A stretch of DNA of 64,000 nucleotides, from sequence record OM319461.1; one strand, 5' to 3'. How positions within the stretch are numbered: the first letter of the stretch is position 1; every line of letters begins with the position of its first letter. This document shows, one piece after another, positions 1-64,000 of the stretch. The translations under genes were made by a program, and so were the position numbers. The notes below the pieces were generated by a model, which worked only from the letters and a program-made list of their open reading frames with translations, was not told the origin of the DNA and ran no database searches.

Positions 1-334
1 CAGTAGCTTCGGCCTTCTTGCCTACTCCATCGGCTTCATCGACGGCTTTCTTTGTTGCCGCTGTACCAAAGATACGAGAAAACATGGCCTTGATCTTTTT
101 GAGGATCTCTTGGATCTTGTTTGCTATGGCCACGCCAGCACGCTTGATAAAGCTTTGCTTGCCGCCGGCTGCCATCACAAGTTCCGCAGGTACATGGCAC
201 ATAAAGCGAGCTTCGGCAGCTTCGGTTTTAGACGATGCTTCAAACACGATAGCTTCTTGCTCTGCTTTTTGCATTGCTTCTAACTCAAGCTCTAGTCGAG
301 CGATTTCGATTTGTTCTGGATAAATAAATGACAT
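1..334 (-). CDS. phiKZ-like internal head protein paralog (partial, runs off window)
   Basis: Read manually: MSFIYPEQIEIARLELELEAMQ...ARFMCHVPAELVMAAGGKQSFIKRAGVAIANKIQEILKKIKAMF, with AAGGA SD; absent from ORF track; shares VP..A..K..F.K amphipathic motif with neighbours. Confidence 0.75.
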   Translation of the reverse strand, partial: MSFIYPEQIEIARLELELEAMQKAEQEAIVFEASSKTEAAEARFMCHVPAELVMAAGGKQSFIKRAGVAIANKIQEILKKIKAMFSRIFGTAATKKAVDEADGVGKKAEAT

Positions 335-347
335 TGCTATTCCTTAC

Positions 348-2351
348 TTATTCGGCGGCCTTTAGTACACCATTCAGCGTTACAACGGTAGACCCCATCA
401 TCGCGCCAGAAATCTCTACCAGGATACGCATCAGATTAACATGGTTGCGCATGTATTCAATCATGACACTCGTTGGCTCTTCTGTCATGGCAGTGGTAGG
501 TGCCATTTGACTGTCAACTCGTGCCGATTCTTTTTCAAGTTGACGAAGGTTATCGCGGTACTTGTCAGTGAAGACAGAGATCTCTTCCAGGGCCAGTGCT
601 TTGATCACTTGAGGTGAAGCAAGCTTTGTTGCCTGGGCGCGTGTAAAAGACATCCGTAGTTTGTTTTCGCCAACAAACACCCCGTCGAAGCCAAGCTCGC
701 TGTTTTTCCATAAGCGCGCAGAGATGCCTTTAGAGGTAATTTTGATTTCTTCGAATACACCACTCAGGAGTTCTTTGATTGGTTCGAATGAAATTTCGGT
801 TGCCGTTATACCGGCTGGTATTGCAGCATAAACCTTATTGAGGACTGCAATGATCTCCTCGTTCTTCTCTGCAATGAGCAATGGATGAATATGCTCGTTT
901 GATCCGGCGATTTGTGCGATGCCCGTAATTTTAACCTCGCGGTCTTTCTTTTCTTTTTTGTCTACTTCGATCTCGGCTACTTTTTTATCGAGCTGGTCGA
1001 GTTGACGCTTGGTCTTTTCGGTGCGTTGTTTGCCAGCAATGACCTTAAAGAAATCTTTGAGTTTCTTGATGAGTGCTTCGATCTTTTGTTTGATGTAGGC
1101 ACCAGCACGCTTAATAAAGCTTTCTTTGTTTTTGGCCATTGCAACTAGATCGCCAGGTACAAAAGACATGAATTCGTTTTCTGTCAGTTGTCCAGACTCA
1201 AAGCGTTCATAAGCATCTCTGGCCGCAAGCGCTTCGTCTAGTTCAGCTTCTGCCTGTAGGAACTCAAGATCCTGCACAAAAGAAAATTCCATATTTTCAT
1301 TGGATGATTGCTTGGCTCGTTTGACTGAACTACCAAGAACACGGTAACCGCCATTGAGAGTTTCTTTGTACATTGCTACAGTAATGCCAAGAATGCGAGC
1401 AATCGCTGATTGGGTTTTTGCATTCTCTTCGTTTAGCTGTGTGTTGTATTGTGCAATTGCGCGTTGGACCTTTGGCATTGCGGCAAAGCCTTTAATGATG
1501 GTCTCTGAACCTTTTTCGAAGTCACCCTTGTCAACAGTAACACGCCCAGCCTTAACGATTGCGGCTTTCGCATTTACCATCTTCGGAGAGATACCATCAG
1601 CCATAACAACACTAAGTGCCAAACTTTGATCTTTAGTAAAACCAAATGACATTGCACGATTGTCTGTTGTGGCACCAAATCCATAAAGATCCGTAAGAAT
1701 TTTTCCTAGGTCTTTGGCGTAGTTAGTGTTATCTAGCTTGCCGAGCGATGACAACGCACGCGGCAGGTTATTGATAGAATCCAGTGTAGCTTCCAGTGTA
1801 GCAGCTATTTGTTTTGAATTCATAAAATCAACAGTTGCAGAACGTCCACCAGAACGATCAGTAGCAAAAGCATGATGTGATTTGTTTAATGGGACAACGC
1901 CAGTAAAGTACGTACCATTAGCCACGCCTTTGCGTGCTGACTCTAGACGGAGTTGTTTGACTCGGCTATCGCCAACAAACTTGGTCAGTACATTTGTAAT
2001 CGCGGCCTTAACTTTGGCAATGGCTTGTTTGATCTTAACCGCGGCCTTTTCTTTGAAGCCAGCGGCACCGCCTGCTTTTAAAACGATCGACTCTGGAACA
2101 GAAGCATAGAAGCGAGTCTCGGCAATCTTATGGCTCTCTTCGTCCCCGGTATGCGATAGAAAGACCTCGACAGCATCAAAGGCGGCTTCCAGGGTATTGA
2201 GTTCTGTTAGTGCGGCGAATAGGGCTAGAGATTCGACATCTTCCGTAACTGGTTCATCAGGAAGAATAATCGATATCCCAGGGACTTCTTCGTCTTCTTC
2301 TTGTGGCAGTACGTCTGCTTCGAATAGCTCTTTTAAAGTAATCTTTTTCAT
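348..2351 (-). CDS. phiKZ-like internal head protein, two fused paralog units (667 aa)
   Basis: Acidic N-terminal propeptide plus motif twice: RFYASVPESIVLKAGGAAGFKEK and EFMSFVPGDLVAMAKNKESFIKR. Confidence 0.7.
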   Translation of the reverse strand: MKKITLKELFEADVLPQEEDEEVPGISIILPDEPVTEDVESLALFAALTELNTLEAAFDAVEVFLSHTGDEESHKIAETRFYASVPESIVLKAGGAAGFKEKAAVKIKQAIAKVKAAITNVLTKFVGDSRVKQLRLESARKGVANGTYFTGVVPLNKSHHAFATDRSGGRSATVDFMNSKQIAATLEATLDSINNLPRALSSLGKLDNTNYAKDLGKILTDLYGFGATTDNRAMSFGFTKDQSLALSVVMADGISPKMVNAKAAIVKAGRVTVDKGDFEKGSETIIKGFAAMPKVQRAIAQYNTQLNEENAKTQSAIARILGITVAMYKETLNGGYRVLGSSVKRAKQSSNENMEFSFVQDLEFLQAEAELDEALAARDAYERFESGQLTENEFMSFVPGDLVAMAKNKESFIKRAGAYIKQKIEALIKKLKDFFKVIAGKQRTEKTKRQLDQLDKKVAEIEVDKKEKKDREVKITGIAQIAGSNEHIHPLLIAEKNEEIIAVLNKVYAAIPAGITATEISFEPIKELLSGVFEEIKITSKGISARLWKNSELGFDGVFVGENKLRMSFTRAQATKLASPQVIKALALEEISVFTDKYRDNLRQLEKESARVDSQMAPTTAMTEEPTSVMIEYMRNHVNLMRILVEISGAMMGSTVVTLNGVLKAAE

Positions 2352-2374
2352 TTGATTTTTGTCCGATAGAAATA

Positions 2375-2397
2375 ACAGGGGGAGTTTAACCCCCTGT
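2375..2397 (-). terminator. hairpin/weak terminator within head cluster
   Basis: ACAGGGGG...CCCCCTGT stem, short U tract on minus. Confidence 0.5.
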
Positions 2398-2402
2398 GTT
2401 AT

Positions 2403-3518
2403 TTACTTCTTCTTCTCAGTACCAGTACTTACCATTAGGGCAGCCGCACCCAAGAAGCGTAACTGTAGCTGGATCATCTTGTCGACGCCGCTGATAAGCT
2501 GCATCACCCACTTCGTATCCAGACCGTCAGTCGAGGTGCTTTCGTCCTCGGCCCACTTGTCGATCTCGAGATTGGTTTTATCTAGTGCCAACCAAGAACG
2601 ACCAATGGCTTCTGCCATGCTCGCAACTTCCGATTCTTTTCCTGTTAGGACAATGCCTTTGGACTTCTCTTCTGGGCGAGATACCATCGTAGTAGGAAGT
2701 ATTATCGTCTTGCTCTCTGTAACAATAGCACAGCCATTGTCAACCAAATAAGCATAATAGACATCTGTGTGAGTTTCACTATCAATCGTTTGTGTTTTAC
2801 TAGAAATCTTGCTCATTTCTTCTAGCCAAACTTTACCAAGTTGTTTAGCTGCCAGTGAGTCGTTTAAGCCGTCGACTGAAACCTTGCTGTAGTTTGCCGC
2901 TAGCCCAGGGATCGCATTCACTGTCGCGGCTATGTCCGCGAGAGGGAGGGCTTCTCGCGCAACGCGCTTGACCTTGTAGTCTTTTACATCAAAGCCACCT
3001 AGATTATAAAGAGGTGCGAGTTTATCGGAAGGCTTCACTTCCTTACAAACAAGATCTCCGTTGCGCAAACCAACTGCAACTGTCATCATTTGTTTGTTGA
3101 TCTTTTTGCCTTTAGCACGGAAGCGCTTAACGATACCAGAAATAGCTGCTTTGATTTTAGCAATCAACTTCGCAATGCGGTCTTTAACTCGCTTAACGAA
3201 ACCTTCTTTGCCTTCCGCTTTATTCCATACTTCTTCTGGAACAACACTGTGGAAAGCACTGCATGCAATCTGATATGCATCAGCGTCCATAGATTCGCTA
3301 TCTAGACTGGTGAAACGCTCGACTACATCTAGCGTATTTTCTAGGTTAGCGATTTCGTTTTTCGCGCCTGCAATTTCTAGAAGCTCTGGCATTTCCATGT
3401 TGCTTAGGTAAACCATGTCGGAACGAAGTTCCTCTAGGGTTGCTGTGATTTCTTCTGAGGTGTATTCAGGAGCCGCGTCAAAGTAAGACTCCATATCGAA
3501 AATGTCTTCGATTTGCAT
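2403..3518 (-). CDS. phiKZ-like internal head protein paralog (start MQIEDIF)
   Basis: Acidic N-terminus, AFHSVVPEEVWNKAEGKEGFVKRVKDRIAKLIAKIK motif; start coupled to upstream stop. Confidence 0.7.
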   Translation of the reverse strand: MQIEDIFDMESYFDAAPEYTSEEITATLEELRSDMVYLSNMEMPELLEIAGAKNEIANLENTLDVVERFTSLDSESMDADAYQIACSAFHSVVPEEVWNKAEGKEGFVKRVKDRIAKLIAKIKAAISGIVKRFRAKGKKINKQMMTVAVGLRNGDLVCKEVKPSDKLAPLYNLGGFDVKDYKVKRVAREALPLADIAATVNAIPGLAANYSKVSVDGLNDSLAAKQLGKVWLEEMSKISSKTQTIDSETHTDVYYAYLVDNGCAIVTESKTIILPTTMVSRPEEKSKGIVLTGKESEVASMAEAIGRSWLALDKTNLEIDKWAEDESTSTDGLDTKWVMQLISGVDKMIQLQLRFLGAAALMVSTGTEKKK

Positions 3519-3519
3519 T

Positions 3520-4593
3520 TTATTTACCTTCTTTCTTTTCAATGTTTTTGCCGGCATGCAGGCAAGCGCTACATAGAACTTCGGCGTGTTGAGCCAGTGA
3601 CATGTAGTAGTTAGTCAGATGCATAATTACGGCGTATGTAAAACGAGCAGATTTTTCCATGTCATCACCACCAATGGTCTTGGCAGCAGCAATGGAGCCT
3701 TCTAGTGCGCCGACATCGATGTCGCGAATTGCGACTGATGTATCGTGTGCTGCACGAAGGATTTGTTGAATGTCACTTAGTGGGTAGACCGTATGCTTTT
3801 CGTTCGATAGCTTCTTGGAAAACTCTAAATTAACCTTGCCTTCTTTACGGACTGGATCCCAGTTAAAGTAGTACTTCTGATCAGCATCTTTGTGTAGTGC
3901 ACAAAAACGACCATTGCCATTGCGAACTACAGATGGGAACGAATTGTCAAGGATGTTACCAGTAAAGATCTGGTTTAGTGCTTCTAACGGACTTTCTTTG
4001 ACGATGATGTCATAGACATCTTTTACCACGTCTGAGTTACCAAATGCTTCGATCACGGTATTGGCCTTAACAAAGTCACGACCTTCGTCAACGGATAGCA
4101 TGCGCATGTTTGACGTGAGTTTAAATTCTGTCGATGGGTCAAAAGAATTGATTTCTTCAGCAAGCTGCACTTTCTTAATTAGAGTAGACTCACGACCAGT
4201 AAAGAACAAGACAAAGCCATTGATGATTTTCTGGATTAACTTCATGATCTTTTCATAAAGCTTCTGTGAACCAGATTTAATTTTTTCTAGCAGACCTTTC
4301 TTGTCTTTGCGCATTTCCAGTGGAAGATCAGCAAAGTAAGTCTGTAGTCTTAGGTTCCAAACTTCTTTTGCTTCAATTGTCAAGGAATCGCGCAGCTCAA
4401 GATATTCAGCCAAGTCAACCTCAGCTTTTCTTAGACCACCAAGGGTGGCAAGATCGGTTTCTAATTCCATGCGTTCTTGAACGGACAATAACTCTGGAAT
4501 ATCAACAGGAGCTTGGAGTAAAGCAATGTCGGATTCTGTTAAGATGTATTCACCCTTTAGTTCTCCGGACATATAAGAATCAAAAATACTCAT
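3520..4593 (-). CDS. phiKZ-like internal head protein paralog
   Basis: Acidic N-terminus followed by GLLEKIKSGSQKLYEKIMKLIQKIINGF amphipathic helix. Confidence 0.65.
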   Translation of the reverse strand: MSIFDSYMSGELKGEYILTESDIALLQAPVDIPELLSVQERMELETDLATLGGLRKAEVDLAEYLELRDSLTIEAKEVWNLRLQTYFADLPLEMRKDKKGLLEKIKSGSQKLYEKIMKLIQKIINGFVLFFTGRESTLIKKVQLAEEINSFDPSTEFKLTSNMRMLSVDEGRDFVKANTVIEAFGNSDVVKDVYDIIVKESPLEALNQIFTGNILDNSFPSVVRNGNGRFCALHKDADQKYYFNWDPVRKEGKVNLEFSKKLSNEKHTVYPLSDIQQILRAAHDTSVAIRDIDVGALEGSIAAAKTIGGDDMEKSARFTYAVIMHLTNYYMSLAQHAEVLCSACLHAGKNIEKKEGK

Positions 4594-4603
4594 GACGCTC
4601 TCC

Positions 4604-5020
4604 TTAAATCAGACCAGCTTTGTGCGCTACGTAAAGGTTATCATAACCACGTAGATCAAGACCAGGGTTTGCCGCAGACAATGAGTTAACATAGTCAAGA
4701 GAAACCAGTTTGTTCAAACCACTGTCAGAAACAAACGCAGTGATTGTACCCATCGCCATGTCTTTGAGTAGACGTCGACCTTCTGCCTCGTCACCTGTCC
4801 AGCCGGCAACTTTTGCCATAACGACAGTAGAGCGAGGATAAAGCACGAGTTCGATGTCGACCAAGTTAACAGAAATGGTTTCGGTAAGTTTTACTGTAGC
4901 AGTGCGGCCGCTTGCTACAAATGCAGCCCAGCGTGGGCTACCTTCTTCCCCTTCAATAACATCAAGGCGAACGAATGTTTCTCCGCCGATGTCGTGAATT
5001 GGACGATTAGAATAAGCCAT
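4604..5020 (-). CDS. hypothetical protein, possibly virion-associated (start MAYSNRP)
   Basis: AAGGAG SD before ATG at 5020; first gene of head-protein run. Confidence 0.7.
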   Translation of the reverse strand: MAYSNRPIHDIGGETFVRLDVIEGEEGSPRWAAFVASGRTATVKLTETISVNLVDIELVLYPRSTVVMAKVAGWTGDEAEGRRLLKDMAMGTITAFVSDSGLNKLVSLDYVNSLSAANPGLDLRGYDNLYVAHKAGLI

Positions 5021-5096
5021 GTTTTTCTCCTTTTGAGATGGCATTGTACGTACACAAGATTTGGCAAATCGATAAAAAAGAAAAAAGAAAGAACTG

Positions 5097-5120
5097 CCTG
5101 TCGTCCCGAAGGACGACAGG
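5097..5120 (-). terminator. intrinsic terminator, C(UUCG)G loop
   Basis: CCTGTCGTCC-TTCG-GGACGACAGG then U-rich tract on minus. Confidence 0.9.
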
Positions 5121-5126
5121 TAGAAG

Positions 5127-5426
5127 TTATTTGAACAGCTTCGGATACTCGCGAACAAACTGTGCTGCTTTTTCTTTGCCGAGTACACGAGGTAGTCGTG
5201 CTTTTAGCTTTTGACGTTCTGCCTGTAGTTCTAAAGCAGACTTGTGAACTTGCGTTAGATCTGTTTTAATCGCATCCAGTTCAATGCCAACGTTGCTTAG
5301 CTCTAGCACCAGACCATCGTTGGTGATTTGAGTTTCTTTTGCTTGCGCCCAGTAGTAACGAGCAACACAACATGCAATGAGGAATGCAAATACAAGACCT
5401 GCAATAATATAAACTTGAGCTTCCAT
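5127..5426 (-). CDS. single-TM coiled-coil membrane protein
   Basis: N-terminal hydrophobic helix, heptad pattern, GGAG SD. Confidence 0.7.
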   Translation of the reverse strand: MEAQVYIIAGLVFAFLIACCVARYYWAQAKETQITNDGLVLELSNVGIELDAIKTDLTQVHKSALELQAERQKLKARLPRVLGKEKAAQFVREYPKLFK

Positions 5427-5469
5427 AATGGACTCCTAGTAATAAATAGTTAAAAGAGATTCAAACGAT

Positions 5470-5664
5470 TTAACAGAATGTGTCTATACGTTTGTGTTTC
5501 GGTTGTTTAGGCAGCGCCTGTTTGCTTGTAACAGGCGTTTGCTTTCGTGCTGGTGTGATGCGTAGGTTGGCAAGTAAAACCCCACCTACGGCAACACAGA
5601 GGATCAATAAAGAACCTATTACTAACAAATTATCCGTCCTTATTATTTCGGAATATAACGCCAC
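5470..5664 (-). CDS. small single-TM hypothetical protein
   Basis: Hydrophobic segment then basic tail; start uncertain. Confidence 0.45.
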   Translation of the reverse strand: MALYSEIIRTDNLLVIGSLLILCVAVGGVLLANLRITPARKQTPVTSKQALPKQPKHKRIDTFC

Positions 5665-6272
5665 TCTGCGGTCTCGGCACGAATAGGCATATTCGCATTG
5701 ACCAAGTTCTTGATTAAGCGGGCTAGGTTTTCAAATACAATGCGGTTATGATTGCATTGTGCTTCAAGCATTTTGCGTTTATACCATTTGCGCAGTAGCA
5801 GTATACAGCGCTCGTAACCTTCGTCGTGGTCAGTTGTCACAATACGCTTAGGAAAGATTGCTGATGGTTGAACATTAAATACATCGGCGTTTTTGTCTTG
5901 TCGGTATAGACCTTCTTTACTGCGTGTTGTCGTGCGACGGAAAGCAAACGAATCTGCTTTGTTCAGAACGATCAAATGATCTAAACGAGAAGGTACAAGG
6001 TTAAAGCGCATGATCCAACAGTTAACACGGATGTCTTTCGTACAGGTAATGTGCGAGTAGTTCAAATCAACCCATGCTTTAATGTCACTGTACTTATGCT
6101 CATGCGTTCCTTCTAACCAGCCCAGCTTCTTAATTGCTTCGGCAATGCGCATCACCAAAGGCTCGGTTTTCATTAGGTGGGCTTGAGTCTTACCAGAGTC
6201 ATTGTTAAAATAACCCTTGCGAACTTTGTTGCCCAATAGTGTTTTTGTTTCGGAGTTTCTAATTACAGACAT
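5643..6272 (-). CDS. hypothetical protein, early paralog family
   Basis: YFNNDSGKT / IKAWVDLNYSHI shared with 6282-6932. Confidence 0.75.
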   Translation of the reverse strand: MSVIRNSETKTLLGNKVRKGYFNNDSGKTQAHLMKTEPLVMRIAEAIKKLGWLEGTHEHKYSDIKAWVDLNYSHITCTKDIRVNCWIMRFNLVPSRLDHLIVLNKADSFAFRRTTTRSKEGLYRQDKNADVFNVQPSAIFPKRIVTTDHDEGYERCILLLRKWYKRKMLEAQCNHNRIVFENLARLIKNLVNANMPIRAETAEWRYIPK

Positions 6273-6281
6273 GGTGGTCTC

Positions 6282-6932
6282 CTAAAGTGCTTTTAGTTGA
6301 TGTTTGATTGCTGCGTAGCGATGAATGCGAGAAGTCCAGAATTGTTTCTTTTCTCGCAAGGCACAGAGATAGTCGATAAACTCAGTTAAGCCTTGACGGG
6401 CATGGGGAGTCAACTCCATGACAAAAAGTAGGTCTTCCAGATGACGGATAAAGTAACCCATACCATGTGCATGACATTCCCAACGATCGTCGCCGTGATA
6501 CATACTGCCAACGATGTTTGTTTTGTTTAGTCGGTAGTATCCGCGCTCATCTTTGAAAGTATATGGCGAGATGTCACCACGAGGAAAGACTTTAAGTGCT
6601 GATTCCATTGGACCATTAGGAACAAGAATAAAATCATCGAGAGAAGTGATTTCACGATCCATGCGACATGCAAGGTTAACCAATGTAACGTCCTTGCGAT
6701 TAAGATGCGGATAGTTGCGCTTAACCCAAGCCTCGATCTCGGTGCTGGTGAATACATGATGACCTTTTACAGCAACGTGCTTTGCTACGAGTTCGGCTAC
6801 ATAACCGGTTAGTCCATCGTCTTTGTATTTACGGGTTGTTTTGTCGGAGTCGTTTTGAAAGTAGATCTTTGTAAGTACGACACCGTCACGCAAATAATCG
6901 TTGTTTGCTCTGCGTCTTTTAATAGCTGCCAT
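6282..6932 (-). CDS. hypothetical protein, early paralog family
   Basis: YFQNDSDKT / IEAWVKRNYPHL. Confidence 0.75.
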   Translation of the reverse strand: MAAIKRRRANNDYLRDGVVLTKIYFQNDSDKTTRKYKDDGLTGYVAELVAKHVAVKGHHVFTSTEIEAWVKRNYPHLNRKDVTLVNLACRMDREITSLDDFILVPNGPMESALKVFPRGDISPYTFKDERGYYRLNKTNIVGSMYHGDDRWECHAHGMGYFIRHLEDLLFVMELTPHARQGLTEFIDYLCALREKKQFWTSRIHRYAAIKHQLKAL

Positions 6933-6966
6933 TTTAGCGATTTCCAAAAATAAAGATTAAGATCAA

Positions 6967-6990
6967 GCAGCCTCGCCGAAGCGAGACTGC
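6967..6990 (-). terminator. intrinsic terminator, UUCG loop
   Basis: GCAGTCTCGC-TTCG-GCGAGGCTGC then U-rich tract. Confidence 0.85.
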
Positions 6991-6999
6991 GAACAAGGA

Positions 7000-7314
7000 T
7001 TAGCCGCGCCAGTTGTTCTGAGTCACGTCTGTGTGTTTATCGATGTCTGCAATTTCAACAATCTCCCAAGTACTTGGAGAGTTAGAGTTTTCGTTTGCAC
7101 GCATTGCTAGGAAGTTCAAAGCTTCTTGGCGTGTGTATGGACCATCGATAGAAATCAAAGGAACACCAGGAATAACAGTAATCTTATCTGTTTTAGGATC
7201 ACGTGTTTCGCGAGCCTTTGTTTTCATTACAGGGCGAACTTCTGTTTGGTTGCCATTCCATTTAACGTAACGGCCAGTGTATTTGATTGCTACTAGATCT
7301 GTTGCTTTAGTCAT
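7000..7314 (-). CDS. hypothetical protein
   Basis: GGAG SD, operon-packed ORF. Confidence 0.75.
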   Translation of the reverse strand: MTKATDLVAIKYTGRYVKWNGNQTEVRPVMKTKARETRDPKTDKITVIPGVPLISIDGPYTRQEALNFLAMRANENSNSPSTWEIVEIADIDKHTDVTQNNWRG

Positions 7315-7328
7315 GGTTATTTCTCCAA

Positions 7329-8069
7329 TTATGCGAATTTATTACGCCAGTGATAAGTTGTGTTAAACCAGCCAAGTAGGCCAGTCTCGGTTGTGCATTT
7401 AGGACAGGTCTTACCGTGAATAAGTTCGGTAAGCGTCAAGTCATATTTGCCATGTTTAGAGCAACGCTTGGTTGCTAGCATTGGACCAGAGACAAGAAAC
7501 TCGAAGTTCGGATTGTCACTATGAAATTGGCCCATGTTGTTCTTGCCGACATTCTTTTCGATTTTAGAATGCCAGCTTTTGTATTTGCGATCTACAAGGT
7601 CATTGTGCAATAGTGCACAGACAGGACAAGAACACGCTACAGTTTTATTGCGCTTGATGCGATCAACAATAAAGTTAGGTTCTTGACGAAACAGACCATG
7701 TTTAGGACAGCGAAACAGTCTAGGCTGAGCCATAATGAAAGGACGATCGTCGAGGTATTCGACTTCCCATCCATGTACTCGCTGGTAAACAAGAGCAGGC
7801 GGAATCTTTGTTGCTGTTAGATTCTGACCTTGCTTTGTTGACTTGTTGCAATCCTCACAGACATGAGAAGGTTTGTCGTCCATGCTGTAAATGAGGCGCT
7901 CCATGGAAACGGTTTTGTCTCCGTGCCAACGACAAGTAACCTCGACGTTTTCGTGGCGTTTAAAGAACGTGCGCATCGAGGCTAGCTTTAGTTCTTGTCC
8001 ATAGACAATGGCCATGGCATCTTCTAAAAGATCGCGTGTCATTGTTTCTGGGAAAACAGGATGGCTCAT
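7329..8069 (-). CDS. triple CxxHG...CxxC zinc-finger protein (DUF723-like)
   Basis: CRWHG..CEDC, CPKHG..CPVC, CSKHG..CPKC repeats. Confidence 0.7.
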   Translation of the reverse strand: MSHPVFPETMTRDLLEDAMAIVYGQELKLASMRTFFKRHENVEVTCRWHGDKTVSMERLIYSMDDKPSHVCEDCNKSTKQGQNLTATKIPPALVYQRVHGWEVEYLDDRPFIMAQPRLFRCPKHGLFRQEPNFIVDRIKRNKTVACSCPVCALLHNDLVDRKYKSWHSKIEKNVGKNNMGQFHSDNPNFEFLVSGPMLATKRCSKHGKYDLTLTELIHGKTCPKCTTETGLLGWFNTTYHWRNKFA

Positions 8070-8071
8070 TG

Positions 8072-8200
8072 TTAATCCTCTTGTACAGCGTATAGAATAT
8101 CATCGTACTGAAGATCGCCGGTGATGTCATCGTAGATGCCGTCGTCTTCAAAGATGCTTGTGATATCTTGTTCTAGTTCGTAAGTAGTTTCAAAAGACAT
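8072..8200 (-). CDS. 42-aa highly acidic protein (DNA-mimic candidate)
   Basis: MSFETTYELEQDITSIFEDDGIYDDITGDLQYDDILYAVQED; AAGGAAACCACT-ATG. Confidence 0.7.
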   Translation of the reverse strand: MSFETTYELEQDITSIFEDDGIYDDITGDLQYDDILYAVQED

Positions 8201-8239
8201 AGTGGTTTCCTTTATCTTTAAGGTGGATAGATTCACATT

Positions 8240-8253
8240 GGTTATATAGAAAT
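8240..8253 (-). promoter_or_regulatory. putative early promoter
   Basis: ATTTCTATATAACC on minus; recurrent intergenic motif resembling phiKZ early TATATTAC. Confidence 0.7.
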
Positions 8254-8310
8254 ATAAACCGAATGATAACATAGATTATCGGAGACCCTCGTTAGAAGAT
8301 CTCCTGTAGT

Positions 8311-8970
8311 CTACGCTGCATTTAGTCGTTTTTGAAAATCTCGTCGTTGTAAGTATTCAGGACGAACTTGAATTGGAGAATAAGTTTGACCGCTGTCAAG
8401 CTTATCTTGGATATAGTCAACTAGCTTTAAGATGAAGTCCAAAGAAGACTGTGCAAGTGGCGTCCCACCGTGCGTGCCTTTGTTATAGATCTTCATCAAA
8501 GAGTTAACGAGTTGCTCTAGTCCATTGTGGTGAACTGCCATTGGATCCCGGCTATTGAAGTTTTCCGGAATCAACTTGGACTTCGATGCAAAGAAGTACG
8601 CATCGTCATGAAAGCATACGTACATAGGATAACCATTGTCAATATGGCGAATGTGTGAAATTGTCATTGCCAATGATTTCTCAAGGATAACGACATCTTC
8701 AACAGAGGTTAGCTGTCTTTCAAATAGACGTGCTGCATTGAGGGTCATGAATGGACCTTTACAAACATCGCGGTATTCCTCACAGCGTCGAGCCAGATCA
8801 GAAAGTTCCACGATTGTAGCTACCTCTTCAGGAACAATCGTATTTCGTAAAAGGCTGATTGCACGACGTACAGGCAAAGCATGCTCACTATGTAGTTTCT
8901 CAGTATCGTTGTGGACACGGACACGGTAGTAAGCATTATCGCCGATGTAGATTTTCATTCGTTTAGCCAT
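8311..8970 (-). CDS. hypothetical protein, distant member of early paralog family
   Basis: VHNDTEK, LTSVEDVVIL, HHNGL match motifs of 5643/6282 genes. Confidence 0.7.
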   Translation of the reverse strand: MAKRMKIYIGDNAYYRVRVHNDTEKLHSEHALPVRRAISLLRNTIVPEEVATIVELSDLARRCEEYRDVCKGPFMTLNAARLFERQLTSVEDVVILEKSLAMTISHIRHIDNGYPMYVCFHDDAYFFASKSKLIPENFNSRDPMAVHHNGLEQLVNSLMKIYNKGTHGGTPLAQSSLDFILKLVDYIQDKLDSGQTYSPIQVRPEYLQRRDFQKRLNAA

Positions 8971-8997
8971 GGTTGGTTTCTCCTAAGTTGGCTGGGA

Positions 8998-9354
8998 TTA
9001 AAGTCCGTGACGAGCACGGACTGTTTGTATTGCAGACAATAGAACTGAATCAAAGTCAGAACTTGTTACATAAGCACTTTCTTTTTGACAAAGTGTATGT
9101 ACGAGTACTCGACGCAATTCAAATTCCATTTTAGATTTGTTTAGGCCCTTACAGCGGTTAAGTACTTTTTGTACGTTAACTGACTGACGGTTGCCAATCC
9201 AAATGCTGATGCCTACTGCTTTGTTGTAAGCAAGTTCAAGATCAGCTTTTGGGTTAGTTGAAGTTTTGTCATTTAGTGATGTTACTTTAAGCATGAAAGC
9301 AACGATCATGATAGCAAGAACTACAACAGTTAGAATTGCGCCAAAGATACTCAT
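8998..9354 (-). CDS. single-TM hypothetical protein
   Basis: N-terminal hydrophobic helix; AAGGA SD. Confidence 0.75.
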   Translation of the reverse strand: MSIFGAILTVVVLAIMIVAFMLKVTSLNDKTSTNPKADLELAYNKAVGISIWIGNRQSVNVQKVLNRCKGLNKSKMEFELRRVLVHTLCQKESAYVTSSDFDSVLLSAIQTVRARHGL

Positions 9355-9386
9355 AATAAAATTCCTTCTTTTATTTGGTTTCGTTT

Positions 9387-9731
9387 TTAGTCGGCAAAAG
9401 TTTGCACGACGATGTTTTGGATATAGCGACGAATCTCGTCACGTTTGCCTGTACCACCTTGGCCGCCGATGTAGACTTTAAAGCCACCACATGAGGTTAC
9501 AAGGTTGACATCGTTGATTGTGATGTCGTATGGGAAGCGAACTGCGACGTGGTCAGACACAAGCCACTCAGTGCCATCGTGCAAGACAACGTCATTGTCT
9601 TCGCCTAGTTCTTTTGTCACATAGTGACGGATAGAGTTAAACAATGCTGCGTTGATTTCCGGTGCTTCGTTGAAGTATTGAATGCGAGGGAAAGTGTTTT
9701 TGATTACGCGTAGTTTGTTTTGAGTAGACAT
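9387..9731 (-). CDS. hypothetical protein
   Basis: GGAGAATCCAACC-ATG leader. Confidence 0.75.
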   Translation of the reverse strand: MSTQNKLRVIKNTFPRIQYFNEAPEINAALFNSIRHYVTKELGEDNDVVLHDGTEWLVSDHVAVRFPYDITINDVNLVTSCGGFKVYIGGQGGTGKRDEIRRYIQNIVVQTFAD

Positions 9732-9764
9732 GGTTGGATTCTCCGTTAGTTAATCTACGAGTCA

Positions 9765-9810
9765 CAGCGACTCATCAAGGGCTCTCGAAAGAACCCTTTG
9801 TGAGTGACTG
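9765..9810 (-). promoter_or_regulatory. long intergenic RNA hairpin without U tract (processing/stability site?)
   Basis: CAGTCACTCA-CAAAGGGTTCT-TTCG-AGAGCCCTTG-ATGAGTCGCTG. Confidence 0.6.
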
Positions 9811-10053
9811 TTAGTAATGAGCTTTGTAGTACTCAATACCTTTCGCATTTAACTTGGCCATGTATTTGATCGCCTTAGCAATATCAGAGATCTGGATTGT
9901 CGCAATAAACTTAGATGGTTTGTGCGGATCTTCCGTTGTCTTTTGAACAAGACATTTGGCATTGCAGATGTAGATATACTGCGTGCCGTTTTTGTCGTCC
10001 ATGATACAAGCGATTTGAGTTGGTTTGATTGGTAGTGTAATAAGTGTGTTCAT
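9811..10053 (-). CDS. hypothetical protein
   Basis: AGAGAAACCAACT-ATG leader. Confidence 0.7.
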   Translation of the reverse strand: MNTLITLPIKPTQIACIMDDKNGTQYIYICNAKCLVQKTTEDPHKPSKFIATIQISDIAKAIKYMAKLNAKGIEYYKAHY

Positions 10054-10078
10054 AGTTGGTTTCTCTATGGTTGGTTGA

Positions 10079-10954
10079 TTATTTAGTTTCAGCTAGGTTT
10101 TGTGCAAGGAACTCGCGGTATTTGGTATCGGCGATTTCTTCTGCACGGTCAAGCATCACATCAAAGAACGGTAGTACATGTTCTTCAAATGCTTCTGGTT
10201 GCTTTTTGCTTAGGGTACGGTAGTAGTCACCATCTTTAACACGAAATAGCTTGTAAGCGTTCTTTGGTAGCTTGCTGCGATGAGAATCAGTAATGTTGTT
10301 CCACCAGCGACCAAGGTCATTGATTGCACCGCGCTCTTCGGTTGTGTTTGACGTGCTCCATGTACCAGTTAGGAGCTTGCGCACTTTACTCAGTCTTTCC
10401 TTTTGTTCTGCCGTACCATATTTACGGATTTCAGACATGTAGCTATCCAGGAGTGAGTACTCGTTGTTTACGTCAAGATCTTTGATCGCGTCGAACGGGT
10501 TGTCGATTGAGTAGTACATTAGGTCTTGAACAGAGTAGCCATTCGAAAGCGTGTAGTCTGCATCTTCCCAGAAGATCATTGCGTTTTCAAAGTCAGTCGC
10601 AAAACTACTCACGCGCTCACCAAACTCAAATTTCTTACCGTAGTAAAGTAGCTCACGCAATGCATCTGCTTCGCGTTTGGCTTTGTTTACAGAACTTCCA
10701 ATGTAGCCGATTTTATTTTTGGCCATGAACTGCTGGAAACGATATGCAGAGATATAATCAGAACTGCCGTTTTCACAGAGAGCTTCAGTACAAAGCGCCG
10801 CAGTATAGATATGCTTGTTTATTTCCTCAAGCGTATAACCGTTGTTTTCATAGGTGTATGAAGGAACGGCCTCAAACCAGGCTGGTGCCTCGGCAGCAGC
10901 AGTGAATGAAGTAGCAGCAAGAACAAGAGTAGCTAGTTTAGTTAGAGTTTTCAT
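10079..10954 (-). CDS. secreted/periplasmic protein with Sec signal peptide
   Basis: MKTLTKLATLVLAATSFTAAAEA signal; GGAAACCACT-ATG. Confidence 0.75.
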   Translation of the reverse strand: MKTLTKLATLVLAATSFTAAAEAPAWFEAVPSYTYENNGYTLEEINKHIYTAALCTEALCENGSSDYISAYRFQQFMAKNKIGYIGSSVNKAKREADALRELLYYGKKFEFGERVSSFATDFENAMIFWEDADYTLSNGYSVQDLMYYSIDNPFDAIKDLDVNNEYSLLDSYMSEIRKYGTAEQKERLSKVRKLLTGTWSTSNTTEERGAINDLGRWWNNITDSHRSKLPKNAYKLFRVKDGDYYRTLSKKQPEAFEEHVLPFFDVMLDRAEEIADTKYREFLAQNLAETK

Positions 10955-11295
10955 AGTGGTTTCCTTTTTGAATTATTCCAGCGTTGAGTGAGTTTAGCAA
11001 CTTCTGACTGGACATGATAATTTTGTATTTCTCGATTGTGCGGGTATAAGCAACAGTATCGAATATGGTGTTGATGAATAAGTGACATAGCAGACGTTAT
11101 ACTACCGCCTGCTTTTCGCGTCGTCCAATAAAGCTCAATGGCCTTTAGACGGAATTGTTTTGTGATGACTAAATCAAATGCTGTCATCTCCGGCTGTTTC
11201 TTCTTAGGTTTGAACATATCATAGATCAAGCCAAAGACAACCGGAGAAAAGATGATCGCCATCCACAATGGGGTGACAGAATCATCTACATGCAT
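10951..11295 (-). CDS. single-TM hypothetical protein
   Basis: TAATG coupling with upstream gene; hydrophobic N-terminus. Confidence 0.65.
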   Translation of the reverse strand: MHVDDSVTPLWMAIIFSPVVFGLIYDMFKPKKKQPEMTAFDLVITKQFRLKAIELYWTTRKAGGSITSAMSLIHQHHIRYCCLYPHNREIQNYHVQSEVAKLTQRWNNSKRKPL

Positions 11296-11624
11296 TACGC
11301 TGCCTTCTTATTTAGAATTGTTTCGAATTCCGCCGAAGTAAAACCAGCGGCAATACCAGTGGTGGCCATGGTGCTACCTCCAACTAAACCGCTGCTGCCA
11401 ACGCGTTCGTTTGCAAGTGCATGTGCTTTAGCTACTTGTTCAGGTGTAAGTTGTTGCATTAGTTCTTCTTTGATTTCAGCAGCTTTATCTTCTGCGTCCA
11501 TCGAGGTACATAGTTGTTCACAGACAATCGCATCGGTTAGTGCAATCGTTGGGAATGTTGCTGCATTAACGTCTTGTATGAACATAACGAAAGCGATAGA
11601 TAGAAGTGCAGTTAAAGTTTTCAT
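11295..11624 (-). CDS. secreted protein with signal peptide (start MKTLTAL)
   Basis: GGAGAAACCAACC-ATG; signal ending VNA. Confidence 0.7.
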   Translation of the reverse strand: MKTLTALLSIAFVMFIQDVNAATFPTIALTDAIVCEQLCTSMDAEDKAAEIKEELMQQLTPEQVAKAHALANERVGSSGLVGGSTMATTGIAAGFTSAEFETILNKKAA

Positions 11625-11638
11625 GGTTGGTTTCTCCA

Positions 11639-11694
11639 TTGGTTAAAATAATATTCATAGGAGCCTCTCGCAAGAGACTCTGAGTATATTACTT
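11639..11694. repeat. 56-bp intergenic direct repeat, copy 1
   Basis: Matches 11979-12034 with one mismatch; contains GAGTCTC-TTGC-GAGAGGCTC hairpin on minus. Confidence 0.95.
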
Positions 11695-11958
11695 GACGTA
11701 AGTATTGTATTCGTTGATGATTGCTTCGCGTTTGTCCATAAGGTACACGGCAGGGCCAGTGGCGGCATCTGCAATACGATCGTATGTGATGATCGAATCT
11801 TGATCCATATGGGCAACCTTTGTGCCATTGTAAACAATAAAGTCACGGTTAGGTGTAACGTGCATACCAAGCTTTTTGAGTTCTTCCAATGCATTCATTT
11901 GGATGTCACCGAAAGATGTTGGGTTTACTTCGTGGTCCCAGTTTAGTAAAGCAGACAT
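11689..11958 (-). CDS. hypothetical protein flanked by the 56-bp repeats
   Basis: AAGGA SD. Confidence 0.75.
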   Translation of the reverse strand: MSALLNWDHEVNPTSFGDIQMNALEELKKLGMHVTPNRDFIVYNGTKVAHMDQDSIITYDRIADAATGPAVYLMDKREAIINEYNTYVK

Positions 11959-11978
11959 AATGTTTTCCTTTCAACAAG

Positions 11979-12034
11979 TTGGTTAAAATAATATTCATAA
12001 GAGCCTCTCGCAAGAGACTCTGAGTATATTACTT
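11979..12034. repeat. 56-bp intergenic direct repeat, copy 2
   Basis: Matches 11639-11694. Confidence 0.95.
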
Positions 12035-12329
12035 AGTAGTTAGACGTTAGCATCTCGCAGTCGTAACCATCGTTTTCAAGTTTTGTGATGAACTCTGCGA
12101 TAGGCGTAAAGATGTCACGTAGTTCTTCTTCGGTAGAATCTGTTTTGAACTCAACCGAATGAATTGCCTTGTAGATAGTGCCATTAGGTGTACGTTCTTT
12201 ACGAACAACCAAACGTTCGCCACCTAGCTTACAATAAGTCAAACCGCCAGATTCTACGATAGAAAGAAGGTCAGTAACTTTAAGGATGATTGTGTGAACG
12301 ATGCGAGATTTAGGTGCTACTGTAGTCAT
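12033..12329 (-). CDS. hypothetical protein
   Basis: AAGGA SD. Confidence 0.75.
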   Translation of the reverse strand: MTTVAPKSRIVHTIILKVTDLLSIVESGGLTYCKLGGERLVVRKERTPNGTIYKAIHSVEFKTDSTEEELRDIFTPIAEFITKLENDGYDCEMLTSNY

Positions 12330-12393
12330 GATATGTTTCCTTTTAGTTTAGGATAGAATAATAATCGAGGGCCCTCGTAAAGGCCCTCTGTTA

Positions 12394-12792
12394 TTATGCT
12401 AAGTCAAGTTTGAATGCTTCAGTCTTTGCTTTAAGTTCTTCTGCACTAGCAAGAACGTTTTCGTTGATCACTAGGCTGGGTACTAAAATCATTGCAAGTG
12501 AAAGTACACCAGATACTGCTAATAGCCATAGTGTGTAATCTACACCAATGATAGCGGCAAAGCCAAGTACTGAGAACAGTGAGTAGTTGTTAAACCAAAG
12601 GTCGGTAGTGTATTCAACCATTGCTTTAACGCGTTCTTTGTAAGACTTACCTGCTGCGGTATTTGCTTTGATGTGTGCATTGTTAGACAACAATATCATG
12701 TCTGCAAAAACACCAGCGATGGCTTTTAGTACAGCCATGATAAGAACGTTGTTGATGATTGCTGCTTTGATGTTTGCGATTGAGTTTTTCAT
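12394..12792 (-). CDS. multi-pass membrane protein (start MKNSIAN)
   Basis: About 3 hydrophobic segments; GGAGAAACAAACC-ATG. Confidence 0.7.
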   Translation of the reverse strand: MKNSIANIKAAIINNVLIMAVLKAIAGVFADMILLSNNAHIKANTAAGKSYKERVKAMVEYTTDLWFNNYSLFSVLGFAAIIGVDYTLWLLAVSGVLSLAMILVPSLVINENVLASAEELKAKTEAFKLDLA

Positions 12793-12899
12793 GGTTTGTT
12801 TCTCCAAAAGAAAAATGGGATTGAGTTTAGGTTAAAGAGCCTACGTTAAACCCTAAGGTTTAACATAGACTTAGTGGATTATATATTTTAATCCATGTA

Positions 12900-12913
12900 G
12901 GTAATATAGAGAT
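12900..12913 (-). promoter_or_regulatory. putative early promoter
   Basis: ATCTCTATATTACC. Confidence 0.75.
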
Positions 12914-12931
12914 AAAGAATGCTTGAGATTG

Positions 12932-13339
12932 TTATTTAGTCTCAGGATACTTGACCTCGTGAATACGAGAGCCAAGGATAGCAACGATGAATGCACAGGA
13001 TAAACCGATGGTCATAACTGCGCCATTGTATTCTGCATTCCATGCAGAGTTGCAGATGTGCGTAGCAAAGATATGAAACAAAGCCACGGATACAAGAGGC
13101 AGTGAAATCATATTTAAACAAAGCGCTGCTTCTAGATGACGATGCTGACGATCAGCAATATAAAGACCTAGAAAGTAAAACGCAATCGTAACAACACCGG
13201 CATGAGTAAGACTTAGTAGAAGTGCTCGTTCATCAGATAGATCAAAGACGAAAAGCGAAGCGTACATTCCAAGTGTAGCGATCAACAGATAGCCAATTGC
13301 GTAAAGAGACATGATGGCGATTTTTCTTTTAGGTGACAT
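12932..13339 (-). CDS. four-TM membrane protein
   Basis: Four hydrophobic segments; GGAAACCACT-ATG. Confidence 0.75.
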   Translation of the reverse strand: MSPKRKIAIMSLYAIGYLLIATLGMYASLFVFDLSDERALLLSLTHAGVVTIAFYFLGLYIADRQHRHLEAALCLNMISLPLVSVALFHIFATHICNSAWNAEYNGAVMTIGLSCAFIVAILGSRIHEVKYPETK

Positions 13340-13374
13340 AGTGGTTTCCTAGTTAAGTAGATTAAATCCAAGTA

Positions 13375-13388
13375 GGTAATATAGAGAT
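13375..13388 (-). promoter_or_regulatory. putative early promoter
   Basis: ATCTCTATATTACC. Confidence 0.75.
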
Positions 13389-13428
13389 AAAAACTCGCTG
13401 AGACCAAAGAAAAAGAAAAAGATACTAA

Positions 13429-13454
13429 CCCCCTCTCCCATAAGGGAGAGAGGG
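13429..13454 (-). terminator. intrinsic terminator
   Basis: CCCTCTCCC/GGGAGAGAGGG stem with U tract on minus. Confidence 0.8.
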
Positions 13455-13460
13455 AAAGAG

Positions 13461-14849
13461 TTAGAACAAGTCTTGGTAAACAGGACGATTACTTAGATTT
13501 TGGTGCTGGTGAATTATGACAGGTGCGTAGCTTAACGTGACTCGCTGGAAGTCAAAGTTAGCACGCAGGTTACCCGTGCACTTAGAAGTATAGTACCCTT
13601 CAAGTACGATTCGATTCGCACCCAATGCTTGTGCTTTTAGTACGCCTTCTTCTAAACGCTGAGTACATAGATCATCGCCTTTGAAGACAACAGCAATGCC
13701 TTTTGCTTTAAACTCATCGTGGATAAGCTTAGCAATAGCATCAGATGTTAGCCAGTTATCCAGAATCAAAATACCTTCTTTCAAAAACGACTTTTCAGAA
13801 GCACGCATCATGTAACAGCCATGCAGGTTAATGACATAAGGGTCTTTCGAGCCAAGAGCAGGAATAAGTTCCATGAACTCTTTGTGGGTAATTGCTTTTG
13901 TAACTGTAGCATCCACGACCGGTGGACGTCCGATGTGACATGGACCGATGGTCTTAAGATACTCGTATTGTTTCTTAGAGAAACAGTTTTGGGTATTAAC
14001 GCCAAGTCGCGCAAGTACGGTATGCTCAGTAAGCTCCAGGTGACTAGAGATTTCTTTTGCAACTTCGAAAGCACGGCGTACATAGTCTTCTGTGCGTGAT
14101 GGAGCAAAGTCAAAGATTGAGTTTAGAAAACCGATCTTCTTCACCTTGGCAGGAAGACGTGGCATCTGCTTACCTGTCATCAGGTAGTCATAAAGATCTT
14201 CCATATAACTAATCTCTTCTGCCAATAGTTGGTTTTGAGACTTGTACGAAGCCGCAGAGTCAAAGTACTGTGCTACCTTGGCGACTGCTTTTTCAATAGC
14301 CACCCCTTCAACACGCAAGCCATATTCCGGATAAGAGACACAGTAGCGTTCTTCCTTGGCCCACTTCTTAAGCTGCTCTGGGCGGTTAGACCAAGCCAGT
14401 GCAATGCGACCCATTGTCTCGGTGGTTAGAAATTTACCTAACTTGTCAATAAGAGCTAATTCAAGTTTTTCTAATACTGGTAAGGTATTTTCTTTTTCAT
14501 TGAAGATTACACGATGATAATCCATCGTTGCCACGTTGGCAGGAATAATATCAACGGCATCGGGATATACTTCACCTTCTACTGGAATGATACCTAGTCG
14601 ACGACGGATACAATGAGTCAGTACCAAGATGTGATACAGGGTAATCTCTTTCATGTCGATCAGTTCTTGGATCGAGATGTCGAAGACCATTGTATCTTTG
14701 GCATAGTAAGGAGCCATTGTCATCATTGCTGAGAAGTAGCTTTTAATGCCACGCATATCCTTAGGTGGGTTATCGCGAAGATGAGACAGAAAGTTCCAGC
14801 CATGTGTGTCTTCGTAAACGTATTCATCGAGTGCTTTTAATTGCATCAT
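13461..14849 (-). CDS. hypothetical protein (start MMQLKAL)
   Basis: Long ORF; GGAG SD. Confidence 0.75.
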   Translation of the reverse strand: MMQLKALDEYVYEDTHGWNFLSHLRDNPPKDMRGIKSYFSAMMTMAPYYAKDTMVFDISIQELIDMKEITLYHILVLTHCIRRRLGIIPVEGEVYPDAVDIIPANVATMDYHRVIFNEKENTLPVLEKLELALIDKLGKFLTTETMGRIALAWSNRPEQLKKWAKEERYCVSYPEYGLRVEGVAIEKAVAKVAQYFDSAASYKSQNQLLAEEISYMEDLYDYLMTGKQMPRLPAKVKKIGFLNSIFDFAPSRTEDYVRRAFEVAKEISSHLELTEHTVLARLGVNTQNCFSKKQYEYLKTIGPCHIGRPPVVDATVTKAITHKEFMELIPALGSKDPYVINLHGCYMMRASEKSFLKEGILILDNWLTSDAIAKLIHDEFKAKGIAVVFKGDDLCTQRLEEGVLKAQALGANRIVLEGYYTSKCTGNLRANFDFQRVTLSYAPVIIHQHQNLSNRPVYQDLF

Positions 14850-14885
14850 GATTCTCCGAGAAAAATAAAAAGATAGAAAGATAAC

Positions 14886-14907
14886 GAGTACCGGAAACCC
14901 GGTACTC
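14886..14907 (-). terminator. intrinsic terminator
   Basis: GAGTACCGG-GTTT-CCGGTACTC then U-rich tract. Confidence 0.85.
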
Positions 14908-14918
14908 ATTAACATTGG

Positions 14919-15257
14919 TTAGCGACGATTAGCTCGACGGGCTTTCTTCGCTTTAGCACGCGCCTTAGCTTTGTTGTAGCCAGGACGTGTTGCACCAGGA
15001 CCACGTTTCTTCTCACGGCGTCCCTTCATTGCCTTGCCGATAGCAGCGCGTTGAATCAGTTCAACTAGTTCAGCATCATCAACTGGCATTTCGTCAGATA
15101 GAACTTCTACTGCATCTAGAGCTGCTTCTTTTGCTGCTTCGTGTTCTTCCGTAGACTCAACAACTTCTGCACCTTGTTCTGTTGCGAACTCACGTAGTGT
15201 ATCACGATCGATTGTGAAATCTGACGCTGGCATTACTTCTGGTTTTGGCATTTCCAT
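14919..15257 (-). CDS. acidic N-half / basic C-tail small protein
   Basis: E/D-rich first half, tail KAKARAKAKKARRANRR. Confidence 0.75.
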   Translation of the reverse strand: MEMPKPEVMPASDFTIDRDTLREFATEQGAEVVESTEEHEAAKEAALDAVEVLSDEMPVDDAELVELIQRAAIGKAMKGRREKKRGPGATRPGYNKAKARAKAKKARRANRR

Positions 15258-15316
15258 TTTTGGAACTCCTATGTGATTAAATGATTGTGGTTTGACTAAC
15301 TAATAAGAGTAGTCTG

Positions 15317-16048
15317 TTATTGAGGGCCGTTTTCTAATTCGATAAAGCGATCAAGTGTATGACTCAATCGAGTAGTAAACGGGTAATGTTTTACAACGAG
15401 ATCGTTGACGCGGGACAGTACAGGACCTTCTAGTTTTCTGCCTGGACCACGGACAAACTGCAAGAAGTCTTTCTCTGACTTATGTGCCACTAATGCGAAG
15501 TCAACAGAAAGATTCAGTAGTTTGCGCTCTAGGTCATTTCGACCATTAGAGTCTACAAAACCAACAATGAATGTAAACTCTTCTGTACGCACCGCACAGA
15601 ACGAATAGGCCAAACCAAGGTATCTGCCTGACTTATCGGCGAACGGTATGTGTCCTGGCTTCTCACGTCCAAATAACTGGTCTTTGTGAACTGCTGCTGG
15701 GACACGCAAAACAAAAGGCTGGTAATCACCAAGAACAAGTGGGTCTTTTGTAACTATCGAGATAGCATTCTGTGTAAACTTACTTTCGTGAATAAACTTA
15801 CACATGTCGTGCCAGTTGGCGTTGCAGAAGACGTGTTCTATTTTGCCTTCGTAAATACGATGCGCAGCAATTGCGTCGTCCCGTAGCTCGCGTGACTGTG
15901 TCAGCTGTGACTTGGCTGTACTTAGAAGGGCGTCCTTGTGATCTAACTGGCGCTTAGAAAGAAAGCCAATGATCAGAGTACCGACAACAAAGCCCAATAG
16001 GAATGCAGCCCATATCCATACGTTGTTCGTGATTTCTGCAAAAGACAT
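15317..16048 (-). CDS. single-TM hypothetical protein
   Basis: N-terminal TM helix; GGAG SD. Confidence 0.75.
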   Translation of the reverse strand: MSFAEITNNVWIWAAFLLGFVVGTLIIGFLSKRQLDHKDALLSTAKSQLTQSRELRDDAIAAHRIYEGKIEHVFCNANWHDMCKFIHESKFTQNAISIVTKDPLVLGDYQPFVLRVPAAVHKDQLFGREKPGHIPFADKSGRYLGLAYSFCAVRTEEFTFIVGFVDSNGRNDLERKLLNLSVDFALVAHKSEKDFLQFVRGPGRKLEGPVLSRVNDLVVKHYPFTTRLSHTLDRFIELENGPQ

Positions 16049-16051
16049 GGT

Positions 16052-16831
16052 TTATACTCCGAAGTAGAATTTGCCGTTTTTGTATACTTCGTCTTGTGAC
16101 CAAGTGTACACGTCAGTTTGCTTACCACGAGTTGAAGTAACAGAAGTCACACGACCTTCGGCGTCACGCTGAATGACAGTTTGTGTAACGCGAGCCTTTG
16201 TGCCAGTCTCAGTAATGACAATCGAACCATCTAGCTCAAGTACAGTACGGTTAGAAGGAGTATCACCAAGGCGAACTACTTCCGTCATGCGAGTGCCTTC
16301 GCCAGCAAAGCCTTCGCGAACACGCTTGCGCATTTGTTCTTTGTAGTACTTGCCATGTGCTACTTTGCGAGTAACCCAACCTTCTGCTTCAGTCCAGCGT
16401 AGACAAATCTTGCCTTCAGTACTGATAGTAACGCGACGACCACGGTTGTCTAGACAAGCTACTTCGATAGGACGCTTACCGCAAGTAGGGCGTTGGAACA
16501 ATACATTGCCATCTTGGTCGATTTCGTGATAACCGCTTTTAAGCATAAGGCCAATTACGTCTGACTCTGGATCCATCGTCAGTGGGGTAAAGCCATGCTC
16601 TGCAATAAACTCAGATGCAGCTGCACATGCAGAGTGCTTAAAGGCACGTGTACTGTGCTGGTTGTCTTTGCCGTAGTTACAGATCTTTTTGATCTTGTCA
16701 GCAAGAGGGCCGCGCAGGTCAGCCATAGATAGAACATCACCTTCTCCGATTAAACCACATGCGATGTAGAAATCAGCACCTAGTGAAATGTTTGCAAGAA
16801 GGCCACGATGAATGTTAAGTGGAGTAGACAT
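16052..16831 (-). CDS. hypothetical protein with YD/RHS-like beta repeats (start MSTPLNI)
   Basis: IQRDAEGRVTSVTSTRGKQTDVYTW; AAGGA SD. Confidence 0.65.
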   Translation of the reverse strand: MSTPLNIHRGLLANISLGADFYIACGLIGEGDVLSMADLRGPLADKIKKICNYGKDNQHSTRAFKHSACAAASEFIAEHGFTPLTMDPESDVIGLMLKSGYHEIDQDGNVLFQRPTCGKRPIEVACLDNRGRRVTISTEGKICLRWTEAEGWVTRKVAHGKYYKEQMRKRVREGFAGEGTRMTEVVRLGDTPSNRTVLELDGSIVITETGTKARVTQTVIQRDAEGRVTSVTSTRGKQTDVYTWSQDEVYKNGKFYFGV

Positions 16832-16881
16832 AATAAATTCCTTATGTATGATCTGATAAGTTATGGACGGAATGTCACTAT

Positions 16882-16895
16882 AGTAATATAGAGAT
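16882..16895 (-). promoter_or_regulatory. putative early promoter
   Basis: ATCTCTATATTACT. Confidence 0.7.
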
Positions 16896-16926
16896 ATGTT
16901 TCTTTTGAACAACGGTTAAAAAGATA

Positions 16927-16948
16927 CCTTCTCCCCGATGGGAGAAGG
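16927..16948 (-). terminator. intrinsic terminator
   Basis: CCTTCTCCC-ATCG-GGGAGAAGG plus U tract. Confidence 0.85.
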
Positions 16949-16957
16949 CTTCTTATA

Positions 16958-19900
16958 TTAATTACATAGACGACCCCATGCAGGCTGTTTAGCCGCATCT
17001 GCTGCCATTGGTACGTCATCCGTAACAAAGTCAGTAGGTTGTACATGGTGGTTTGTAACACAAAGAGATGACAGGTCTTGATCGAAAGCCGTACAGTCAG
17101 ACAAGAAACCATCGATAACTTTGATGTAGTTGAATGGTACATCCAACACACTGTTATTGAATGACGTAGCACCTTTTAGGAATGACGTACAATCTTCTAC
17201 CATAGCCATATCGATATCGATCGGTTGGTTGTAGCTTGTACAGCCTTCAAAGAAGCTAGACATGTCAGTAAACATAGTCGACGTGATTTGCAGTACGTTG
17301 TTGAACGCAGTAGCACCTTTCAAGAACGACTTGGCACTCGTAGCAATAGGAACATAAACCACGATGTCATTTGCCAACGATGCACAGCCCATGAATAACT
17401 GGTTAACGTCCAATGCTTGACGAGCACTGATGTTCACCGTACCATTAAGTGATGCACAGTCCTTGAATAACTCTTCAAGACTTGTAGCAATCGTTGCAGA
17501 GAAAGAAACAGGACCAGTAAGCGCAGCACAACCACGGAACATCGCTTTCAGCTTAAGTGCATTAGGAGCTGCAAAAGCAACACCGCCAGCCAAAGCCAAA
17601 GCACCGTCAAACATTTCTTCGCCTTCAATCAAACGAGGGAACACGTAAGAAGTGAAAGGATTGGTTGTTAAAGCAACAGCACCAGCAAACATGCGGTTAG
17701 CAACTTCTAGTGACTGAGGATTCAAACCAGTTGCTTGATCAAATGCTTCCGCACCAGTAAACATCTCTGTGGCTGTCTTCACCGTAGAGAAGTCAATCAC
17801 TAGTGTAGAGTTAAAGACAGGAGCCTGGTAGAACATGCCCTGTGTTGACTCCAGAGTTGTCGCAGCGATTGTTACGGGTGCATTAAACAGAGGTGTATAT
17901 GCAAACATCTCGCCGACGTCAGTAAGTACACCAGAAGTGATTGATACTGCCTGTGTCATAAGTGCCGCAGATTTGAATACGCCCTTAGCTTTAGAAAGCA
18001 ATGGCAAGTTAACCGAGAATACTTGGTTGTAAACAGCCGCGCTTTCAAACATACCAGAGATGTCATTCAGTACTGGAGCATTCAGAGATGGAATCGGCGT
18101 ATCGAATACAGTCGACTCTGCGAACATGCGTCGTGCATTAGCTAGCTTCGTCCATGCTAAACCACTGATGTCTTGGTTGAAGCTTGTGTTACCTTCAAAC
18201 ATACCTTCAGTAGTAACAACACTAGAAACATCCAATTCTGCAATAGATGCATTAAAGGCACCCATGCGTCGGAACATCGCGTCCATGAATTGAACACTTG
18301 ATGTATCCCACTTCGAGATATCGATTGTGCCAGTAGCGCCTTCAAACATCTCGCCCATGTCAACGATCTTGCTAACGTCAAAACCAGATATGTCTTGTGG
18401 AACTTCTGCATAACGATACATACCACGCATTGCAGTAATGAAGCGGAACGAGTAATCACCGTCGAAAACATACTTCGTATCTGGTTCAGAGAAGAAGTAG
18501 TTTAAGTCAGTCAATGTTTCGAAAGCATAACGATCTGCAATACGACGCATTTCTGCATCTAGTTCTGCAAGAACAACAGGATCAGTACCATCTGGAACGA
18601 GCGCTAGCTGACAGATCGGTTGATTGGACTTCTTAGACGCTTTGATAGCAAAGCCTGTTTCAAGATCCAATGTGTCAGAACGAAGCATGCCGACGTTAGG
18701 TACTGCCATGCGCATGTGGTAGTTGTCACCACTGCCTGACTTGTGTACCTTGATGGTTTCCATTTTGTTATCAATGTTTACATAACCACGACCGTTTTCG
18801 TCTTCGCCATAAATACCAAACACACCAGGAACATCAAACACAATGTGGTTGTTGCCCTTTTGGTCAGCAATAAAGCGAACTTCATCACCTGGCTTCTCAA
18901 CTGCTTTTGTACCGCGAGTGTCTTGGAACAGAGAGTACTTGTCCGTAGTATCCCAGAAAGATTCTACTGCATCGGGGATGCGTTTGTCAGTGCGCTCTAC
19001 GTCACAGAAAACACCAGTAATCTTTGTTGCCTGTTCGACATTGGAGTTAGGATCAACATAGGCATAACCTACCTCGATACCATCCTCTGGATTCATGCGT
19101 GTCCAACCTTGGTCACGGAAAGCACCCGCTGCCAAAGCTTTGTCTGTATACCATAGTGCACCGTGCTGGTCATAAATGACCGAGTCTGCTTCATAAGACT
19201 CAAACGGACTATGTGGATTCACAAAAGATTCATAGCCTTCAGCAGAAACCCATTCCTCTGCAACAAACTCAGGACCAGTCATTTCAGTCGGAATTGTAAT
19301 GGTCTCTTCGCCGATAACTGCGCCAGCCGCTGTGAATTCAATTGGGTAACCAGCAATACCTTTTTGTACAAGCTTCGGTGCAGCCGAGGTATCGAGTAGA
19401 ATCGCAGTATTGTTACGCATGAAGTACATGCCAAATGTACCGTCTGCGGCTGTGGTCACGTCTTCGATAAGGTCTGTGTCTTGGTCATAAACCTTTACAG
19501 TACTGTCGGCAGAAACAAAGTAAACCTTGTTTGTACCATCTAGACCAAACAGTGTATTTACACCAGCGAACACTTGCGGGTTGCCAGCAGTGATATTGCC
19601 GAACTGTACAAAACCACTATCAGGAACATATTGGTAAAGTTGGTTGTCAGATGCATCAAGTACCACAGGAAGACCGTTTAGCATTGTGCCTTTAACAGGG
19701 CCGACCAGACTACCTTTAACGTTTGTCCATGTGCCAGCTTCGAAGCGCCATAGCTCAGAGCCAAACCCATCGATCGTGTAGATAACATTATCTTCGATGA
19801 GTACTTGTTGTGCAGTACGAAGGTTACCATCAGGGATAACTGACCAGTCGCCCGTGGTAGCGTCACGCAAATAAAGACCGACACCAGCAGCATTAGCAAG

Positions 19901-20641
19901 TACATTGCCATTGGTGCTATCAATCGCTAAACTTGTAATTTGGTTCCAGTCTGGAGCATTAGCGCCACCAGAGATGTCTACCATATTGAAATCATTGGTA
20001 CCTGACAAGAAAGGCATGCGACTGTCATTCAACAAAGCAACATAATCGCCACGTACGTCGATTGCATCCATAGCACCAGTAAAGCCAACTAGATTGATGT
20101 CTTCAAATGATGCTGGTACAAGTGCCTGATTAACACGCAATACAATCTCTTCGTTGGCCATACCCACGTACTCGCCACTAAAGCTAGCTGTTTTAGCAAC
20201 CGCAGTCAGATCACGCAGTTCGATTAAACCGATAACTTCGTCACGTGTTTTGTTGTAAACCTCAACATCGATCTCTGTAACTGCATCACCAGTCGCACTA
20301 AGAGAAATGTCAAGGTCTACTTCAGCATAACGCGGAAAAGTAAACACACTGGCAATCTCGCCAGTTTGTGCATCGATAGTAGGAGTCGGAGTTTCGCTAA
20401 TGAGGTCGTCATTAGAACCATAGAAAGGATCGCGTTTAGCTTTAACGCTAACTACTGCTTTAAGAATAGCTCCGTCGCGGTTAACAAAGCTACCTGCTGC
20501 GTAGTCCTTCGCTGGATCAAATGCCTCAACAACAGATGGACGCATAGAGGTATTCGTAGATGGGAATAGTACCCAATCCAAGTTCTCACCGCCTTCGCGT
20601 TCTGTTTTCTTTAAACGAATAACAAAATCTTTGTTAGCCAT
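16958..20641 (-). CDS. tail-fibre/adhesin-like protein with C-terminal DUF285 (BspA-family) repeats
   Basis: WDTSSVQFMDAMF, LDVSSVVTTEGMFEGNTSFNQDI repeats; N-terminal CBM5/12-like and propeller-like segments; LFQDTRGTKAV..GDEVRFIADQKGNNH motif. Confidence 0.75.
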   Translation of the reverse strand: MANKDFVIRLKKTEREGGENLDWVLFPSTNTSMRPSVVEAFDPAKDYAAGSFVNRDGAILKAVVSVKAKRDPFYGSNDDLISETPTPTIDAQTGEIASVFTFPRYAEVDLDISLSATGDAVTEIDVEVYNKTRDEVIGLIELRDLTAVAKTASFSGEYVGMANEEIVLRVNQALVPASFEDINLVGFTGAMDAIDVRGDYVALLNDSRMPFLSGTNDFNMVDISGGANAPDWNQITSLAIDSTNGNVLANAAGVGLYLRDATTGDWSVIPDGNLRTAQQVLIEDNVIYTIDGFGSELWRFEAGTWTNVKGSLVGPVKGTMLNGLPVVLDASDNQLYQYVPDSGFVQFGNITAGNPQVFAGVNTLFGLDGTNKVYFVSADSTVKVYDQDTDLIEDVTTAADGTFGMYFMRNNTAILLDTSAAPKLVQKGIAGYPIEFTAAGAVIGEETITIPTEMTGPEFVAEEWVSAEGYESFVNPHSPFESYEADSVIYDQHGALWYTDKALAAGAFRDQGWTRMNPEDGIEVGYAYVDPNSNVEQATKITGVFCDVERTDKRIPDAVESFWDTTDKYSLFQDTRGTKAVEKPGDEVRFIADQKGNNHIVFDVPGVFGIYGEDENGRGYVNIDNKMETIKVHKSGSGDNYHMRMAVPNVGMLRSDTLDLETGFAIKASKKSNQPICQLALVPDGTDPVVLAELDAEMRRIADRYAFETLTDLNYFFSEPDTKYVFDGDYSFRFITAMRGMYRYAEVPQDISGFDVSKIVDMGEMFEGATGTIDISKWDTSSVQFMDAMFRRMGAFNASIAELDVSSVVTTEGMFEGNTSFNQDISGLAWTKLANARRMFAESTVFDTPIPSLNAPVLNDISGMFESAAVYNQVFSVNLPLLSKAKGVFKSAALMTQAVSITSGVLTDVGEMFAYTPLFNAPVTIAATTLESTQGMFYQAPVFNSTLVIDFSTVKTATEMFTGAEAFDQATGLNPQSLEVANRMFAGAVALTTNPFTSYVFPRLIEGEEMFDGALALAGGVAFAAPNALKLKAMFRGCAALTGPVSFSATIATSLEELFKDCASLNGTVNISARQALDVNQLFMGCASLANDIVVYVPIATSAKSFLKGATAFNNVLQITSTMFTDMSSFFEGCTSYNQPIDIDMAMVEDCTSFLKGATSFNNSVLDVPFNYIKVIDGFLSDCTAFDQDLSSLCVTNHHVQPTDFVTDDVPMAADAAKQPAWGRLCN

Positions 20642-20669
20642 TATTAATCTCCAAGAAAAAAATAAAAAT

Positions 20670-20691
20670 GGGAGTCAGTTATCTAACTCCC
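20670..20691 (-). terminator. intrinsic terminator after nrdB
   Basis: GGGAGT...ACTCCC stem plus long U tract. Confidence 0.7.
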
Positions 20692-20717
20692 TTAAAAGGC
20701 GCAAACCACCTATAAAA

Positions 20718-22835
20718 TTAAACGAAGTCTAGGCTATCTAAATCGTCTTCTGAGACGTCAGTGTCTAGATCCCCAGTTAGGTAGTCTGTAATTTCTTCTT
20801 CTTGTGGTGCTACCTGTGTTGAATCAGAACTTAGCCAACCGGACGTAAAGATCCATGGTAGCGGGTTTTCTGTCTGGTCAGGGAACGGAATACCCATTTG
20901 AACAGTAGACATACGAACGTTCGCAATGTAGCGCACAAAGCGCTTGATGTAGTCCGCATTAAGACCAATCAATGAACCGTGTTGGAAAAGATGGTCTGCC
21001 CAATCTTCTTCGTTCTGTACTGCTTGTAGGAAGATACCTTTGAACTCATCAAAGTTCTCATCCCATGCTTCTTTCCATAGCGGTGCTTTACGCAGGACAT
21101 TGATCATGTACTCAGTGCCCTTAAGATGGAGTGCCTCGTCCCTGGCGATCAAACGAATGATGTTACCGTTACCGCGCATCTTTTTCTTTTCTGCAAAAGC
21201 AAAGCTACAAGCAAAGCTCACGTAGAATGCAATCGCTTCCAATGCGTTAACCGTAACCAATGCTTTCAGGACATGGTAACGGTGTTTGTGCATAAACTCT
21301 TCGCTTGGAGTTTCACCGCGATTGAGAATATTGCGACGCTCAGTATTCATGTCGATACATTCGTTGTATGCAGCCGTAAAGAATTCAGCACGTTTGATGA
21401 TTGCAGGGTTAACTGTAATGTCAGAAAGAATTTCTTCTGGGTGGTTAACTAGGTTGCGGATGATGTGCGTGTAAGAACGAGAATGGATCGTGTTACCTGT
21501 AACAGAAACAACGCCATTATATCGAATCAAGAAAGCACCAGTCGAAGTTTCAAGGCAGCGAACCTTGCCTTTATAAGGAACAATTTCTTTCTCAATGGAT
21601 TGGCCATCTTTGGTGTGTCTGGCGACCACATTGATTTCATATACATCCGCATAGGTTTCTTTTCTCTCGTCTTTTCGGACTGCTAAACGAGGAGAGCGTC
21701 CACATAGAGAAGACACGGCCTGTACAATATCGGCATTTTCTTTAACTGTTGTAGTATAACAGAAAGTAGTGCCTGCGTCTTGATGGAAGCGATGACCATC
21801 CCAGTGTGAAACTTCTTCCAGGAACGATTCTGCCCATGGTAAGTTAATCTCTCCTAGTTTGACCCATGAGAAAGTTTTTGGGTCAGGAACATCCGAAAGA
21901 AGTTCGATTGGAATTGAAACCTTGAAGCGTTTTTGGTCGTCTCTCTTGTTATCTGTTAGCTCTGTCAGTTCAAAGCCGCCGTCCAAACAGATTTCTTTTA
22001 GTCGCTCAATCTTACGTTCTTTTTGGAAGCTGAACCAGAATGGAATAGTGCCGCATTTTTCACCGGTGTATCTATTCGATTTAGTTCCATCAGCTTGCAG
22101 TGCAATCAGGAAACGCTCAAGAGGAGTAAGAATTGACGAAGCCTTTTCATTGTACTTAATGAAACCACTGATCGGTGCCAAGTGATGCGCTGCGTATTCT
22201 TGTCGACCAGCTTCATTGAAATAGCGTTTCTGAGTACCATCGTTGCGACGATCGCGATGAATAACCGGCATTCGGTGGTTAGGTGTGACCAGCTGATCAA
22301 ACTGTTTTCCGTTCTTGGATTTGAAATGGACAATGTCACCTTCTACGTCATACTCAGGAACGCGCTTTGGATGTTCGAAGTGAACACTGTCGTCGTCTAG
22401 GTCATAAACTAGACACTGATCTTCGACTGTCACGTCGGCCATGTCCTTCCATCCAGATGTAGTTAGTACTTCTGTACCTTCTGCCAGGCATTCGGAGAAT
22501 GACCAAGTTTCAATCCACGTTTCTAATTCAGGAATAGAAGCAAGCTCAAGGAAAGCCAAGTTAGGACTGCGACCTTGAATAGAATCCAATAGCGTTTGGT
22601 ATTTCAAGTTTTCAGTGAAGATAAAGCGCTCGTGGTCTGTCATCCCTTCAAAGTCAATGCGGTCTTTGGTGATGTTGATTTCTTCAGGTCGCCAGAAGAA
22701 TGCAAGTTGACGGCTAATCAGGCGCTCGAACTCAGGATGTGTCTGTTCATCATAGCGTGCTGTGCTTACTGGTTCACCAAGAAACATTGGTTGGTTAAGG
22801 TAGTCGGTTGGGCCTGACTTAAATACATCTACCAT
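20718..22835 (-). CDS. nrdB: class Ia ribonucleotide reductase beta subunit, intein-containing
   Basis: FFWRPEE, WSFSE|TIHSRSY, EAIAFYVSF, IARDEALH; 372-aa extein after removing intein. Confidence 0.95.
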   Translation of the reverse strand: MVDVFKSGPTDYLNQPMFLGEPVSTARYDEQTHPEFERLISRQLAFFWRPEEINITKDRIDFEGMTDHERFIFTENLKYQTLLDSIQGRSPNLAFLELASIPELETWIETWSFSECLAEGTEVLTTSGWKDMADVTVEDQCLVYDLDDDSVHFEHPKRVPEYDVEGDIVHFKSKNGKQFDQLVTPNHRMPVIHRDRRNDGTQKRYFNEAGRQEYAAHHLAPISGFIKYNEKASSILTPLERFLIALQADGTKSNRYTGEKCGTIPFWFSFQKERKIERLKEICLDGGFELTELTDNKRDDQKRFKVSIPIELLSDVPDPKTFSWVKLGEINLPWAESFLEEVSHWDGHRFHQDAGTTFCYTTTVKENADIVQAVSSLCGRSPRLAVRKDERKETYADVYEINVVARHTKDGQSIEKEIVPYKGKVRCLETSTGAFLIRYNGVVSVTGNTIHSRSYTHIIRNLVNHPEEILSDITVNPAIIKRAEFFTAAYNECIDMNTERRNILNRGETPSEEFMHKHRYHVLKALVTVNALEAIAFYVSFACSFAFAEKKKMRGNGNIIRLIARDEALHLKGTEYMINVLRKAPLWKEAWDENFDEFKGIFLQAVQNEEDWADHLFQHGSLIGLNADYIKRFVRYIANVRMSTVQMGIPFPDQTENPLPWIFTSGWLSSDSTQVAPQEEEITDYLTGDLDTDVSEDDLDSLDFV
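21492..22490 (-). mobile_element. 333-aa intein with LAGLIDADG-type endonuclease
   Basis: Starts CLAEGTEV, ends VSVTGN, +1 Thr; FLIALQADG and FLEEVSHWDG motifs. Confidence 0.92.
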
Positions 22836-22849
22836 TTTTAATTTTCCTA

Positions 22850-23416
22850 TTATTGAATTTCTGTTTCTGCGAAAGTTTGACTTGGAGTTACGGTGATAGT
22901 TGAGCTTGATGTGCTACCGAACATTCCACTTTCGAACATTTGTTTTTGACTGTCACGAGTAAACTCGCCGTTTACCATGAAAGGAACAAGGTCTTTCCAA
23001 TAAAGATCTCTCAGTACAAGTACTTTAAGATTCCACTTCTCGTTGATGACCAGTACATCGCCTTTTGAAAAATCAGGCATCTCTTCCAATGCAATCGCAT
23101 GGGTATTGCCAGCGGAGTCAATTAGCTTTACTTGACGGAACGGGATATCGTCAATGGCTAGCTGTAGTCCATGTACCTGATGATTGTCTCGCTTAGGTAA
23201 GCTAAACATACAAGTGATCGTATCGTGGTATCCTTCATAATAAAGATTGATTAGATGCTCGATAGAATCAGCGTCCTGCCATTCTAAGTGGGCCATGATG
23301 AAGCCAGCCAAACTCAATTCCTGTTTACCACTCACCCACTCAACGATTAGCTTTCCGTCCACTATCTCGATAGGACAAGGGAAGGTGATTTCGGATACTT
23401 CTGCTACTTCAAACAT
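22850..23416 (-). CDS. hypothetical protein (start MFEVAEV)
   Basis: TAATG coupling, GGAG SD. Confidence 0.7.
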   Translation of the reverse strand: MFEVAEVSEITFPCPIEIVDGKLIVEWVSGKQELSLAGFIMAHLEWQDADSIEHLINLYYEGYHDTITCMFSLPKRDNHQVHGLQLAIDDIPFRQVKLIDSAGNTHAIALEEMPDFSKGDVLVINEKWNLKVLVLRDLYWKDLVPFMVNGEFTRDSQKQMFESGMFGSTSSSTITVTPSQTFAETEIQ

Positions 23417-23802
23417 TAGTGACCAACTCCTTTTATTTCCAAGACAAAACCACGAGCCGTGGTTACCATGATACTGCAATAGAACGGACAGGAGATTTCG
23501 TAGTAACGATGCTCGTCTCCATCTGATTCCGTTAGCGTTAGGCGATAGTCATTACGACGCTCACTATCAAGACTGACAAAGCCACAACGATTCTTGTCCT
23601 TAAGGATGGCATTGTTTGCAGCAAGAAACAAACCTTCAATGTCTCTTACGGTACCTAATGCGTCGTGACGTGATTCATAATGAGCCAGTTCGATTAAAGC
23701 GGGAATAGTAATGATTGTGCCATTTGACTTAATACATGGTTCGCCATCGATTTCGATGTGTTCAATGTGACGTGCCGTACACGCATCTACTGAAAAGTCC
23801 AT
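23416..23802 (-). CDS. hypothetical protein (start MDFSVDA)
   Basis: GAGG SD. Confidence 0.7.
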   Translation of the reverse strand: MDFSVDACTARHIEHIEIDGEPCIKSNGTIITIPALIELAHYESRHDALGTVRDIEGLFLAANNAILKDKNRCGFVSLDSERRNDYRLTLTESDGDEHRYYEISCPFYCSIMVTTARGFVLEIKGVGH

Positions 23803-23884
23803 TGTTACCTCTCGATATAAAGAGGCCCCCAAGTTGAAAGTTACCAACCATCTCAGCTCGGGGGCATTAAGCTAAGTTAGTTTA

Positions 23885-26170
23885 TTAGATTTTGCAGCCA
23901 CCACCAGAGCACGACTCATCTTCCTTCTCTACTGAGATTGTTAGACGATCTTCGCCTTGAGGCTGTGTGTTGTGGTAGTAGAGTGTCTTAAGCCCAAATT
24001 TGACTGCTAGTGCCAGGTCAGCCAATAGGCGTTTCACTGGAACCTTACCGTTCGGGAAGTGAGACGGTACATAGTACGTGTTAGCAGAGATTGCTTGGTC
24101 AACAAACTTCTGTAGTACTGCAACCGTATACAAGTAACCGGTGTTGTTTGGCATTTCCCATGCATAGGTGTATGCATCAATGTCAATACCATTCAGTGGC
24201 ACTACAAGTTTCAGAGGACCAGACTTCGATGTCTTGGTGGTTACTTCACGACGAGGTGGTTCAATGCCATTAGTTGCACCACAAACTTGAGAGCTTGTTT
24301 CAGAAGGCATCAATGCAGTTACTGTAGCGTTACGAATACCGTACTTAGCGATGTCTGCACGAAGACCTTCCCAGTCCATGTGTAGTGGTTCGCTAGTAAG
24401 CTGGTCAACGTTCTTGCAGTAAGTATCGATTACCATTTGGCCTTTAGCGTAACGCAAGTTATCAAAACCTTCACAGCGACCAAACTCTTTTGCTAGTTGA
24501 ACAGATGCACTCATCAAGTAGAACTGCATCATTTCCATCTTGCGGTGAGTGTAGTCAAGTGCAGCTTGTTCACCGTACTTCCAGCCGTTCTTTGCCATGT
24601 CCGCAGCATAGTTGATGATACCAACGCCAAGTGGGCGGTATAGATCAACAGATCGTTGTGCGGCTAGCAAAGGATAGTCTTGGTAAGATAGAAGATCATC
24701 AAGAGCACGGATAACAATATCAGCACACTCTTTAAAGTCTTCTTCTGTGTTAAGCTCTAGCCAGTTAAATGCCGATAGTGTACATAGAGCGATCTCTGCG
24801 TTCTCGTCGTGTACACTGTGCTTAAGTGGCTTGGTAGGTAGCGCAATTTCAAGGCACAGGTTTGATTGGCGTACAGGAGCTTTCTCAGGGTCGAATGGAC
24901 CATGGCTGTTTGCATGGTTAGCATCGAACCAGTAGTAACGACCTGTCTGACTACGTTCGTTCAAGAACTCAGTCATGAACTCTAGTGTGTTAACACGAAC
25001 AGACGTGTCTTTCAACAGAGGGTTGTTTTCTGCTGCTTCGTAAAGACGCTTAAATTCTTCGTAGTCATCTGAGAAGAATGCCTTAACAACTTCTGGGATT
25101 TGAGTTGTGTCAAACAAAGTAATCTCACCACGAATACGCTCTAGTAGGAAACGAGAGCCCTGTAGCGAGTAATCCAAATCACGAGCACGTGTTTCATCAG
25201 TACCACGGTTATTCTTCAGTACAAGGAAGTCACGCGCGTCACGGTGGAAGAACGGATAGAATGCTGTCGCACTACCGTTACGAATACCGCCTTGGCTACA
25301 TGAGTTGGTTGCTGCTTCGAACAGTTTGATGAACTGTGTGACACCTGTGTGTCGGCTAGAACCATCACGGATAGGAGAGCCTTTAGGACGGATAGCACCA
25401 AAGTTGATACCGATACCAGCACGCTTAGCTACGTAAACCATAATCGCTGTAGTAGCCGCACCAATGCCTAGGATAGAGTCATCCGATTCAATAACAACAC
25501 AAGAAGAGAACTGACGTAAAGAAGTACGAACACCAGCCATGATAGGTGTAGGTAGAGATACTTTACCAGAAGAAGTTACTTCGTAGAACTTGCGAATGTA
25601 TTCCATGCGCTCTGCATGAGGATATGCACTAAATAGAGTTGCACCAACCAAAAGGTAAATGAACTGCGGAGATTCAAAGATTTCACCTGTGTTACGGTCT
25701 TGTACAACGTACTTGTCGCGTAACTGTGCCATGCCTGCCCAGCCGATGTTTAAGTCGCGGCTATGGTCAATGATGGTTTCTAGCTCGTCTAGTTGTTCAG
25801 GTGTGTAGTGTTCTAACAGAGTGTGGTCGTAACGACCTTGCGTCACCATGCGTTCTACTTGAGAACGAATTGTTGGTGGCTCGAAACCGCCGAATGCTTC
25901 TTTGCGCATTTCGAATAGCTTTAAACGACCAGCCAGGATTTGGTAATCTGGTGCGTCTTTTGTAATAAGACTTACAGCAGCCATGATTAGAGCTTCATGA
26001 ATCTCTGTAGTAGGAATGCCGTCATAAAGGTCAATTGATGCCTTCATGATAACCGCACTTGCAGAAACACCGTGTAGGCCTTCTGCTGCCCAGTCAACAA
26101 CACGACTTACTTTATCTTCAGTGAACTTCTCTTGTACACCTAGTCGTTTTGTAACGTTAATGTTAAGCAT
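23885..26170 (-). CDS. nrdA: class Ia ribonucleotide reductase alpha subunit
   Basis: N-terminal ATP cone, QFSSC, RQSNLCLEI, ALCTLSA, TLYY, C-terminal CSGGGC. Confidence 0.97.
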   Translation of the reverse strand: MLNINVTKRLGVQEKFTEDKVSRVVDWAAEGLHGVSASAVIMKASIDLYDGIPTTEIHEALIMAAVSLITKDAPDYQILAGRLKLFEMRKEAFGGFEPPTIRSQVERMVTQGRYDHTLLEHYTPEQLDELETIIDHSRDLNIGWAGMAQLRDKYVVQDRNTGEIFESPQFIYLLVGATLFSAYPHAERMEYIRKFYEVTSSGKVSLPTPIMAGVRTSLRQFSSCVVIESDDSILGIGAATTAIMVYVAKRAGIGINFGAIRPKGSPIRDGSSRHTGVTQFIKLFEAATNSCSQGGIRNGSATAFYPFFHRDARDFLVLKNNRGTDETRARDLDYSLQGSRFLLERIRGEITLFDTTQIPEVVKAFFSDDYEEFKRLYEAAENNPLLKDTSVRVNTLEFMTEFLNERSQTGRYYWFDANHANSHGPFDPEKAPVRQSNLCLEIALPTKPLKHSVHDENAEIALCTLSAFNWLELNTEEDFKECADIVIRALDDLLSYQDYPLLAAQRSVDLYRPLGVGIINYAADMAKNGWKYGEQAALDYTHRKMEMMQFYLMSASVQLAKEFGRCEGFDNLRYAKGQMVIDTYCKNVDQLTSEPLHMDWEGLRADIAKYGIRNATVTALMPSETSSQVCGATNGIEPPRREVTTKTSKSGPLKLVVPLNGIDIDAYTYAWEMPNNTGYLYTVAVLQKFVDQAISANTYYVPSHFPNGKVPVKRLLADLALAVKFGLKTLYYHNTQPQGEDRLTISVEKEDESCSGGGCKI

Positions 26171-26262
26171 TTTATTTTTCCTTTTTTAAGGTTGATGGTT
26201 GGTTTTGTTCATGTTATTACATAGGGTTGTTTTTAATTACCAAACAAAAAATAATAGATTAA

Positions 26263-26282
26263 CCACCCCCGCAAGGAGGTGG
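26263..26282 (-). terminator. intrinsic terminator
   Basis: CCACCTCC-TTGC-GGGGGTGG plus U-rich tract. Confidence 0.75.
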
Positions 26283-26289
26283 CTATTTC

Positions 26290-26730
26290 TTATTTCTTTG
26301 ACAGCGGGGCAGAGTGCTTCGCTACAATCATTTCTAGCTTTTCTAGCTGCTTATCAGTTAGTTCGCCAGTATGGTTTGTAAATGCTAGACCAGAGATAAC
26401 TGGCTCTGCCATAGCTGCTCCCAACATACCGATGTCAATATCGCTGCGTAGGCGCTTGTAACCGTGTTTTCTTAATACTAGGTTAAGTGCATGGATAAAG
26501 TACTCATCGTTGTTCTCAACGTCTCTCATGAAACGATGGACGGCATCGATGCGTTTACGACTAAGACCGTGCTTGAGATAAACCGGAATACGGCTACCTG
26601 TCATCCAGCGGGCATAGAAATACGACAAGAGCTTGCGTCGAGTATATCCACTATCAAAATGTTGTTCGGCTAGCTGTCTTATTTGTATCTCTGCGCATTT
26701 CCATTCGTTAAGAATATCAGCTGCATTCAT
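26290..26730 (-). CDS. hypothetical protein
   Basis: TAATG-coupled to tmk. Confidence 0.7.
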   Translation of the reverse strand: MNAADILNEWKCAEIQIRQLAEQHFDSGYTRRKLLSYFYARWMTGSRIPVYLKHGLSRKRIDAVHRFMRDVENNDEYFIHALNLVLRKHGYKRLRSDIDIGMLGAAMAEPVISGLAFTNHTGELTDKQLEKLEMIVAKHSAPLSKK

Positions 26731-27422
26731 TATTTTTCCACCCGTGCTAATTCACCGGCAAGTACAGAACGAATTTCCATGTGGATATCGTCTGCATTGC
26801 GCATTTCGTTATTGTCCATAACATTAATTTTAGTTAGGTTGTATTCGTCAACCATGAAATCAAAGTTATCGATAACAATGTCCATGAACTCGGTATCGCC
26901 TTCGTGGATGTCGCGTCCTTCTCCGATAGCTTCACCGCGTGCATCGATAAGACCAAGTGCACGTTCTGTGGTAACGGCAAGATACAGAGCCACATGTGGA
27001 GGACTAACACCAACGTGATTAAACTCAATGTCTAACCAGCGTGAGATGTATTGATGTGGATCTTCATCACCATAGGTATACTCATGAGCTGCCTGATAAG
27101 CACCACCAGAGAAATAAGAGCGATCCAGGATAACGATGTCGCCACCTTCTAAGTCTTCTCGAATACCAGCAAAAGCAGCGGCACGGTCCAAGGCATAAAG
27201 ACCGGAGATATAGTCCGCTGGAATGTATTCAGGTTTGCCCAGTTGTCCGTCTAGATATGACTTAATTATTTTGCCCGTTGGTGAGGCATAGTCAGGAAAC
27301 TTTTGAATTCGAACCGTGTGACCGATTGACTCCAAGTAATCCTTTAGTTTTTCAATCTGCGTTGTTTTACCCGAGCCGCCCAAACCGTCGACCGAGATAA
27401 GTAGACCATCTTCTATAGACAT
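26730..27422 (-). CDS. tmk: thymidylate (dTMP) kinase
   Basis: ISVDGLGGSGKTTQ P-loop, RFP-like KFPDY, LDRSYFSGGAYQ. Confidence 0.88.
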   Translation of the reverse strand: MSIEDGLLISVDGLGGSGKTTQIEKLKDYLESIGHTVRIQKFPDYASPTGKIIKSYLDGQLGKPEYIPADYISGLYALDRAAAFAGIREDLEGGDIVILDRSYFSGGAYQAAHEYTYGDEDPHQYISRWLDIEFNHVGVSPPHVALYLAVTTERALGLIDARGEAIGEGRDIHEGDTEFMDIVIDNFDFMVDEYNLTKINVMDNNEMRNADDIHMEIRSVLAGELARVEK

Positions 27423-27484
27423 GGTGTTTACTCCATTTGTTTGTGTACACATATTAATCGGGCAAAAAATAAAAAAGGATAAGA

Positions 27485-27512
27485 CACACGACGACCCGAA
27501 GGTCGCCGTGTT
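27485..27512 (-). terminator. intrinsic terminator, UUCG loop
   Basis: CACGGCGACC-TTCG-GGTCGTCGTG plus U tract. Confidence 0.8.
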
Positions 27513-27516
27513 TATC

Positions 27517-27723
27517 TTAGTGAAGTAACATCATGTATGGTGCTGCCAGATAGCAGATACCAATGATGCACGCAACAGAAATAACTGTGGCAATTGTAAA
27601 GGCCACTAGGTCAATTGGGTTCCGTGTACACTCCCAGTCCTTGTATGCTGCCTTGGCAACACCTTCTACAAAGGACATGAACATATACAACAAAACGATA
27701 GAGCCAAGAGCTAGTAAGTACAT
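27517..27723 (-). CDS. small two-TM membrane protein
   Basis: Two hydrophobic segments; AAGGAG SD. Confidence 0.7.
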   Translation of the reverse strand: MYLLALGSIVLLYMFMSFVEGVAKAAYKDWECTRNPIDLVAFTIATVISVACIIGICYLAAPYMMLLH

Positions 27724-27732
27724 ACTGTCTCC

Positions 27733-28260
27733 TTAAAAGAAACGTGTAGTTAGACGACCCATTGCTTTAGGGAAGTTAACGATGTTTACTTGAATGCCAC
27801 CTTCGCGGTTGATGTAGATTGCTTCTTGTGTAACAATCTTTACTTCCATTGTGTCCTCGTCGATCACATGAACTGACGTTGGCATTGTTTGAACAAACCA
27901 CTCTTCGCCAGTCATTACATCGATTAACGGAGAATCACCGTGTGGCTGAACAACGTAGTCGTCCTTGCGTGCGATACGACGTTCCCTTGAAAAACCATCA
28001 GGTACAATGACGGCTAAATCGCCTGTCAGCTTGATGATCGCTGCATCGTACTGGTCCATTGCCAGGGTAAATGCTTTCTCGTATTCAAAGCAGCCACTTT
28101 CAGGGTTTACCAAATAGCGTCCTTTTTCACCGAGCTCTACGAGTACAAAGCCAACTTTGTTCGGTGTAAACATAATGCGTTGACTTTTACGTAGTGCACC
28201 AGACTTACGTACTTCTTCATGAAGTTCTTTGATAAGTTGCTCGTCACGAATCTTAGCCAT
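27733..28260 (-). CDS. hypothetical protein
   Basis: Packed ORF. Confidence 0.7.
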   Translation of the reverse strand: MAKIRDEQLIKELHEEVRKSGALRKSQRIMFTPNKVGFVLVELGEKGRYLVNPESGCFEYEKAFTLAMDQYDAAIIKLTGDLAVIVPDGFSRERRIARKDDYVVQPHGDSPLIDVMTGEEWFVQTMPTSVHVIDEDTMEVKIVTQEAIYINREGGIQVNIVNFPKAMGRLTTRFF

Positions 28261-28747
28261 TTTCTAACTCTCTTAATTGATTTCTTCGCTTCATCAGTAA
28301 GCGTCCTAAAACGTTTTCGCCCTCACCGGTTTCCCAGTCTACTCCAAAGTGTCGATCATTCCATCGATTAGCCTCTATGAGCAAACGGTCTCCGGTATCC
28401 AAGAGCTTTTGTTTTAGTGCAGGATTTAAATCCGAAAACTTTAAACATATGCCGTGCCACATAACTGGAATCTTTACGTCGTCCCAGTTATCGCGCACTG
28501 CTATGTTTGCTTCGACATAGGCTTTCGCCGCAGATGCAGTAATCTGGGCGGCAATAACTTTACGTTCTTCCCAATCGGTTGTTTTCATGGCCATGTAAAA
28601 ATGTTCCACGGTAGGAAACTTGATGATGTTTCCTTTTGGGTCACTTTTAACAATAGGATTTTCTAACACAGCGAAGTTACTTAGAAAACCATATTTTGCA
28701 CGAAAGCCATAAACACTTCCGTCGAAACGATGTACAGCAGTAGTCAT
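28253..28747 (-). CDS. NADAR (YbiA/DUF1768) family protein
   Basis: FLSNF, FPTVEHFYMAMK, LLDTGDRLLIEAN, GENVLGRLLMKRR. Confidence 0.9.
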   Translation of the reverse strand: MTTAVHRFDGSVYGFRAKYGFLSNFAVLENPIVKSDPKGNIIKFPTVEHFYMAMKTTDWEERKVIAAQITASAAKAYVEANIAVRDNWDDVKIPVMWHGICLKFSDLNPALKQKLLDTGDRLLIEANRWNDRHFGVDWETGEGENVLGRLLMKRRNQLRELENG

Positions 28748-28834
28748 AAACGCTCCTGTAATATCCTGACAGGGTATTAAAGAAAAACACCTGTCCAACT
28801 ATACAATGTAGGACAGATGTTAATCTAGAGGCGT

Positions 28835-29638
28835 TTAGTAGAACACATTGCTGATCTTGCGCAGTACATGTCGCACAAGCGTATGATCAACAGGAACGTG
28901 TTTATCGAAACGCATATTGCCGTCATGCTTGCATCGCGTTGTACCTTTCGGATACAAAATACGCGGACGCTCGTTTGCCTTGGCGCACACAGGGCATTCA
29001 AGTACATACTCTGGATCAGCGATGCCTGCTAGTCGACATGCTTCTACCCAATGGTCGTAAGTCAATAGACTCAAGTCTAACTCATTGATTGGTAGACTAT
29101 CTTTGCAGATAAGACGTTTGCCAATAGGACGAATAGCAATGAACTCAGCAGCACGTACAACAAGACATGGATAGCCCATAGAGCCTTCGAGCTTGAGTTC
29201 TTGGCCAAGATGTGCACCGAGTTGATCCAGTCCGATTGGATGCGTTACAAGATACGTACCTTGAGCTTCGAACCAATAGGTAGCCGATTTCAACAGATCG
29301 GTTTCTTTCCAGTCAACATAAGAAGACAGAAGCATCGGGATGTAGATCGTAACGATATCGCCATCCATGTCGATTGACATATTAGGGATCTTCCATACCG
29401 GCGTAGAACCAAGCTGTTCTTCGAAGGTAAATTCTTCTGTGCGTTCTAAGTCAATTGTGTCTTGTGGTACTAGATCGATGTCATCGTAGATTGTACCGTC
29501 GTGCATCTTGATGGTAGCAATCAGACGATTTTGAAACATGTTGACATAGTATGACAGAGACTTAACGTTCTTCAGGTAACGAGTACCGGTTACGTGAGCA
29601 ATAACATCTAGATGAGTTGTTTGGTGGCTGTATTGCAT
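28835..29638 (-). CDS. hypothetical protein, C-terminal CxxC
   Basis: CPVC...CKH. Confidence 0.7.
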   Translation of the reverse strand: MQYSHQTTHLDVIAHVTGTRYLKNVKSLSYYVNMFQNRLIATIKMHDGTIYDDIDLVPQDTIDLERTEEFTFEEQLGSTPVWKIPNMSIDMDGDIVTIYIPMLLSSYVDWKETDLLKSATYWFEAQGTYLVTHPIGLDQLGAHLGQELKLEGSMGYPCLVVRAAEFIAIRPIGKRLICKDSLPINELDLSLLTYDHWVEACRLAGIADPEYVLECPVCAKANERPRILYPKGTTRCKHDGNMRFDKHVPVDHTLVRHVLRKISNVFY

Positions 29639-29665
29639 GATAGTTACTCCAAATGAAAGTTTAGA

Positions 29666-30166
29666 TTAAGATACTTGTTTTACGTCGACGCGACGCATTA
29701 GTGTACTGTTGGCTTTTACTTCAGCCAAGATAGATTTATATGGACGCAGGACAGAGATGGTCTTTTCGCCACGACACGATGGACAGCGTAAAATAACTTC
29801 ACCATCAAAATCACTTTGGCGTTTAAGCGTACCGTCTTTTTCATAACACGCCTTGCAGACTTGCAGGTGAGTACGAATAGAGCGATTTTTCTTTGCATGC
29901 TCCATGACTTGTTCTTCAGTAAAGGTTGCCCATTCTGAATCATCCATTGGGCGTGCAGACAAACAACCAGCTGCAAGATACTCACCATTGATAACGCTTA
30001 GTGGTATGTTGGTTTCAGGATGAAACAGAATCACATAAGAAGGCCAGTCTTTGCCCAGGCTTGCAATTGTCGCTGCACTGTCAGATTTGATCAGGATATT
30101 GGCTACTTCTTGGTAGTCAAAGAAAACTTTCAATTGATCTGTGTAAGCGCGTGAACCAAGTTTCAT
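29666..30166 (-). CDS. zinc-ribbon hypothetical protein
   Basis: CKAC...CPSC. Confidence 0.7.
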   Translation of the reverse strand: MKLGSRAYTDQLKVFFDYQEVANILIKSDSAATIASLGKDWPSYVILFHPETNIPLSVINGEYLAAGCLSARPMDDSEWATFTEEQVMEHAKKNRSIRTHLQVCKACYEKDGTLKRQSDFDGEVILRCPSCRGEKTISVLRPYKSILAEVKANSTLMRRVDVKQVS

Positions 30167-30201
30167 AATAAATTCCTATTTAAACAAAAGATAAAAAGAA
30201 T

Positions 30202-30219
30202 AGGGAGCCGAAGCCCCCT
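30202..30219 (-). terminator. intrinsic terminator, UUCG loop
   Basis: AGGGGGC-TTCG-GCTCCCT plus U tract. Confidence 0.8.
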
Positions 30220-30224
30220 GTTGA

Positions 30225-32168
<1,944 letters not shown>

Positions 32169-32177
32169 TCACTTCGG

Positions 32178-32819
32178 TTATTCGGTTGTAAACGCCTTGC
32201 CCAACGAGATTTCTTGGGCCAGCACATCTGCTATAGAATGTCCTCGACCTATTCTTAATGAAATCTTTCTTGGCTCTACGTAACTGCTGCCTTTCTTAAA
32301 GGTTAATTGTCCTTTGTGAATGCACGGAGTTAAAAGCATTACTCGTCCCCAGTCTTCTTTGCCGAGTACTGAATGATGGAAGATCACAGAGTCGCCATGT
32401 GTGGCAGCGTATTCTTTTGTGATAGGATTCCATAAGCAGTACTCATGTTCTTTGGTAATATAGAAGACAAGTTTATTTGGATGTTCTTCTGTACGCGCAT
32501 AATCCATAAGTTCGAGAATGGTCTTCAATTCATTAAGGTTGTTCTCGGCCAAGAACTTTAGTGTATCGTTATGGTAGTCGATACTGTTGGCCAATAAGAA
32601 GCTAATGCGATTTTGGATGACTGGAATAACTGCTTCTTTTTCTAAGAGGCAGATTACGTGTTCGCTGTAACGACGATATAGATTCTTTTTATTGCGCATG
32701 TCATGATAGAGATCACGAAAGCGTACCTTTTGTTCGGTGACAACCCACAAGCGAGCACCGAGCACAAAACATATAAAGACCAGAATCATTGTTCCGACGA
32801 TCAAGATATTAGAACTCAT
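32178..32819 (-). CDS. single-TM hypothetical protein
   Basis: N-terminal TM helix. Confidence 0.7.
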   Translation of the reverse strand: MSSNILIVGTMILVFICFVLGARLWVVTEQKVRFRDLYHDMRNKKNLYRRYSEHVICLLEKEAVIPVIQNRISFLLANSIDYHNDTLKFLAENNLNELKTILELMDYARTEEHPNKLVFYITKEHEYCLWNPITKEYAATHGDSVIFHHSVLGKEDWGRVMLLTPCIHKGQLTFKKGSSYVEPRKISLRIGRGHSIADVLAQEISLGKAFTTE

Positions 32820-33574
32820 CGCTTTTCTCCTGTTAAACGGGCTTTGAGTGATTTGGCGGCGATAGAAGAAGTTTCATCTATCTCCAGAATAAATTGACTA
32901 AAATCGAGCAAGACAGTATTCCCACTGCTAAGACTATGTATTGCTCCATCGACATTTCTCGAAATGACGAAATCAGTTCGTCCTTTGCCGACAATAGCTT
33001 TTGGTAGACCCGATGACCCAGTGTCGTATTCATAGGTTTGGACTGTGTCGTTGAAGAGGAGTCTTGCTGGTCCTCTGCCAAAGATGTACTCGTAACGCTT
33101 TTCATTGCTTCTTCCTTGTCGGTGAGAAATAATGCGGTTAAGCTTATCGAACTTCAGGATTTGGTCATTGCCGTTTGGACCTTCAATAATCTGAGTCCAT
33201 TCTTCGTTGTCCCTGTGGATTGTTCGAACCAGTCCAGGTTTAACACAGCAGCGTGGGCCACGTCCAAGTTTACGTAGCTCATAAGAACCACCATCAAACT
33301 CAGCACGTACTGTAGTGCCTGCACGATGCTGTACAAGCTGTACGTGATCATGGTTATATGTCATGCCAATGCTACTGCCAAAACCTTTTAGGTGGCCATC
33401 CTCGTCCACGTTGAGCTTGTGATGTTCGAGAGTCAAACCAGCCGTATCCATCCATGAACCTTTGATCAAGGCAAGCTCGTCCCATGCCAGACCAATAAGT
33501 CCAGAAGCATCAATTAAGGGCCAAATGCTATCAGGCCATAGAACCCGCGCAAGGTGATGATTTAAATAGATCAT
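32816..33574 (-). CDS. hypothetical protein with YD/RHS-like repeats
   Basis: KFDKLNRIISH, RYEY, TYEYDTGSSGLPKAI; GGAGG SD. Confidence 0.65.
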   Translation of the reverse strand: MIYLNHHLARVLWPDSIWPLIDASGLIGLAWDELALIKGSWMDTAGLTLEHHKLNVDEDGHLKGFGSSIGMTYNHDHVQLVQHRAGTTVRAEFDGGSYELRKLGRGPRCCVKPGLVRTIHRDNEEWTQIIEGPNGNDQILKFDKLNRIISHRQGRSNEKRYEYIFGRGPARLLFNDTVQTYEYDTGSSGLPKAIVGKGRTDFVISRNVDGAIHSLSSGNTVLLDFSQFILEIDETSSIAAKSLKARLTGEKR

Positions 33575-33640
33575 TAACTATCCTCCGGTTAAAAACATAG
33601 AATTGCAAACAACTGTCAAAAAGAAAAAGAAGGAAAAGGA

Positions 33641-33668
33641 GAACCAGGGAGCCTAAGCTCCCCAGTTC
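33641..33668 (-). terminator. intrinsic terminator
   Basis: GAACTGGGGAGC-TTAG-GCTCCCTGGTTC plus U-rich tract. Confidence 0.8.
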
Positions 33669-34004
33669 TTATCGATGGTTTTTATCCTTGTAATCGGCAT
33701 AGCTTGGCTTTGTGCCAATTGCCGTACGCTTTCTATGAAAACCACGATCTAACTTGCGGTAAAACTCACAGATGGCGCATTTACCAGAACGACGATAGCG
33801 GATACTGAATGGTTGCTTTGTATTCGTAATCAAGTCACGAATGAAATGATTATTCTTACAAGGCGAACCAGCAAAGAATCGCAAACGTCTTGCATCGGCT
33901 TCACGCTTAGACCCAGCAATGGATTTAATTGTAACCGAAGAATTAAAGCGATCCTCTGGGGCGTTAGAAACAACACCTAACGGTATATGCACATCGATGG
34001 CCAT
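33669..34004 (-). CDS. small Zn-binding protein (FxGxPCxxxH...RxxxSGxCxxC)
   Basis: FFAGSPCKNNH...RYRRSGKCAICE. Confidence 0.6.
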   Translation of the reverse strand: MAIDVHIPLGVVSNAPEDRFNSSVTIKSIAGSKREADARRLRFFAGSPCKNNHFIRDLITNTKQPFSIRYRRSGKCAICEFYRKLDRGFHRKRTAIGTKPSYADYKDKNHR

Positions 34005-34031
34005 GGATTGTCCTTAGGTCATAAAGACCAA

Positions 34032-34835
34032 CTAAGCAGCTCGCAGCATCCCCATTGGCGTGCCCCAGATAACATTATCTTTGACATCACGAATTTCGAT
34101 ACGCGAATTGTAGCTCTTAAAGAAATCAAACCACTTCTGACAAGGAATGCCACTAGACCAGCGAATACCCGTAAAGTACGAATAGTATTCTTTACGTTCT
34201 TTTACTGATAAGCGCCACTCTTTCTCTTCAATGATCTTCAACATATGTGGACGAATACAACCATACTCGACATGTATACCATCTACATAAAGCTTTAAGT
34301 CAGCTCGCAGTAGATGTACAACAATATCTTCCATAGGAAAGACGCTCGTTGTATTGCATTCAATGTCCTCACATAAAGAGTTGAATTTGTTAAACTTATC
34401 TTCGGCAGGAAGATGATAGAAAAACATACCTGTGCCGAATTCATAACGATCGGTATGTGTTTCTGTTTTATCTCTAACAAAGAACTCAAAGTCAGAAGAC
34501 CAGTGGTTTAGCCAGTTGTTTAGATTGGCCAAAGATGACTTCGAACGTGGACGCATAAAATGCATTGCACGATCTACGGAGCTAGCGTTCGGAGTACGAG
34601 CATCCATTTTAAAGTCAGAGATAATCTGTCCGCAAACCCACAGACGATTACGATTTAACGTAGGGAAAAAGTTACGTCCCTTTGTGCGCTCGTTTGTTGC
34701 TTTAAACTTACGAGGATGCACCAAGATCTCGTAGTGCAGTGCTTCGACAAACTTGATGCCGTGCTCTACTGTTTCTGTGAACGGTTGAGTACCTGTTGTT
34801 TTAAATAGGTGTTTCATTGTATTGATGTTTTGCAT
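34032..34835 (-). CDS. hypothetical protein
   Basis: Long packed ORF. Confidence 0.7.
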   Translation of the reverse strand: MQNINTMKHLFKTTGTQPFTETVEHGIKFVEALHYEILVHPRKFKATNERTKGRNFFPTLNRNRLWVCGQIISDFKMDARTPNASSVDRAMHFMRPRSKSSLANLNNWLNHWSSDFEFFVRDKTETHTDRYEFGTGMFFYHLPAEDKFNKFNSLCEDIECNTTSVFPMEDIVVHLLRADLKLYVDGIHVEYGCIRPHMLKIIEEKEWRLSVKERKEYYSYFTGIRWSSGIPCQKWFDFFKSYNSRIEIRDVKDNVIWGTPMGMLRAA

Positions 34836-34870
34836 GAGATTATCTCTTATTAAAAATGGGATGGAATTAG

Positions 34871-35386
34871 TTATACTGACTCAAAGTCGCCAGCAAAGCC
34901 TTTTAGTGTTTCTACTCCTTCCGGCACTGGCATGCGTTTTAGTCGACCCATGATCTGGTTGTTTACCGCAGCTTCTCGCATGAACAGAGTATTGTTACTA
35001 GACTCACCTATGGCGTTGCGATCGAATTGACGGCCATAGCCATTACGAATAATGATGGCATGCAAAGAATGCACGGTTAGGTAGTATGTATTGCGCGGAC
35101 TGAAGTGCTTGTACCACGAGTGCTGTGCACGATGGAAAGAAGTCTTGTAGCAGAAAACCATGTACTTAGTACGGCGGAAGCGACGATAGATAAGTGTCTC
35201 ACCGTTAACGTAGCGCGCATAAAGCTTTACACCACGGATGTCTTGTACACCCAGATCATGCACAAACGATACGCGAGCAACACGTGTGATGCGGTAAAGA
35301 TTCTTTTCTGACTCCGTGATGCCTTTGCGAAGTAGTGGTTTAACAATACGACTACCGATTGCTTTAGAACGTTTACTTTGATTCAT
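34871..35386 (-). CDS. basic hypothetical protein
   Basis: AGGAG SD. Confidence 0.65.
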   Translation of the reverse strand: MNQSKRSKAIGSRIVKPLLRKGITESEKNLYRITRVARVSFVHDLGVQDIRGVKLYARYVNGETLIYRRFRRTKYMVFCYKTSFHRAQHSWYKHFSPRNTYYLTVHSLHAIIIRNGYGRQFDRNAIGESSNNTLFMREAAVNNQIMGRLKRMPVPEGVETLKGFAGDFESV

Positions 35387-35693
35387 CTTGCTCTCCTACT
35401 GTGTTGTGTGTGGTTGCCTTTGGATAAACAGGTTCTTCGTCAGTTGTGGCGAACGTGATAACCTGAGAGTCCTGCAACATGAAGTTTTGACTATGGACAA
35501 CAAAGCGTTTTAAGACCTTGCTTTGAAGCTTTGCAGCCAACTCTGATTTGATGCGCTGACGTAGTTCTTCGGTAAGCTGATGACTCACAACACTATCGCC
35601 ATGGATGATGGAATCACAAACCGAGTCTACGACGCTTTCCATTTCCGAGTAGTCCAAACGAAGGGGATCTAGAGTATCCGTGTTTTGCGTCAT
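35373..35693 (-). CDS. hypothetical protein (start MTQNTDT)
   Basis: GGAGAAACAAAT-ATG. Confidence 0.65.
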   Translation of the reverse strand: MTQNTDTLDPLRLDYSEMESVVDSVCDSIIHGDSVVSHQLTEELRQRIKSELAAKLQSKVLKRFVVHSQNFMLQDSQVITFATTDEEPVYPKATTHNTVGEQDESK

Positions 35694-36132
35694 ATTTGTT
35701 TCTCCAACGATCAAGTCGAGCAGCGGTCTTTTCAGACTCGCCGCGAATTACACGTTTACGTAAGTCACGATTCCATTCTAATGGAGTAACGCTGATTACG
35801 TTCTTTGGATGGTAGACTGATTGCAGGTCACCGGATTGAACTCCAGTAGCCACAACTTCAACGATCTCGAAATCGAATTCGTTGATTAGTCGTTCCATCT
35901 CCCATCGGCCATGCCAAGTCATAAGCATAGCCAGTTCGGGTACAGCACAACGCATCCCGCGCCAAAAGTCCAAACCTTCTTCTGTTGGTTCTGGCATAAT
36001 TGTCTCAGGACGGATGATATTGTTATATGGGTGCCTCCAAGCACCCATACCATCTTCTTTGTGTTGTAAACGATACAGCGTCTTAGGCTGCTTGGAATGA
36101 TACTTCTTTAAGGCATCCAGGGAAACGATCAT
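35614..36132 (-). CDS. hypothetical protein (start MIVSLDA)
   Basis: GGAG SD; YRLQHKEDGMGAW phage-like motif; overlaps both neighbours. Confidence 0.65.
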   Translation of the reverse strand: MIVSLDALKKYHSKQPKTLYRLQHKEDGMGAWRHPYNNIIRPETIMPEPTEEGLDFWRGMRCAVPELAMLMTWHGRWEMERLINEFDFEIVEVVATGVQSGDLQSVYHPKNVISVTPLEWNRDLRKRVIRGESEKTAARLDRWRNKYDAKHGYSRSPSFGLLGNGKRRRLGL

Positions 36133-36811
36133 TGTACTTCTCCAGTGATAGGAATAGGCGGAACGGGCCATGTGCGTTAGAATAGATGTTGATGATGTGT
36201 TTACCGATGAACTCGTAGCGATAGATCCAATCGCCATTTTGTTCGTAAACAGGCAAGCCACGACGATTAAGACACAGATGATTTGTACATGGGTACTGTG
36301 TAGTCCANTATGCAATTTCTTCTTCAGTTGCGTCGGCGTCGTGTACACGGTGTGGGTAGTAAACAGTTGCAGGAATGAAACTGTCACTGTAATAAGGACG
36401 ACCNATNTCAACGCCGTTGTTTACTTCGATGANGTTCATTGTNTCTTCGTCNACNAGNCATTCGATAACACCAAACGNAGTNGANGANGTCCACTTCAAG
36501 ATCTTNGCTTCTTCGTCNACNACTTGGATNTCAAAGAAAACNGTTTCTGATGTATGNACNGTATTGATTTCTTTNGATANCAAGAAACCATCNTTNCCGA
36601 AACGAAGTGTTTCCATNTANGGAAGCTTNNNNATCTTNAGNTGACGCTGCCAAACNGTTTGATCNTCNGCAATGATTTGTTTNAACTCAACNTCCAAGAA
36701 NGCNTTGATTACTTCCATAGGGAAATCATCNATACCAAGTTGACGNAGAATTTGAACTTGACGGAANCCNAGTAGGTGACANGCAGTNAGTACAGNTAGA
36801 TTGTTTTTCAT
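36083..36811 (-). CDS. hypothetical protein with polymorphic (N-rich) N-terminal part
   Basis: Ns fall mainly at third codon positions of this frame; GAGG SD; follows early promoter. Confidence 0.75.
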   Translation of the reverse strand: MKNNLXVXTXCHLXXFRQVQIXRQLGXDDFPMEVIXXFLXVEXKQIIXXDQXVWQRXXKXXKLXXMETLRFXXDGFLXXKEINXXHTSEXVFFXIQXXDEEXKILKWXXXTXFGVIEXXXDEXTMNXIEVNNGVXXGRPYYSDSFIPATVYYPHRVHDADATEEEIAXWTTQYPCTNHLCLNRRGLPVYEQNGDWIYRYEFIGKHIINIYSNAHGPFRLFLSLEKYNDRFPGCLKEVSFQAA

Positions 36812-36849
36812 AATAGCCTCTTTTAAGGTTTAGGGTTGATAATCACATT

Positions 36850-36863
36850 GGTAATATAGAGAT
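36850..36863 (-). promoter_or_regulatory. putative early promoter
   Basis: ATCTCTATATTACC. Confidence 0.75.
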
Positions 36864-36897
36864 CAACAACCGATGAAAAGAAAAAAAAAATAAGAAG

Positions 36898-36923
36898 AAG
36901 AGAGGAGCAAACGCTCCCCTCTT
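36898..36923 (-). terminator. intrinsic terminator
   Basis: AAGAGGGGAGC-GTTT-GCTCCTCTCTT plus long U tract. Confidence 0.85.
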
Positions 36924-36928
36924 TTCTT

Positions 36929-37990
36929 TTAGTCTTCTGAATCAGAATTACTTGAAGACTCAGCTGCTTCATCTTCGGCTTCGATCAACATTGTCTGCGG
37001 ATCTTTGTAACCACGACCAGGACCATCTAGATGAGTTAGAGTTTCATCTGCTTCTAGCATAAGAGCCTCTTCCTCTTCCAGGTCGTTTACTTCAATATCT
37101 TCTTCCTTTGTTGGAAAGAGAGATACCTCAAGATCCGAACGTGCATCATAGTCAAGCAGACGGTCCTCTAAGACGTACGTCTCTAAGTCAGTCAATTCAA
37201 ACTCAACGTTGATGTACGCTTCGTGAATCCATGTAGCCAAGAACAACAAACGCCAGTTGCATGAGCGAGTCTGTGTAACACAGCTATGTGCAGGAACCTT
37301 ACGGAAGTTGTTATGCATAACACGTGCCATCTGAATGCGTTGGCGTGCAGATAGATCATCACAGAAGCGATTGTGGTTATCAAAGTAATCTTCCAAGTGA
37401 CGATGTACTGTATGTCCAACAAAGAACTCTGAGTTTAGTTCTTCCAAAGAATAACAGAAACGATTCGTCTCAACAAGACTTAGCCAAGTTTCCACAAAGT
37501 CAAATGGGGCATCATTTTTGTCACGATGTGCAACTGTTTCGGCAAACGAGATCATCATTAAGCTGCGTACTGAATCCGGTACATTACCAAAGCGCGCTGC
37601 TGTAATATGATAGCCCATGCCTTCGCCATAGATTTCCAACATCATGCCAACCGCCCAATGTACCGAATCCATGCGGTTGGTGTTGTCCGTGAAGTCTTCT
37701 AAGGCAGTGGTCAAAGCTTTCTTGTACTTGTCCATGAAACTGATAAAAGCATCGATTTCGAACGTCTGTGTTGAAACGCCCACGTGCTGAGTGGTAACAG
37801 CATTGCGCACATAGGCCGTATCCAACAGAAAGTCTATAACTGGTTCTGTGCTGCCTTCTGCAAACGCAGTCGTGTCAGTAGACACTTTACGCAAACGGCG
37901 TTTTTCTCGCTCGCTGTGGATATAGAGCAAACCTAAAATAGTAACGGCAAGAATACCGATAGCAGTAACAACTAAAGTTTTGTAGTCCAT
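36929..37990 (-). CDS. single-TM protein with acidic C-terminal tail
   Basis: N-terminal TM; E/D/S-rich end. Confidence 0.75.
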   Translation of the reverse strand: MDYKTLVVTAIGILAVTILGLLYIHSEREKRRLRKVSTDTTAFAEGSTEPVIDFLLDTAYVRNAVTTQHVGVSTQTFEIDAFISFMDKYKKALTTALEDFTDNTNRMDSVHWAVGMMLEIYGEGMGYHITAARFGNVPDSVRSLMMISFAETVAHRDKNDAPFDFVETWLSLVETNRFCYSLEELNSEFFVGHTVHRHLEDYFDNHNRFCDDLSARQRIQMARVMHNNFRKVPAHSCVTQTRSCNWRLLFLATWIHEAYINVEFELTDLETYVLEDRLLDYDARSDLEVSLFPTKEEDIEVNDLEEEEALMLEADETLTHLDGPGRGYKDPQTMLIEAEDEAAESSSNSDSED

Positions 37991-38000
37991 GATGGATTCC

Positions 38001-38651
38001 TTACTTATTCAATTTTTTCCAAAAGTCTTCGTCTGACGTGATTCGTGTCGCAACATGACTCTGGGCCTTGCCCACGATTGCAGAGACGGCACCGACGATA
38101 GAATCATCACCTTTGTCTACGCAGTATTTCTTCGCGTCGTGTCCAAAGACATGTAGAAGCTTTTGCATGATGATGTTATCGTGACGTTTTCCGCATGTAT
38201 CAAACTCACTAAAGAATATAGCTTGTTTGTCCTTTTCGGCTTTCTCTGCTGCCGCCAGTGCATGTGGAATGATGTTGAGTACTTCAGCCAGGGCATTGAC
38301 TGCACACGTTAGATCAACACCATTGCTACTGATCATACAGCGCTCTAAGACGCGGTAAAGATGAGGAACAATCGAATGGCTGATGTCCATCTCTTCCTTA
38401 GGACGGAACAGAAGCACGATTGCATTCTTGTCTACTTTCTTGATCAGTACTTCTGCCTTCAGCTTGCGCAATGCTTCAAAGTCAGACAGTTCGTAAGGAT
38501 AACGAATCACTACTTCGAACTCACTGAGGTTAGCCCCAAAGGGGGCTAAGTTTTCTTCTTCGACATCAGGCAATGCAAGCGATTCAACTTGCAATGAATT
38601 TTCAGTTAACCAACCTTTGATAAGTTTGCCTTGATCAGATAGTTCGTTCAT
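38001..38651 (-). CDS. hypothetical protein
   Basis: TAATG-coupled to AAA ATPase. Confidence 0.7.
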   Translation of the reverse strand: MNELSDQGKLIKGWLTENSLQVESLALPDVEEENLAPFGANLSEFEVVIRYPYELSDFEALRKLKAEVLIKKVDKNAIVLLFRPKEEMDISHSIVPHLYRVLERCMISSNGVDLTCAVNALAEVLNIIPHALAAAEKAEKDKQAIFFSEFDTCGKRHDNIIMQKLLHVFGHDAKKYCVDKGDDSIVGAVSAIVGKAQSHVATRITSDEDFWKKLNK

Positions 38652-39994
38652 TATTCTTCTCCAAATGTAATTTTGTTTGATTCATGGTAGTTGTAAACAG
38701 GTTTCTCAGGTAACTGAGGAACAAGGTTGTGGTAGATCTCTTTGGCAATTTCTAGCTTGTAGTCAGAGCCGTCAAGTAGTTGACCAAGATCACAACCACG
38801 CAAAGGTACTTCGACAGAGTCATCCCAACCTTCGATGCGGTCTTTCATGTACGCATTCACGGTTTCAGGAGACAAGCGTGGTAGCTCCATTGCATGGGTT
38901 GTACGACCAGGACGAGTGATCGCATCATCCAGGCGTTCGATGTAGTTCGTGGTAATAAACACAATTGTGTTGTGTAGTGGAACAACACCATTCAGTGTGT
39001 TAAGTAGACCATCTAGTGATGGACCCATTGCAATTAACTCGCCGCTATCTTTTTGATGTTCTGGCTTCAAGAAAGCTTCATGACTATGAATATCTTCGAT
39101 GATCAAGAAGTTAGGTACATCACCACCACTTAGCTTTGAACTGAATAGAGTACGCAGTGAACCATTGCCCTCTAGTTCAGATACGTCAACGGTCATTACG
39201 TTGCGAATGCCCATTGCCTTAGCAACAGAACACAGAAGCGACGTCTTACCAGAACCAGGTTCGCCATATAGACAACCAATGTACTTGTAAGTCATGTCAT
39301 GCTCTTCTGCAAACTTCACTCGCTGTGGGAACTTCTCTACAAGATCATTGAAGTACGCTTTTACTTCTGGGTTAAGACACAGGTCATTCAGATGCGGAAG
39401 AATCGCACGCTGTGAGCCAGCAATACAGCCTTTGCTATCGTGATCGTAGATGTAGTTCCACTTGCGGTCAACGTCAACTTTAAGGTAGTCAACAAAGTCG
39501 TAAAGAGGTTTTGCAGTAAGACCATAAGTCATTAGACGAAGACGCTTCTTTTGTTTCTCTGAACCGCTTGATGGTAGATCCATGATTATGTACCAAAACA
39601 AACGCTTGTTCCAGAAGAACCAGTGGAAGCCTAGACCTGGATTTAGATGATAACCATCATATGTCTTTAGACCTTCTTCCCACAACTTAGGTTCTACCAC
39701 AAACGAACGAGAACCGAGAGACGTAGAGAAAGCCTCTAGTTTTTCTACGAAGCCTTCGTACTTGTAGACGTTTTGATCACGGTCAATTGTAAAACTAACA
39801 ATCAGGCGGCGCTTAATAGAACCAGGGACAGTTTTAGTAAAGAAGTATGCTGCCCAACCAGACGCAGTGGCTAGAGCAGTAAAGATCATACCGGACAGGA
39901 AGTCCATGCCACCAGACACGGTATTGATCCACGTGGTAAGCATGACGAATTTTTCATTAGCATATGCAAACAGATCTAAGATGAGTTGATACAT
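38651..39994 (-). CDS. BCS1-like membrane-anchored AAA+ ATPase
   Basis: N-terminal TM; GEPGSGKTS, IIEDI, SLDGLLNTLNG, ITTNYIERLDDAITRPGR. Confidence 0.85.
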   Translation of the reverse strand: MYQLILDLFAYANEKFVMLTTWINTVSGGMDFLSGMIFTALATASGWAAYFFTKTVPGSIKRRLIVSFTIDRDQNVYKYEGFVEKLEAFSTSLGSRSFVVEPKLWEEGLKTYDGYHLNPGLGFHWFFWNKRLFWYIIMDLPSSGSEKQKKRLRLMTYGLTAKPLYDFVDYLKVDVDRKWNYIYDHDSKGCIAGSQRAILPHLNDLCLNPEVKAYFNDLVEKFPQRVKFAEEHDMTYKYIGCLYGEPGSGKTSLLCSVAKAMGIRNVMTVDVSELEGNGSLRTLFSSKLSGGDVPNFLIIEDIHSHEAFLKPEHQKDSGELIAMGPSLDGLLNTLNGVVPLHNTIVFITTNYIERLDDAITRPGRTTHAMELPRLSPETVNAYMKDRIEGWDDSVEVPLRGCDLGQLLDGSDYKLEIAKEIYHNLVPQLPEKPVYNYHESNKITFGEE

Positions 39995-40034
39995 AACGTT
40001 GTCTCCAAGACAAAATAAAATGATGATTGAAAAT

Positions 40035-40060
40035 GCCCGAGGTCCAAATGGACCCCAGGC
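40035..40060 (-). terminator. intrinsic terminator
   Basis: GCCTGGGGTCC/GGACCTCGGGC stem plus U-rich tract. Confidence 0.7.
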
Positions 40061-40067
40061 TTAGTGA

Positions 40068-40787
40068 TTACTTGTGTTTCCAGTAGCTTACCTTACCGGC
40101 GATGATTTCATCCTTTTCTGTAGCTGGTAGATAAGGAACACGATCTAGAATATCTAGGTCACTTGAATCGGCAGGCAGTAAACGGATTTGGATGTTCACA
40201 TACTTAGAGCGATTGCCCATTAGGCAGTGATCTTCGAAAACACGTTTTTGTTTAAACATTTGAAGGTTGCCCTTCATGCGCTTGAATGTTTCGCTTACTA
40301 GTTCAGCCATGTCTTCATAGCCACCAGTATTGAGCTTAGGTGCAAACTCAACACGATTGAGTACGCGGTTAATTGCAACCTGTGCATCATTTAGAAATAC
40401 ACCTTCAGGGATAAGCAGAGAGAAGTCAATCTTATCTGACCAACCATCAGCAGTAACAAATGACGCATACTCAGAATCGATTTTGATTTCCGCACGCATG
40501 CAACCAGTAATGAACGTAACGTGTTGTTGATTTAGAAACACAAGGTCCTGGAGATTAATCAAACGAGAACGTAGATTATAAACACAACCTTCCAAGAATA
40601 CAGCTTCGTCAGCATTGCAGAAGATCTTTGCAGTTTCTTCGAATGTTTGTTGACGACCGTCACTAACAACACGAAAACCTAGTGCGTCAAGCAGCTTAGG
40701 GTCAAGTTTAGTTACCGCAGTAGTAACTTCTTTACCAGTAAGAGCTGAACCTTTTTCGTTTAGTGTTGCTTGAAACATAGTAAACAT
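40068..40787 (-). CDS. hypothetical protein
   Basis: First gene after early promoter. Confidence 0.75.
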   Translation of the reverse strand: MFTMFQATLNEKGSALTGKEVTTAVTKLDPKLLDALGFRVVSDGRQQTFEETAKIFCNADEAVFLEGCVYNLRSRLINLQDLVFLNQQHVTFITGCMRAEIKIDSEYASFVTADGWSDKIDFSLLIPEGVFLNDAQVAINRVLNRVEFAPKLNTGGYEDMAELVSETFKRMKGNLQMFKQKRVFEDHCLMGNRSKYVNIQIRLLPADSSDLDILDRVPYLPATEKDEIIAGKVSYWKHK

Positions 40788-40847
40788 AATACATTTTCCT
40801 TATAAGGATTATTTGAAAGAAGTGGATAACAAGTTGCTATCCACCTT

Positions 40848-40861
40848 GGTTATATAGAGAT
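40848..40861 (-). promoter_or_regulatory. putative early promoter
   Basis: ATCTCTATATAACC. Confidence 0.75.
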
Positions 40862-40865
40862 CAGA

Positions 40866-41720
40866 TTATTCTGAAAGTAATGTCAGTGTGAGTTTTCCAT
40901 CTTTGCCGCGGAAAGTCTCTGTATGACGCAGAGTTACATCGCGGCCATCCAGGACGTACTCAGGTTCACTCTGACGACCACTGCCTTTAACTTCTGCTAT
41001 AAGAGCTTGTACGCGTAGTTTGCCGGAAAACTTGTAATTGATTGTTACAAGTGTATCACGGTCGAGCTTGTAAGCAGGGCGATCAATCGCAGGTACTGGA
41101 GGCATATAGTACGTAACAAACTCAGGTAGACCTTCATCCGAGCGTGCCTTATCAATGAATTCTTCTGGCTTGCCTGTGTAAGTAACATACAGTTCGGTTT
41201 CAGCTGTGTCCTGATTTGCACGATATACAAAGTCAGGCTGCATCATAGTGAACTGTACTGAGTTACCAGCGACTTCGACGATGTTTGGCAGAATCGTGTT
41301 CTTCGGTGTATCTACGCTAGTAAAACTCCATTGGCTCTTACCGTTGTAAAGGATGTCACCATAAGCACCACCATCGATATACGTGATTTGGAACGTACCG
41401 TGCTCAGAACCACCGCCTTCTTTAAATACCCAGATCGTCAGCATTACTTCAAGATCTTTTGGCTCGCAAGACCAATGTAGCTCGATTGATTTGATTGGTG
41501 CTTTGTTACCAGCATAGTAACGATCAAGTACCATGTCGATTAAAGCAATCTCAATCGTTTCGTAGTTCATGTGAACGTTAGTAGCCGCATTATCCAATAC
41601 AGCACTCGTGCCATGGTCAACGCCAAATACTTCCCAGAACTCACGGCTAAAGTTAAGCTGGTTTAAGCCGGAGATAAGCACTGCTGCTTGTGGAGTTGTT
41701 TCTTTGTAAGTGAATTGCAT
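40866..41720 (-). CDS. hypothetical protein
   Basis: AGGA SD. Confidence 0.75.
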   Translation of the reverse strand: MQFTYKETTPQAAVLISGLNQLNFSREFWEVFGVDHGTSAVLDNAATNVHMNYETIEIALIDMVLDRYYAGNKAPIKSIELHWSCEPKDLEVMLTIWVFKEGGGSEHGTFQITYIDGGAYGDILYNGKSQWSFTSVDTPKNTILPNIVEVAGNSVQFTMMQPDFVYRANQDTAETELYVTYTGKPEEFIDKARSDEGLPEFVTYYMPPVPAIDRPAYKLDRDTLVTINYKFSGKLRVQALIAEVKGSGRQSEPEYVLDGRDVTLRHTETFRGKDGKLTLTLLSE

Positions 41721-41732
41721 AATGATTGTTTC

Positions 41733-41894
41733 CTATAGGAATGAACGATCAACAAGATAAAGGACATTGCCCTTCTTCTCACCACGGTGTGCCTGAATGT
41801 AAGACCAAACAGCCTTTAAGAACGATGCACCACTGTAAACCGGTACATGAATATCACCTGGCTTCCACCAGTAAACAGAATATTTAGAGCCCAT
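41733..41894 (-). CDS. 53-aa small protein (below ORF-track cutoff)
   Basis: MGSKYSVYWWKPGDIHVPVYSGASFLKAVWSYIQAHRGEKKGNVLYLVDRSFL fills the gap exactly; AAGG SD. Confidence 0.6.
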   Translation of the reverse strand: MGSKYSVYWWKPGDIHVPVYSGASFLKAVWSYIQAHRGEKKGNVLYLVDRSFL

Positions 41895-41896
41895 GT

Positions 41897-42499
41897 TTAT
41901 GCCTTACGAATCAGAGTTGCTTGAGATGCACCTTGCAGCTTCATGCTGTTTAGTACAGGTAGGATTTTCTTCTCTTCGATAAGGGCTTCGATAAAGTCCT
42001 GAGTAGACTTGTTAGCCATCTCAGTAATCTTAGCAGTCCAAGAGAAGTCTTCGGTAACCATAAACGTCACGTCGTCCATAATGAAAGACTCACCGCGAGT
42101 CATCTTGGTCGGTGTGCGTAACAGATAGATGGTGACGATGCGGTTGTCGTCTGCAATGACTTTGATTTCTTTCTTGTTGGTCAGTACGTCATCAGGAATG
42201 ATAGCACAAACCATGCGACTATCGTAGTCGGTACGCTCGATAGAAATCGGAGTCTGTACAGTATAAATAGAAACATCACTAAAGTCAAAGTCGTTTGAAT
42301 CATTAGAGATTGCCATTGCCACAAGATGGCGAAGAGAACAGTGGCCATCTGGTGTATAAAGAGTAGGAGCACCATCAGCATTTTTATGGAATTCGGTTCC
42401 AGTCGCTACTGTTACTTCGATAGCTGGGTTTGTACCGGCCTTTGAGAATACTTTAGTTGGACCGTTTGAACGAATGGTTGAGTTCCAGTGACTAGGCAT
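41897..42499 (-). CDS. hypothetical protein
   Basis: AAGGA SD. Confidence 0.75.
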   Translation of the reverse strand: MPSHWNSTIRSNGPTKVFSKAGTNPAIEVTVATGTEFHKNADGAPTLYTPDGHCSLRHLVAMAISNDSNDFDFSDVSIYTVQTPISIERTDYDSRMVCAIIPDDVLTNKKEIKVIADDNRIVTIYLLRTPTKMTRGESFIMDDVTFMVTEDFSWTAKITEMANKSTQDFIEALIEEKKILPVLNSMKLQGASQATLIRKA

Positions 42500-42568
42500 G
42501 TTGTTATTCCTTATGTTTGATTAAGATTTGGTTAATGAGGGAACCTCACAAGAAATTCCCTCGGGTTG

Positions 42569-43132
42569 TTAGATTAGATCGAATTCAGATACTTGGCAAT
42601 TGCCAAAGAATTCACAGATTTCGTTATCTCCTACAAGGTAAGCAACTGGGTTGGTATTGTACTCCCATTGGTCTTCGCCATTGCGGTGAACCTCTTGGAG
42701 CATTACCCAAACCTGATAGAAGTTAACACGAGTACATGTTTCAGGACAGAACTTCTCAGGGTCGTCTACAGTAAAGGTAGCACGGAAGATCTTACCTGTC
42801 ACACGATGGACGAGCTTAAGTGCACCATGCTGGTTTAGCTCAATGACATTGGACAGGGTATCTGGGAATTGCAAATCAATATTGCATTCAACACCTGACT
42901 TTGTTTTCACCATGGTTTTCACATTACCCTTTGTCATAAAGAAATCAGGGTCCATGATGGTCCAAATACCATCGCTGAATACAGTCATTGGTGTGCCAGC
43001 AAGATAAAGGATGTCACCCTCTAGTGGTCCGTTGACCGGTAGCTTGATGTAATCACGCTCTACCTGTAGCTGATCACTTGGTTCCCAGTTTTGCATGATG
43101 CGTGGCATGGTTGCCAGTGTTAGATATTGCAT
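42569..43132 (-). CDS. hypothetical protein
   Basis: Packed ORF. Confidence 0.75.
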   Translation of the reverse strand: MQYLTLATMPRIMQNWEPSDQLQVERDYIKLPVNGPLEGDILYLAGTPMTVFSDGIWTIMDPDFFMTKGNVKTMVKTKSGVECNIDLQFPDTLSNVIELNQHGALKLVHRVTGKIFRATFTVDDPEKFCPETCTRVNFYQVWVMLQEVHRNGEDQWEYNTNPVAYLVGDNEICEFFGNCQVSEFDLI

Positions 43133-43134
43133 GA

Positions 43135-44058
43135 TTAATCCTCGTCAATGATTTCGAATGAAACGATATGGCCATAAGTGTCATCAATAGACGACGTGAC
43201 CGCTTTAAGGAAGTCGTAGTCCGTAACCTTCAGTGCAGGATTGCTAGACCAAGACATTTGCTCAATTACACCATCTGCCCACTTAATAGAGACGTTCTTT
43301 TGTAGGCCCCAGATAGGTGCATAGCTTGCTTCAATCGTAATAGGTAGTTCGATAACGTTTGTACCTGTCTTGCTCATCTTGACTTCATACAGACGTGTTA
43401 CCGAGTCATATACCGTTTTACTTAGACGTAAGCTTTTTGGCAAGATAAAGGTTAGGCCTTCAACCACACCCAGACCACGGAATCGCTCACGAATATCTAC
43501 AAGTTCTTCGATGCTTGGTTTTTCTTCACGGGCTTTAAAGAACTTGATTTCCTTTAGAATTGCAGCTGGATCAAACTTGATGTTGCAGCGAGTATGAGAA
43601 CCAAAGAACTCACTCATGTCCTCCATGACTTCCAATGGAGTTTCGCCACTAGGTAGACGCATGTTCCATAGGGCCCATGCCGAATCGTGTTTCACTGCGA
43701 AAGATGAGCCATCAGGACGCGTAAAGCGAACATGCAGCCGTGGCATGCTGCGAGTCTCTTTGTGGTTACCGCAGATATCAACAAACGTGGATGTCTCTGC
43801 CATGCTGATCACTTCTGCCAATGTGTCTGTAAACGGACAACGTAACTGCTGTCCCTCTAACAAAGTAATGAACTTAGGCAGAAACTCTACCTCGTTAACC
43901 GCGTGCATAAAGTGACTTAGGCTTTCATTACGAGGATCAGTGATGTGAACAAAGTCTTCGTTATGAGTAAAGTCATAACCAAAGATCTTGATTTCGTCGT
44001 TTAGTGTAGCAGGGTAAACAAGACCAGTTTGTTTGTGTTCGAACATTTTGTTTTTCAT
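43135..44058 (-). CDS. hypothetical protein (start MKNKMF)
   Basis: GGAG SD, adjacent to upstream stop. Confidence 0.75.
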   Translation of the reverse strand: MKNKMFEHKQTGLVYPATLNDEIKIFGYDFTHNEDFVHITDPRNESLSHFMHAVNEVEFLPKFITLLEGQQLRCPFTDTLAEVISMAETSTFVDICGNHKETRSMPRLHVRFTRPDGSSFAVKHDSAWALWNMRLPSGETPLEVMEDMSEFFGSHTRCNIKFDPAAILKEIKFFKAREEKPSIEELVDIRERFRGLGVVEGLTFILPKSLRLSKTVYDSVTRLYEVKMSKTGTNVIELPITIEASYAPIWGLQKNVSIKWADGVIEQMSWSSNPALKVTDYDFLKAVTSSIDDTYGHIVSFEIIDED

Positions 44059-44059
44059 C

Positions 44060-44755
44060 TTAGTAGTCTCCGATTGTTCCAAGGTGCGTTAAGTTAAGAT
44101 CAGGTTCTTTTGTGAGTTGGATTACATCGCCATCTTTCCAGATAAGCGAGTCAGGTGAGAATTCACATTCCCGACAAGGGATGTCGGCTTTGACGGTTTT
44201 TAGATTTTCAAAACTCCCAGTCTCTTTGTTGAACTCCATTGACATTGCATCACCGTCGAAGTCATCGTTAGGTGGTGCAATCTCATGAGTTGTAAGAAAA
44301 GGCGCGGTTGGTTTTGATACGAAAGAATCCAGGTTGCGGATTGTTCTGCCGATGGAGTCAGTCAACCGAATCCAGCGTTCTGTGGTAAAACCAGGGTTAT
44401 CACAGCCCTCTAATAAGACAGCCAGATATTCGTACTCTGCCACAGGGAAGAGATAGGTAGATACGCGGCCCTCATAGCTACAGAAACAACGCATGCAGTT
44501 GCCTTCTGGCCAGAACAACACATCGTCACCGTAACGTACTTGTTTACCATGGAAGCGTTCACGATGCTTCTCTTTGCTGCTGAGCAATTCACGGTAGCCG
44601 TCGTTAACGACAATGTATTCACCGCCACGCAAAACGATTAGGTCACGCGTGCCGTTGAACATGTCAATAAAGTAGATGGTGGCATATCTGGCGACACCGA
44701 CCAGAATGATACAGACCCAAGCAATAATAGATAGCGTCCAAATTACTACGTCCAT
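44060..44755 (-). CDS. single-TM hypothetical protein
   Basis: N-terminal TM helix; AGGAG SD. Confidence 0.75.
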   Translation of the reverse strand: MDVVIWTLSIIAWVCIILVGVARYATIYFIDMFNGTRDLIVLRGGEYIVVNDGYRELLSSKEKHRERFHGKQVRYGDDVLFWPEGNCMRCFCSYEGRVSTYLFPVAEYEYLAVLLEGCDNPGFTTERWIRLTDSIGRTIRNLDSFVSKPTAPFLTTHEIAPPNDDFDGDAMSMEFNKETGSFENLKTVKADIPCRECEFSPDSLIWKDGDVIQLTKEPDLNLTHLGTIGDY

Positions 44756-44765
44756 TGTAAGTCTC

Positions 44766-45596
44766 CTAGTTACGAGTGAACAGTACGTTTTCTGATGTGG
44801 CTGTAATTACATCAGCAGGCCAGCGGAGTAAATCAATACTCATGCGTGCATTTACCACAAAGCCACGGCTGATAACCTTCCATTGCTTGTGTGATTCATA
44901 CAAGGCAATTAGGTTAGTTAGGTTACGGCCGTTTTGTTTCTTCGCATATTCTTGTGCTGTCTTCCAAACAGGTACACAGCCACGAAGTGTGCGGTCCAAG
45001 TTCTTAACCTTATCTGCGCGGTTGATGACTATTGATTGCATCGATACGCCCTTACTGATGGTATCGGCACGAGCTGGGTCTTGTTGACCTATCGCATCAT
45101 ATGTCTGATTAAACGGATGAACACCATCCAGCCAACGTGGACGAGCATCCGTCATCATACGGCGACGAGCGGCGACCTTTTCTTTTTCCTTTTGAGATGA
45201 ATGCAAAACAAAGTCGGTTTGGTTTGTTGCACGTAGATCCATCCATTGACTGCGTGCAGCCAATAAAAACTCTCGCTCGTCTTCATCTAAGTTACGGCTA
45301 CAGAAGTTAAGGTTGAATTGAACCGCCATTGCAAAGTAAAGTACCTCAAAGTTTACTTGAATGTAACTAGAACTACTAAGACGATTAACACGGACAATCT
45401 CGGTTAGGTAGTACCAGAAAGAATTACGAGCAGTTAGGTAGACCTGCATCTGTAAATCTTTGTCTTTTACTGCCAATGGTTTCTTTGGAAGAACTTCTTT
45501 TGAACCAAAGTTCTTAGCTGGGTCAAAGGCTTCAGGAATCGGAGTTCCTACGGTGTGCTTAACGTTTTCAATTAAGCGGTGTGCTAGGTTGTTCAT
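44766..45596 (-). CDS. hypothetical protein, possibly resembling N-terminus of phiKZ-type terminase
   Basis: NSFWYYLTEIVRV segment; no Walker A. Confidence 0.6.
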   Translation of the reverse strand: MNNLAHRLIENVKHTVGTPIPEAFDPAKNFGSKEVLPKKPLAVKDKDLQMQVYLTARNSFWYYLTEIVRVNRLSSSSYIQVNFEVLYFAMAVQFNLNFCSRNLDEDEREFLLAARSQWMDLRATNQTDFVLHSSQKEKEKVAARRRMMTDARPRWLDGVHPFNQTYDAIGQQDPARADTISKGVSMQSIVINRADKVKNLDRTLRGCVPVWKTAQEYAKKQNGRNLTNLIALYESHKQWKVISRGFVVNARMSIDLLRWPADVITATSENVLFTRN

Positions 45597-45628
45597 ATTG
45601 TGGCTCCTGATAAAAGGATAGTTGGTTG

Positions 45629-46162
45629 TTAAGACAGCTTGCGGATAACGCCAACTGTACGTGGTAGTGGTTCGCAGTCTTTTAGTTTTTCAGCACTGCG
45701 TTTGATATCGATCACATGCCAATCACCAGCGGCTGGAAACATGTTGCGCATGATCTTGATGATACGATGACATGGCTCTTCTGCTACTGCATTAAAAGCA
45801 GCTATGCGATCACCGTGGCCTAGGAGGTGTGTTACGTCTTGATCTGGATAAAACATGTATTGAGTTTCACGTACCTCGTCTTTTGTAGGACGATCCAGTG
45901 CACGGAAGATGACACTGCCATCTGGGCGGATAAGGCAGAAGCCCCAGTGCGAATGTTCACCTGACATACACATGTTTTCTAACTCACCTGCCATCATGTG
46001 GTTAAAGTAAGAAAGATCACCTGTGGTTTGTAGAAACACCAAACCATACTTTGTTTTTAACATACTTGAAGTTGGTGAACAGTCTGGTGTAACAGCCAGC
46101 ATCTTTGCAGGAACGATTAGTTTGTCGCGAACCATCGCGATCCAGTTAGCACCCTTACTCAT
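45629..46162 (-). CDS. hypothetical protein
   Basis: Overlap-coupled ORF. Confidence 0.7.
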   Translation of the reverse strand: MSKGANWIAMVRDKLIVPAKMLAVTPDCSPTSSMLKTKYGLVFLQTTGDLSYFNHMMAGELENMCMSGEHSHWGFCLIRPDGSVIFRALDRPTKDEVRETQYMFYPDQDVTHLLGHGDRIAAFNAVAEEPCHRIIKIMRNMFPAAGDWHVIDIKRSAEKLKDCEPLPRTVGVIRKLS

Positions 46163-46740
46163 AATTTCTCTCCTAGGTATTCTTCAACGATTTCTTTAAA
46201 CTTTTTAACTTCGATGCTTTCTAAATCAGTCAGACCATCACCATGGTAAGTATGAAAGCTTTCGGAAGTTTGTGGATCGAGTCTTGCTGTCTTTTCCATG
46301 ATGGTGTCCATACAGAACTCATCCAAGATCGCTTGACGGTGATACTCTGCTTTGGCACAAAGTAATCCAGTTCCATATCCAACGCCATCAGAACGAAACT
46401 CAATATCGAATCGTTCATCTTCAAAACAGAACGTAATAACACGACCATCTCGTTTATAAAGACCGATGACCGTGTCGTTTACCGCATCGTCGATGATTTT
46501 GGTTTTAGCCTTTGCGAGGATATCGTCAAACCCAAAGCATTGTGCAAGCAACATGATCTCAAAGTAAGTTGCTATTGTATGAACACGGGCTGCGGTACGA
46601 GACCACCCGCCAATAGCCAGAATAACGCAATCCAATTTAGAGAATGCTAACTTTTGTTCTTCGAAGCGAGGTTTGTTTAGGTACTGTGCGTGGTTCATAT
46701 CTGCACCGATCCAATCGTTCACTGCATATATCGTAGTCAT
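46159..46740 (-). CDS. HslV/proteasome-beta-like Ntn hydrolase (start MTTIYAV)
   Basis: MTTI N-terminus, GAD at about residue 13, K, AIGG, GYGTG, ARLDPQT. Confidence 0.55.
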   Translation of the reverse strand: MTTIYAVNDWIGADMNHAQYLNKPRFEEQKLAFSKLDCVILAIGGWSRTAARVHTIATYFEIMLLAQCFGFDDILAKAKTKIIDDAVNDTVIGLYKRDGRVITFCFEDERFDIEFRSDGVGYGTGLLCAKAEYHRQAILDEFCMDTIMEKTARLDPQTSESFHTYHGDGLTDLESIEVKKFKEIVEEYLGEKL

Positions 46741-46778
46741 GTGTGGCTCCTGATAAAAGGATAAAAAATAAAATGATA

Positions 46779-46804
46779 GCTCCCGCCCCAGATGGGGCAG
46801 GAGC
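46779..46804 (-). terminator. intrinsic terminator
   Basis: GCTCCTGCCCC/GGGGCGGGAGC stem plus U-rich tract. Confidence 0.75.
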
Positions 46805-46812
46805 GAATGCAA

Positions 46813-47115
46813 TTAGATTGCTAGGGTTTCACGTACTGCTGGAGTAGTGGTTTTGCGTTGGTGACCAGCTTTTGGTTCTGGCGCTTCAACAGAGAAGCTT
46901 AGGTCGTCGCCGTCTTTTGTTACAGTAACAACAGAACCAACTTTCGCACCTTTCACTTCTTTGAACGCGTCAACTGTGATGTCAGTTAGACCTAGTTCGT
47001 TATCTGCTGCTACAGACAAAGTAACTTTGCCATTTTTCTTACCTAGGATTTTGAAGAAGTGGTTGCCTTTAGTGTCTTTAGCTAGTACAGATAGAGTTTT
47101 AACGTTGATAGACAT
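46813..47115 (-). CDS. small Lys-rich beta protein (start MSINVKT)
   Basis: AAGGAG SD; first gene after early promoter. Confidence 0.75.
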   Translation of the reverse strand: MSINVKTLSVLAKDTKGNHFFKILGKKNGKVTLSVAADNELGLTDITVDAFKEVKGAKVGSVVTVTKDGDDLSFSVEAPEPKAGHQRKTTTPAVRETLAI

Positions 47116-47154
47116 AATTGTCTCCTTTGTTGGTTTAGTGTGAATATTCACATT

Positions 47155-47168
47155 GGTTATATAGAAAT
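47155..47168 (-). promoter_or_regulatory. putative early promoter
   Basis: ATTTCTATATAACC. Confidence 0.75.
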
Positions 47169-47183
47169 GAAGAAACGATGAAA

Positions 47184-48452
47184 CTATTCTTCGCCGGCGA
47201 TTCTTACTTCGGCTACTGGGTGTTGTTCACCTAGTGTGCCAATAAAGGCATAGGAGTTAGTTTCTTCGCCCATGATCTTAACGTAGGCAGGGACAACTTC
47301 TTTGATGTAGAATTGTTTGCCGTCTGGTAAGACACCTGTTACGAGTTGATTTAGGTCTAGGAGTTCCTCAGCACGAACACAGCGCTCTAGTACCTTGTCT
47401 TCGGTAATAGAGAACAACACATCTTTGTCTGCCGGTGTGTACACCACAGAGTTCCATGGACGACGAATAGGACGACTTAGCATTGTGTTATGATGCGGCA
47501 CTGCAAAATATTCGCTGGCTGTGTCTTCCATGTATGTACTCAGACGTTCGCCAAATTCACTTGTGGATGGAATTAAAACACGAACATCATCATTATCGTC
47601 GATGAGGTATTCGTCTTTTGTTCCGTCTGCCAGTGGGATTACATGTACCTCACCGTCTTGCTGGAAGTCAACTTCAATAGTCAGTGGGGTTCGCTTGTGT
47701 ATCTTTTTGGCAGAGTAGTCGGCAATAAAGTACGTAGCCATTTCTTCAGGAGATGGCGTGCCTTGATATTCCATTGTGATTGCATGTGCCACATAACGCG
47801 GTGGTAATGTAGTTTGAACAAACAACTCATGATGGATTTCCATAGGTACTGGAGACTTGATGTTGTCTGGTACAAAATGGTAGAACGAACAAGCCCGTTT
47901 ATCCTGTATTTTCTTTTCAAAGTCAACAAGACAGATATCACCTAGTTCCCATAACATCTCTTGCATCGTCTTTTCCCACGTAGCCAGATTCCAGCCATCG
48001 TTGTTAGAGGCTTTGGACTTATGGAAGAAAAGCTTGATGGTTGTAAACTGATGCAGGTAAAAGAGAATAGCAAACAGCTCACCGATGTGTTCTTTTTCTG
48101 CGCAGCGCAGTCTCGCAACAAACACGCCATCATCTTCAAAGATATACATTTCGTTCTTTTGGAAAGCCGAAGACAGGCACATGTCTCGAACACCGGAGAT
48201 GTTGATGAGTTCCATGAACAGTTCTTTACCGTGTTCCAGGTTAACAATATGTTCGTCTAATACGCGGCGGATATAGGCATAGTTTGCATCCTTTGTAGCC
48301 TCAATCTTATCTAAAGACTTCTGTGCATCCTTGTTCATCTCTGCATGGTTCTTGTCTACATTAGCGCCGCTTTTTCGAAGTATGTAGCCCAAAGCAAAAA
48401 CAGCAAAGATGATGAACAGCATACCAATGCCAATATAATCTTTCATTTCCAT
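47184..48452 (-). CDS. single-TM hypothetical protein
   Basis: N-terminal TM; TAATG coupling. Confidence 0.75.
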   Translation of the reverse strand: MEMKDYIGIGMLFIIFAVFALGYILRKSGANVDKNHAEMNKDAQKSLDKIEATKDANYAYIRRVLDEHIVNLEHGKELFMELINISGVRDMCLSSAFQKNEMYIFEDDGVFVARLRCAEKEHIGELFAILFYLHQFTTIKLFFHKSKASNNDGWNLATWEKTMQEMLWELGDICLVDFEKKIQDKRACSFYHFVPDNIKSPVPMEIHHELFVQTTLPPRYVAHAITMEYQGTPSPEEMATYFIADYSAKKIHKRTPLTIEVDFQQDGEVHVIPLADGTKDEYLIDDNDDVRVLIPSTSEFGERLSTYMEDTASEYFAVPHHNTMLSRPIRRPWNSVVYTPADKDVLFSITEDKVLERCVRAEELLDLNQLVTGVLPDGKQFYIKEVVPAYVKIMGEETNSYAFIGTLGEQHPVAEVRIAGEE

Positions 48453-49240
48453 TACTTATCTCCGTTACCATGTTTTTGGATAAAGTTTGTAATAAATAGT
48501 TGATTGAGTTCAACTGACTTCAGTACCCGTGCGTTGACTCCGCGTCCAACCAAAACGATTGGTACGTAGTTACCACAAGTTATATCTGGTTCTACATCAT
48601 AGTTGAATTGAACAAAACAATCGCTGTCAGGCAGATAAACAATCTCGCCTTCGCGATAAGACTCACCTGCTTTAAGATGTTTTGTTTCTTCACTCATCTT
48701 TGTGTAGATCCAGTTTGGTTTGTTTGTATAAATACCAGAGTGAGAAGTATTGTACACATACTGACCATAAGCGGGTTCAAATAGTGAGCGAACAGCAAGA
48801 TAATCACGTGCAGTAAAACCACCCACAGAATCGATGTGTACGAGTCGTGGTTGGTGCTCTTCATAATAATCACAGCTATCGTCAATAATGACATAGTCCG
48901 TGATCTCTGGATGATCGGTGAGCAATTTCCGCATGCGATCTCCACGGAAAGAAGTAGGCTTCGGTACACGAGGGCATTTGTGCCATACTAAACCACGATG
49001 AAAACCCATCGCATCAGCTAGCTTATGCAGCATCGCTTTTTCTGAGTTGCTGTTTGTTCCATCCCCGTGATCAGCCCATGTACTGATGAAAGAGATTTTA
49101 AGGTTGTAAAGATGACAAAGATCATTGATCATCTCGATTACGACGGAGTTTATATTGGCAGTTTCGCCTTCCATAAACGTCCAGTGATTTGTGGCTACTT
49201 CATCTATATCTAAGATGAGTAGTCTAACTTCTTCAGACAT
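48452..49240 (-). CDS. HAD-fold protein (Swiss-Army-Knife RNA-repair HAD-like; start MSEEVRL)
   Basis: LILDIDEV, FISTW, YVIIDDS, HIDSVGGF. Confidence 0.75.
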   Translation of the reverse strand: MSEEVRLLILDIDEVATNHWTFMEGETANINSVVIEMINDLCHLYNLKISFISTWADHGDGTNSNSEKAMLHKLADAMGFHRGLVWHKCPRVPKPTSFRGDRMRKLLTDHPEITDYVIIDDSCDYYEEHQPRLVHIDSVGGFTARDYLAVRSLFEPAYGQYVYNTSHSGIYTNKPNWIYTKMSEETKHLKAGESYREGEIVYLPDSDCFVQFNYDVEPDITCGNYVPIVLVGRGVNARVLKSVELNQLFITNFIQKHGNGDK

Positions 49241-49277
49241 CTTGTATCCTTTTATTTTCGTGGCTTCAGTCACTATA

Positions 49278-49290
49278 GTAATATAGGATT
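49278..49290 (-). promoter_or_regulatory. putative early promoter (variant)
   Basis: ATCCTATATTACT, followed by ATAGTGAC as at 16882. Confidence 0.65.
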
Positions 49291-49363
49291 ATGTTTTAAA
49301 TGATCACAACAAATTTTATGCTGCGAGTGCAGCTTAATTACGTAATTGACAGGAGTAACTCCC

Positions 49364-50359
49364 ATGCGGAATACATCATTTCCAATTCGTTACTTGGTGG
49401 CTAAAAAAGAACCAGACGATCCAGATAACTCAACCGGCCGCATGATCGCAGACTCGGTGAATGGTCTGATTGACTTGGTTGGTGCACTGGAAGATAATTC
49501 CAGTTGGCCAGATCCAGACCCTTCTGTGGTGGTAAGCAAAGTACATAACTCTGATTACCCATACTTGGCAGGATCTGAGATCCGCACTGCTTTTGGTTAT
49601 TTCCGTTGTATTTCCAACGTACCTGCCAACAGTAACATTAGTTTGACCAACCGTAACTTTTGGGCTTTAACCCACATGCCTGCTGACGGCGGTGCTGCTT
49701 ATGGCGGCATCTATGATGAAGTAAACGGATACCTTGCCAACACAGCAACAGTACGTCTAACGCCGGACAATGTGATTGTCATGCGTGCGCTGGAAGACAT
49801 CGATCCAGGTACACCGTTTGATCCTGCCCAGTGGCAAGTAGACGCTACATACGACCGTGGCGGCATGCAAGACTGGTCTGGTACCTTTGATGATACTGCA
49901 ACATACGACGCTGGTGTTTTTGTAACATACAACGATGGTGTTTATGTATCTAAGGACAAGATCGAAACAGCAGGTCCATTTGACCCTACAGAGTGGGATT
50001 CGGTTTTCCAAGTGAATACCACGACTCTTTTTAACATCAAGTGCTTTATTCAAGACACCACCGATGATGATGAAGAGATCTTTATTGAAGTTGTTACACA
50101 AGACTTTGTCTTTAAGCAAAACTTCCCTAACTCAGTTGCCGTTGCAGCTACAGCTGCCGAAGCAGATACCTCTCTGGTTATCTTGCATGGTGTAACCCAG
50201 ATTGGTACTATCAACTTTGCTGCTGGTAGTACTTCAGGTACGTTTGTTTCTACCGGCGACGTTTCAGTAACAACTGGCGATCTAATCGCTCTAAAACAAA
50301 ACGGTACCGCTGACAAAACACTGGCTAACATTTCCATTACTTTGGAGGGCTTGATGTAA
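49364..50359 (+). CDS. tail-fibre-associated protein with CBM5/12-like repeats
   Basis: AGGAG SD; YDAGVFVTYNDGVY..FDPTEW modules; N-terminus homologous to 60384 gene. Confidence 0.75.
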   Translation: MRNTSFPIRYLVAKKEPDDPDNSTGRMIADSVNGLIDLVGALEDNSSWPDPDPSVVVSKVHNSDYPYLAGSEIRTAFGYFRCISNVPANSNISLTNRNFWALTHMPADGGAAYGGIYDEVNGYLANTATVRLTPDNVIVMRALEDIDPGTPFDPAQWQVDATYDRGGMQDWSGTFDDTATYDAGVFVTYNDGVYVSKDKIETAGPFDPTEWDSVFQVNTTTLFNIKCFIQDTTDDDEEIFIEVVTQDFVFKQNFPNSVAVAATAAEADTSLVILHGVTQIGTINFAAGSTSGTFVSTGDVSVTTGDLIALKQNGTADKTLANISITLEGLM

Positions 50360-51708
50360 TGAGTTTTCTTTTCATCTTTAACGAGTCTCATGGCTTTACG
50401 ACAGAAGCTGGAGTAGGTAATACCGATCACGACCAACGTGTGATACTGAATCCGATCTATCCTCAGTTTCGTGATCCAATGTTCAGTCGTGGTCACGCAC
50501 AGACAGGCAGTCACGCTCTTGGCAAAGGATGGTTTGTAACCGAACCACCTGCGAATACCTCATCGGATATCTGGTTCCATTTTCGTTCTCTTGTTTTGTC
50601 TTCTGGTTCATCAGCTTGGGCATTTACGACTCCTGCTGGTACAGGTCGTCATTTTGAATTGCGGATAGAAAACAGCAGAGCGAGAATTGTCGACTTTGCT
50701 GGTCGTGATGCCTCGGTGGATATAACTGGCTCAGGCGACCAATCGGATTTCGACGTCAAAATCAACTTCGGTACGGGTGCCTTTGAAATTTTCCAAGATG
50801 GTTTATCTAAAGGTAGCGGTACACACTCATGGATCGTTGACATGGGTCTAGACTGTTATCTTAAGTCTGGTCTTCGTGGGGCTGCAAGTACAGCGTTTAC
50901 CGAGATGATCATCACCGAAGCCAAACCTACGATTGGTATGCGCGTCGCTACGCTTGCTCCAGAAGCAGCTGCGTCAGACAATAACCTCGAAGGTGATATT
51001 GCGACAGTTAATGAAGTATCGCTAAGTAACGACGGTATGACTACAGATGGTGCTGGTAACTTTATGTTTGACTATACCGACATTGATGCAGGCATTGACA
51101 TGAGTCAGTACAACATCGCAGCTGTAACGGTATCTACTGTCTCTACGGCCGACGAAACATTTGTTGACAAGTTCGTACAGAACGCAGTTCGCATTAATGG
51201 CAATATCCATGCGCCATATGACTTCCTTGTGTCTGATACGACAAGTGATTCGAAGTCACTAAATACGATCATGACAACAAACCCAGAAACGGGAGCAGCT
51301 TGGACAGAAGCCGACATCAATGCACTAGAAGCTGGCGTTGCTATTGGTCAGCCTGATCTGAAGATTCGTATTGCAAGTGATGGTAGCTTACGCGGATGGC
51401 GTACAGAAGGTAGTACTTTCGGTACCCTGCTTGGTGGTAAAGACGAGTCAATCGTTGATGCATTCTATTATTCTGTGGACAGTGACTACCTGCTACTAAG
51501 TCCAAAGACCGCTAGTGGCGGTTGGCATGGCAGTACGAGCGCACGTATTCATCTGTTGTTTGAAGACGGCACCTACTTTGTTACGAACACCATGTCCTAC
51601 AATACTGGTTTTGGTGGCAGCTTTAAGTCTAGTCGTAACGATACACTAGAAGCCAAGTTCAATGCGAGTGTTGGTCAAGTACTGAATGCTTGGGTAGAAA
51701 CATTTTAA
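50359..51708 (+). CDS. adhesin/fibre paralog 1
   Basis: WFHFR, EMIITEAKPTIGMRV, NPETGAAWTEADINALEAGV. Confidence 0.75.
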   Translation: MSFLFIFNESHGFTTEAGVGNTDHDQRVILNPIYPQFRDPMFSRGHAQTGSHALGKGWFVTEPPANTSSDIWFHFRSLVLSSGSSAWAFTTPAGTGRHFELRIENSRARIVDFAGRDASVDITGSGDQSDFDVKINFGTGAFEIFQDGLSKGSGTHSWIVDMGLDCYLKSGLRGAASTAFTEMIITEAKPTIGMRVATLAPEAAASDNNLEGDIATVNEVSLSNDGMTTDGAGNFMFDYTDIDAGIDMSQYNIAAVTVSTVSTADETFVDKFVQNAVRINGNIHAPYDFLVSDTTSDSKSLNTIMTTNPETGAAWTEADINALEAGVAIGQPDLKIRIASDGSLRGWRTEGSTFGTLLGGKDESIVDAFYYSVDSDYLLLSPKTASGGWHGSTSARIHLLFEDGTYFVTNTMSYNTGFGGSFKSSRNDTLEAKFNASVGQVLNAWVETF

Positions 51709-51718
51709 GGAGTAAGAA

Positions 51719-53077
51719 ATGACTTTCTTATTTATTCAAAACGAAGCCAATGGTGAAGTTTCTGTAAACGACGAAACCACAGCACGTGACCCGCGTCGTG
51801 GCTTGGTAGCTACGGGCGGTGGCTTTGACCCGGTGTTTTCTCGTGGTCGCGTAGAAGTAGAGAGCCGAAACTTTGCATATGCCAGCATGAAGATGACGGG
51901 TGCATCGAGTGACGCTACGGTTCTGTGGATCCATGCCATGATCTATGTTCAGAATGGGTACTCCAATGGCCTCATCAACTTTGGCTATGACGGTGTTCCG
52001 AATGCAGAGGGCTTTCGTATTGAAGGTGGTTCAGGCGAGGTTCGCATTAAGAACCTGAGTGGCACAGAGATCGGCGCTAAAGCAGTCGCAGATGGAAACC
52101 ACCACGTAGACGTAATGCTGAATACAGATACTGGCGCTTTTGCTTTTTATGTCAATGGCGTTAATGAAGCCTCTGGTACTTCGGCAATTGTTTCTAGTTT
52201 CAAACCAAGTCTTTGGGATTCTGTTCAGATTCGTAAAGTATCTGCTGGACGCAGTGCTTCAGAAGTAATCGTTACCGAAGGTGAAATCACCATTGGCATG
52301 CGCGTTATCTCTCTTGTTCCAGAAGCAAACGGCACACATACTGACTTTACTGGCGATGTGAGTACGGTTAGTGAATTGTCACTTAACCCAGACGGCGTGA
52401 CATCTACGGGGGCAGGTAAACACACGTTTGCTTATACTGATCCGGATGCTGCAATCGACTTTAGTACATACGACATTAAAGCAGTCGCTGTGTCTAGTGT
52501 CGCATCAGCTGAAGCTGGCATGGAACAAAACTATATGCGTAATGTCTTGAAAACGGATGCGGATGAACACAGCCCAGTTGTCGGTCGTTTACTAGACACT
52601 GTAAGTGGCCGAGGTTCTTTAAATGAACTCTACGAAGTAAACCCTAACACGGGCGCAGCATGGACAGAAGCAGAAATCAAAGCTGCTGAGTTTGGCGTGA
52701 ATTTAGAAACACCGCCACTATTCGTCCTTCGTTTTGATGTTCGTTATGATGATACAAATATTGCTGGTTACTATGCTTACGGCGTACCTACCGGCGATTT
52801 AGTTGCTTCGATTACGAGTACAGACAGAACTGGTCATGATCGTCCTTATTTTCTTTATGGCGATAAGAGCGACGGCCGTGTTGTCGCGGCATTTGGTACT
52901 GGCGGCGGCAACAAAGTAGACGGTAAGGATTCTATTACTTTCCGCTTTGTTGACGAAGACGGCGCAGAGACTACGAAAGTATTTCCGTACTCGGGTGACT
53001 ATCGAGTTACTGACGCTACCTTGGTTAACTGGTTCCATGCCCGTGCCGGTAAAGCAGTAAGCGTTTACGTAGAATAA
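51719..53077 (+). CDS. adhesin/fibre paralog 2
   Basis: WIHAMIY, EVIVTEGEITIGMRV, NPNTGAAWTEAEIKAAEFGV. Confidence 0.75.
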   Translation: MTFLFIQNEANGEVSVNDETTARDPRRGLVATGGGFDPVFSRGRVEVESRNFAYASMKMTGASSDATVLWIHAMIYVQNGYSNGLINFGYDGVPNAEGFRIEGGSGEVRIKNLSGTEIGAKAVADGNHHVDVMLNTDTGAFAFYVNGVNEASGTSAIVSSFKPSLWDSVQIRKVSAGRSASEVIVTEGEITIGMRVISLVPEANGTHTDFTGDVSTVSELSLNPDGVTSTGAGKHTFAYTDPDAAIDFSTYDIKAVAVSSVASAEAGMEQNYMRNVLKTDADEHSPVVGRLLDTVSGRGSLNELYEVNPNTGAAWTEAEIKAAEFGVNLETPPLFVLRFDVRYDDTNIAGYYAYGVPTGDLVASITSTDRTGHDRPYFLYGDKSDGRVVAAFGTGGGNKVDGKDSITFRFVDEDGAETTKVFPYSGDYRVTDATLVNWFHARAGKAVSVYVE

Positions 53078-53091
53078 CACAGGAGCCCATA

Positions 53092-54489
53092 ATGGCAATT
53101 TTATTTATGCAGAATGAACTGTCTGGTACGGTAACGGATCCTAACTATTACTTTACTAGCAGTGACGTTCGTGCACAGGTTGACACGAATGTGGATGCTT
53201 TTGACCCAGAAGCTCAACGACGTGCAACCCCAAGACCGAACTATAACTTCAGTCCATTTCAAGTCAGTCCTCCTCCAGGTGACACCAAGAAATACTGGGT
53301 GCATTTTCGTTTCAATCAACGCAATGATACCTCGCGTTATGTGAAGTTACAGATCGGAGAACACCCATCGTCACCAAGCTCCAATACGAATACAGTAATC
53401 ACGGTTGGTTATAGCGATGGCCGTATTCAGTGTCAGGCAGCTGGCGAATACTGTTACGAAACAGGCAAATACGACAAAGCTGCACAAACCGAAATCGACC
53501 TACATGTTGATTCGAATACGGGCTACTTCGAAGTATATTGTAACGGTGCTCTAATTAAGGCAGGTACGAGTAACAGTGCCAAGTCTAGTTATAAAATGCT
53601 CTATGTCTGGATTGATGGCGGCAGTACGATTCCAATTAGTGAACTGATCATCACGGAAGACGAGCCTACACTAGGTATGCGTCTATTGACTCTGACGCCG
53701 GACGCTTTGGCATCGGGCAAAATGAGCGGCGATATCTCAGACATTACTGAGATCGGCCTGGATGAAGCAGCTATGGAAACAGAAGTAGCTGGTGCGAATC
53801 TTTTCAGTCTTACCGATGTACACAACACCTTTGCCTCTAATTCTGACCTCATTATTCGTGCGATCGATGTGAAAGCATTGGTAAGCAAGTCGGCTGCATC
53901 TGAACTAGAATATGCCCAGATGACAATCAAGACGGATGGCGAGGTTCACAAAGAACTCGCGCCTAAGCAGATCACTGCTACGTCCCCTGGTCGTGCTCTG
54001 AGTGCTTTCCATGAAGTCAATCCTAAGACAGGTAAGGCATGGACAGTAGCCGAAGTAAATACACTGGAAGCGGGCGTAGAGTTTGCTGGAACAGTTGCGG
54101 ATGTAGACTTCATTCCACACATTACCTTCACTACTGCCAATAGCAATAACAACTACCAAGGTTACCGCAAAGATAGTACTACCTTGAACAATCTTATTTC
54201 TGGCGGTACATGGTACGACGAGAATGGTATTCCGGGTGGATTCATTGAATCAGTGGAATGGCAAAACAACCACGGTCGTGGTATTTTTAAAACCAACGAT
54301 GGCCGCAAGTGGGCTCATGGTCCAAATGGCGTTCGATTGCATTTCCGCGAGACAGATGGAAATATCCAGACCGAACAGATTCCTTGGAATAATACAGCCA
54401 AGGACTATCGTCGTGACGGCGGCTATTTCTACTCATGGCTGAAAGATCGCGCAGGCCAAGTTCTTGAAGTAATGATTGAAGGTTATTAG
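53092..54489 (+). CDS. adhesin/fibre paralog 3
   Basis: WVHFRF, ELIITEDEPTLGMRL, NPKTGKAWTVAEVNTLEAGV. Confidence 0.75.
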   Translation: MAILFMQNELSGTVTDPNYYFTSSDVRAQVDTNVDAFDPEAQRRATPRPNYNFSPFQVSPPPGDTKKYWVHFRFNQRNDTSRYVKLQIGEHPSSPSSNTNTVITVGYSDGRIQCQAAGEYCYETGKYDKAAQTEIDLHVDSNTGYFEVYCNGALIKAGTSNSAKSSYKMLYVWIDGGSTIPISELIITEDEPTLGMRLLTLTPDALASGKMSGDISDITEIGLDEAAMETEVAGANLFSLTDVHNTFASNSDLIIRAIDVKALVSKSAASELEYAQMTIKTDGEVHKELAPKQITATSPGRALSAFHEVNPKTGKAWTVAEVNTLEAGVEFAGTVADVDFIPHITFTTANSNNNYQGYRKDSTTLNNLISGGTWYDENGIPGGFIESVEWQNNHGRGIFKTNDGRKWAHGPNGVRLHFRETDGNIQTEQIPWNNTAKDYRRDGGYFYSWLKDRAGQVLEVMIEGY

Positions 54490-54501
54490 GAGATTTAATT
54501 T

Positions 54502-55824
54502 ATGGCTGTTTTAGCTATCCTAGGTGATGTTACACCTATCGTTGCTTCTGCTGACTACCTGGGTTCTGGTGACCCACGTACACGCCTAGAGGCATCTAAC
54601 CTACCTGGTTCTTTTGACAAAGTAGAATTTGAATCAGGTCAAACAGTTAAGTTTGCTGAAAATGTTCCTAAAGATATTTGGATCCACTTCCGCTATGCCA
54701 ATAACGGTGCTTCACTCAATGCAACGGCACAGTTTAGTTTGGTTGCCAATGACGGTACGTACAAACTGCGTATCGGTTCTGGTGGTGGAGATCAATTCTT
54801 CCTTAATGCCCAGCAGCCTGGCGGCGGTACGGCAAGTGCACCAGCACAGACTGCGGCAGTTGCGGACATAGACGTCCATTTCTACAATAACCGCGTGACA
54901 TTCTACGTGGATGGAAACCAAATCCATGATACTACTTTCTCGATCGTCAATGCAACGTTTAATAGCATTGCACTGGTGACACACCAACCAGACGTGAGTG
55001 AAGTAATCATTGCTGACGAAGATACTCGTGGTTGGCGACTAGCCAAGCTAGATCCAGAAGCAGCTGGTAGCTTCGATGAGTTTGGTGGTATTGTAGATAG
55101 CATTAACACTGAAGACCTTACTGCGGACTCTGTAAGCGCTGATGGTCCAATGAAACAGTCTTTCCAATACTCTGACTTTAGTACAGATGCAAACGCCGCT
55201 GGACTACAAGTTCATTCATTGGTACTTGGCTCTGTTGTTAACACTGCTGGTAATCCTGCTGCCCCTATATTCCGCCACATGGTTACGAATGGCACGGATG
55301 TTGGCTACGGTCCAAATGCATCTGCCCCTGATGCCGACGGTGCTCTAGCTCCGCAATTAGACATTATGGAAGTTAACCCACTGACAGGCAATGCTTGGAC
55401 AATGGCGGAAATCGATGCTCTTGAGTTTGGTGCAGAGTCTTTCTTGTGGGACATGCGTATTCGTGACTTTGGTGCAAGTGGTTCATTGTATGGCATCAAG
55501 AAAGCTTCTGGCTTCTCAGAAGCCTACGACAAGAACCCGGCTGCCGGCTATACTCAGTTCGAATACTTTTACGAACAAAGCGACAAAGTAGTGATTCAGG
55601 CCACCACAGAAACCGTCAGTGCATGGGGTGACAACATCGTGGTGCTCATCAAGGGTGCCGATACAGACGAGATCTTCTCTTTCAAAGCGAAGCGCAATGG
55701 TGGTACTATCGGTGACCGCGAATACTGGGAAACGACCAATGGCGATCCAGAAGCAGCAAAGGTTCGTTCCATGATGTCAGCTAACGCTACAACTGGTCTT
55801 TGGATTTTTGTCCGAGCAGCTTAA
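54502..55824 (+). CDS. adhesin/fibre paralog 4
   Basis: WIHFRY, EVIIADEDTRGWRL, NPLTGNAWTMAEIDALEFGA. Confidence 0.75.
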   Translation: MAVLAILGDVTPIVASADYLGSGDPRTRLEASNLPGSFDKVEFESGQTVKFAENVPKDIWIHFRYANNGASLNATAQFSLVANDGTYKLRIGSGGGDQFFLNAQQPGGGTASAPAQTAAVADIDVHFYNNRVTFYVDGNQIHDTTFSIVNATFNSIALVTHQPDVSEVIIADEDTRGWRLAKLDPEAAGSFDEFGGIVDSINTEDLTADSVSADGPMKQSFQYSDFSTDANAAGLQVHSLVLGSVVNTAGNPAAPIFRHMVTNGTDVGYGPNASAPDADGALAPQLDIMEVNPLTGNAWTMAEIDALEFGAESFLWDMRIRDFGASGSLYGIKKASGFSEAYDKNPAAGYTQFEYFYEQSDKVVIQATTETVSAWGDNIVVLIKGADTDEIFSFKAKRNGGTIGDREYWETTNGDPEAAKVRSMMSANATTGLWIFVRAA

Positions 55825-55873
55825 GTTTAACTGAGGGAGTAAACCTCCCTCTCCTTTTGGAGAAAACAAAATG
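55822..55873 (+). repeat. about 50-bp intergenic repeat with hairpin, copy 1
   Basis: TAAGTTTAACTGAGGGAGTAAACCTCCCTCTCCTTTTGGAGAAAACAAAATG. Confidence 0.9.
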
Positions 55874-57172
55874 TCAATTCTTTTAACAGTTAACCCTGCT
55901 TCACTGCCGGTTACTGCTGGTCAAGCTTATTCAGCCAATGACATTCGTACACTTGCTGTAGATGCTACGGCCGACGACACAATGACAAACTGGAAGTTTC
56001 CAGATTGTAACTCTAAGGCACATAGTCGCTTATCAATGAAATCCACTCCAACGAGTACGTTGTGGTTCCATGCGCGCGTCAAGCGCACAGTTAGTTCTTT
56101 TGAGATAGGCGTTGAGTTTTATGGCCAGCCAAGCGGCTATTCCTCTACCTATAAAGACTACTGGGGGCTACAGGTTACCCCATGGTTTATGATGCATACG
56201 CGAAACCAGACACAGCAGAATAACCAGAGCTTTAGTGGTACATTCCCTGCCGAGGGTTCTGACTGGTTTGATTTTGATTTAGAAATGGGTTCTGGCAAGG
56301 TTTACATCAACGGTAGCTTGGAGCATGATTACTCTGGAAGTTACATACTGGGTACTGACTCCAGTGCTTTCCAATTCCGAATCCAAGGTGGCGAGATAAC
56401 AGAAATGGTTGTCGCCAACGAAGATACTCGAAACTGGCGTGTCGCTTCAGAAGTACCAGCCTCGCTTGTTTCTAGTACGTTTAGTGGCGATGTAGTCAAC
56501 ATTCAAACGCCTGGTCTGACCAAAGATGGTTTGAGTTCTGGCGGTGCCGGTGCAGAGTTTGTGGCCAAGATGCCTGTTGTCCCTGGTGGTTACAAAGTAG
56601 CTGGTCATACAATCAATACCATCGCCGAAACAAATGGTACTCCAGAATCACCAATGCTTGCTTATATCTTAGACGGCAACCTGCTAGGTTTGCATAGTAC
56701 AGACAGTGATGGTGAAAATGTCCCTAACTCGTTTGTGCATGAGACCAAACCATCGGATGGTTCCAACTGGTCGACTGCTGATTTATCAGAACGAGAGATC
56801 ACAGTAATCAACCCAGTTGAACACTACTTCAACACTGCGCAGATTACAAGTGGTGTCTATGGTACTGGTGGTGCGGCACAATTTGTCAAAGGCGGCGAAT
56901 GGGATGGCGGTGGTGCTATTGAACTACAGCATGCTTATAGTGCACGTAACCTTTGGATCTTCTGTGATGCCGACACCAATCGTAAGTGGGGCACATCGGA
57001 CAAGATTCATGTTTATTACACTCGCCGAGATGTAGCAGGACAACCTACCGTTAACCGCGTCCTAACATGGGATGATACTACGGGTGGCTACAAGTCCGGA
57101 CTGAGCAATGATGACTTTGATGTAATCTCTGCTTCCGGTATGCAGATGAAAATGTACATCCTGCCACTTTAA
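55871..57172 (+). CDS. adhesin/fibre paralog 5
   Basis: WFHARVK, EMVVANEDTRNWRV, KPSDGSNWS. Confidence 0.75.
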   Translation: MSILLTVNPASLPVTAGQAYSANDIRTLAVDATADDTMTNWKFPDCNSKAHSRLSMKSTPTSTLWFHARVKRTVSSFEIGVEFYGQPSGYSSTYKDYWGLQVTPWFMMHTRNQTQQNNQSFSGTFPAEGSDWFDFDLEMGSGKVYINGSLEHDYSGSYILGTDSSAFQFRIQGGEITEMVVANEDTRNWRVASEVPASLVSSTFSGDVVNIQTPGLTKDGLSSGGAGAEFVAKMPVVPGGYKVAGHTINTIAETNGTPESPMLAYILDGNLLGLHSTDSDGENVPNSFVHETKPSDGSNWSTADLSEREITVINPVEHYFNTAQITSGVYGTGGAAQFVKGGEWDGGGAIELQHAYSARNLWIFCDADTNRKWGTSDKIHVYYTRRDVAGQPTVNRVLTWDDTTGGYKSGLSNDDFDVISASGMQMKMYILPL

Positions 57173-57221
57173 GTTTAACTGAGGGAGTAATCCTCCCTCT
57201 CCTTTTTGGGGAAAACAAATG
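57170..57221 (+). repeat. about 50-bp intergenic repeat with hairpin, copy 2
   Basis: TAAGTTTAACTGAGGGAGTAATCCTCCCTCTCCTTTTTGGGGAAAACAAATG. Confidence 0.9.
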
Positions 57222-58496
57222 ACTATTCTAGCAACAATTAGTCCGGGTTCAATCACGATTCCTGCTGGCGATTCGTTCGGACCAGATTCGGTTCGTCAAA
57301 AAGTGGTAGATGTATCCGCAGAGGATACGATGACTAACTGGGCATTAAACGACTGGTCAAGTGCTAGTGATGCCCGTGTGTACTTCCAACAAGCTCACTG
57401 TTCTACTGACGAAGGTATGTGGCAACACACTCGCCTCAAGTGGACTGGCGACGCTGGTCTGCGTATCTTCTACTGGGATGAAACAAAGACTAAGCGCATG
57501 TCCATTAACTTACAGCGTGGCTCTTGTTACGGCGCAAGTATTGGTGGTGGCTCTGGCTCAACAGTTACCTTTACTCCATTCGATCTTAATAAATGGATCG
57601 ACATCGATATCGAGTTTAAGAAGACTGATGGTTGGCGTCTTTTCGCAGATGGTACACAGATCGCATCTGGCGATTTCGCATGGCCTGCTGACTGCAACCT
57701 ATTGAGTTGCACATTTGCAATTCCGACTAACCTGAACCTCACCGAGGGTGTTATTTCAACAACAGACACTCGTGGTTGGCGTATCCAATCAGAAGTACCT
57801 GCTTCTATGGTTCTGAATGGTTTTGCTGGTGATATTGCTGAGCTGCAAACTTTGGCTCCAGACCAAGGTGGTGTAAGTTCCACGGGTGTCGGCTCAACTG
57901 CGAAGTTTGACTTTACCGCTGTACCTACCGACATGAATATTGCGGCTGTTAACTTTTCTACAATCAGTGATACGTCTGGTGCTACTGAGTCGCCTTATCT
58001 TGCACAGATCTTGGAAGAGAATGGCAATCGCCACTTCGTTGGCTTTATTGCGGTTACTGCTGACTCAGAAGACAATCCAACAACGTTTGTTTCTGATGTA
58101 AACCCGACCGATGGTTCCGTCTGGACACCTGCGGTGATCAATGCCTCTACTCTTTCAGTCGAGAATGTACACTATCAAGCTTTCTCTTCTGCGGCAGTAA
58201 GCGGAGGTTATGGTCTTGACTCAGGCGGCGCAGACTGGACGGATGGCACCACGATGAGTATCAAGGTTGACTCAGGTGCACGTACCGTCCGAGTTTTCAA
58301 TAAAGGCGACGATACTGTCAAATACGGAACGGCCGATGATCTTTACCTATGGCTTTGGTTGGACGACTTATCTAAAGAGTTCAAAGGCAAAGTAACATGG
58401 GATGGAAACGGCTATGTGGCCGCTACGGATGATACCAACTACAATATGGTTATTTCCGCCGGCATCAACATGGCAATGACATTTGTTGCACTATAA
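57219..58496 (+). CDS. adhesin/fibre paralog 6
   Basis: WQHTRLK, EGVISTTDTRGWRI, NPTDGSVWT. Confidence 0.75.
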   Translation: MTILATISPGSITIPAGDSFGPDSVRQKVVDVSAEDTMTNWALNDWSSASDARVYFQQAHCSTDEGMWQHTRLKWTGDAGLRIFYWDETKTKRMSINLQRGSCYGASIGGGSGSTVTFTPFDLNKWIDIDIEFKKTDGWRLFADGTQIASGDFAWPADCNLLSCTFAIPTNLNLTEGVISTTDTRGWRIQSEVPASMVLNGFAGDIAELQTLAPDQGGVSSTGVGSTAKFDFTAVPTDMNIAAVNFSTISDTSGATESPYLAQILEENGNRHFVGFIAVTADSEDNPTTFVSDVNPTDGSVWTPAVINASTLSVENVHYQAFSSAAVSGGYGLDSGGADWTDGTTMSIKVDSGARTVRVFNKGDDTVKYGTADDLYLWLWLDDLSKEFKGKVTWDGNGYVAATDDTNYNMVISAGINMAMTFVAL

Positions 58497-58506
58497 GGAG
58501 TAACGC

Positions 58507-60387
58507 ATGAGTACAACAACACCAGAAATTCTTGGTGATTCAGGTACAATTGCCATACTGCATGTCTTTCAAAAAGACGGACCAGTAGACTTAGAGATTA
58601 CTTTAGGTGCCACTACCACGGGTGCCACGTCAATTAACGTGGAAGTTAAGAACCTTGATTTTGGTCTTACTTACGACACACTTGAGTTTACTGGCCTGAC
58701 TAGTACCACGTCAACAGTTACGAAAACAATAACTGTGGCAGGTACAACAGGGGAAGTAGTTGGTTTGGTGGCCAATCAAACAGGCGGTACAAACGTCTGG
58801 GTTGATTCTAGTATTGCAGTGCCAACCACTGGCATTGAGCATGCAACTGCTGGCTCACGTAACATCTGGATGTCGGCTAATACCAGTCTTTATGTTTATG
58901 AACAAAACGCCTGGGTACAGATGGCCAATGATCCTGGCATCAGTGCCATTAGTGCACTTGGTATTGATGCAACGTCAGACAGTGCCCTTGTGGTTGATTC
59001 TGCTGGCAATAAGATCTATCGTGTTACACGTGATGATGTTTGGACCGACGTAACCAATGGCGAAGATGTCTCTACTGTAGACTGTATTGCTGGTACAGGC
59101 GATACTGAAATTGCCATTACTAAAGCAGATGGTTCGATTCGTGTTTATGATGGCTCTGCTTGGACAGACAGAAACGACAACAGTCAACGTGCTTTGTACA
59201 TCCAGTATGACGCTTTCAGTAACTTACGTTATCGTCGAGCTGTGGCCCCGTATGCCGAGAAGACCTGGAGTGGTTCATCCTGGGATGGTGTGTCCGGTTT
59301 TGGTACTGTGACAGCGCTACACTATGCTTTCCGTGGTACTGTACCGTCGGACGACCTTACTGTAGCTGGTATTACTAATGCTGGTAGCAATTGGACGCAA
59401 ACAGAAAACCGCATTCGCTATGGCAATGGCACTGCTCATGTATGGACCAACGACCCAGATCCTTCTGTGATCAATTACCAAGGTGGCTTCCACTTAGGTA
59501 CTGACGAACACATTGTCCATGATGACAAGATCGTTACGGTTGATACGCAATACGAAATCAATTTCGAAGGTCTAAGTGTTACAGAGGTAGTACAGACGAA
59601 TGGTCCACACGTACATCACTTGATGCGTGAAACAATACTGACACCTGATGCTGGTCCTCATGTTCATCACTTGATGCGCGAGGCGATACTTACACCTGTC
59701 TTGGCAAAAGCAACATTGCAGAAGCAAGCAGTATCGGTTGTTATCAAGCCACCACCACCCGAAGTCACACTTCAGAAGCAAGCTGTCTCGGTTGTTGTTC
59801 AACCTAAACCAGCCAATCTGAAACTCCAGAAGCAAACCGTTTCCGTAGTATTGGAACCTTTGCCACCCGAACTAAAACTTCAGAAGCAAACGATCTCGGT
59901 TGTACTGGAAGCTAAACCTGCTGGTCCATACGTTAACCATCTTGTATCGGAAGCCGTACTAAAACCAGATCCAGGCCCAGCTGTAAAACATATTGTTTCG
60001 GAAGCAGTCTTGAAACCTGACCCAGGTCCGGCAATCAAGCATATGGTTTCAGAAGCAGTATTGGTGAAGGCTGAAGAACTGAAGGTATTGAAACAGACAG
60101 CTTATGCGGTATTGAAACCTAAGTCAGGTCCAAATATTCTTAAGCAATCTGGTTATGCGGTACTGAAGCCTAAGACTGGCCCTAACGTACTTAAGCAGTC
60201 TGCTTATGCTGTACTGCGTCCGTCTCTGGTTAACCGAGTACACAAACAGTCCGTTACTGTATTGATGAAGCCTAAGACGGTTGTATCGCTACACAAAGCT
60301 TCTGTGACGGTCCTTGTGCGTACGATTCCGCTTAGGAAGAAACGTCGCTTTGTTTCACAGCATGTCGTGGAGATTAAATCATCATGA
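58507..60387 (+). CDS. fibre-associated protein with C-terminal 17-18-aa repeat array (putative scaffold)
   Basis: Beta-rich N-terminus homologous to 1227-aa protein; 14 tandem repeats. Confidence 0.75.
   Translation: MSTTTPEILGDSGTIAILHVFQKDGPVDLEITLGATTTGATSINVEVKNLDFGLTYDTLEFTGLTSTTSTVTKTITVAGTTGEVVGLVANQTGGTNVWVDSSIAVPTTGIEHATAGSRNIWMSANTSLYVYEQNAWVQMANDPGISAISALGIDATSDSALVVDSAGNKIYRVTRDDVWTDVTNGEDVSTVDCIAGTGDTEIAITKADGSIRVYDGSAWTDRNDNSQRALYIQYDAFSNLRYRRAVAPYAEKTWSGSSWDGVSGFGTVTALHYAFRGTVPSDDLTVAGITNAGSNWTQTENRIRYGNGTAHVWTNDPDPSVINYQGGFHLGTDEHIVHDDKIVTVDTQYEINFEGLSVTEVVQTNGPHVHHLMRETILTPDAGPHVHHLMREAILTPVLAKATLQKQAVSVVIKPPPPEVTLQKQAVSVVVQPKPANLKLQKQTVSVVLEPLPPELKLQKQTISVVLEAKPAGPYVNHLVSEAVLKPDPGPAVKHIVSEAVLKPDPGPAIKHMVSEAVLVKAEELKVLKQTAYAVLKPKSGPNILKQSGYAVLKPKTGPNVLKQSAYAVLRPSLVNRVHKQSVTVLMKPKTVVSLHKASVTVLVRTIPLRKKRRFVSQHVVEIKSS
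59602..60330 (+). repeat. 14 tandem coding repeats of about 51-54 bp
   Basis: GPHVHHLMRE.. x2, LQKQ.VSVV x4, H.VSEAVL x3, LKQ..YAVL x3, HK.SVTVL x2. Confidence 0.9.
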
Positions 60388-60869
60388 GTGATATCCAATA
60401 CATCGTATCGACCGATGCTCCAGAAAACCCATTAAACAGTACAGGTAAAGACTTGGCACTGGTGGTCAACACCATCATCGATTTAACAGGTGCATTGATT
60501 GATCGTAACTCTGAACCACCAATCAATCCGGACGTCAATACTTATACGGCGTTTAACAATAATATCAGTTATTCGTTTGGTGACGAAATCCGAACACCCA
60601 AAGGGTACTTTCGTGCAATTCAGGACATTCCTGTAAATCCAGGATATGGTTTTGCTAATATGAATGCCTGGCTTGTGTTCTATGTTCCGAATATTGATGG
60701 TAAGCCTTTTGCTGGTTTACATACACCCGGTTTCCAATATCCAAAGGGTGTTTACCTAGCCAAGATCGAAGGTAGCAACATGCGTGTTCTGCGCACAGTA
60801 AACGACATCGAGCAAGGTTCTTTGTTTGTTGAAGCTGACTTTGTTCAAGAATACAGCTATACACTTTAA
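60384..60869 (+). CDS. fibre-associated protein, paralog of 49364 N-terminus
   Basis: NSTGKDLALVVNTIIDLTGAL / GDEIRTPKGYFRAI vs NSTGRMIADSVNGLIDLVGAL / GSEIRTAFGYFRCI. Confidence 0.75.
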   Translation: MSDIQYIVSTDAPENPLNSTGKDLALVVNTIIDLTGALIDRNSEPPINPDVNTYTAFNNNISYSFGDEIRTPKGYFRAIQDIPVNPGYGFANMNAWLVFYVPNIDGKPFAGLHTPGFQYPKGVYLAKIEGSNMRVLRTVNDIEQGSLFVEADFVQEYSYTL

Positions 60870-60878
60870 GGAGTAGAA

Positions 60879-61523
60879 ATGCATCACGAGTTATTCATTG
60901 TTCGTGTTGTGGGTTACAACGGGGTGGTTTTCACCCCGACTAACCTATACATTACGAACTCCTTTATGTATCATCGCTATGTGGAAAACGCCGTTTACAA
61001 CTACCGCGAAGGTATTGAGTTTCTTGTCGACTCTATCGAGGATAACGAAGATCGCGGGGTGCTTGTGCTTAATGGCGATACGGCCACATATCGTGACGGT
61101 GAAGGTTTGGGTACATCTCCAGTTAAAGTTTATACTGCGCTGATTCCGCAATTCGACAATACAACTGAATATGCGAATGAGGACGTCGTTTACTTTTCTG
61201 GACGTGCCTATTTCCGTAACCGTGCTGGTTCGGGTAACTGGAATCGAAACGACTGGACAGAAATCATCGGTGGGCATACTTTAAGTACACTAACGTACTA
61301 TCTGCACTTTGATCTTTCCGGTGGTGACCGACAGTTAGGTGAAGGTACATTCTTCTATGGTGACACACTGGAGTTTGCTGAGAAACCATTCAAGCCTGAG
61401 GAATCATACAAGATAGACACTGGCGAAATTGAAATTGTCAAGGATATCAATGACCGGTTCTTTGAGCAGTTTTATGCCGACTATGCCATTCATGATGGTA
61501 CGGTGTTACACGAAGAATTTTAG
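60879..61523 (+). CDS. fibre-associated protein with CBM5/12-like module
   Basis: FDNTTEYANEDVVYFSGRAY...W; AAGGAG SD. Confidence 0.7.
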   Translation: MHHELFIVRVVGYNGVVFTPTNLYITNSFMYHRYVENAVYNYREGIEFLVDSIEDNEDRGVLVLNGDTATYRDGEGLGTSPVKVYTALIPQFDNTTEYANEDVVYFSGRAYFRNRAGSGNWNRNDWTEIIGGHTLSTLTYYLHFDLSGGDRQLGEGTFFYGDTLEFAEKPFKPEESYKIDTGEIEIVKDINDRFFEQFYADYAIHDGTVLHEEF

Positions 61524-61545
61524 AAAAAAAAAATAAGAAAGAATA

Positions 61546-61569
61546 CCTACCTGCCTTCGGGCAGGTAGG
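61546..61569. terminator. bidirectional terminator between convergent genes
   Basis: CCTACCTGCC-TTCG-GGCAGGTAGG; A-run on left, T-rich on right. Confidence 0.85.
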
Positions 61570-61581
61570 GTTCTATTATCT

Positions 61582-62514
61582 TTACACTGGGAAAGTGTAT
61601 TGAGTTACTTTGGTTTCACCGTCTTCGGTAGCACGTAAAACAACACTAGCGATTGTATCACCAGAACGCTCATAAGTGTAAGACGTGTGACGTTTGTCAG
61701 CGTACTTACCGGTTGTGCGAGATACTTCAGAGATTGTGAAGTTATCGATTAGGTTGTCGTCTGTGTACTCGAAGTTCACAAGTGTAACAACAGGTAGGTC
61801 ATGATGACTAGGAGCAGCCGCCCACTTTTGTAGACCAACATCAGTTAGAATCTGACCATCTTTACGATAAGTACCTGTAGAATCACCATCGACTACCACA
61901 AAGCCGTACTCTTCTTCTTTGATGCTGATGTTCTTGTTTCCATCGCGGTAAACTTCATAGCCGTCACGAGTCTCGACTAGAGAAGCAATAATGTTACGTT
62001 CTGTTTCGTCACCATCGACGCGTGTCTGTTCTACAGCACTAGTCAATGGGAAGCCAGGTAAGCTAGTCTGGATGTACTCCCATTTAGTTACCGCAATGCC
62101 AGAAGACATCGGAGTTTCTTGTTTAACTACTTCACCAGTTTCTTTGTTGATGTACTGTTTGTAAAGTAGACTTTTGTGCATGCCGTGCATAGTATAGACA
62201 ATGATCCATTCTGGGTTAACCGTAACGGTCATGTTGCCACTGATGAACGAATAGTTCTCTGAATCCGTGATTGTAACGTCAGTGATAGTGTCGCCCATGC
62301 GAACAACTTCGTCGCCACACTCGCGCTTAATGTTGAAGAAGTCAAGCAGAGACATTTCTTTAAACACACCGTAAACGTCAAGTGTAGTTAGTAGGCTAGA
62401 AGACATAAAGCTGTCGAATCTACGTGTACCTAATAGAAGATCCAGTAGGCCTGTTTCTACTTTAGTTGCAGCTAGGAATTCGTTTACTTCTTTTGAAAAT
62501 GTTTTAACAGTCAT
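61582..62514 (-). CDS. hypothetical beta-rich protein with YD-like C-terminus (start MTVKTF)
   Basis: FEYTDDNLI, SYTYERSGDTIASV; GGAG SD. Confidence 0.7.
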   Translation of the reverse strand: MTVKTFSKEVNEFLAATKVETGLLDLLLGTRRFDSFMSSSLLTTLDVYGVFKEMSLLDFFNIKRECGDEVVRMGDTITDVTITDSENYSFISGNMTVTVNPEWIIVYTMHGMHKSLLYKQYINKETGEVVKQETPMSSGIAVTKWEYIQTSLPGFPLTSAVEQTRVDGDETERNIIASLVETRDGYEVYRDGNKNISIKEEEYGFVVVDGDSTGTYRKDGQILTDVGLQKWAAAPSHHDLPVVTLVNFEYTDDNLIDNFTISEVSRTTGKYADKRHTSYTYERSGDTIASVVLRATEDGETKVTQYTFPV

Positions 62515-62581
62515 GAGAATACTCCGATTAAGATTTAGATAAAAATAATAAGGAGGACGATTTAACGTCCTCAATCAGTAT

Positions 62582-62595
62582 GGTTATATAGAGAT
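62582..62595 (-). promoter_or_regulatory. putative early promoter
   Basis: ATCTCTATATAACC. Confidence 0.75.
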
Positions 62596-62604
62596 AAAGA
62601 TTTC

Positions 62605-63063
62605 TTAAAACGTACCTAAGCACATCCAAAGCTTGTTTTCACCAAGGAACGGATGTTCGTTATCCATCAGGTCGATAACAACGAGTCTCCATTCAACAGA
62701 GTAACTACCACCATGGTTGGTTAGTAGGAAATCTAATCGTACTTCCATGCCGGCGTCAAAGTATTCTTTGGCAATGGCCTCTACAATAAAGCTAGGTAGG
62801 TCAACATGTCTTTCAATGTACCCGCCTTTCTCTAGTGGAATGGTTTGGTCGTGGCTAATGATAACCTCGTGCATCTCATCGGCATGTTCGATGTAAATGC
62901 GGTCAGACGCATACAACTTTGGTTCTTTCGCTTGAGTACCAAAGATTTGTTTTGTTGACCAGATGCAACCGGATGTACACGGAGCTAACTGAATCGTACA
63001 TGTGTGCAGATTGTGTACTAGGCGATGTTCTTTTGTTAGGTCAGAACGTTTAGGAAAAAACAT
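62605..63063 (-). CDS. hypothetical protein (start MFFPKRS)
   Basis: GAGG SD. Confidence 0.65.
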   Translation of the reverse strand: MFFPKRSDLTKEHRLVHNLHTCTIQLAPCTSGCIWSTKQIFGTQAKEPKLYASDRIYIEHADEMHEVIISHDQTIPLEKGGYIERHVDLPSFIVEAIAKEYFDAGMEVRLDFLLTNHGGSYSVEWRLVVIDLMDNEHPFLGENKLWMCLGTF

Positions 63064-64000
63064 ATTTAGCCTCTTTGCTTTGTGGGTTTGAGTTGTCACG
63101 TTTCTTTGAGATTTGGAAGACGGCTTCCACATCCACATCTTTTACCATAGAACGACAGTTCGTGAAGAAGCCGCCAGGTAGTGGTTTTAAGTCAACGTAG
63201 AATAAATTGCCGTCTGTAAAATACGGCAAGGCGGTTGGGTCAGTCCAGATAGATTGGCCGAGTACCATCGCTTGTTGGTCGGCTGCACGATAGTATTCTT
63301 CTTCAGTTACCCCATTAAACGGCCCAGGCTTGTCCATATTACGCAATAGACGTAACTCTAGGTCTTTGTTCACATAATGCACAAAACCGTGACATGGGTC
63401 TCCTGGAGCGTCTANGACAACGATCTCNGATTCGTACTTTTGNTTAAAGGTNGAGGTAACTGCACGNAACATTTCTTTNTGNGTACGNACNCGNTTCCAA
63501 TGCTTCTCGCCATCGTNTTCNCNGAGTATCCATTGNTGTTCCATGCCNGCNCGCTTNAAGATNATNNCNGTNCCNNNNGTTGATTCNGATGCNTNNGGNA
63601 NAGTCATNCGAATCTCTAGCNTNGGNTTTGACAATGCNTNGANNANTTCNTCTGTGCGNTACTGAACCCAATGGNACNNTCCAGCNACNCANNTCNCCAT
63701 CAAANTCNGCACACTCTGNAAACATTTTACGNACNTCNATNCCTGNNNNTNCNACCCAGTNCCANTTNTAACTCNCGNTCNANGNCNCACNNNTCNTCAT
63801 ANTGCATATGACATNAGTAAAGTCTTGATCGTACTTGGCATTACGAGGAGCACTGCCAAACAGATACCATTTACGATACCAGAGTGCATCATTGATACCT
63901 TCTAACGTTTGGTCTACATAAGAATGTTTACTCTTTTCCGCAGCCCAAGCTAGATGCTCCAATTCAGAAGTAAATGATTCCATGGTGTACCAAAGCTTTA
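63050..64000 (-). CDS. hypothetical protein, partial, polymorphic with apparent frame switches in the N-rich block
   Basis: Frame open to window edge (KLWYTMESF...); wobble-position Ns change frame near 63770 and 63700. Confidence 0.5.

What the first reader, a model, noticed from the sequence alone, without database searches (positions are those of the whole stretch)
59602..60387. Putative combinatorial docking scaffold: 14 beta-strand repeats in six blocks next to six adhesin paralogs
The 626-aa protein ends in Pro-linked 17-18-aa units with alternating hydrophobic residues. They sort into six sequence blocks: (HHLMRE)x2, (TLQKQAVSVV)x2, (KLQKQTxSVVL)x2, (HxVSEAVL)x3, (LKQxxYAVL)x3 and (HKxSVTVL)x2. 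Six block types directly downstream of six paralogs suggests each block is a donor strand that docks a specific adhesin. That would be a scaffoldin-like branched fibre whose repeat counts set subunit stoichiometry. Hyperbranched fibres with a hub protein are known in Klebsiella jumbo phage phiKp24, but I do not know of a short-peptide strand-code scaffold. The repeat structure is seen directly; the docking role is inference.
Basis: partly seen in the sequence, partly recalled or inferred. Interest (0 to 1): 0.85.

Follow-up and report, generated by a model that had tools for sequence, protein, structure and literature searches.

The report
Strand-repeat adaptor beside lectin-like tail proteins
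A Vibrio jumbo phage protein ends in 14 short beta-strand repeats, and the same repeat sits next to the same lectin-like tail genes in about 20 unrelated phage loci, so it is probably an undescribed adaptor holding several host-binding proteins on the tail, though binding is not shown.

Summary
The window is the first 64 kb of Vibrio jumbo phage C-ZP2022.

**What is there.** ORF 58507-60387 (626 aa) ends in 14 tandem units of 17-18 aa at 59602-60324. Lag-17 self-identity has z = 15.9. Six genuine paralogs with a LamG/ConA-like fold lie directly upstream. "Six blocks" is not robust: clustering gives five types, and six needs a subjective split.

**The wider pattern.** No Pfam, NCBIfam or annotated PHROG family, and no PDB sequence, matches the unit.
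- It sits beside paralog-family genes in about 20 independent phage loci.
- That includes all 10 distant hits I looked up.
- Single-paralog loci carry a mini-protein, usually three units of one type plus a basic, hydrophobic tail.
- Multi-paralog loci carry multi-type arrays.
- Some arrays are fused to a distal tail protein or to carbohydrate-binding-like heads.
- Within blocks, synonymous sites are near saturation, so the peptides are held by selection.

Paralog number correlates with unit-type number (rho about 0.6, p < 0.01). The two are exactly equal in only 7-8 of 17 loci.

**Verdict.** The most likely reading is a tail adaptor or scaffold that holds the lectin-like proteins. The strict one-block-one-adhesin code is unproven. 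A trimeric shaft or an assembly chaperone remain live rivals. No physical evidence exists.

The parts
49346..50359 (+). W0, first gene of the cassette. Its N-terminal ~160 aa are homologous to W8. Its C-terminal ~110 aa are a tail-fibre-like domain. The true start is probably the ATG six codons in, as in pir03 and L003.
   Evidence: The C-terminal part matches PHROG tail-fibre families. W0 is 34% identical to W8 over 156 aa at E 8e-27. Orthologues open the cassettes of sm033, L003 and L006.
50359..51708 (+). Paralog W1 (449 aa), lectin-like tail protein
   Evidence: Family HMM E 1e-85. The AF2 model (pLDDT 59) has a jelly roll at about residues 60-190. Foldseek matches it to galectin, LamG and CBM40 folds and to phage virion proteins.
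51719..53077 (+). Paralog W2 (452 aa)
   Evidence: Weak Laminin_G_3 match. 46% identical to G3 of L003.
53092..54489 (+). Paralog W3 (465 aa)
54502..55824 (+). Paralog W4 (440 aa)
   Evidence: phrog_6368 at E 8e-31. tblastn finds relatives in 38 phage records, some annotated as virion protein.
55871..57172 (+). Paralog W5 (433 aa)
   Evidence: 67% identical to G4 of L003.
57219..58496 (+). Paralog W6 (425 aa)
   Evidence: 67% identical to G5 of L003.
58507..59601 (+). W7 N-terminal domain (residues 1-365). It is all-beta by a low-confidence model and has no family match. It is absent from the sm033 homologues.
   Evidence: Only 29-34% identical to the L003 orthologue.
59602..59712 (+). W7 block A, 2 units (HVHHLMRE type)
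59713..59934 (+). W7 block B, 4 units (LQKQxVSVV type).
59935..60087 (+). W7 block C, 3 units (HxVSEAVL type)
60088..60240 (+). W7 block D, 3 units (LKQxxYAVL type). This is the type most widespread in other phages.
60241..60324 (+). W7 block E, 2 units (HKxSVTVL type)
60325..60387 (+). W7 C-terminal tail: a Lys/Arg patch, a final hydrophobic strand, then the stop codon. The same kind of tail ends most unit proteins, including the 66-79-aa mini-proteins.
60384..60869 (+). W8 (161 aa). Its start overlaps the W7 stop. It is homologous to the N-terminus of W0. It is conserved only in the Vibrio-phage cassettes.
60879..61523 (+). W9 (214 aa), last gene of the cassette, conserved in both sm033 cassettes
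61546..61569 (.). Bidirectional terminator-like hairpin (10-bp stem, 7 G-C pairs) between W9 and the convergent gene

Best explanation
W7 is a tail-associated adaptor or scaffold.

**Proposed mechanism**
- Its last 261 residues form a string of 14 short beta-strand units. Each unit has a core of about 10 residues and a Pro/Gly-rich spacer of 6-8 residues.
- The units fall into five or six sequence types.
- Each unit is proposed to be a docking site for one of the lectin-like (LamG/ConA-fold) proteins encoded just upstream. Binding is most likely by addition of the strand to an edge of a beta-sheet.
- The final basic patch plus hydrophobic strand fixes the array to the tail.
- The phage would thereby display several different carbohydrate-binding heads from one polypeptide. 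This fits the broad host range reported for its 98%-identical twin, pir03.

**Shown:** the repeat anatomy; the paralog family and its fold class; the conserved pairing of the two gene families across very different phages; selection on the peptide sequence of the units.

**Inferred:** physical binding, the binding mode, unit-type specificity, stoichiometry and the anchoring role of the tail.
For: 1. **Conserved adjacency.** Unit proteins lie immediately next to paralog-family genes in these places:
 - the window and pir03;
 - both sm033 cassettes;
 - T5-like phage VCPH;
 - the metagenome relative L003;
 - IMG/VR loci L007, L008, L010 and L011;
 - Loktanella phage pCB2051-A and Brevundimonas phage Poludnitsa;
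 - all 10 distant hits of the exhaustive HMMER search.
2. **One paralog, one mini-protein.** Single-paralog loci mostly carry a protein with three units of one type plus the basic tail: P0007, P0010, P0009, L010 and LOKG_00042. P0005 has four units, and the L007 array has six units fused to a distal tail protein. In VCPH, two paralog genes are each followed by their own 3-unit mini-gene.
3. **Headless forms.** The sm033 proteins (207 aa) and the mini-proteins (66-79 aa) contain only units and the tail, so the units must be the working surface.
4. **Structural fusions.** Units are fused to the N-terminus of DUF2460/Rcc01695-type distal tail proteins (P0008, L007). They are also fused behind F5/8-type-C-like and CBM_4_9-like heads, on weak sub-threshold Pfam matches (P0003, P0006). 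In Vibrio phage 1.169.O gp82 they lie between domains.
5. **Selection on the peptides.** Within blocks, 56% of codon pairs that encode the same residue use different codons. About 64% is expected at saturation. The blocks are therefore old, and their peptide sequences are maintained.
6. **Numbers track.** Paralog number correlates with unit-type number (rho 0.58-0.61) and with unit number (rho 0.69).
7. **Gain together.** L003 and sm033 cassette 1 share both a G2/S1c-type paralog and an xxDVV-type block in second position. The window lacks both.
8. **Virion context.** Relatives of the paralogs are annotated as virion proteins. pir03 lyses 31 of 51 Vibrio strains (PMC7765460).
Against: - There is no interaction, structure or virion-proteome evidence for any unit protein.
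- The single-sequence AF2 model of W7 is uninformative (pLDDT 34.5). No multimer prediction was possible.
- Unit types equal paralog number in only 7-8 of 17 loci. Heterogeneous arrays (P0002, P0006, L011, Poludnitsa) give many singleton types.
- L027 has two paralogs but one unit type.
- Under a colinear mapping, W5 and its 67%-identical orthologue G4 would face different block types.
- Adjacency alone would also follow from a chaperone role, or from two parts of one fibre.
- Some phages have paralog genes with no recognisable unit protein nearby (L009, DSS3phi2).
- The loci are not phylogenetically independent.
Confidence: 0.5

Rival explanations
1. The units are shaft repeats. W7 trimerises through them into a beta-structured stalk. 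The 365-aa N-terminal domain would be its own receptor-binding head, and the C-terminal tail its virion anchor. The paralogs would be separate fibres or decorations that attach elsewhere, and the blocks would only keep the three chains in register.
For: - One strand per unit at regular 17-18-aa spacing recalls fibre shaft repeats. The low-confidence AF2 model gives one strand per unit.
- Many unit arrays follow a head-like domain: W7, P0003, P0006, P0011, L010 and Poludnitsa_260.
- The W7 N-domain evolves fast, 29-34% identical to the L003 orthologue, while the units stay 55-73% identical. This is the pattern expected of a head and a stalk.
Against: - Headless proteins made only of units (sm033 207 aa; 66-79-aa mini-proteins) make little sense as stalks that carry nothing.
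- It does not explain why the number of unit types and units rises with the number of adjacent paralogs.
- It does not explain why each VCPH paralog has its own mini-gene.
- The core pattern is a single strand followed by a long Pro-rich spacer. No PDB sequence matches it.
Confidence: 0.2
2. The unit proteins are assembly chaperones for the paralogs. They would be analogous in gene position to tail-fibre assembly proteins, with one unit type per client. W7 would be a fusion of several such chaperone segments. They may act transiently and be absent from the finished virion.
For: - Small genes directly downstream of receptor-binding genes are the classic position for fibre chaperones.
- The mini-proteins of 66-79 aa fit that size.
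- One type per paralog would also produce the observed correlation.
Against: - There is no match to any tail-fibre assembly family in Pfam, NCBIfam or PHROGs.
- Arrays are fused to a structural baseplate protein (DUF2460) and to carbohydrate-binding-like heads, and lie inside a multi-domain tail protein of phage 1.169.O. This points to a permanent structural role.
- The conserved basic, hydrophobic C-terminal tail looks like an anchor.
Confidence: 0.15
3. The units are flexible Pro-rich linkers or direct cell-surface-binding peptides. They would have no specific partner among the paralogs, and the co-location would reflect only shared membership of the distal tail module.
For: - In phage 1.169.O gp82, two units sit between two domains, as a linker would.
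- The cassettes lie at the end of tail modules, where many unrelated genes cluster.
Against: - Near-saturated synonymous divergence with conserved peptide cores argues against mere linkers.
- Adjacency holds across myo-, sipho- and podophage genome contexts, where other neighbours are not conserved.
Confidence: 0.08

Closest known systems
Dual-RBP systems of Klebsiella podophages KP32/K11/KP34: the conserved N-terminal docking peptide of RBP2 binds the T4gp10-like branching domain of RBP1 (PMC13352976)
   Same: A short conserved peptide mediates the attachment of an extra receptor-binding protein. This gives a branched, multi-specificity adsorption apparatus.
   Different: - There, the peptide is on the incoming RBP and the folded acceptor domain is on the primary fibre. 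Here, the peptides would be arrayed up to 14 times on the scaffold, and the folded partner would be the lectin-like protein.
- No T4gp10-like domain was detected in W0-W9.
- The partners here have a LamG-like fold rather than being beta-helical depolymerases.
Hyperbranched fibres of jumbo phage phiKp24 and the branched tailspike complexes of CBA120 and G7C (PMC9700779)
   Same: A jumbo myophage carries many receptor-binding proteins, and one protein is proposed as the hub.
   Different: The hubs there use large N-terminal structural domains with T4gp10-like docking folds. Here, the candidate hub surface is a tandem array of 17-aa strands, and its mini-forms are only 66-79 aa long.
Cellulosome scaffoldin (cohesin-dockerin)
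   Same: One polypeptide with tandem docking modules of several types recruits different carbohydrate-active or carbohydrate-binding subunits.
   Different: Cohesins are folded domains of about 150 aa, and dockerins are calcium-binding modules. Neither was detected here. The units here are single strands. This is an analogy, not homology.
Donor-strand complementation in chaperone-usher pili
   Same: The proposed binding mode is a strand from one protein completing or extending a beta-sheet of another.
   Different: There are no usher or chaperone genes, and no evidence that the paralog fold lacks a strand. Nothing about this mode was tested here.
Evolved distal tail proteins of siphophages that carry carbohydrate-binding modules (named from established knowledge)
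   Same: In P0008 and L007, the units are fused to a DUF2460-type distal tail protein next to a lectin-like gene. This would put sugar-binding modules around the tail tip.
   Different: The binding module would be attached non-covalently through units rather than inserted into the distal tail protein chain.
Tail-fibre assembly chaperones encoded downstream of fibre genes
   Same: The gene position and the small size of the mini-proteins are alike.
   Different: There is no sequence-family match. The unit arrays are fused to structural proteins.

Membership tests
phrog_6368-type LamG/ConA-like phage tail proteins (applies to the six paralogs) | Significant match to the family profile over about 330 residues | tested here: met
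   Five of the six match phrog_6368 at E 3e-8 to 8e-31. All six match the iterated family HMM at E 1e-63 to 1e-90.
phrog_6368-type LamG/ConA-like phage tail proteins (applies to the six paralogs) | Lectin-like jelly-roll fold | tested here: inconclusive
   The AF2 model of W1 has mean pLDDT 59, with residues 60-190 at 60-84. Foldseek gives probability 1.0 to galectin, LamG and CBM40 folds. Pfam Laminin_G_3 matches only at E 0.01-0.05.
Branched RBP systems with a T4gp10-like branching domain | A T4gp10-like branching or docking domain in a primary fibre | tested here: not met
   No such Pfam or PHROG match in W0-W9. No PDB sequence match for W7 or for the paralog profile.
Branched RBP systems with a T4gp10-like branching domain | A conserved N-terminal docking peptide on the secondary RBPs | tested here: inconclusive
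   The paralogs share a short hydrophobic N-terminal strand, with M1 and L4 invariant. Its role is unknown.
Cellulosome-type scaffoldin | Cohesin and dockerin domains | tested here: not met
   No Pfam match.
Trimeric beta-structured fibre shaft (triple beta-spiral or triple beta-helix) | Homotrimer with interlocked repeats | not testable with these tools
   Only monomer prediction was available, and the W7 model is unusable. There is no PDB sequence match.
Tail-fibre assembly chaperones | Match to a known assembly-protein family | tested here: not met
   No match in Pfam, NCBIfam or PHROGs for W7, the sm033 or VCPH proteins, or the mini-proteins.
Chaperone-usher donor-strand complementation | An acceptor fold lacking a strand, plus usher and chaperone genes | not tested
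   No such genes were seen in the cassette. The model quality is too low to judge whether a strand is missing.
The 17-aa strand-unit family itself (defined here) | At least two tandem units with the core h-x-[KH]-x-x-x-[YSE]-[AV]-V-L plus a Pro/Gly spacer, usually ending in a basic patch and a hydrophobic strand | tested here: met
   13 of the 14 W7 units score against the iterated unit HMM. HMMER finds 10 distant relatives among 1.84 billion representative proteins.

The most novel reading that the evidence does not exclude
A widespread, undescribed way of building multi-specific phage tails. One polypeptide carries a tandem "strand code" of 17-aa units. Each sequence type recruits a particular lectin-like receptor-binding protein. 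The type content of the array would then decide which heads the virion displays, and the copy number how many. The same principle would scale from 3-unit mini-adaptors in small siphophages to the 14-unit hub in this jumbo phage.
Probability: 0.3. Interest if true: 0.85.

Novelty: new variant of a known kind. Interest (0 to 1): 0.7.

Why it matters
- How phages with many receptor-binding proteins mount them on the virion is known for only a few systems, all based on T4gp10-like branching domains.
- Here, a two-gene module recurs in Vibrio, roseobacter, Brevundimonas and many uncultured phages of all three tail morphologies. It pairs a lectin-like tail protein with a strand-repeat protein. No curated family or solved structure covers the repeat.
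- If the units are docking sites, this is a new and very compact solution to multivalent display.
- It would also annotate a large set of hypothetical genes at the ends of tail modules.
- It would make the composition of a phage's adsorption apparatus partly readable from sequence.
- If the units turn out to be a shaft or a chaperone, the conserved gene pair still defines a new tail-module component.

Tried and rejected
**Searches that found nothing**
- The word-indexed protein search with the repeat piece found nothing. With the full protein it found only pir03.
- IMG/VR scans found no relatives when queried with the repeat piece or with alignments of W9, W8 and W0. A JGI metagenome scan with W8 also found none.
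- The six-paralog alignment had no stretch conserved enough to scan with.
- PDB sequence searches with W7, its repeat region, P0002 and the paralog profile found nothing.
- No paper mentions C-ZP2022. The roseophage R4C structure paper does not describe the module.

- The single-sequence model of W7 is unusable.
- Comparing C-ZP2022 with pir03 for co-varying changes gave nothing. W7 differs at five residues and the paralogs are 92-99.8% identical. The 77% reported for W4 was an artefact of joined BLAST pieces.

**Analyses abandoned**
- My first count of four paralogs per sm033 cassette was wrong. The first gene of each cassette is W0-like, which leaves three.
- An automatic window-based clustering of units merged neighbouring units and was dropped.
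- Genes downstream of unit proteins are not conserved outside the Vibrio-phage group, so they are not a third universal component.
- I did not run a permutation test of a colinear block-to-gene mapping. Shared synteny between related cassettes would confound it.
Full report
**Identity of the window.** The window is the first 64 kb of Vibrio phage C-ZP2022 (OM319461.1), a 288-kb jumbo phage isolated on V. parahaemolyticus. It is 98% identical to the V. harveyi myophage vB_pir03 across the 24 kb compared (window 40000-64000). pir03 lyses 31 of 51 Vibrio strains from several species (PMC7765460).

**The observation.**
- ORF 58507..60387 (+) encodes 626 aa.
- From residue 366 (nt 59602) it consists of 14 tandem units of 17-20 aa. 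A 20-residue tail follows, made of a Lys/Arg patch and a final hydrophobic strand.
- TRF sees 51- and 54-nt periods.
- Self-identity at lag 17 has z = 15.9 against shuffles. The N-terminal 365 residues show nothing comparable.
- Each unit has a core reading roughly h-x-[KH]-x-x-x-[YSE]-[AV]-V-L, followed by a Pro/Gly-rich spacer.
- Clustering the cores gives five types: A x2, B x4, C x3, D x3, E x2.
- The six upstream genes (50359-58496) are true paralogs, 18-32% identical over their full length. Five match phrog_6368, a family of unknown function.
- An AF2 model of W1 (pLDDT 59) has a jelly roll at about residues 60-190. Foldseek matches it to galectins, LamG domains, CBM40 and other generic lectin-like folds. 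It also matches many uncharacterised phage proteins of about 330 aa, some annotated as virion proteins.
- "Adhesin" is therefore plausible but not shown.

**The cassette.**
- Genes W0 to W9 (49346-61523) are tightly packed on one strand. The W7 stop overlaps the W8 start. A strong bidirectional hairpin follows W9.
- W0 has a tail-fibre-like C-terminus. Its N-terminal domain is homologous to W8.
- The same cassette occurs twice in Vibrio phage sm033. Each copy has a W0-like gene, three paralogs, a 206-207-aa protein that is nothing but 11 units in three blocks plus the basic tail, and then W8-like and W9-like genes.
- A metagenomic relative (L003) has five paralogs and a W7 orthologue. All of its contigs break inside the repeat array.

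**The wider family.**
- An exhaustive HMMER search of 1.84 billion representative proteins with the repeat region found 10 distant relatives.
- I looked up the contigs of all ten. Every one lies directly downstream of one or more genes of the paralog family, verified with an iterated HMM. They usually sit at the end of a tail module, after the tape measure, distal tail and hub genes and before the lysis genes.
- The same pairing appears in these loci:
 - IMG/VR loci found through the paralogs (L007, L008, L010, L011);
 - T5-like Vibrio phage VCPH;
 - Loktanella phage pCB2051-A and Brevundimonas phage Poludnitsa;
 - Vibrio N4-like phage 1.169.O, where two units lie inside a multi-domain protein next to two paralogs.
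- Single-paralog loci mostly carry a mini-protein of three units of one type plus the basic, hydrophobic tail. P0005 has four units, and the L007 array has six units fused to a distal tail protein.
- In VCPH, two paralog genes are each followed by their own 3-unit mini-gene. Their unit types recur as blocks in the 336-aa array that follows the third paralog.
- In P0008 and L007, the units are fused to the N-terminus of a DUF2460/Rcc01695-type distal tail protein.
- In P0003 and P0006, the units follow heads that resemble F5/8-type-C and CBM_4_9 domains, on weak sub-threshold Pfam matches.
- No Pfam, NCBIfam or annotated PHROG family, and no PDB sequence, covers the unit.

**Selection.** Within blocks, 56% of codon pairs that encode the same residue use different codons. 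About 64% is expected at saturation. The blocks are therefore old duplicates, and their peptide sequences are maintained by selection. They are not recent slippage products.

- Across 17 complete loci, paralog number correlates with the number of unit types (Spearman 0.58-0.61, permutation p 0.006-0.009). It also correlates with the number of units (0.69, p 0.001).
- The two numbers are exactly equal in only 7-8 loci. Arrays with heterogeneous units break the rule. The loci are not phylogenetically independent.
- L003 and sm033 cassette 1 share both a G2/S1c-type paralog and an xxDVV-type block in second position. The window lacks both.
- A strictly colinear mapping is contradicted. W5 and its 67%-identical orthologue G4 would face different block types.

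**Interpretation.**
- Three facts argue that the units are the functional surface of a structural adaptor for the lectin-like proteins: the conserved pairing, the headless forms and the fusions to structural tail proteins.
- The strict "one block, one adhesin, counts set stoichiometry" code is possible but not established.
- A homotrimeric shaft and an assembly-chaperone role remain live rivals.
- The closest known principle is the conserved docking peptide of secondary RBPs, which binds T4gp10-like branching domains in Klebsiella phages (PMC13352976; PMC9700779). Here the geometry would be inverted, with peptides arrayed on the hub, and no T4gp10-like domain is detectable.

**Limits.**
- No multimer prediction, virion proteome or interaction data were available.
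- The W7 model is unusable.
- Unit registers for the clustering were set by eye from tool outputs.

- a 7-residue motif of the adenovirus fibre tail;
- schematic hydrophobic patterns of the adenovirus and reovirus shaft repeat;
- a schematic pattern of a T4 needle repeat.

All peptide strings used in scripts were copied from tool outputs.

Noticed in passing
window 20718-22835 (-): The ribonucleotide reductase small subunit is 705 aa. The two halves of the Ribonuc_red_sm profile are separated by an insert of about 330 aa (roughly residues 116-449). The insert matches only PHROGs of mixed annotation. This may be an intein or a homing-endonuclease insertion, but no intein family was detected.
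   Followed up: partly
window 16958-20641 (-): A 1227-aa protein with five DUF285 repeat stretches (E 3e-54). This is an unusual large repeat protein for a phage.
   Followed up: no
window 55833-55851 and 57181-57199 (+): Two nearly identical G+C-rich hairpins, each followed by a T-run, lie in the two longer intergenic gaps before paralogs W5 and W6. They could be internal attenuators or RNA-stability elements within the cassette.
   Followed up: no
window 60384-60869 compared with 49346-49850: W8 is a stand-alone copy of the N-terminal domain of W0 (34% identity, E 8e-27). The cassette therefore begins and ends with the same domain. VCPH instead has three copies of the W0 C-terminal domain (V_820, V_187, V_123).
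   Followed up: partly
L003, L004 and L005 (Logan contigs): The L003 and L004 contigs of the five-paralog relative end at the same point inside the repeat array, and L005 ends earlier in the same gene. The array breaks short-read assemblies, so such genes are probably under-represented in metagenome catalogues.
   Followed up: no
L026:4465-4839 (DSS3P8 gp013), L013:7642-7998 (RcXuper gp11), L031:579-2918 (RD-1410Ws-07 gp72): These genes lie upstream of paralog-family genes. They carry a different strand repeat of about 19 aa (a hydrophobic run followed by [DST]-G). In RD-1410Ws-07 it lies inside a gene annotated as structural protein. It may be a divergent form of the unit.
   Followed up: partly
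window 48452-49273 (-): A HAD_SAK_2 (RNA-repair-type HAD) domain protein is encoded divergently from the cassette. It holds the same position in the metagenomic relative L003.
   Followed up: no
window 30225-32162 (-): A complete NAD-dependent DNA ligase, with adenylation, OB, HhH and BRCT domains.
   Followed up: no
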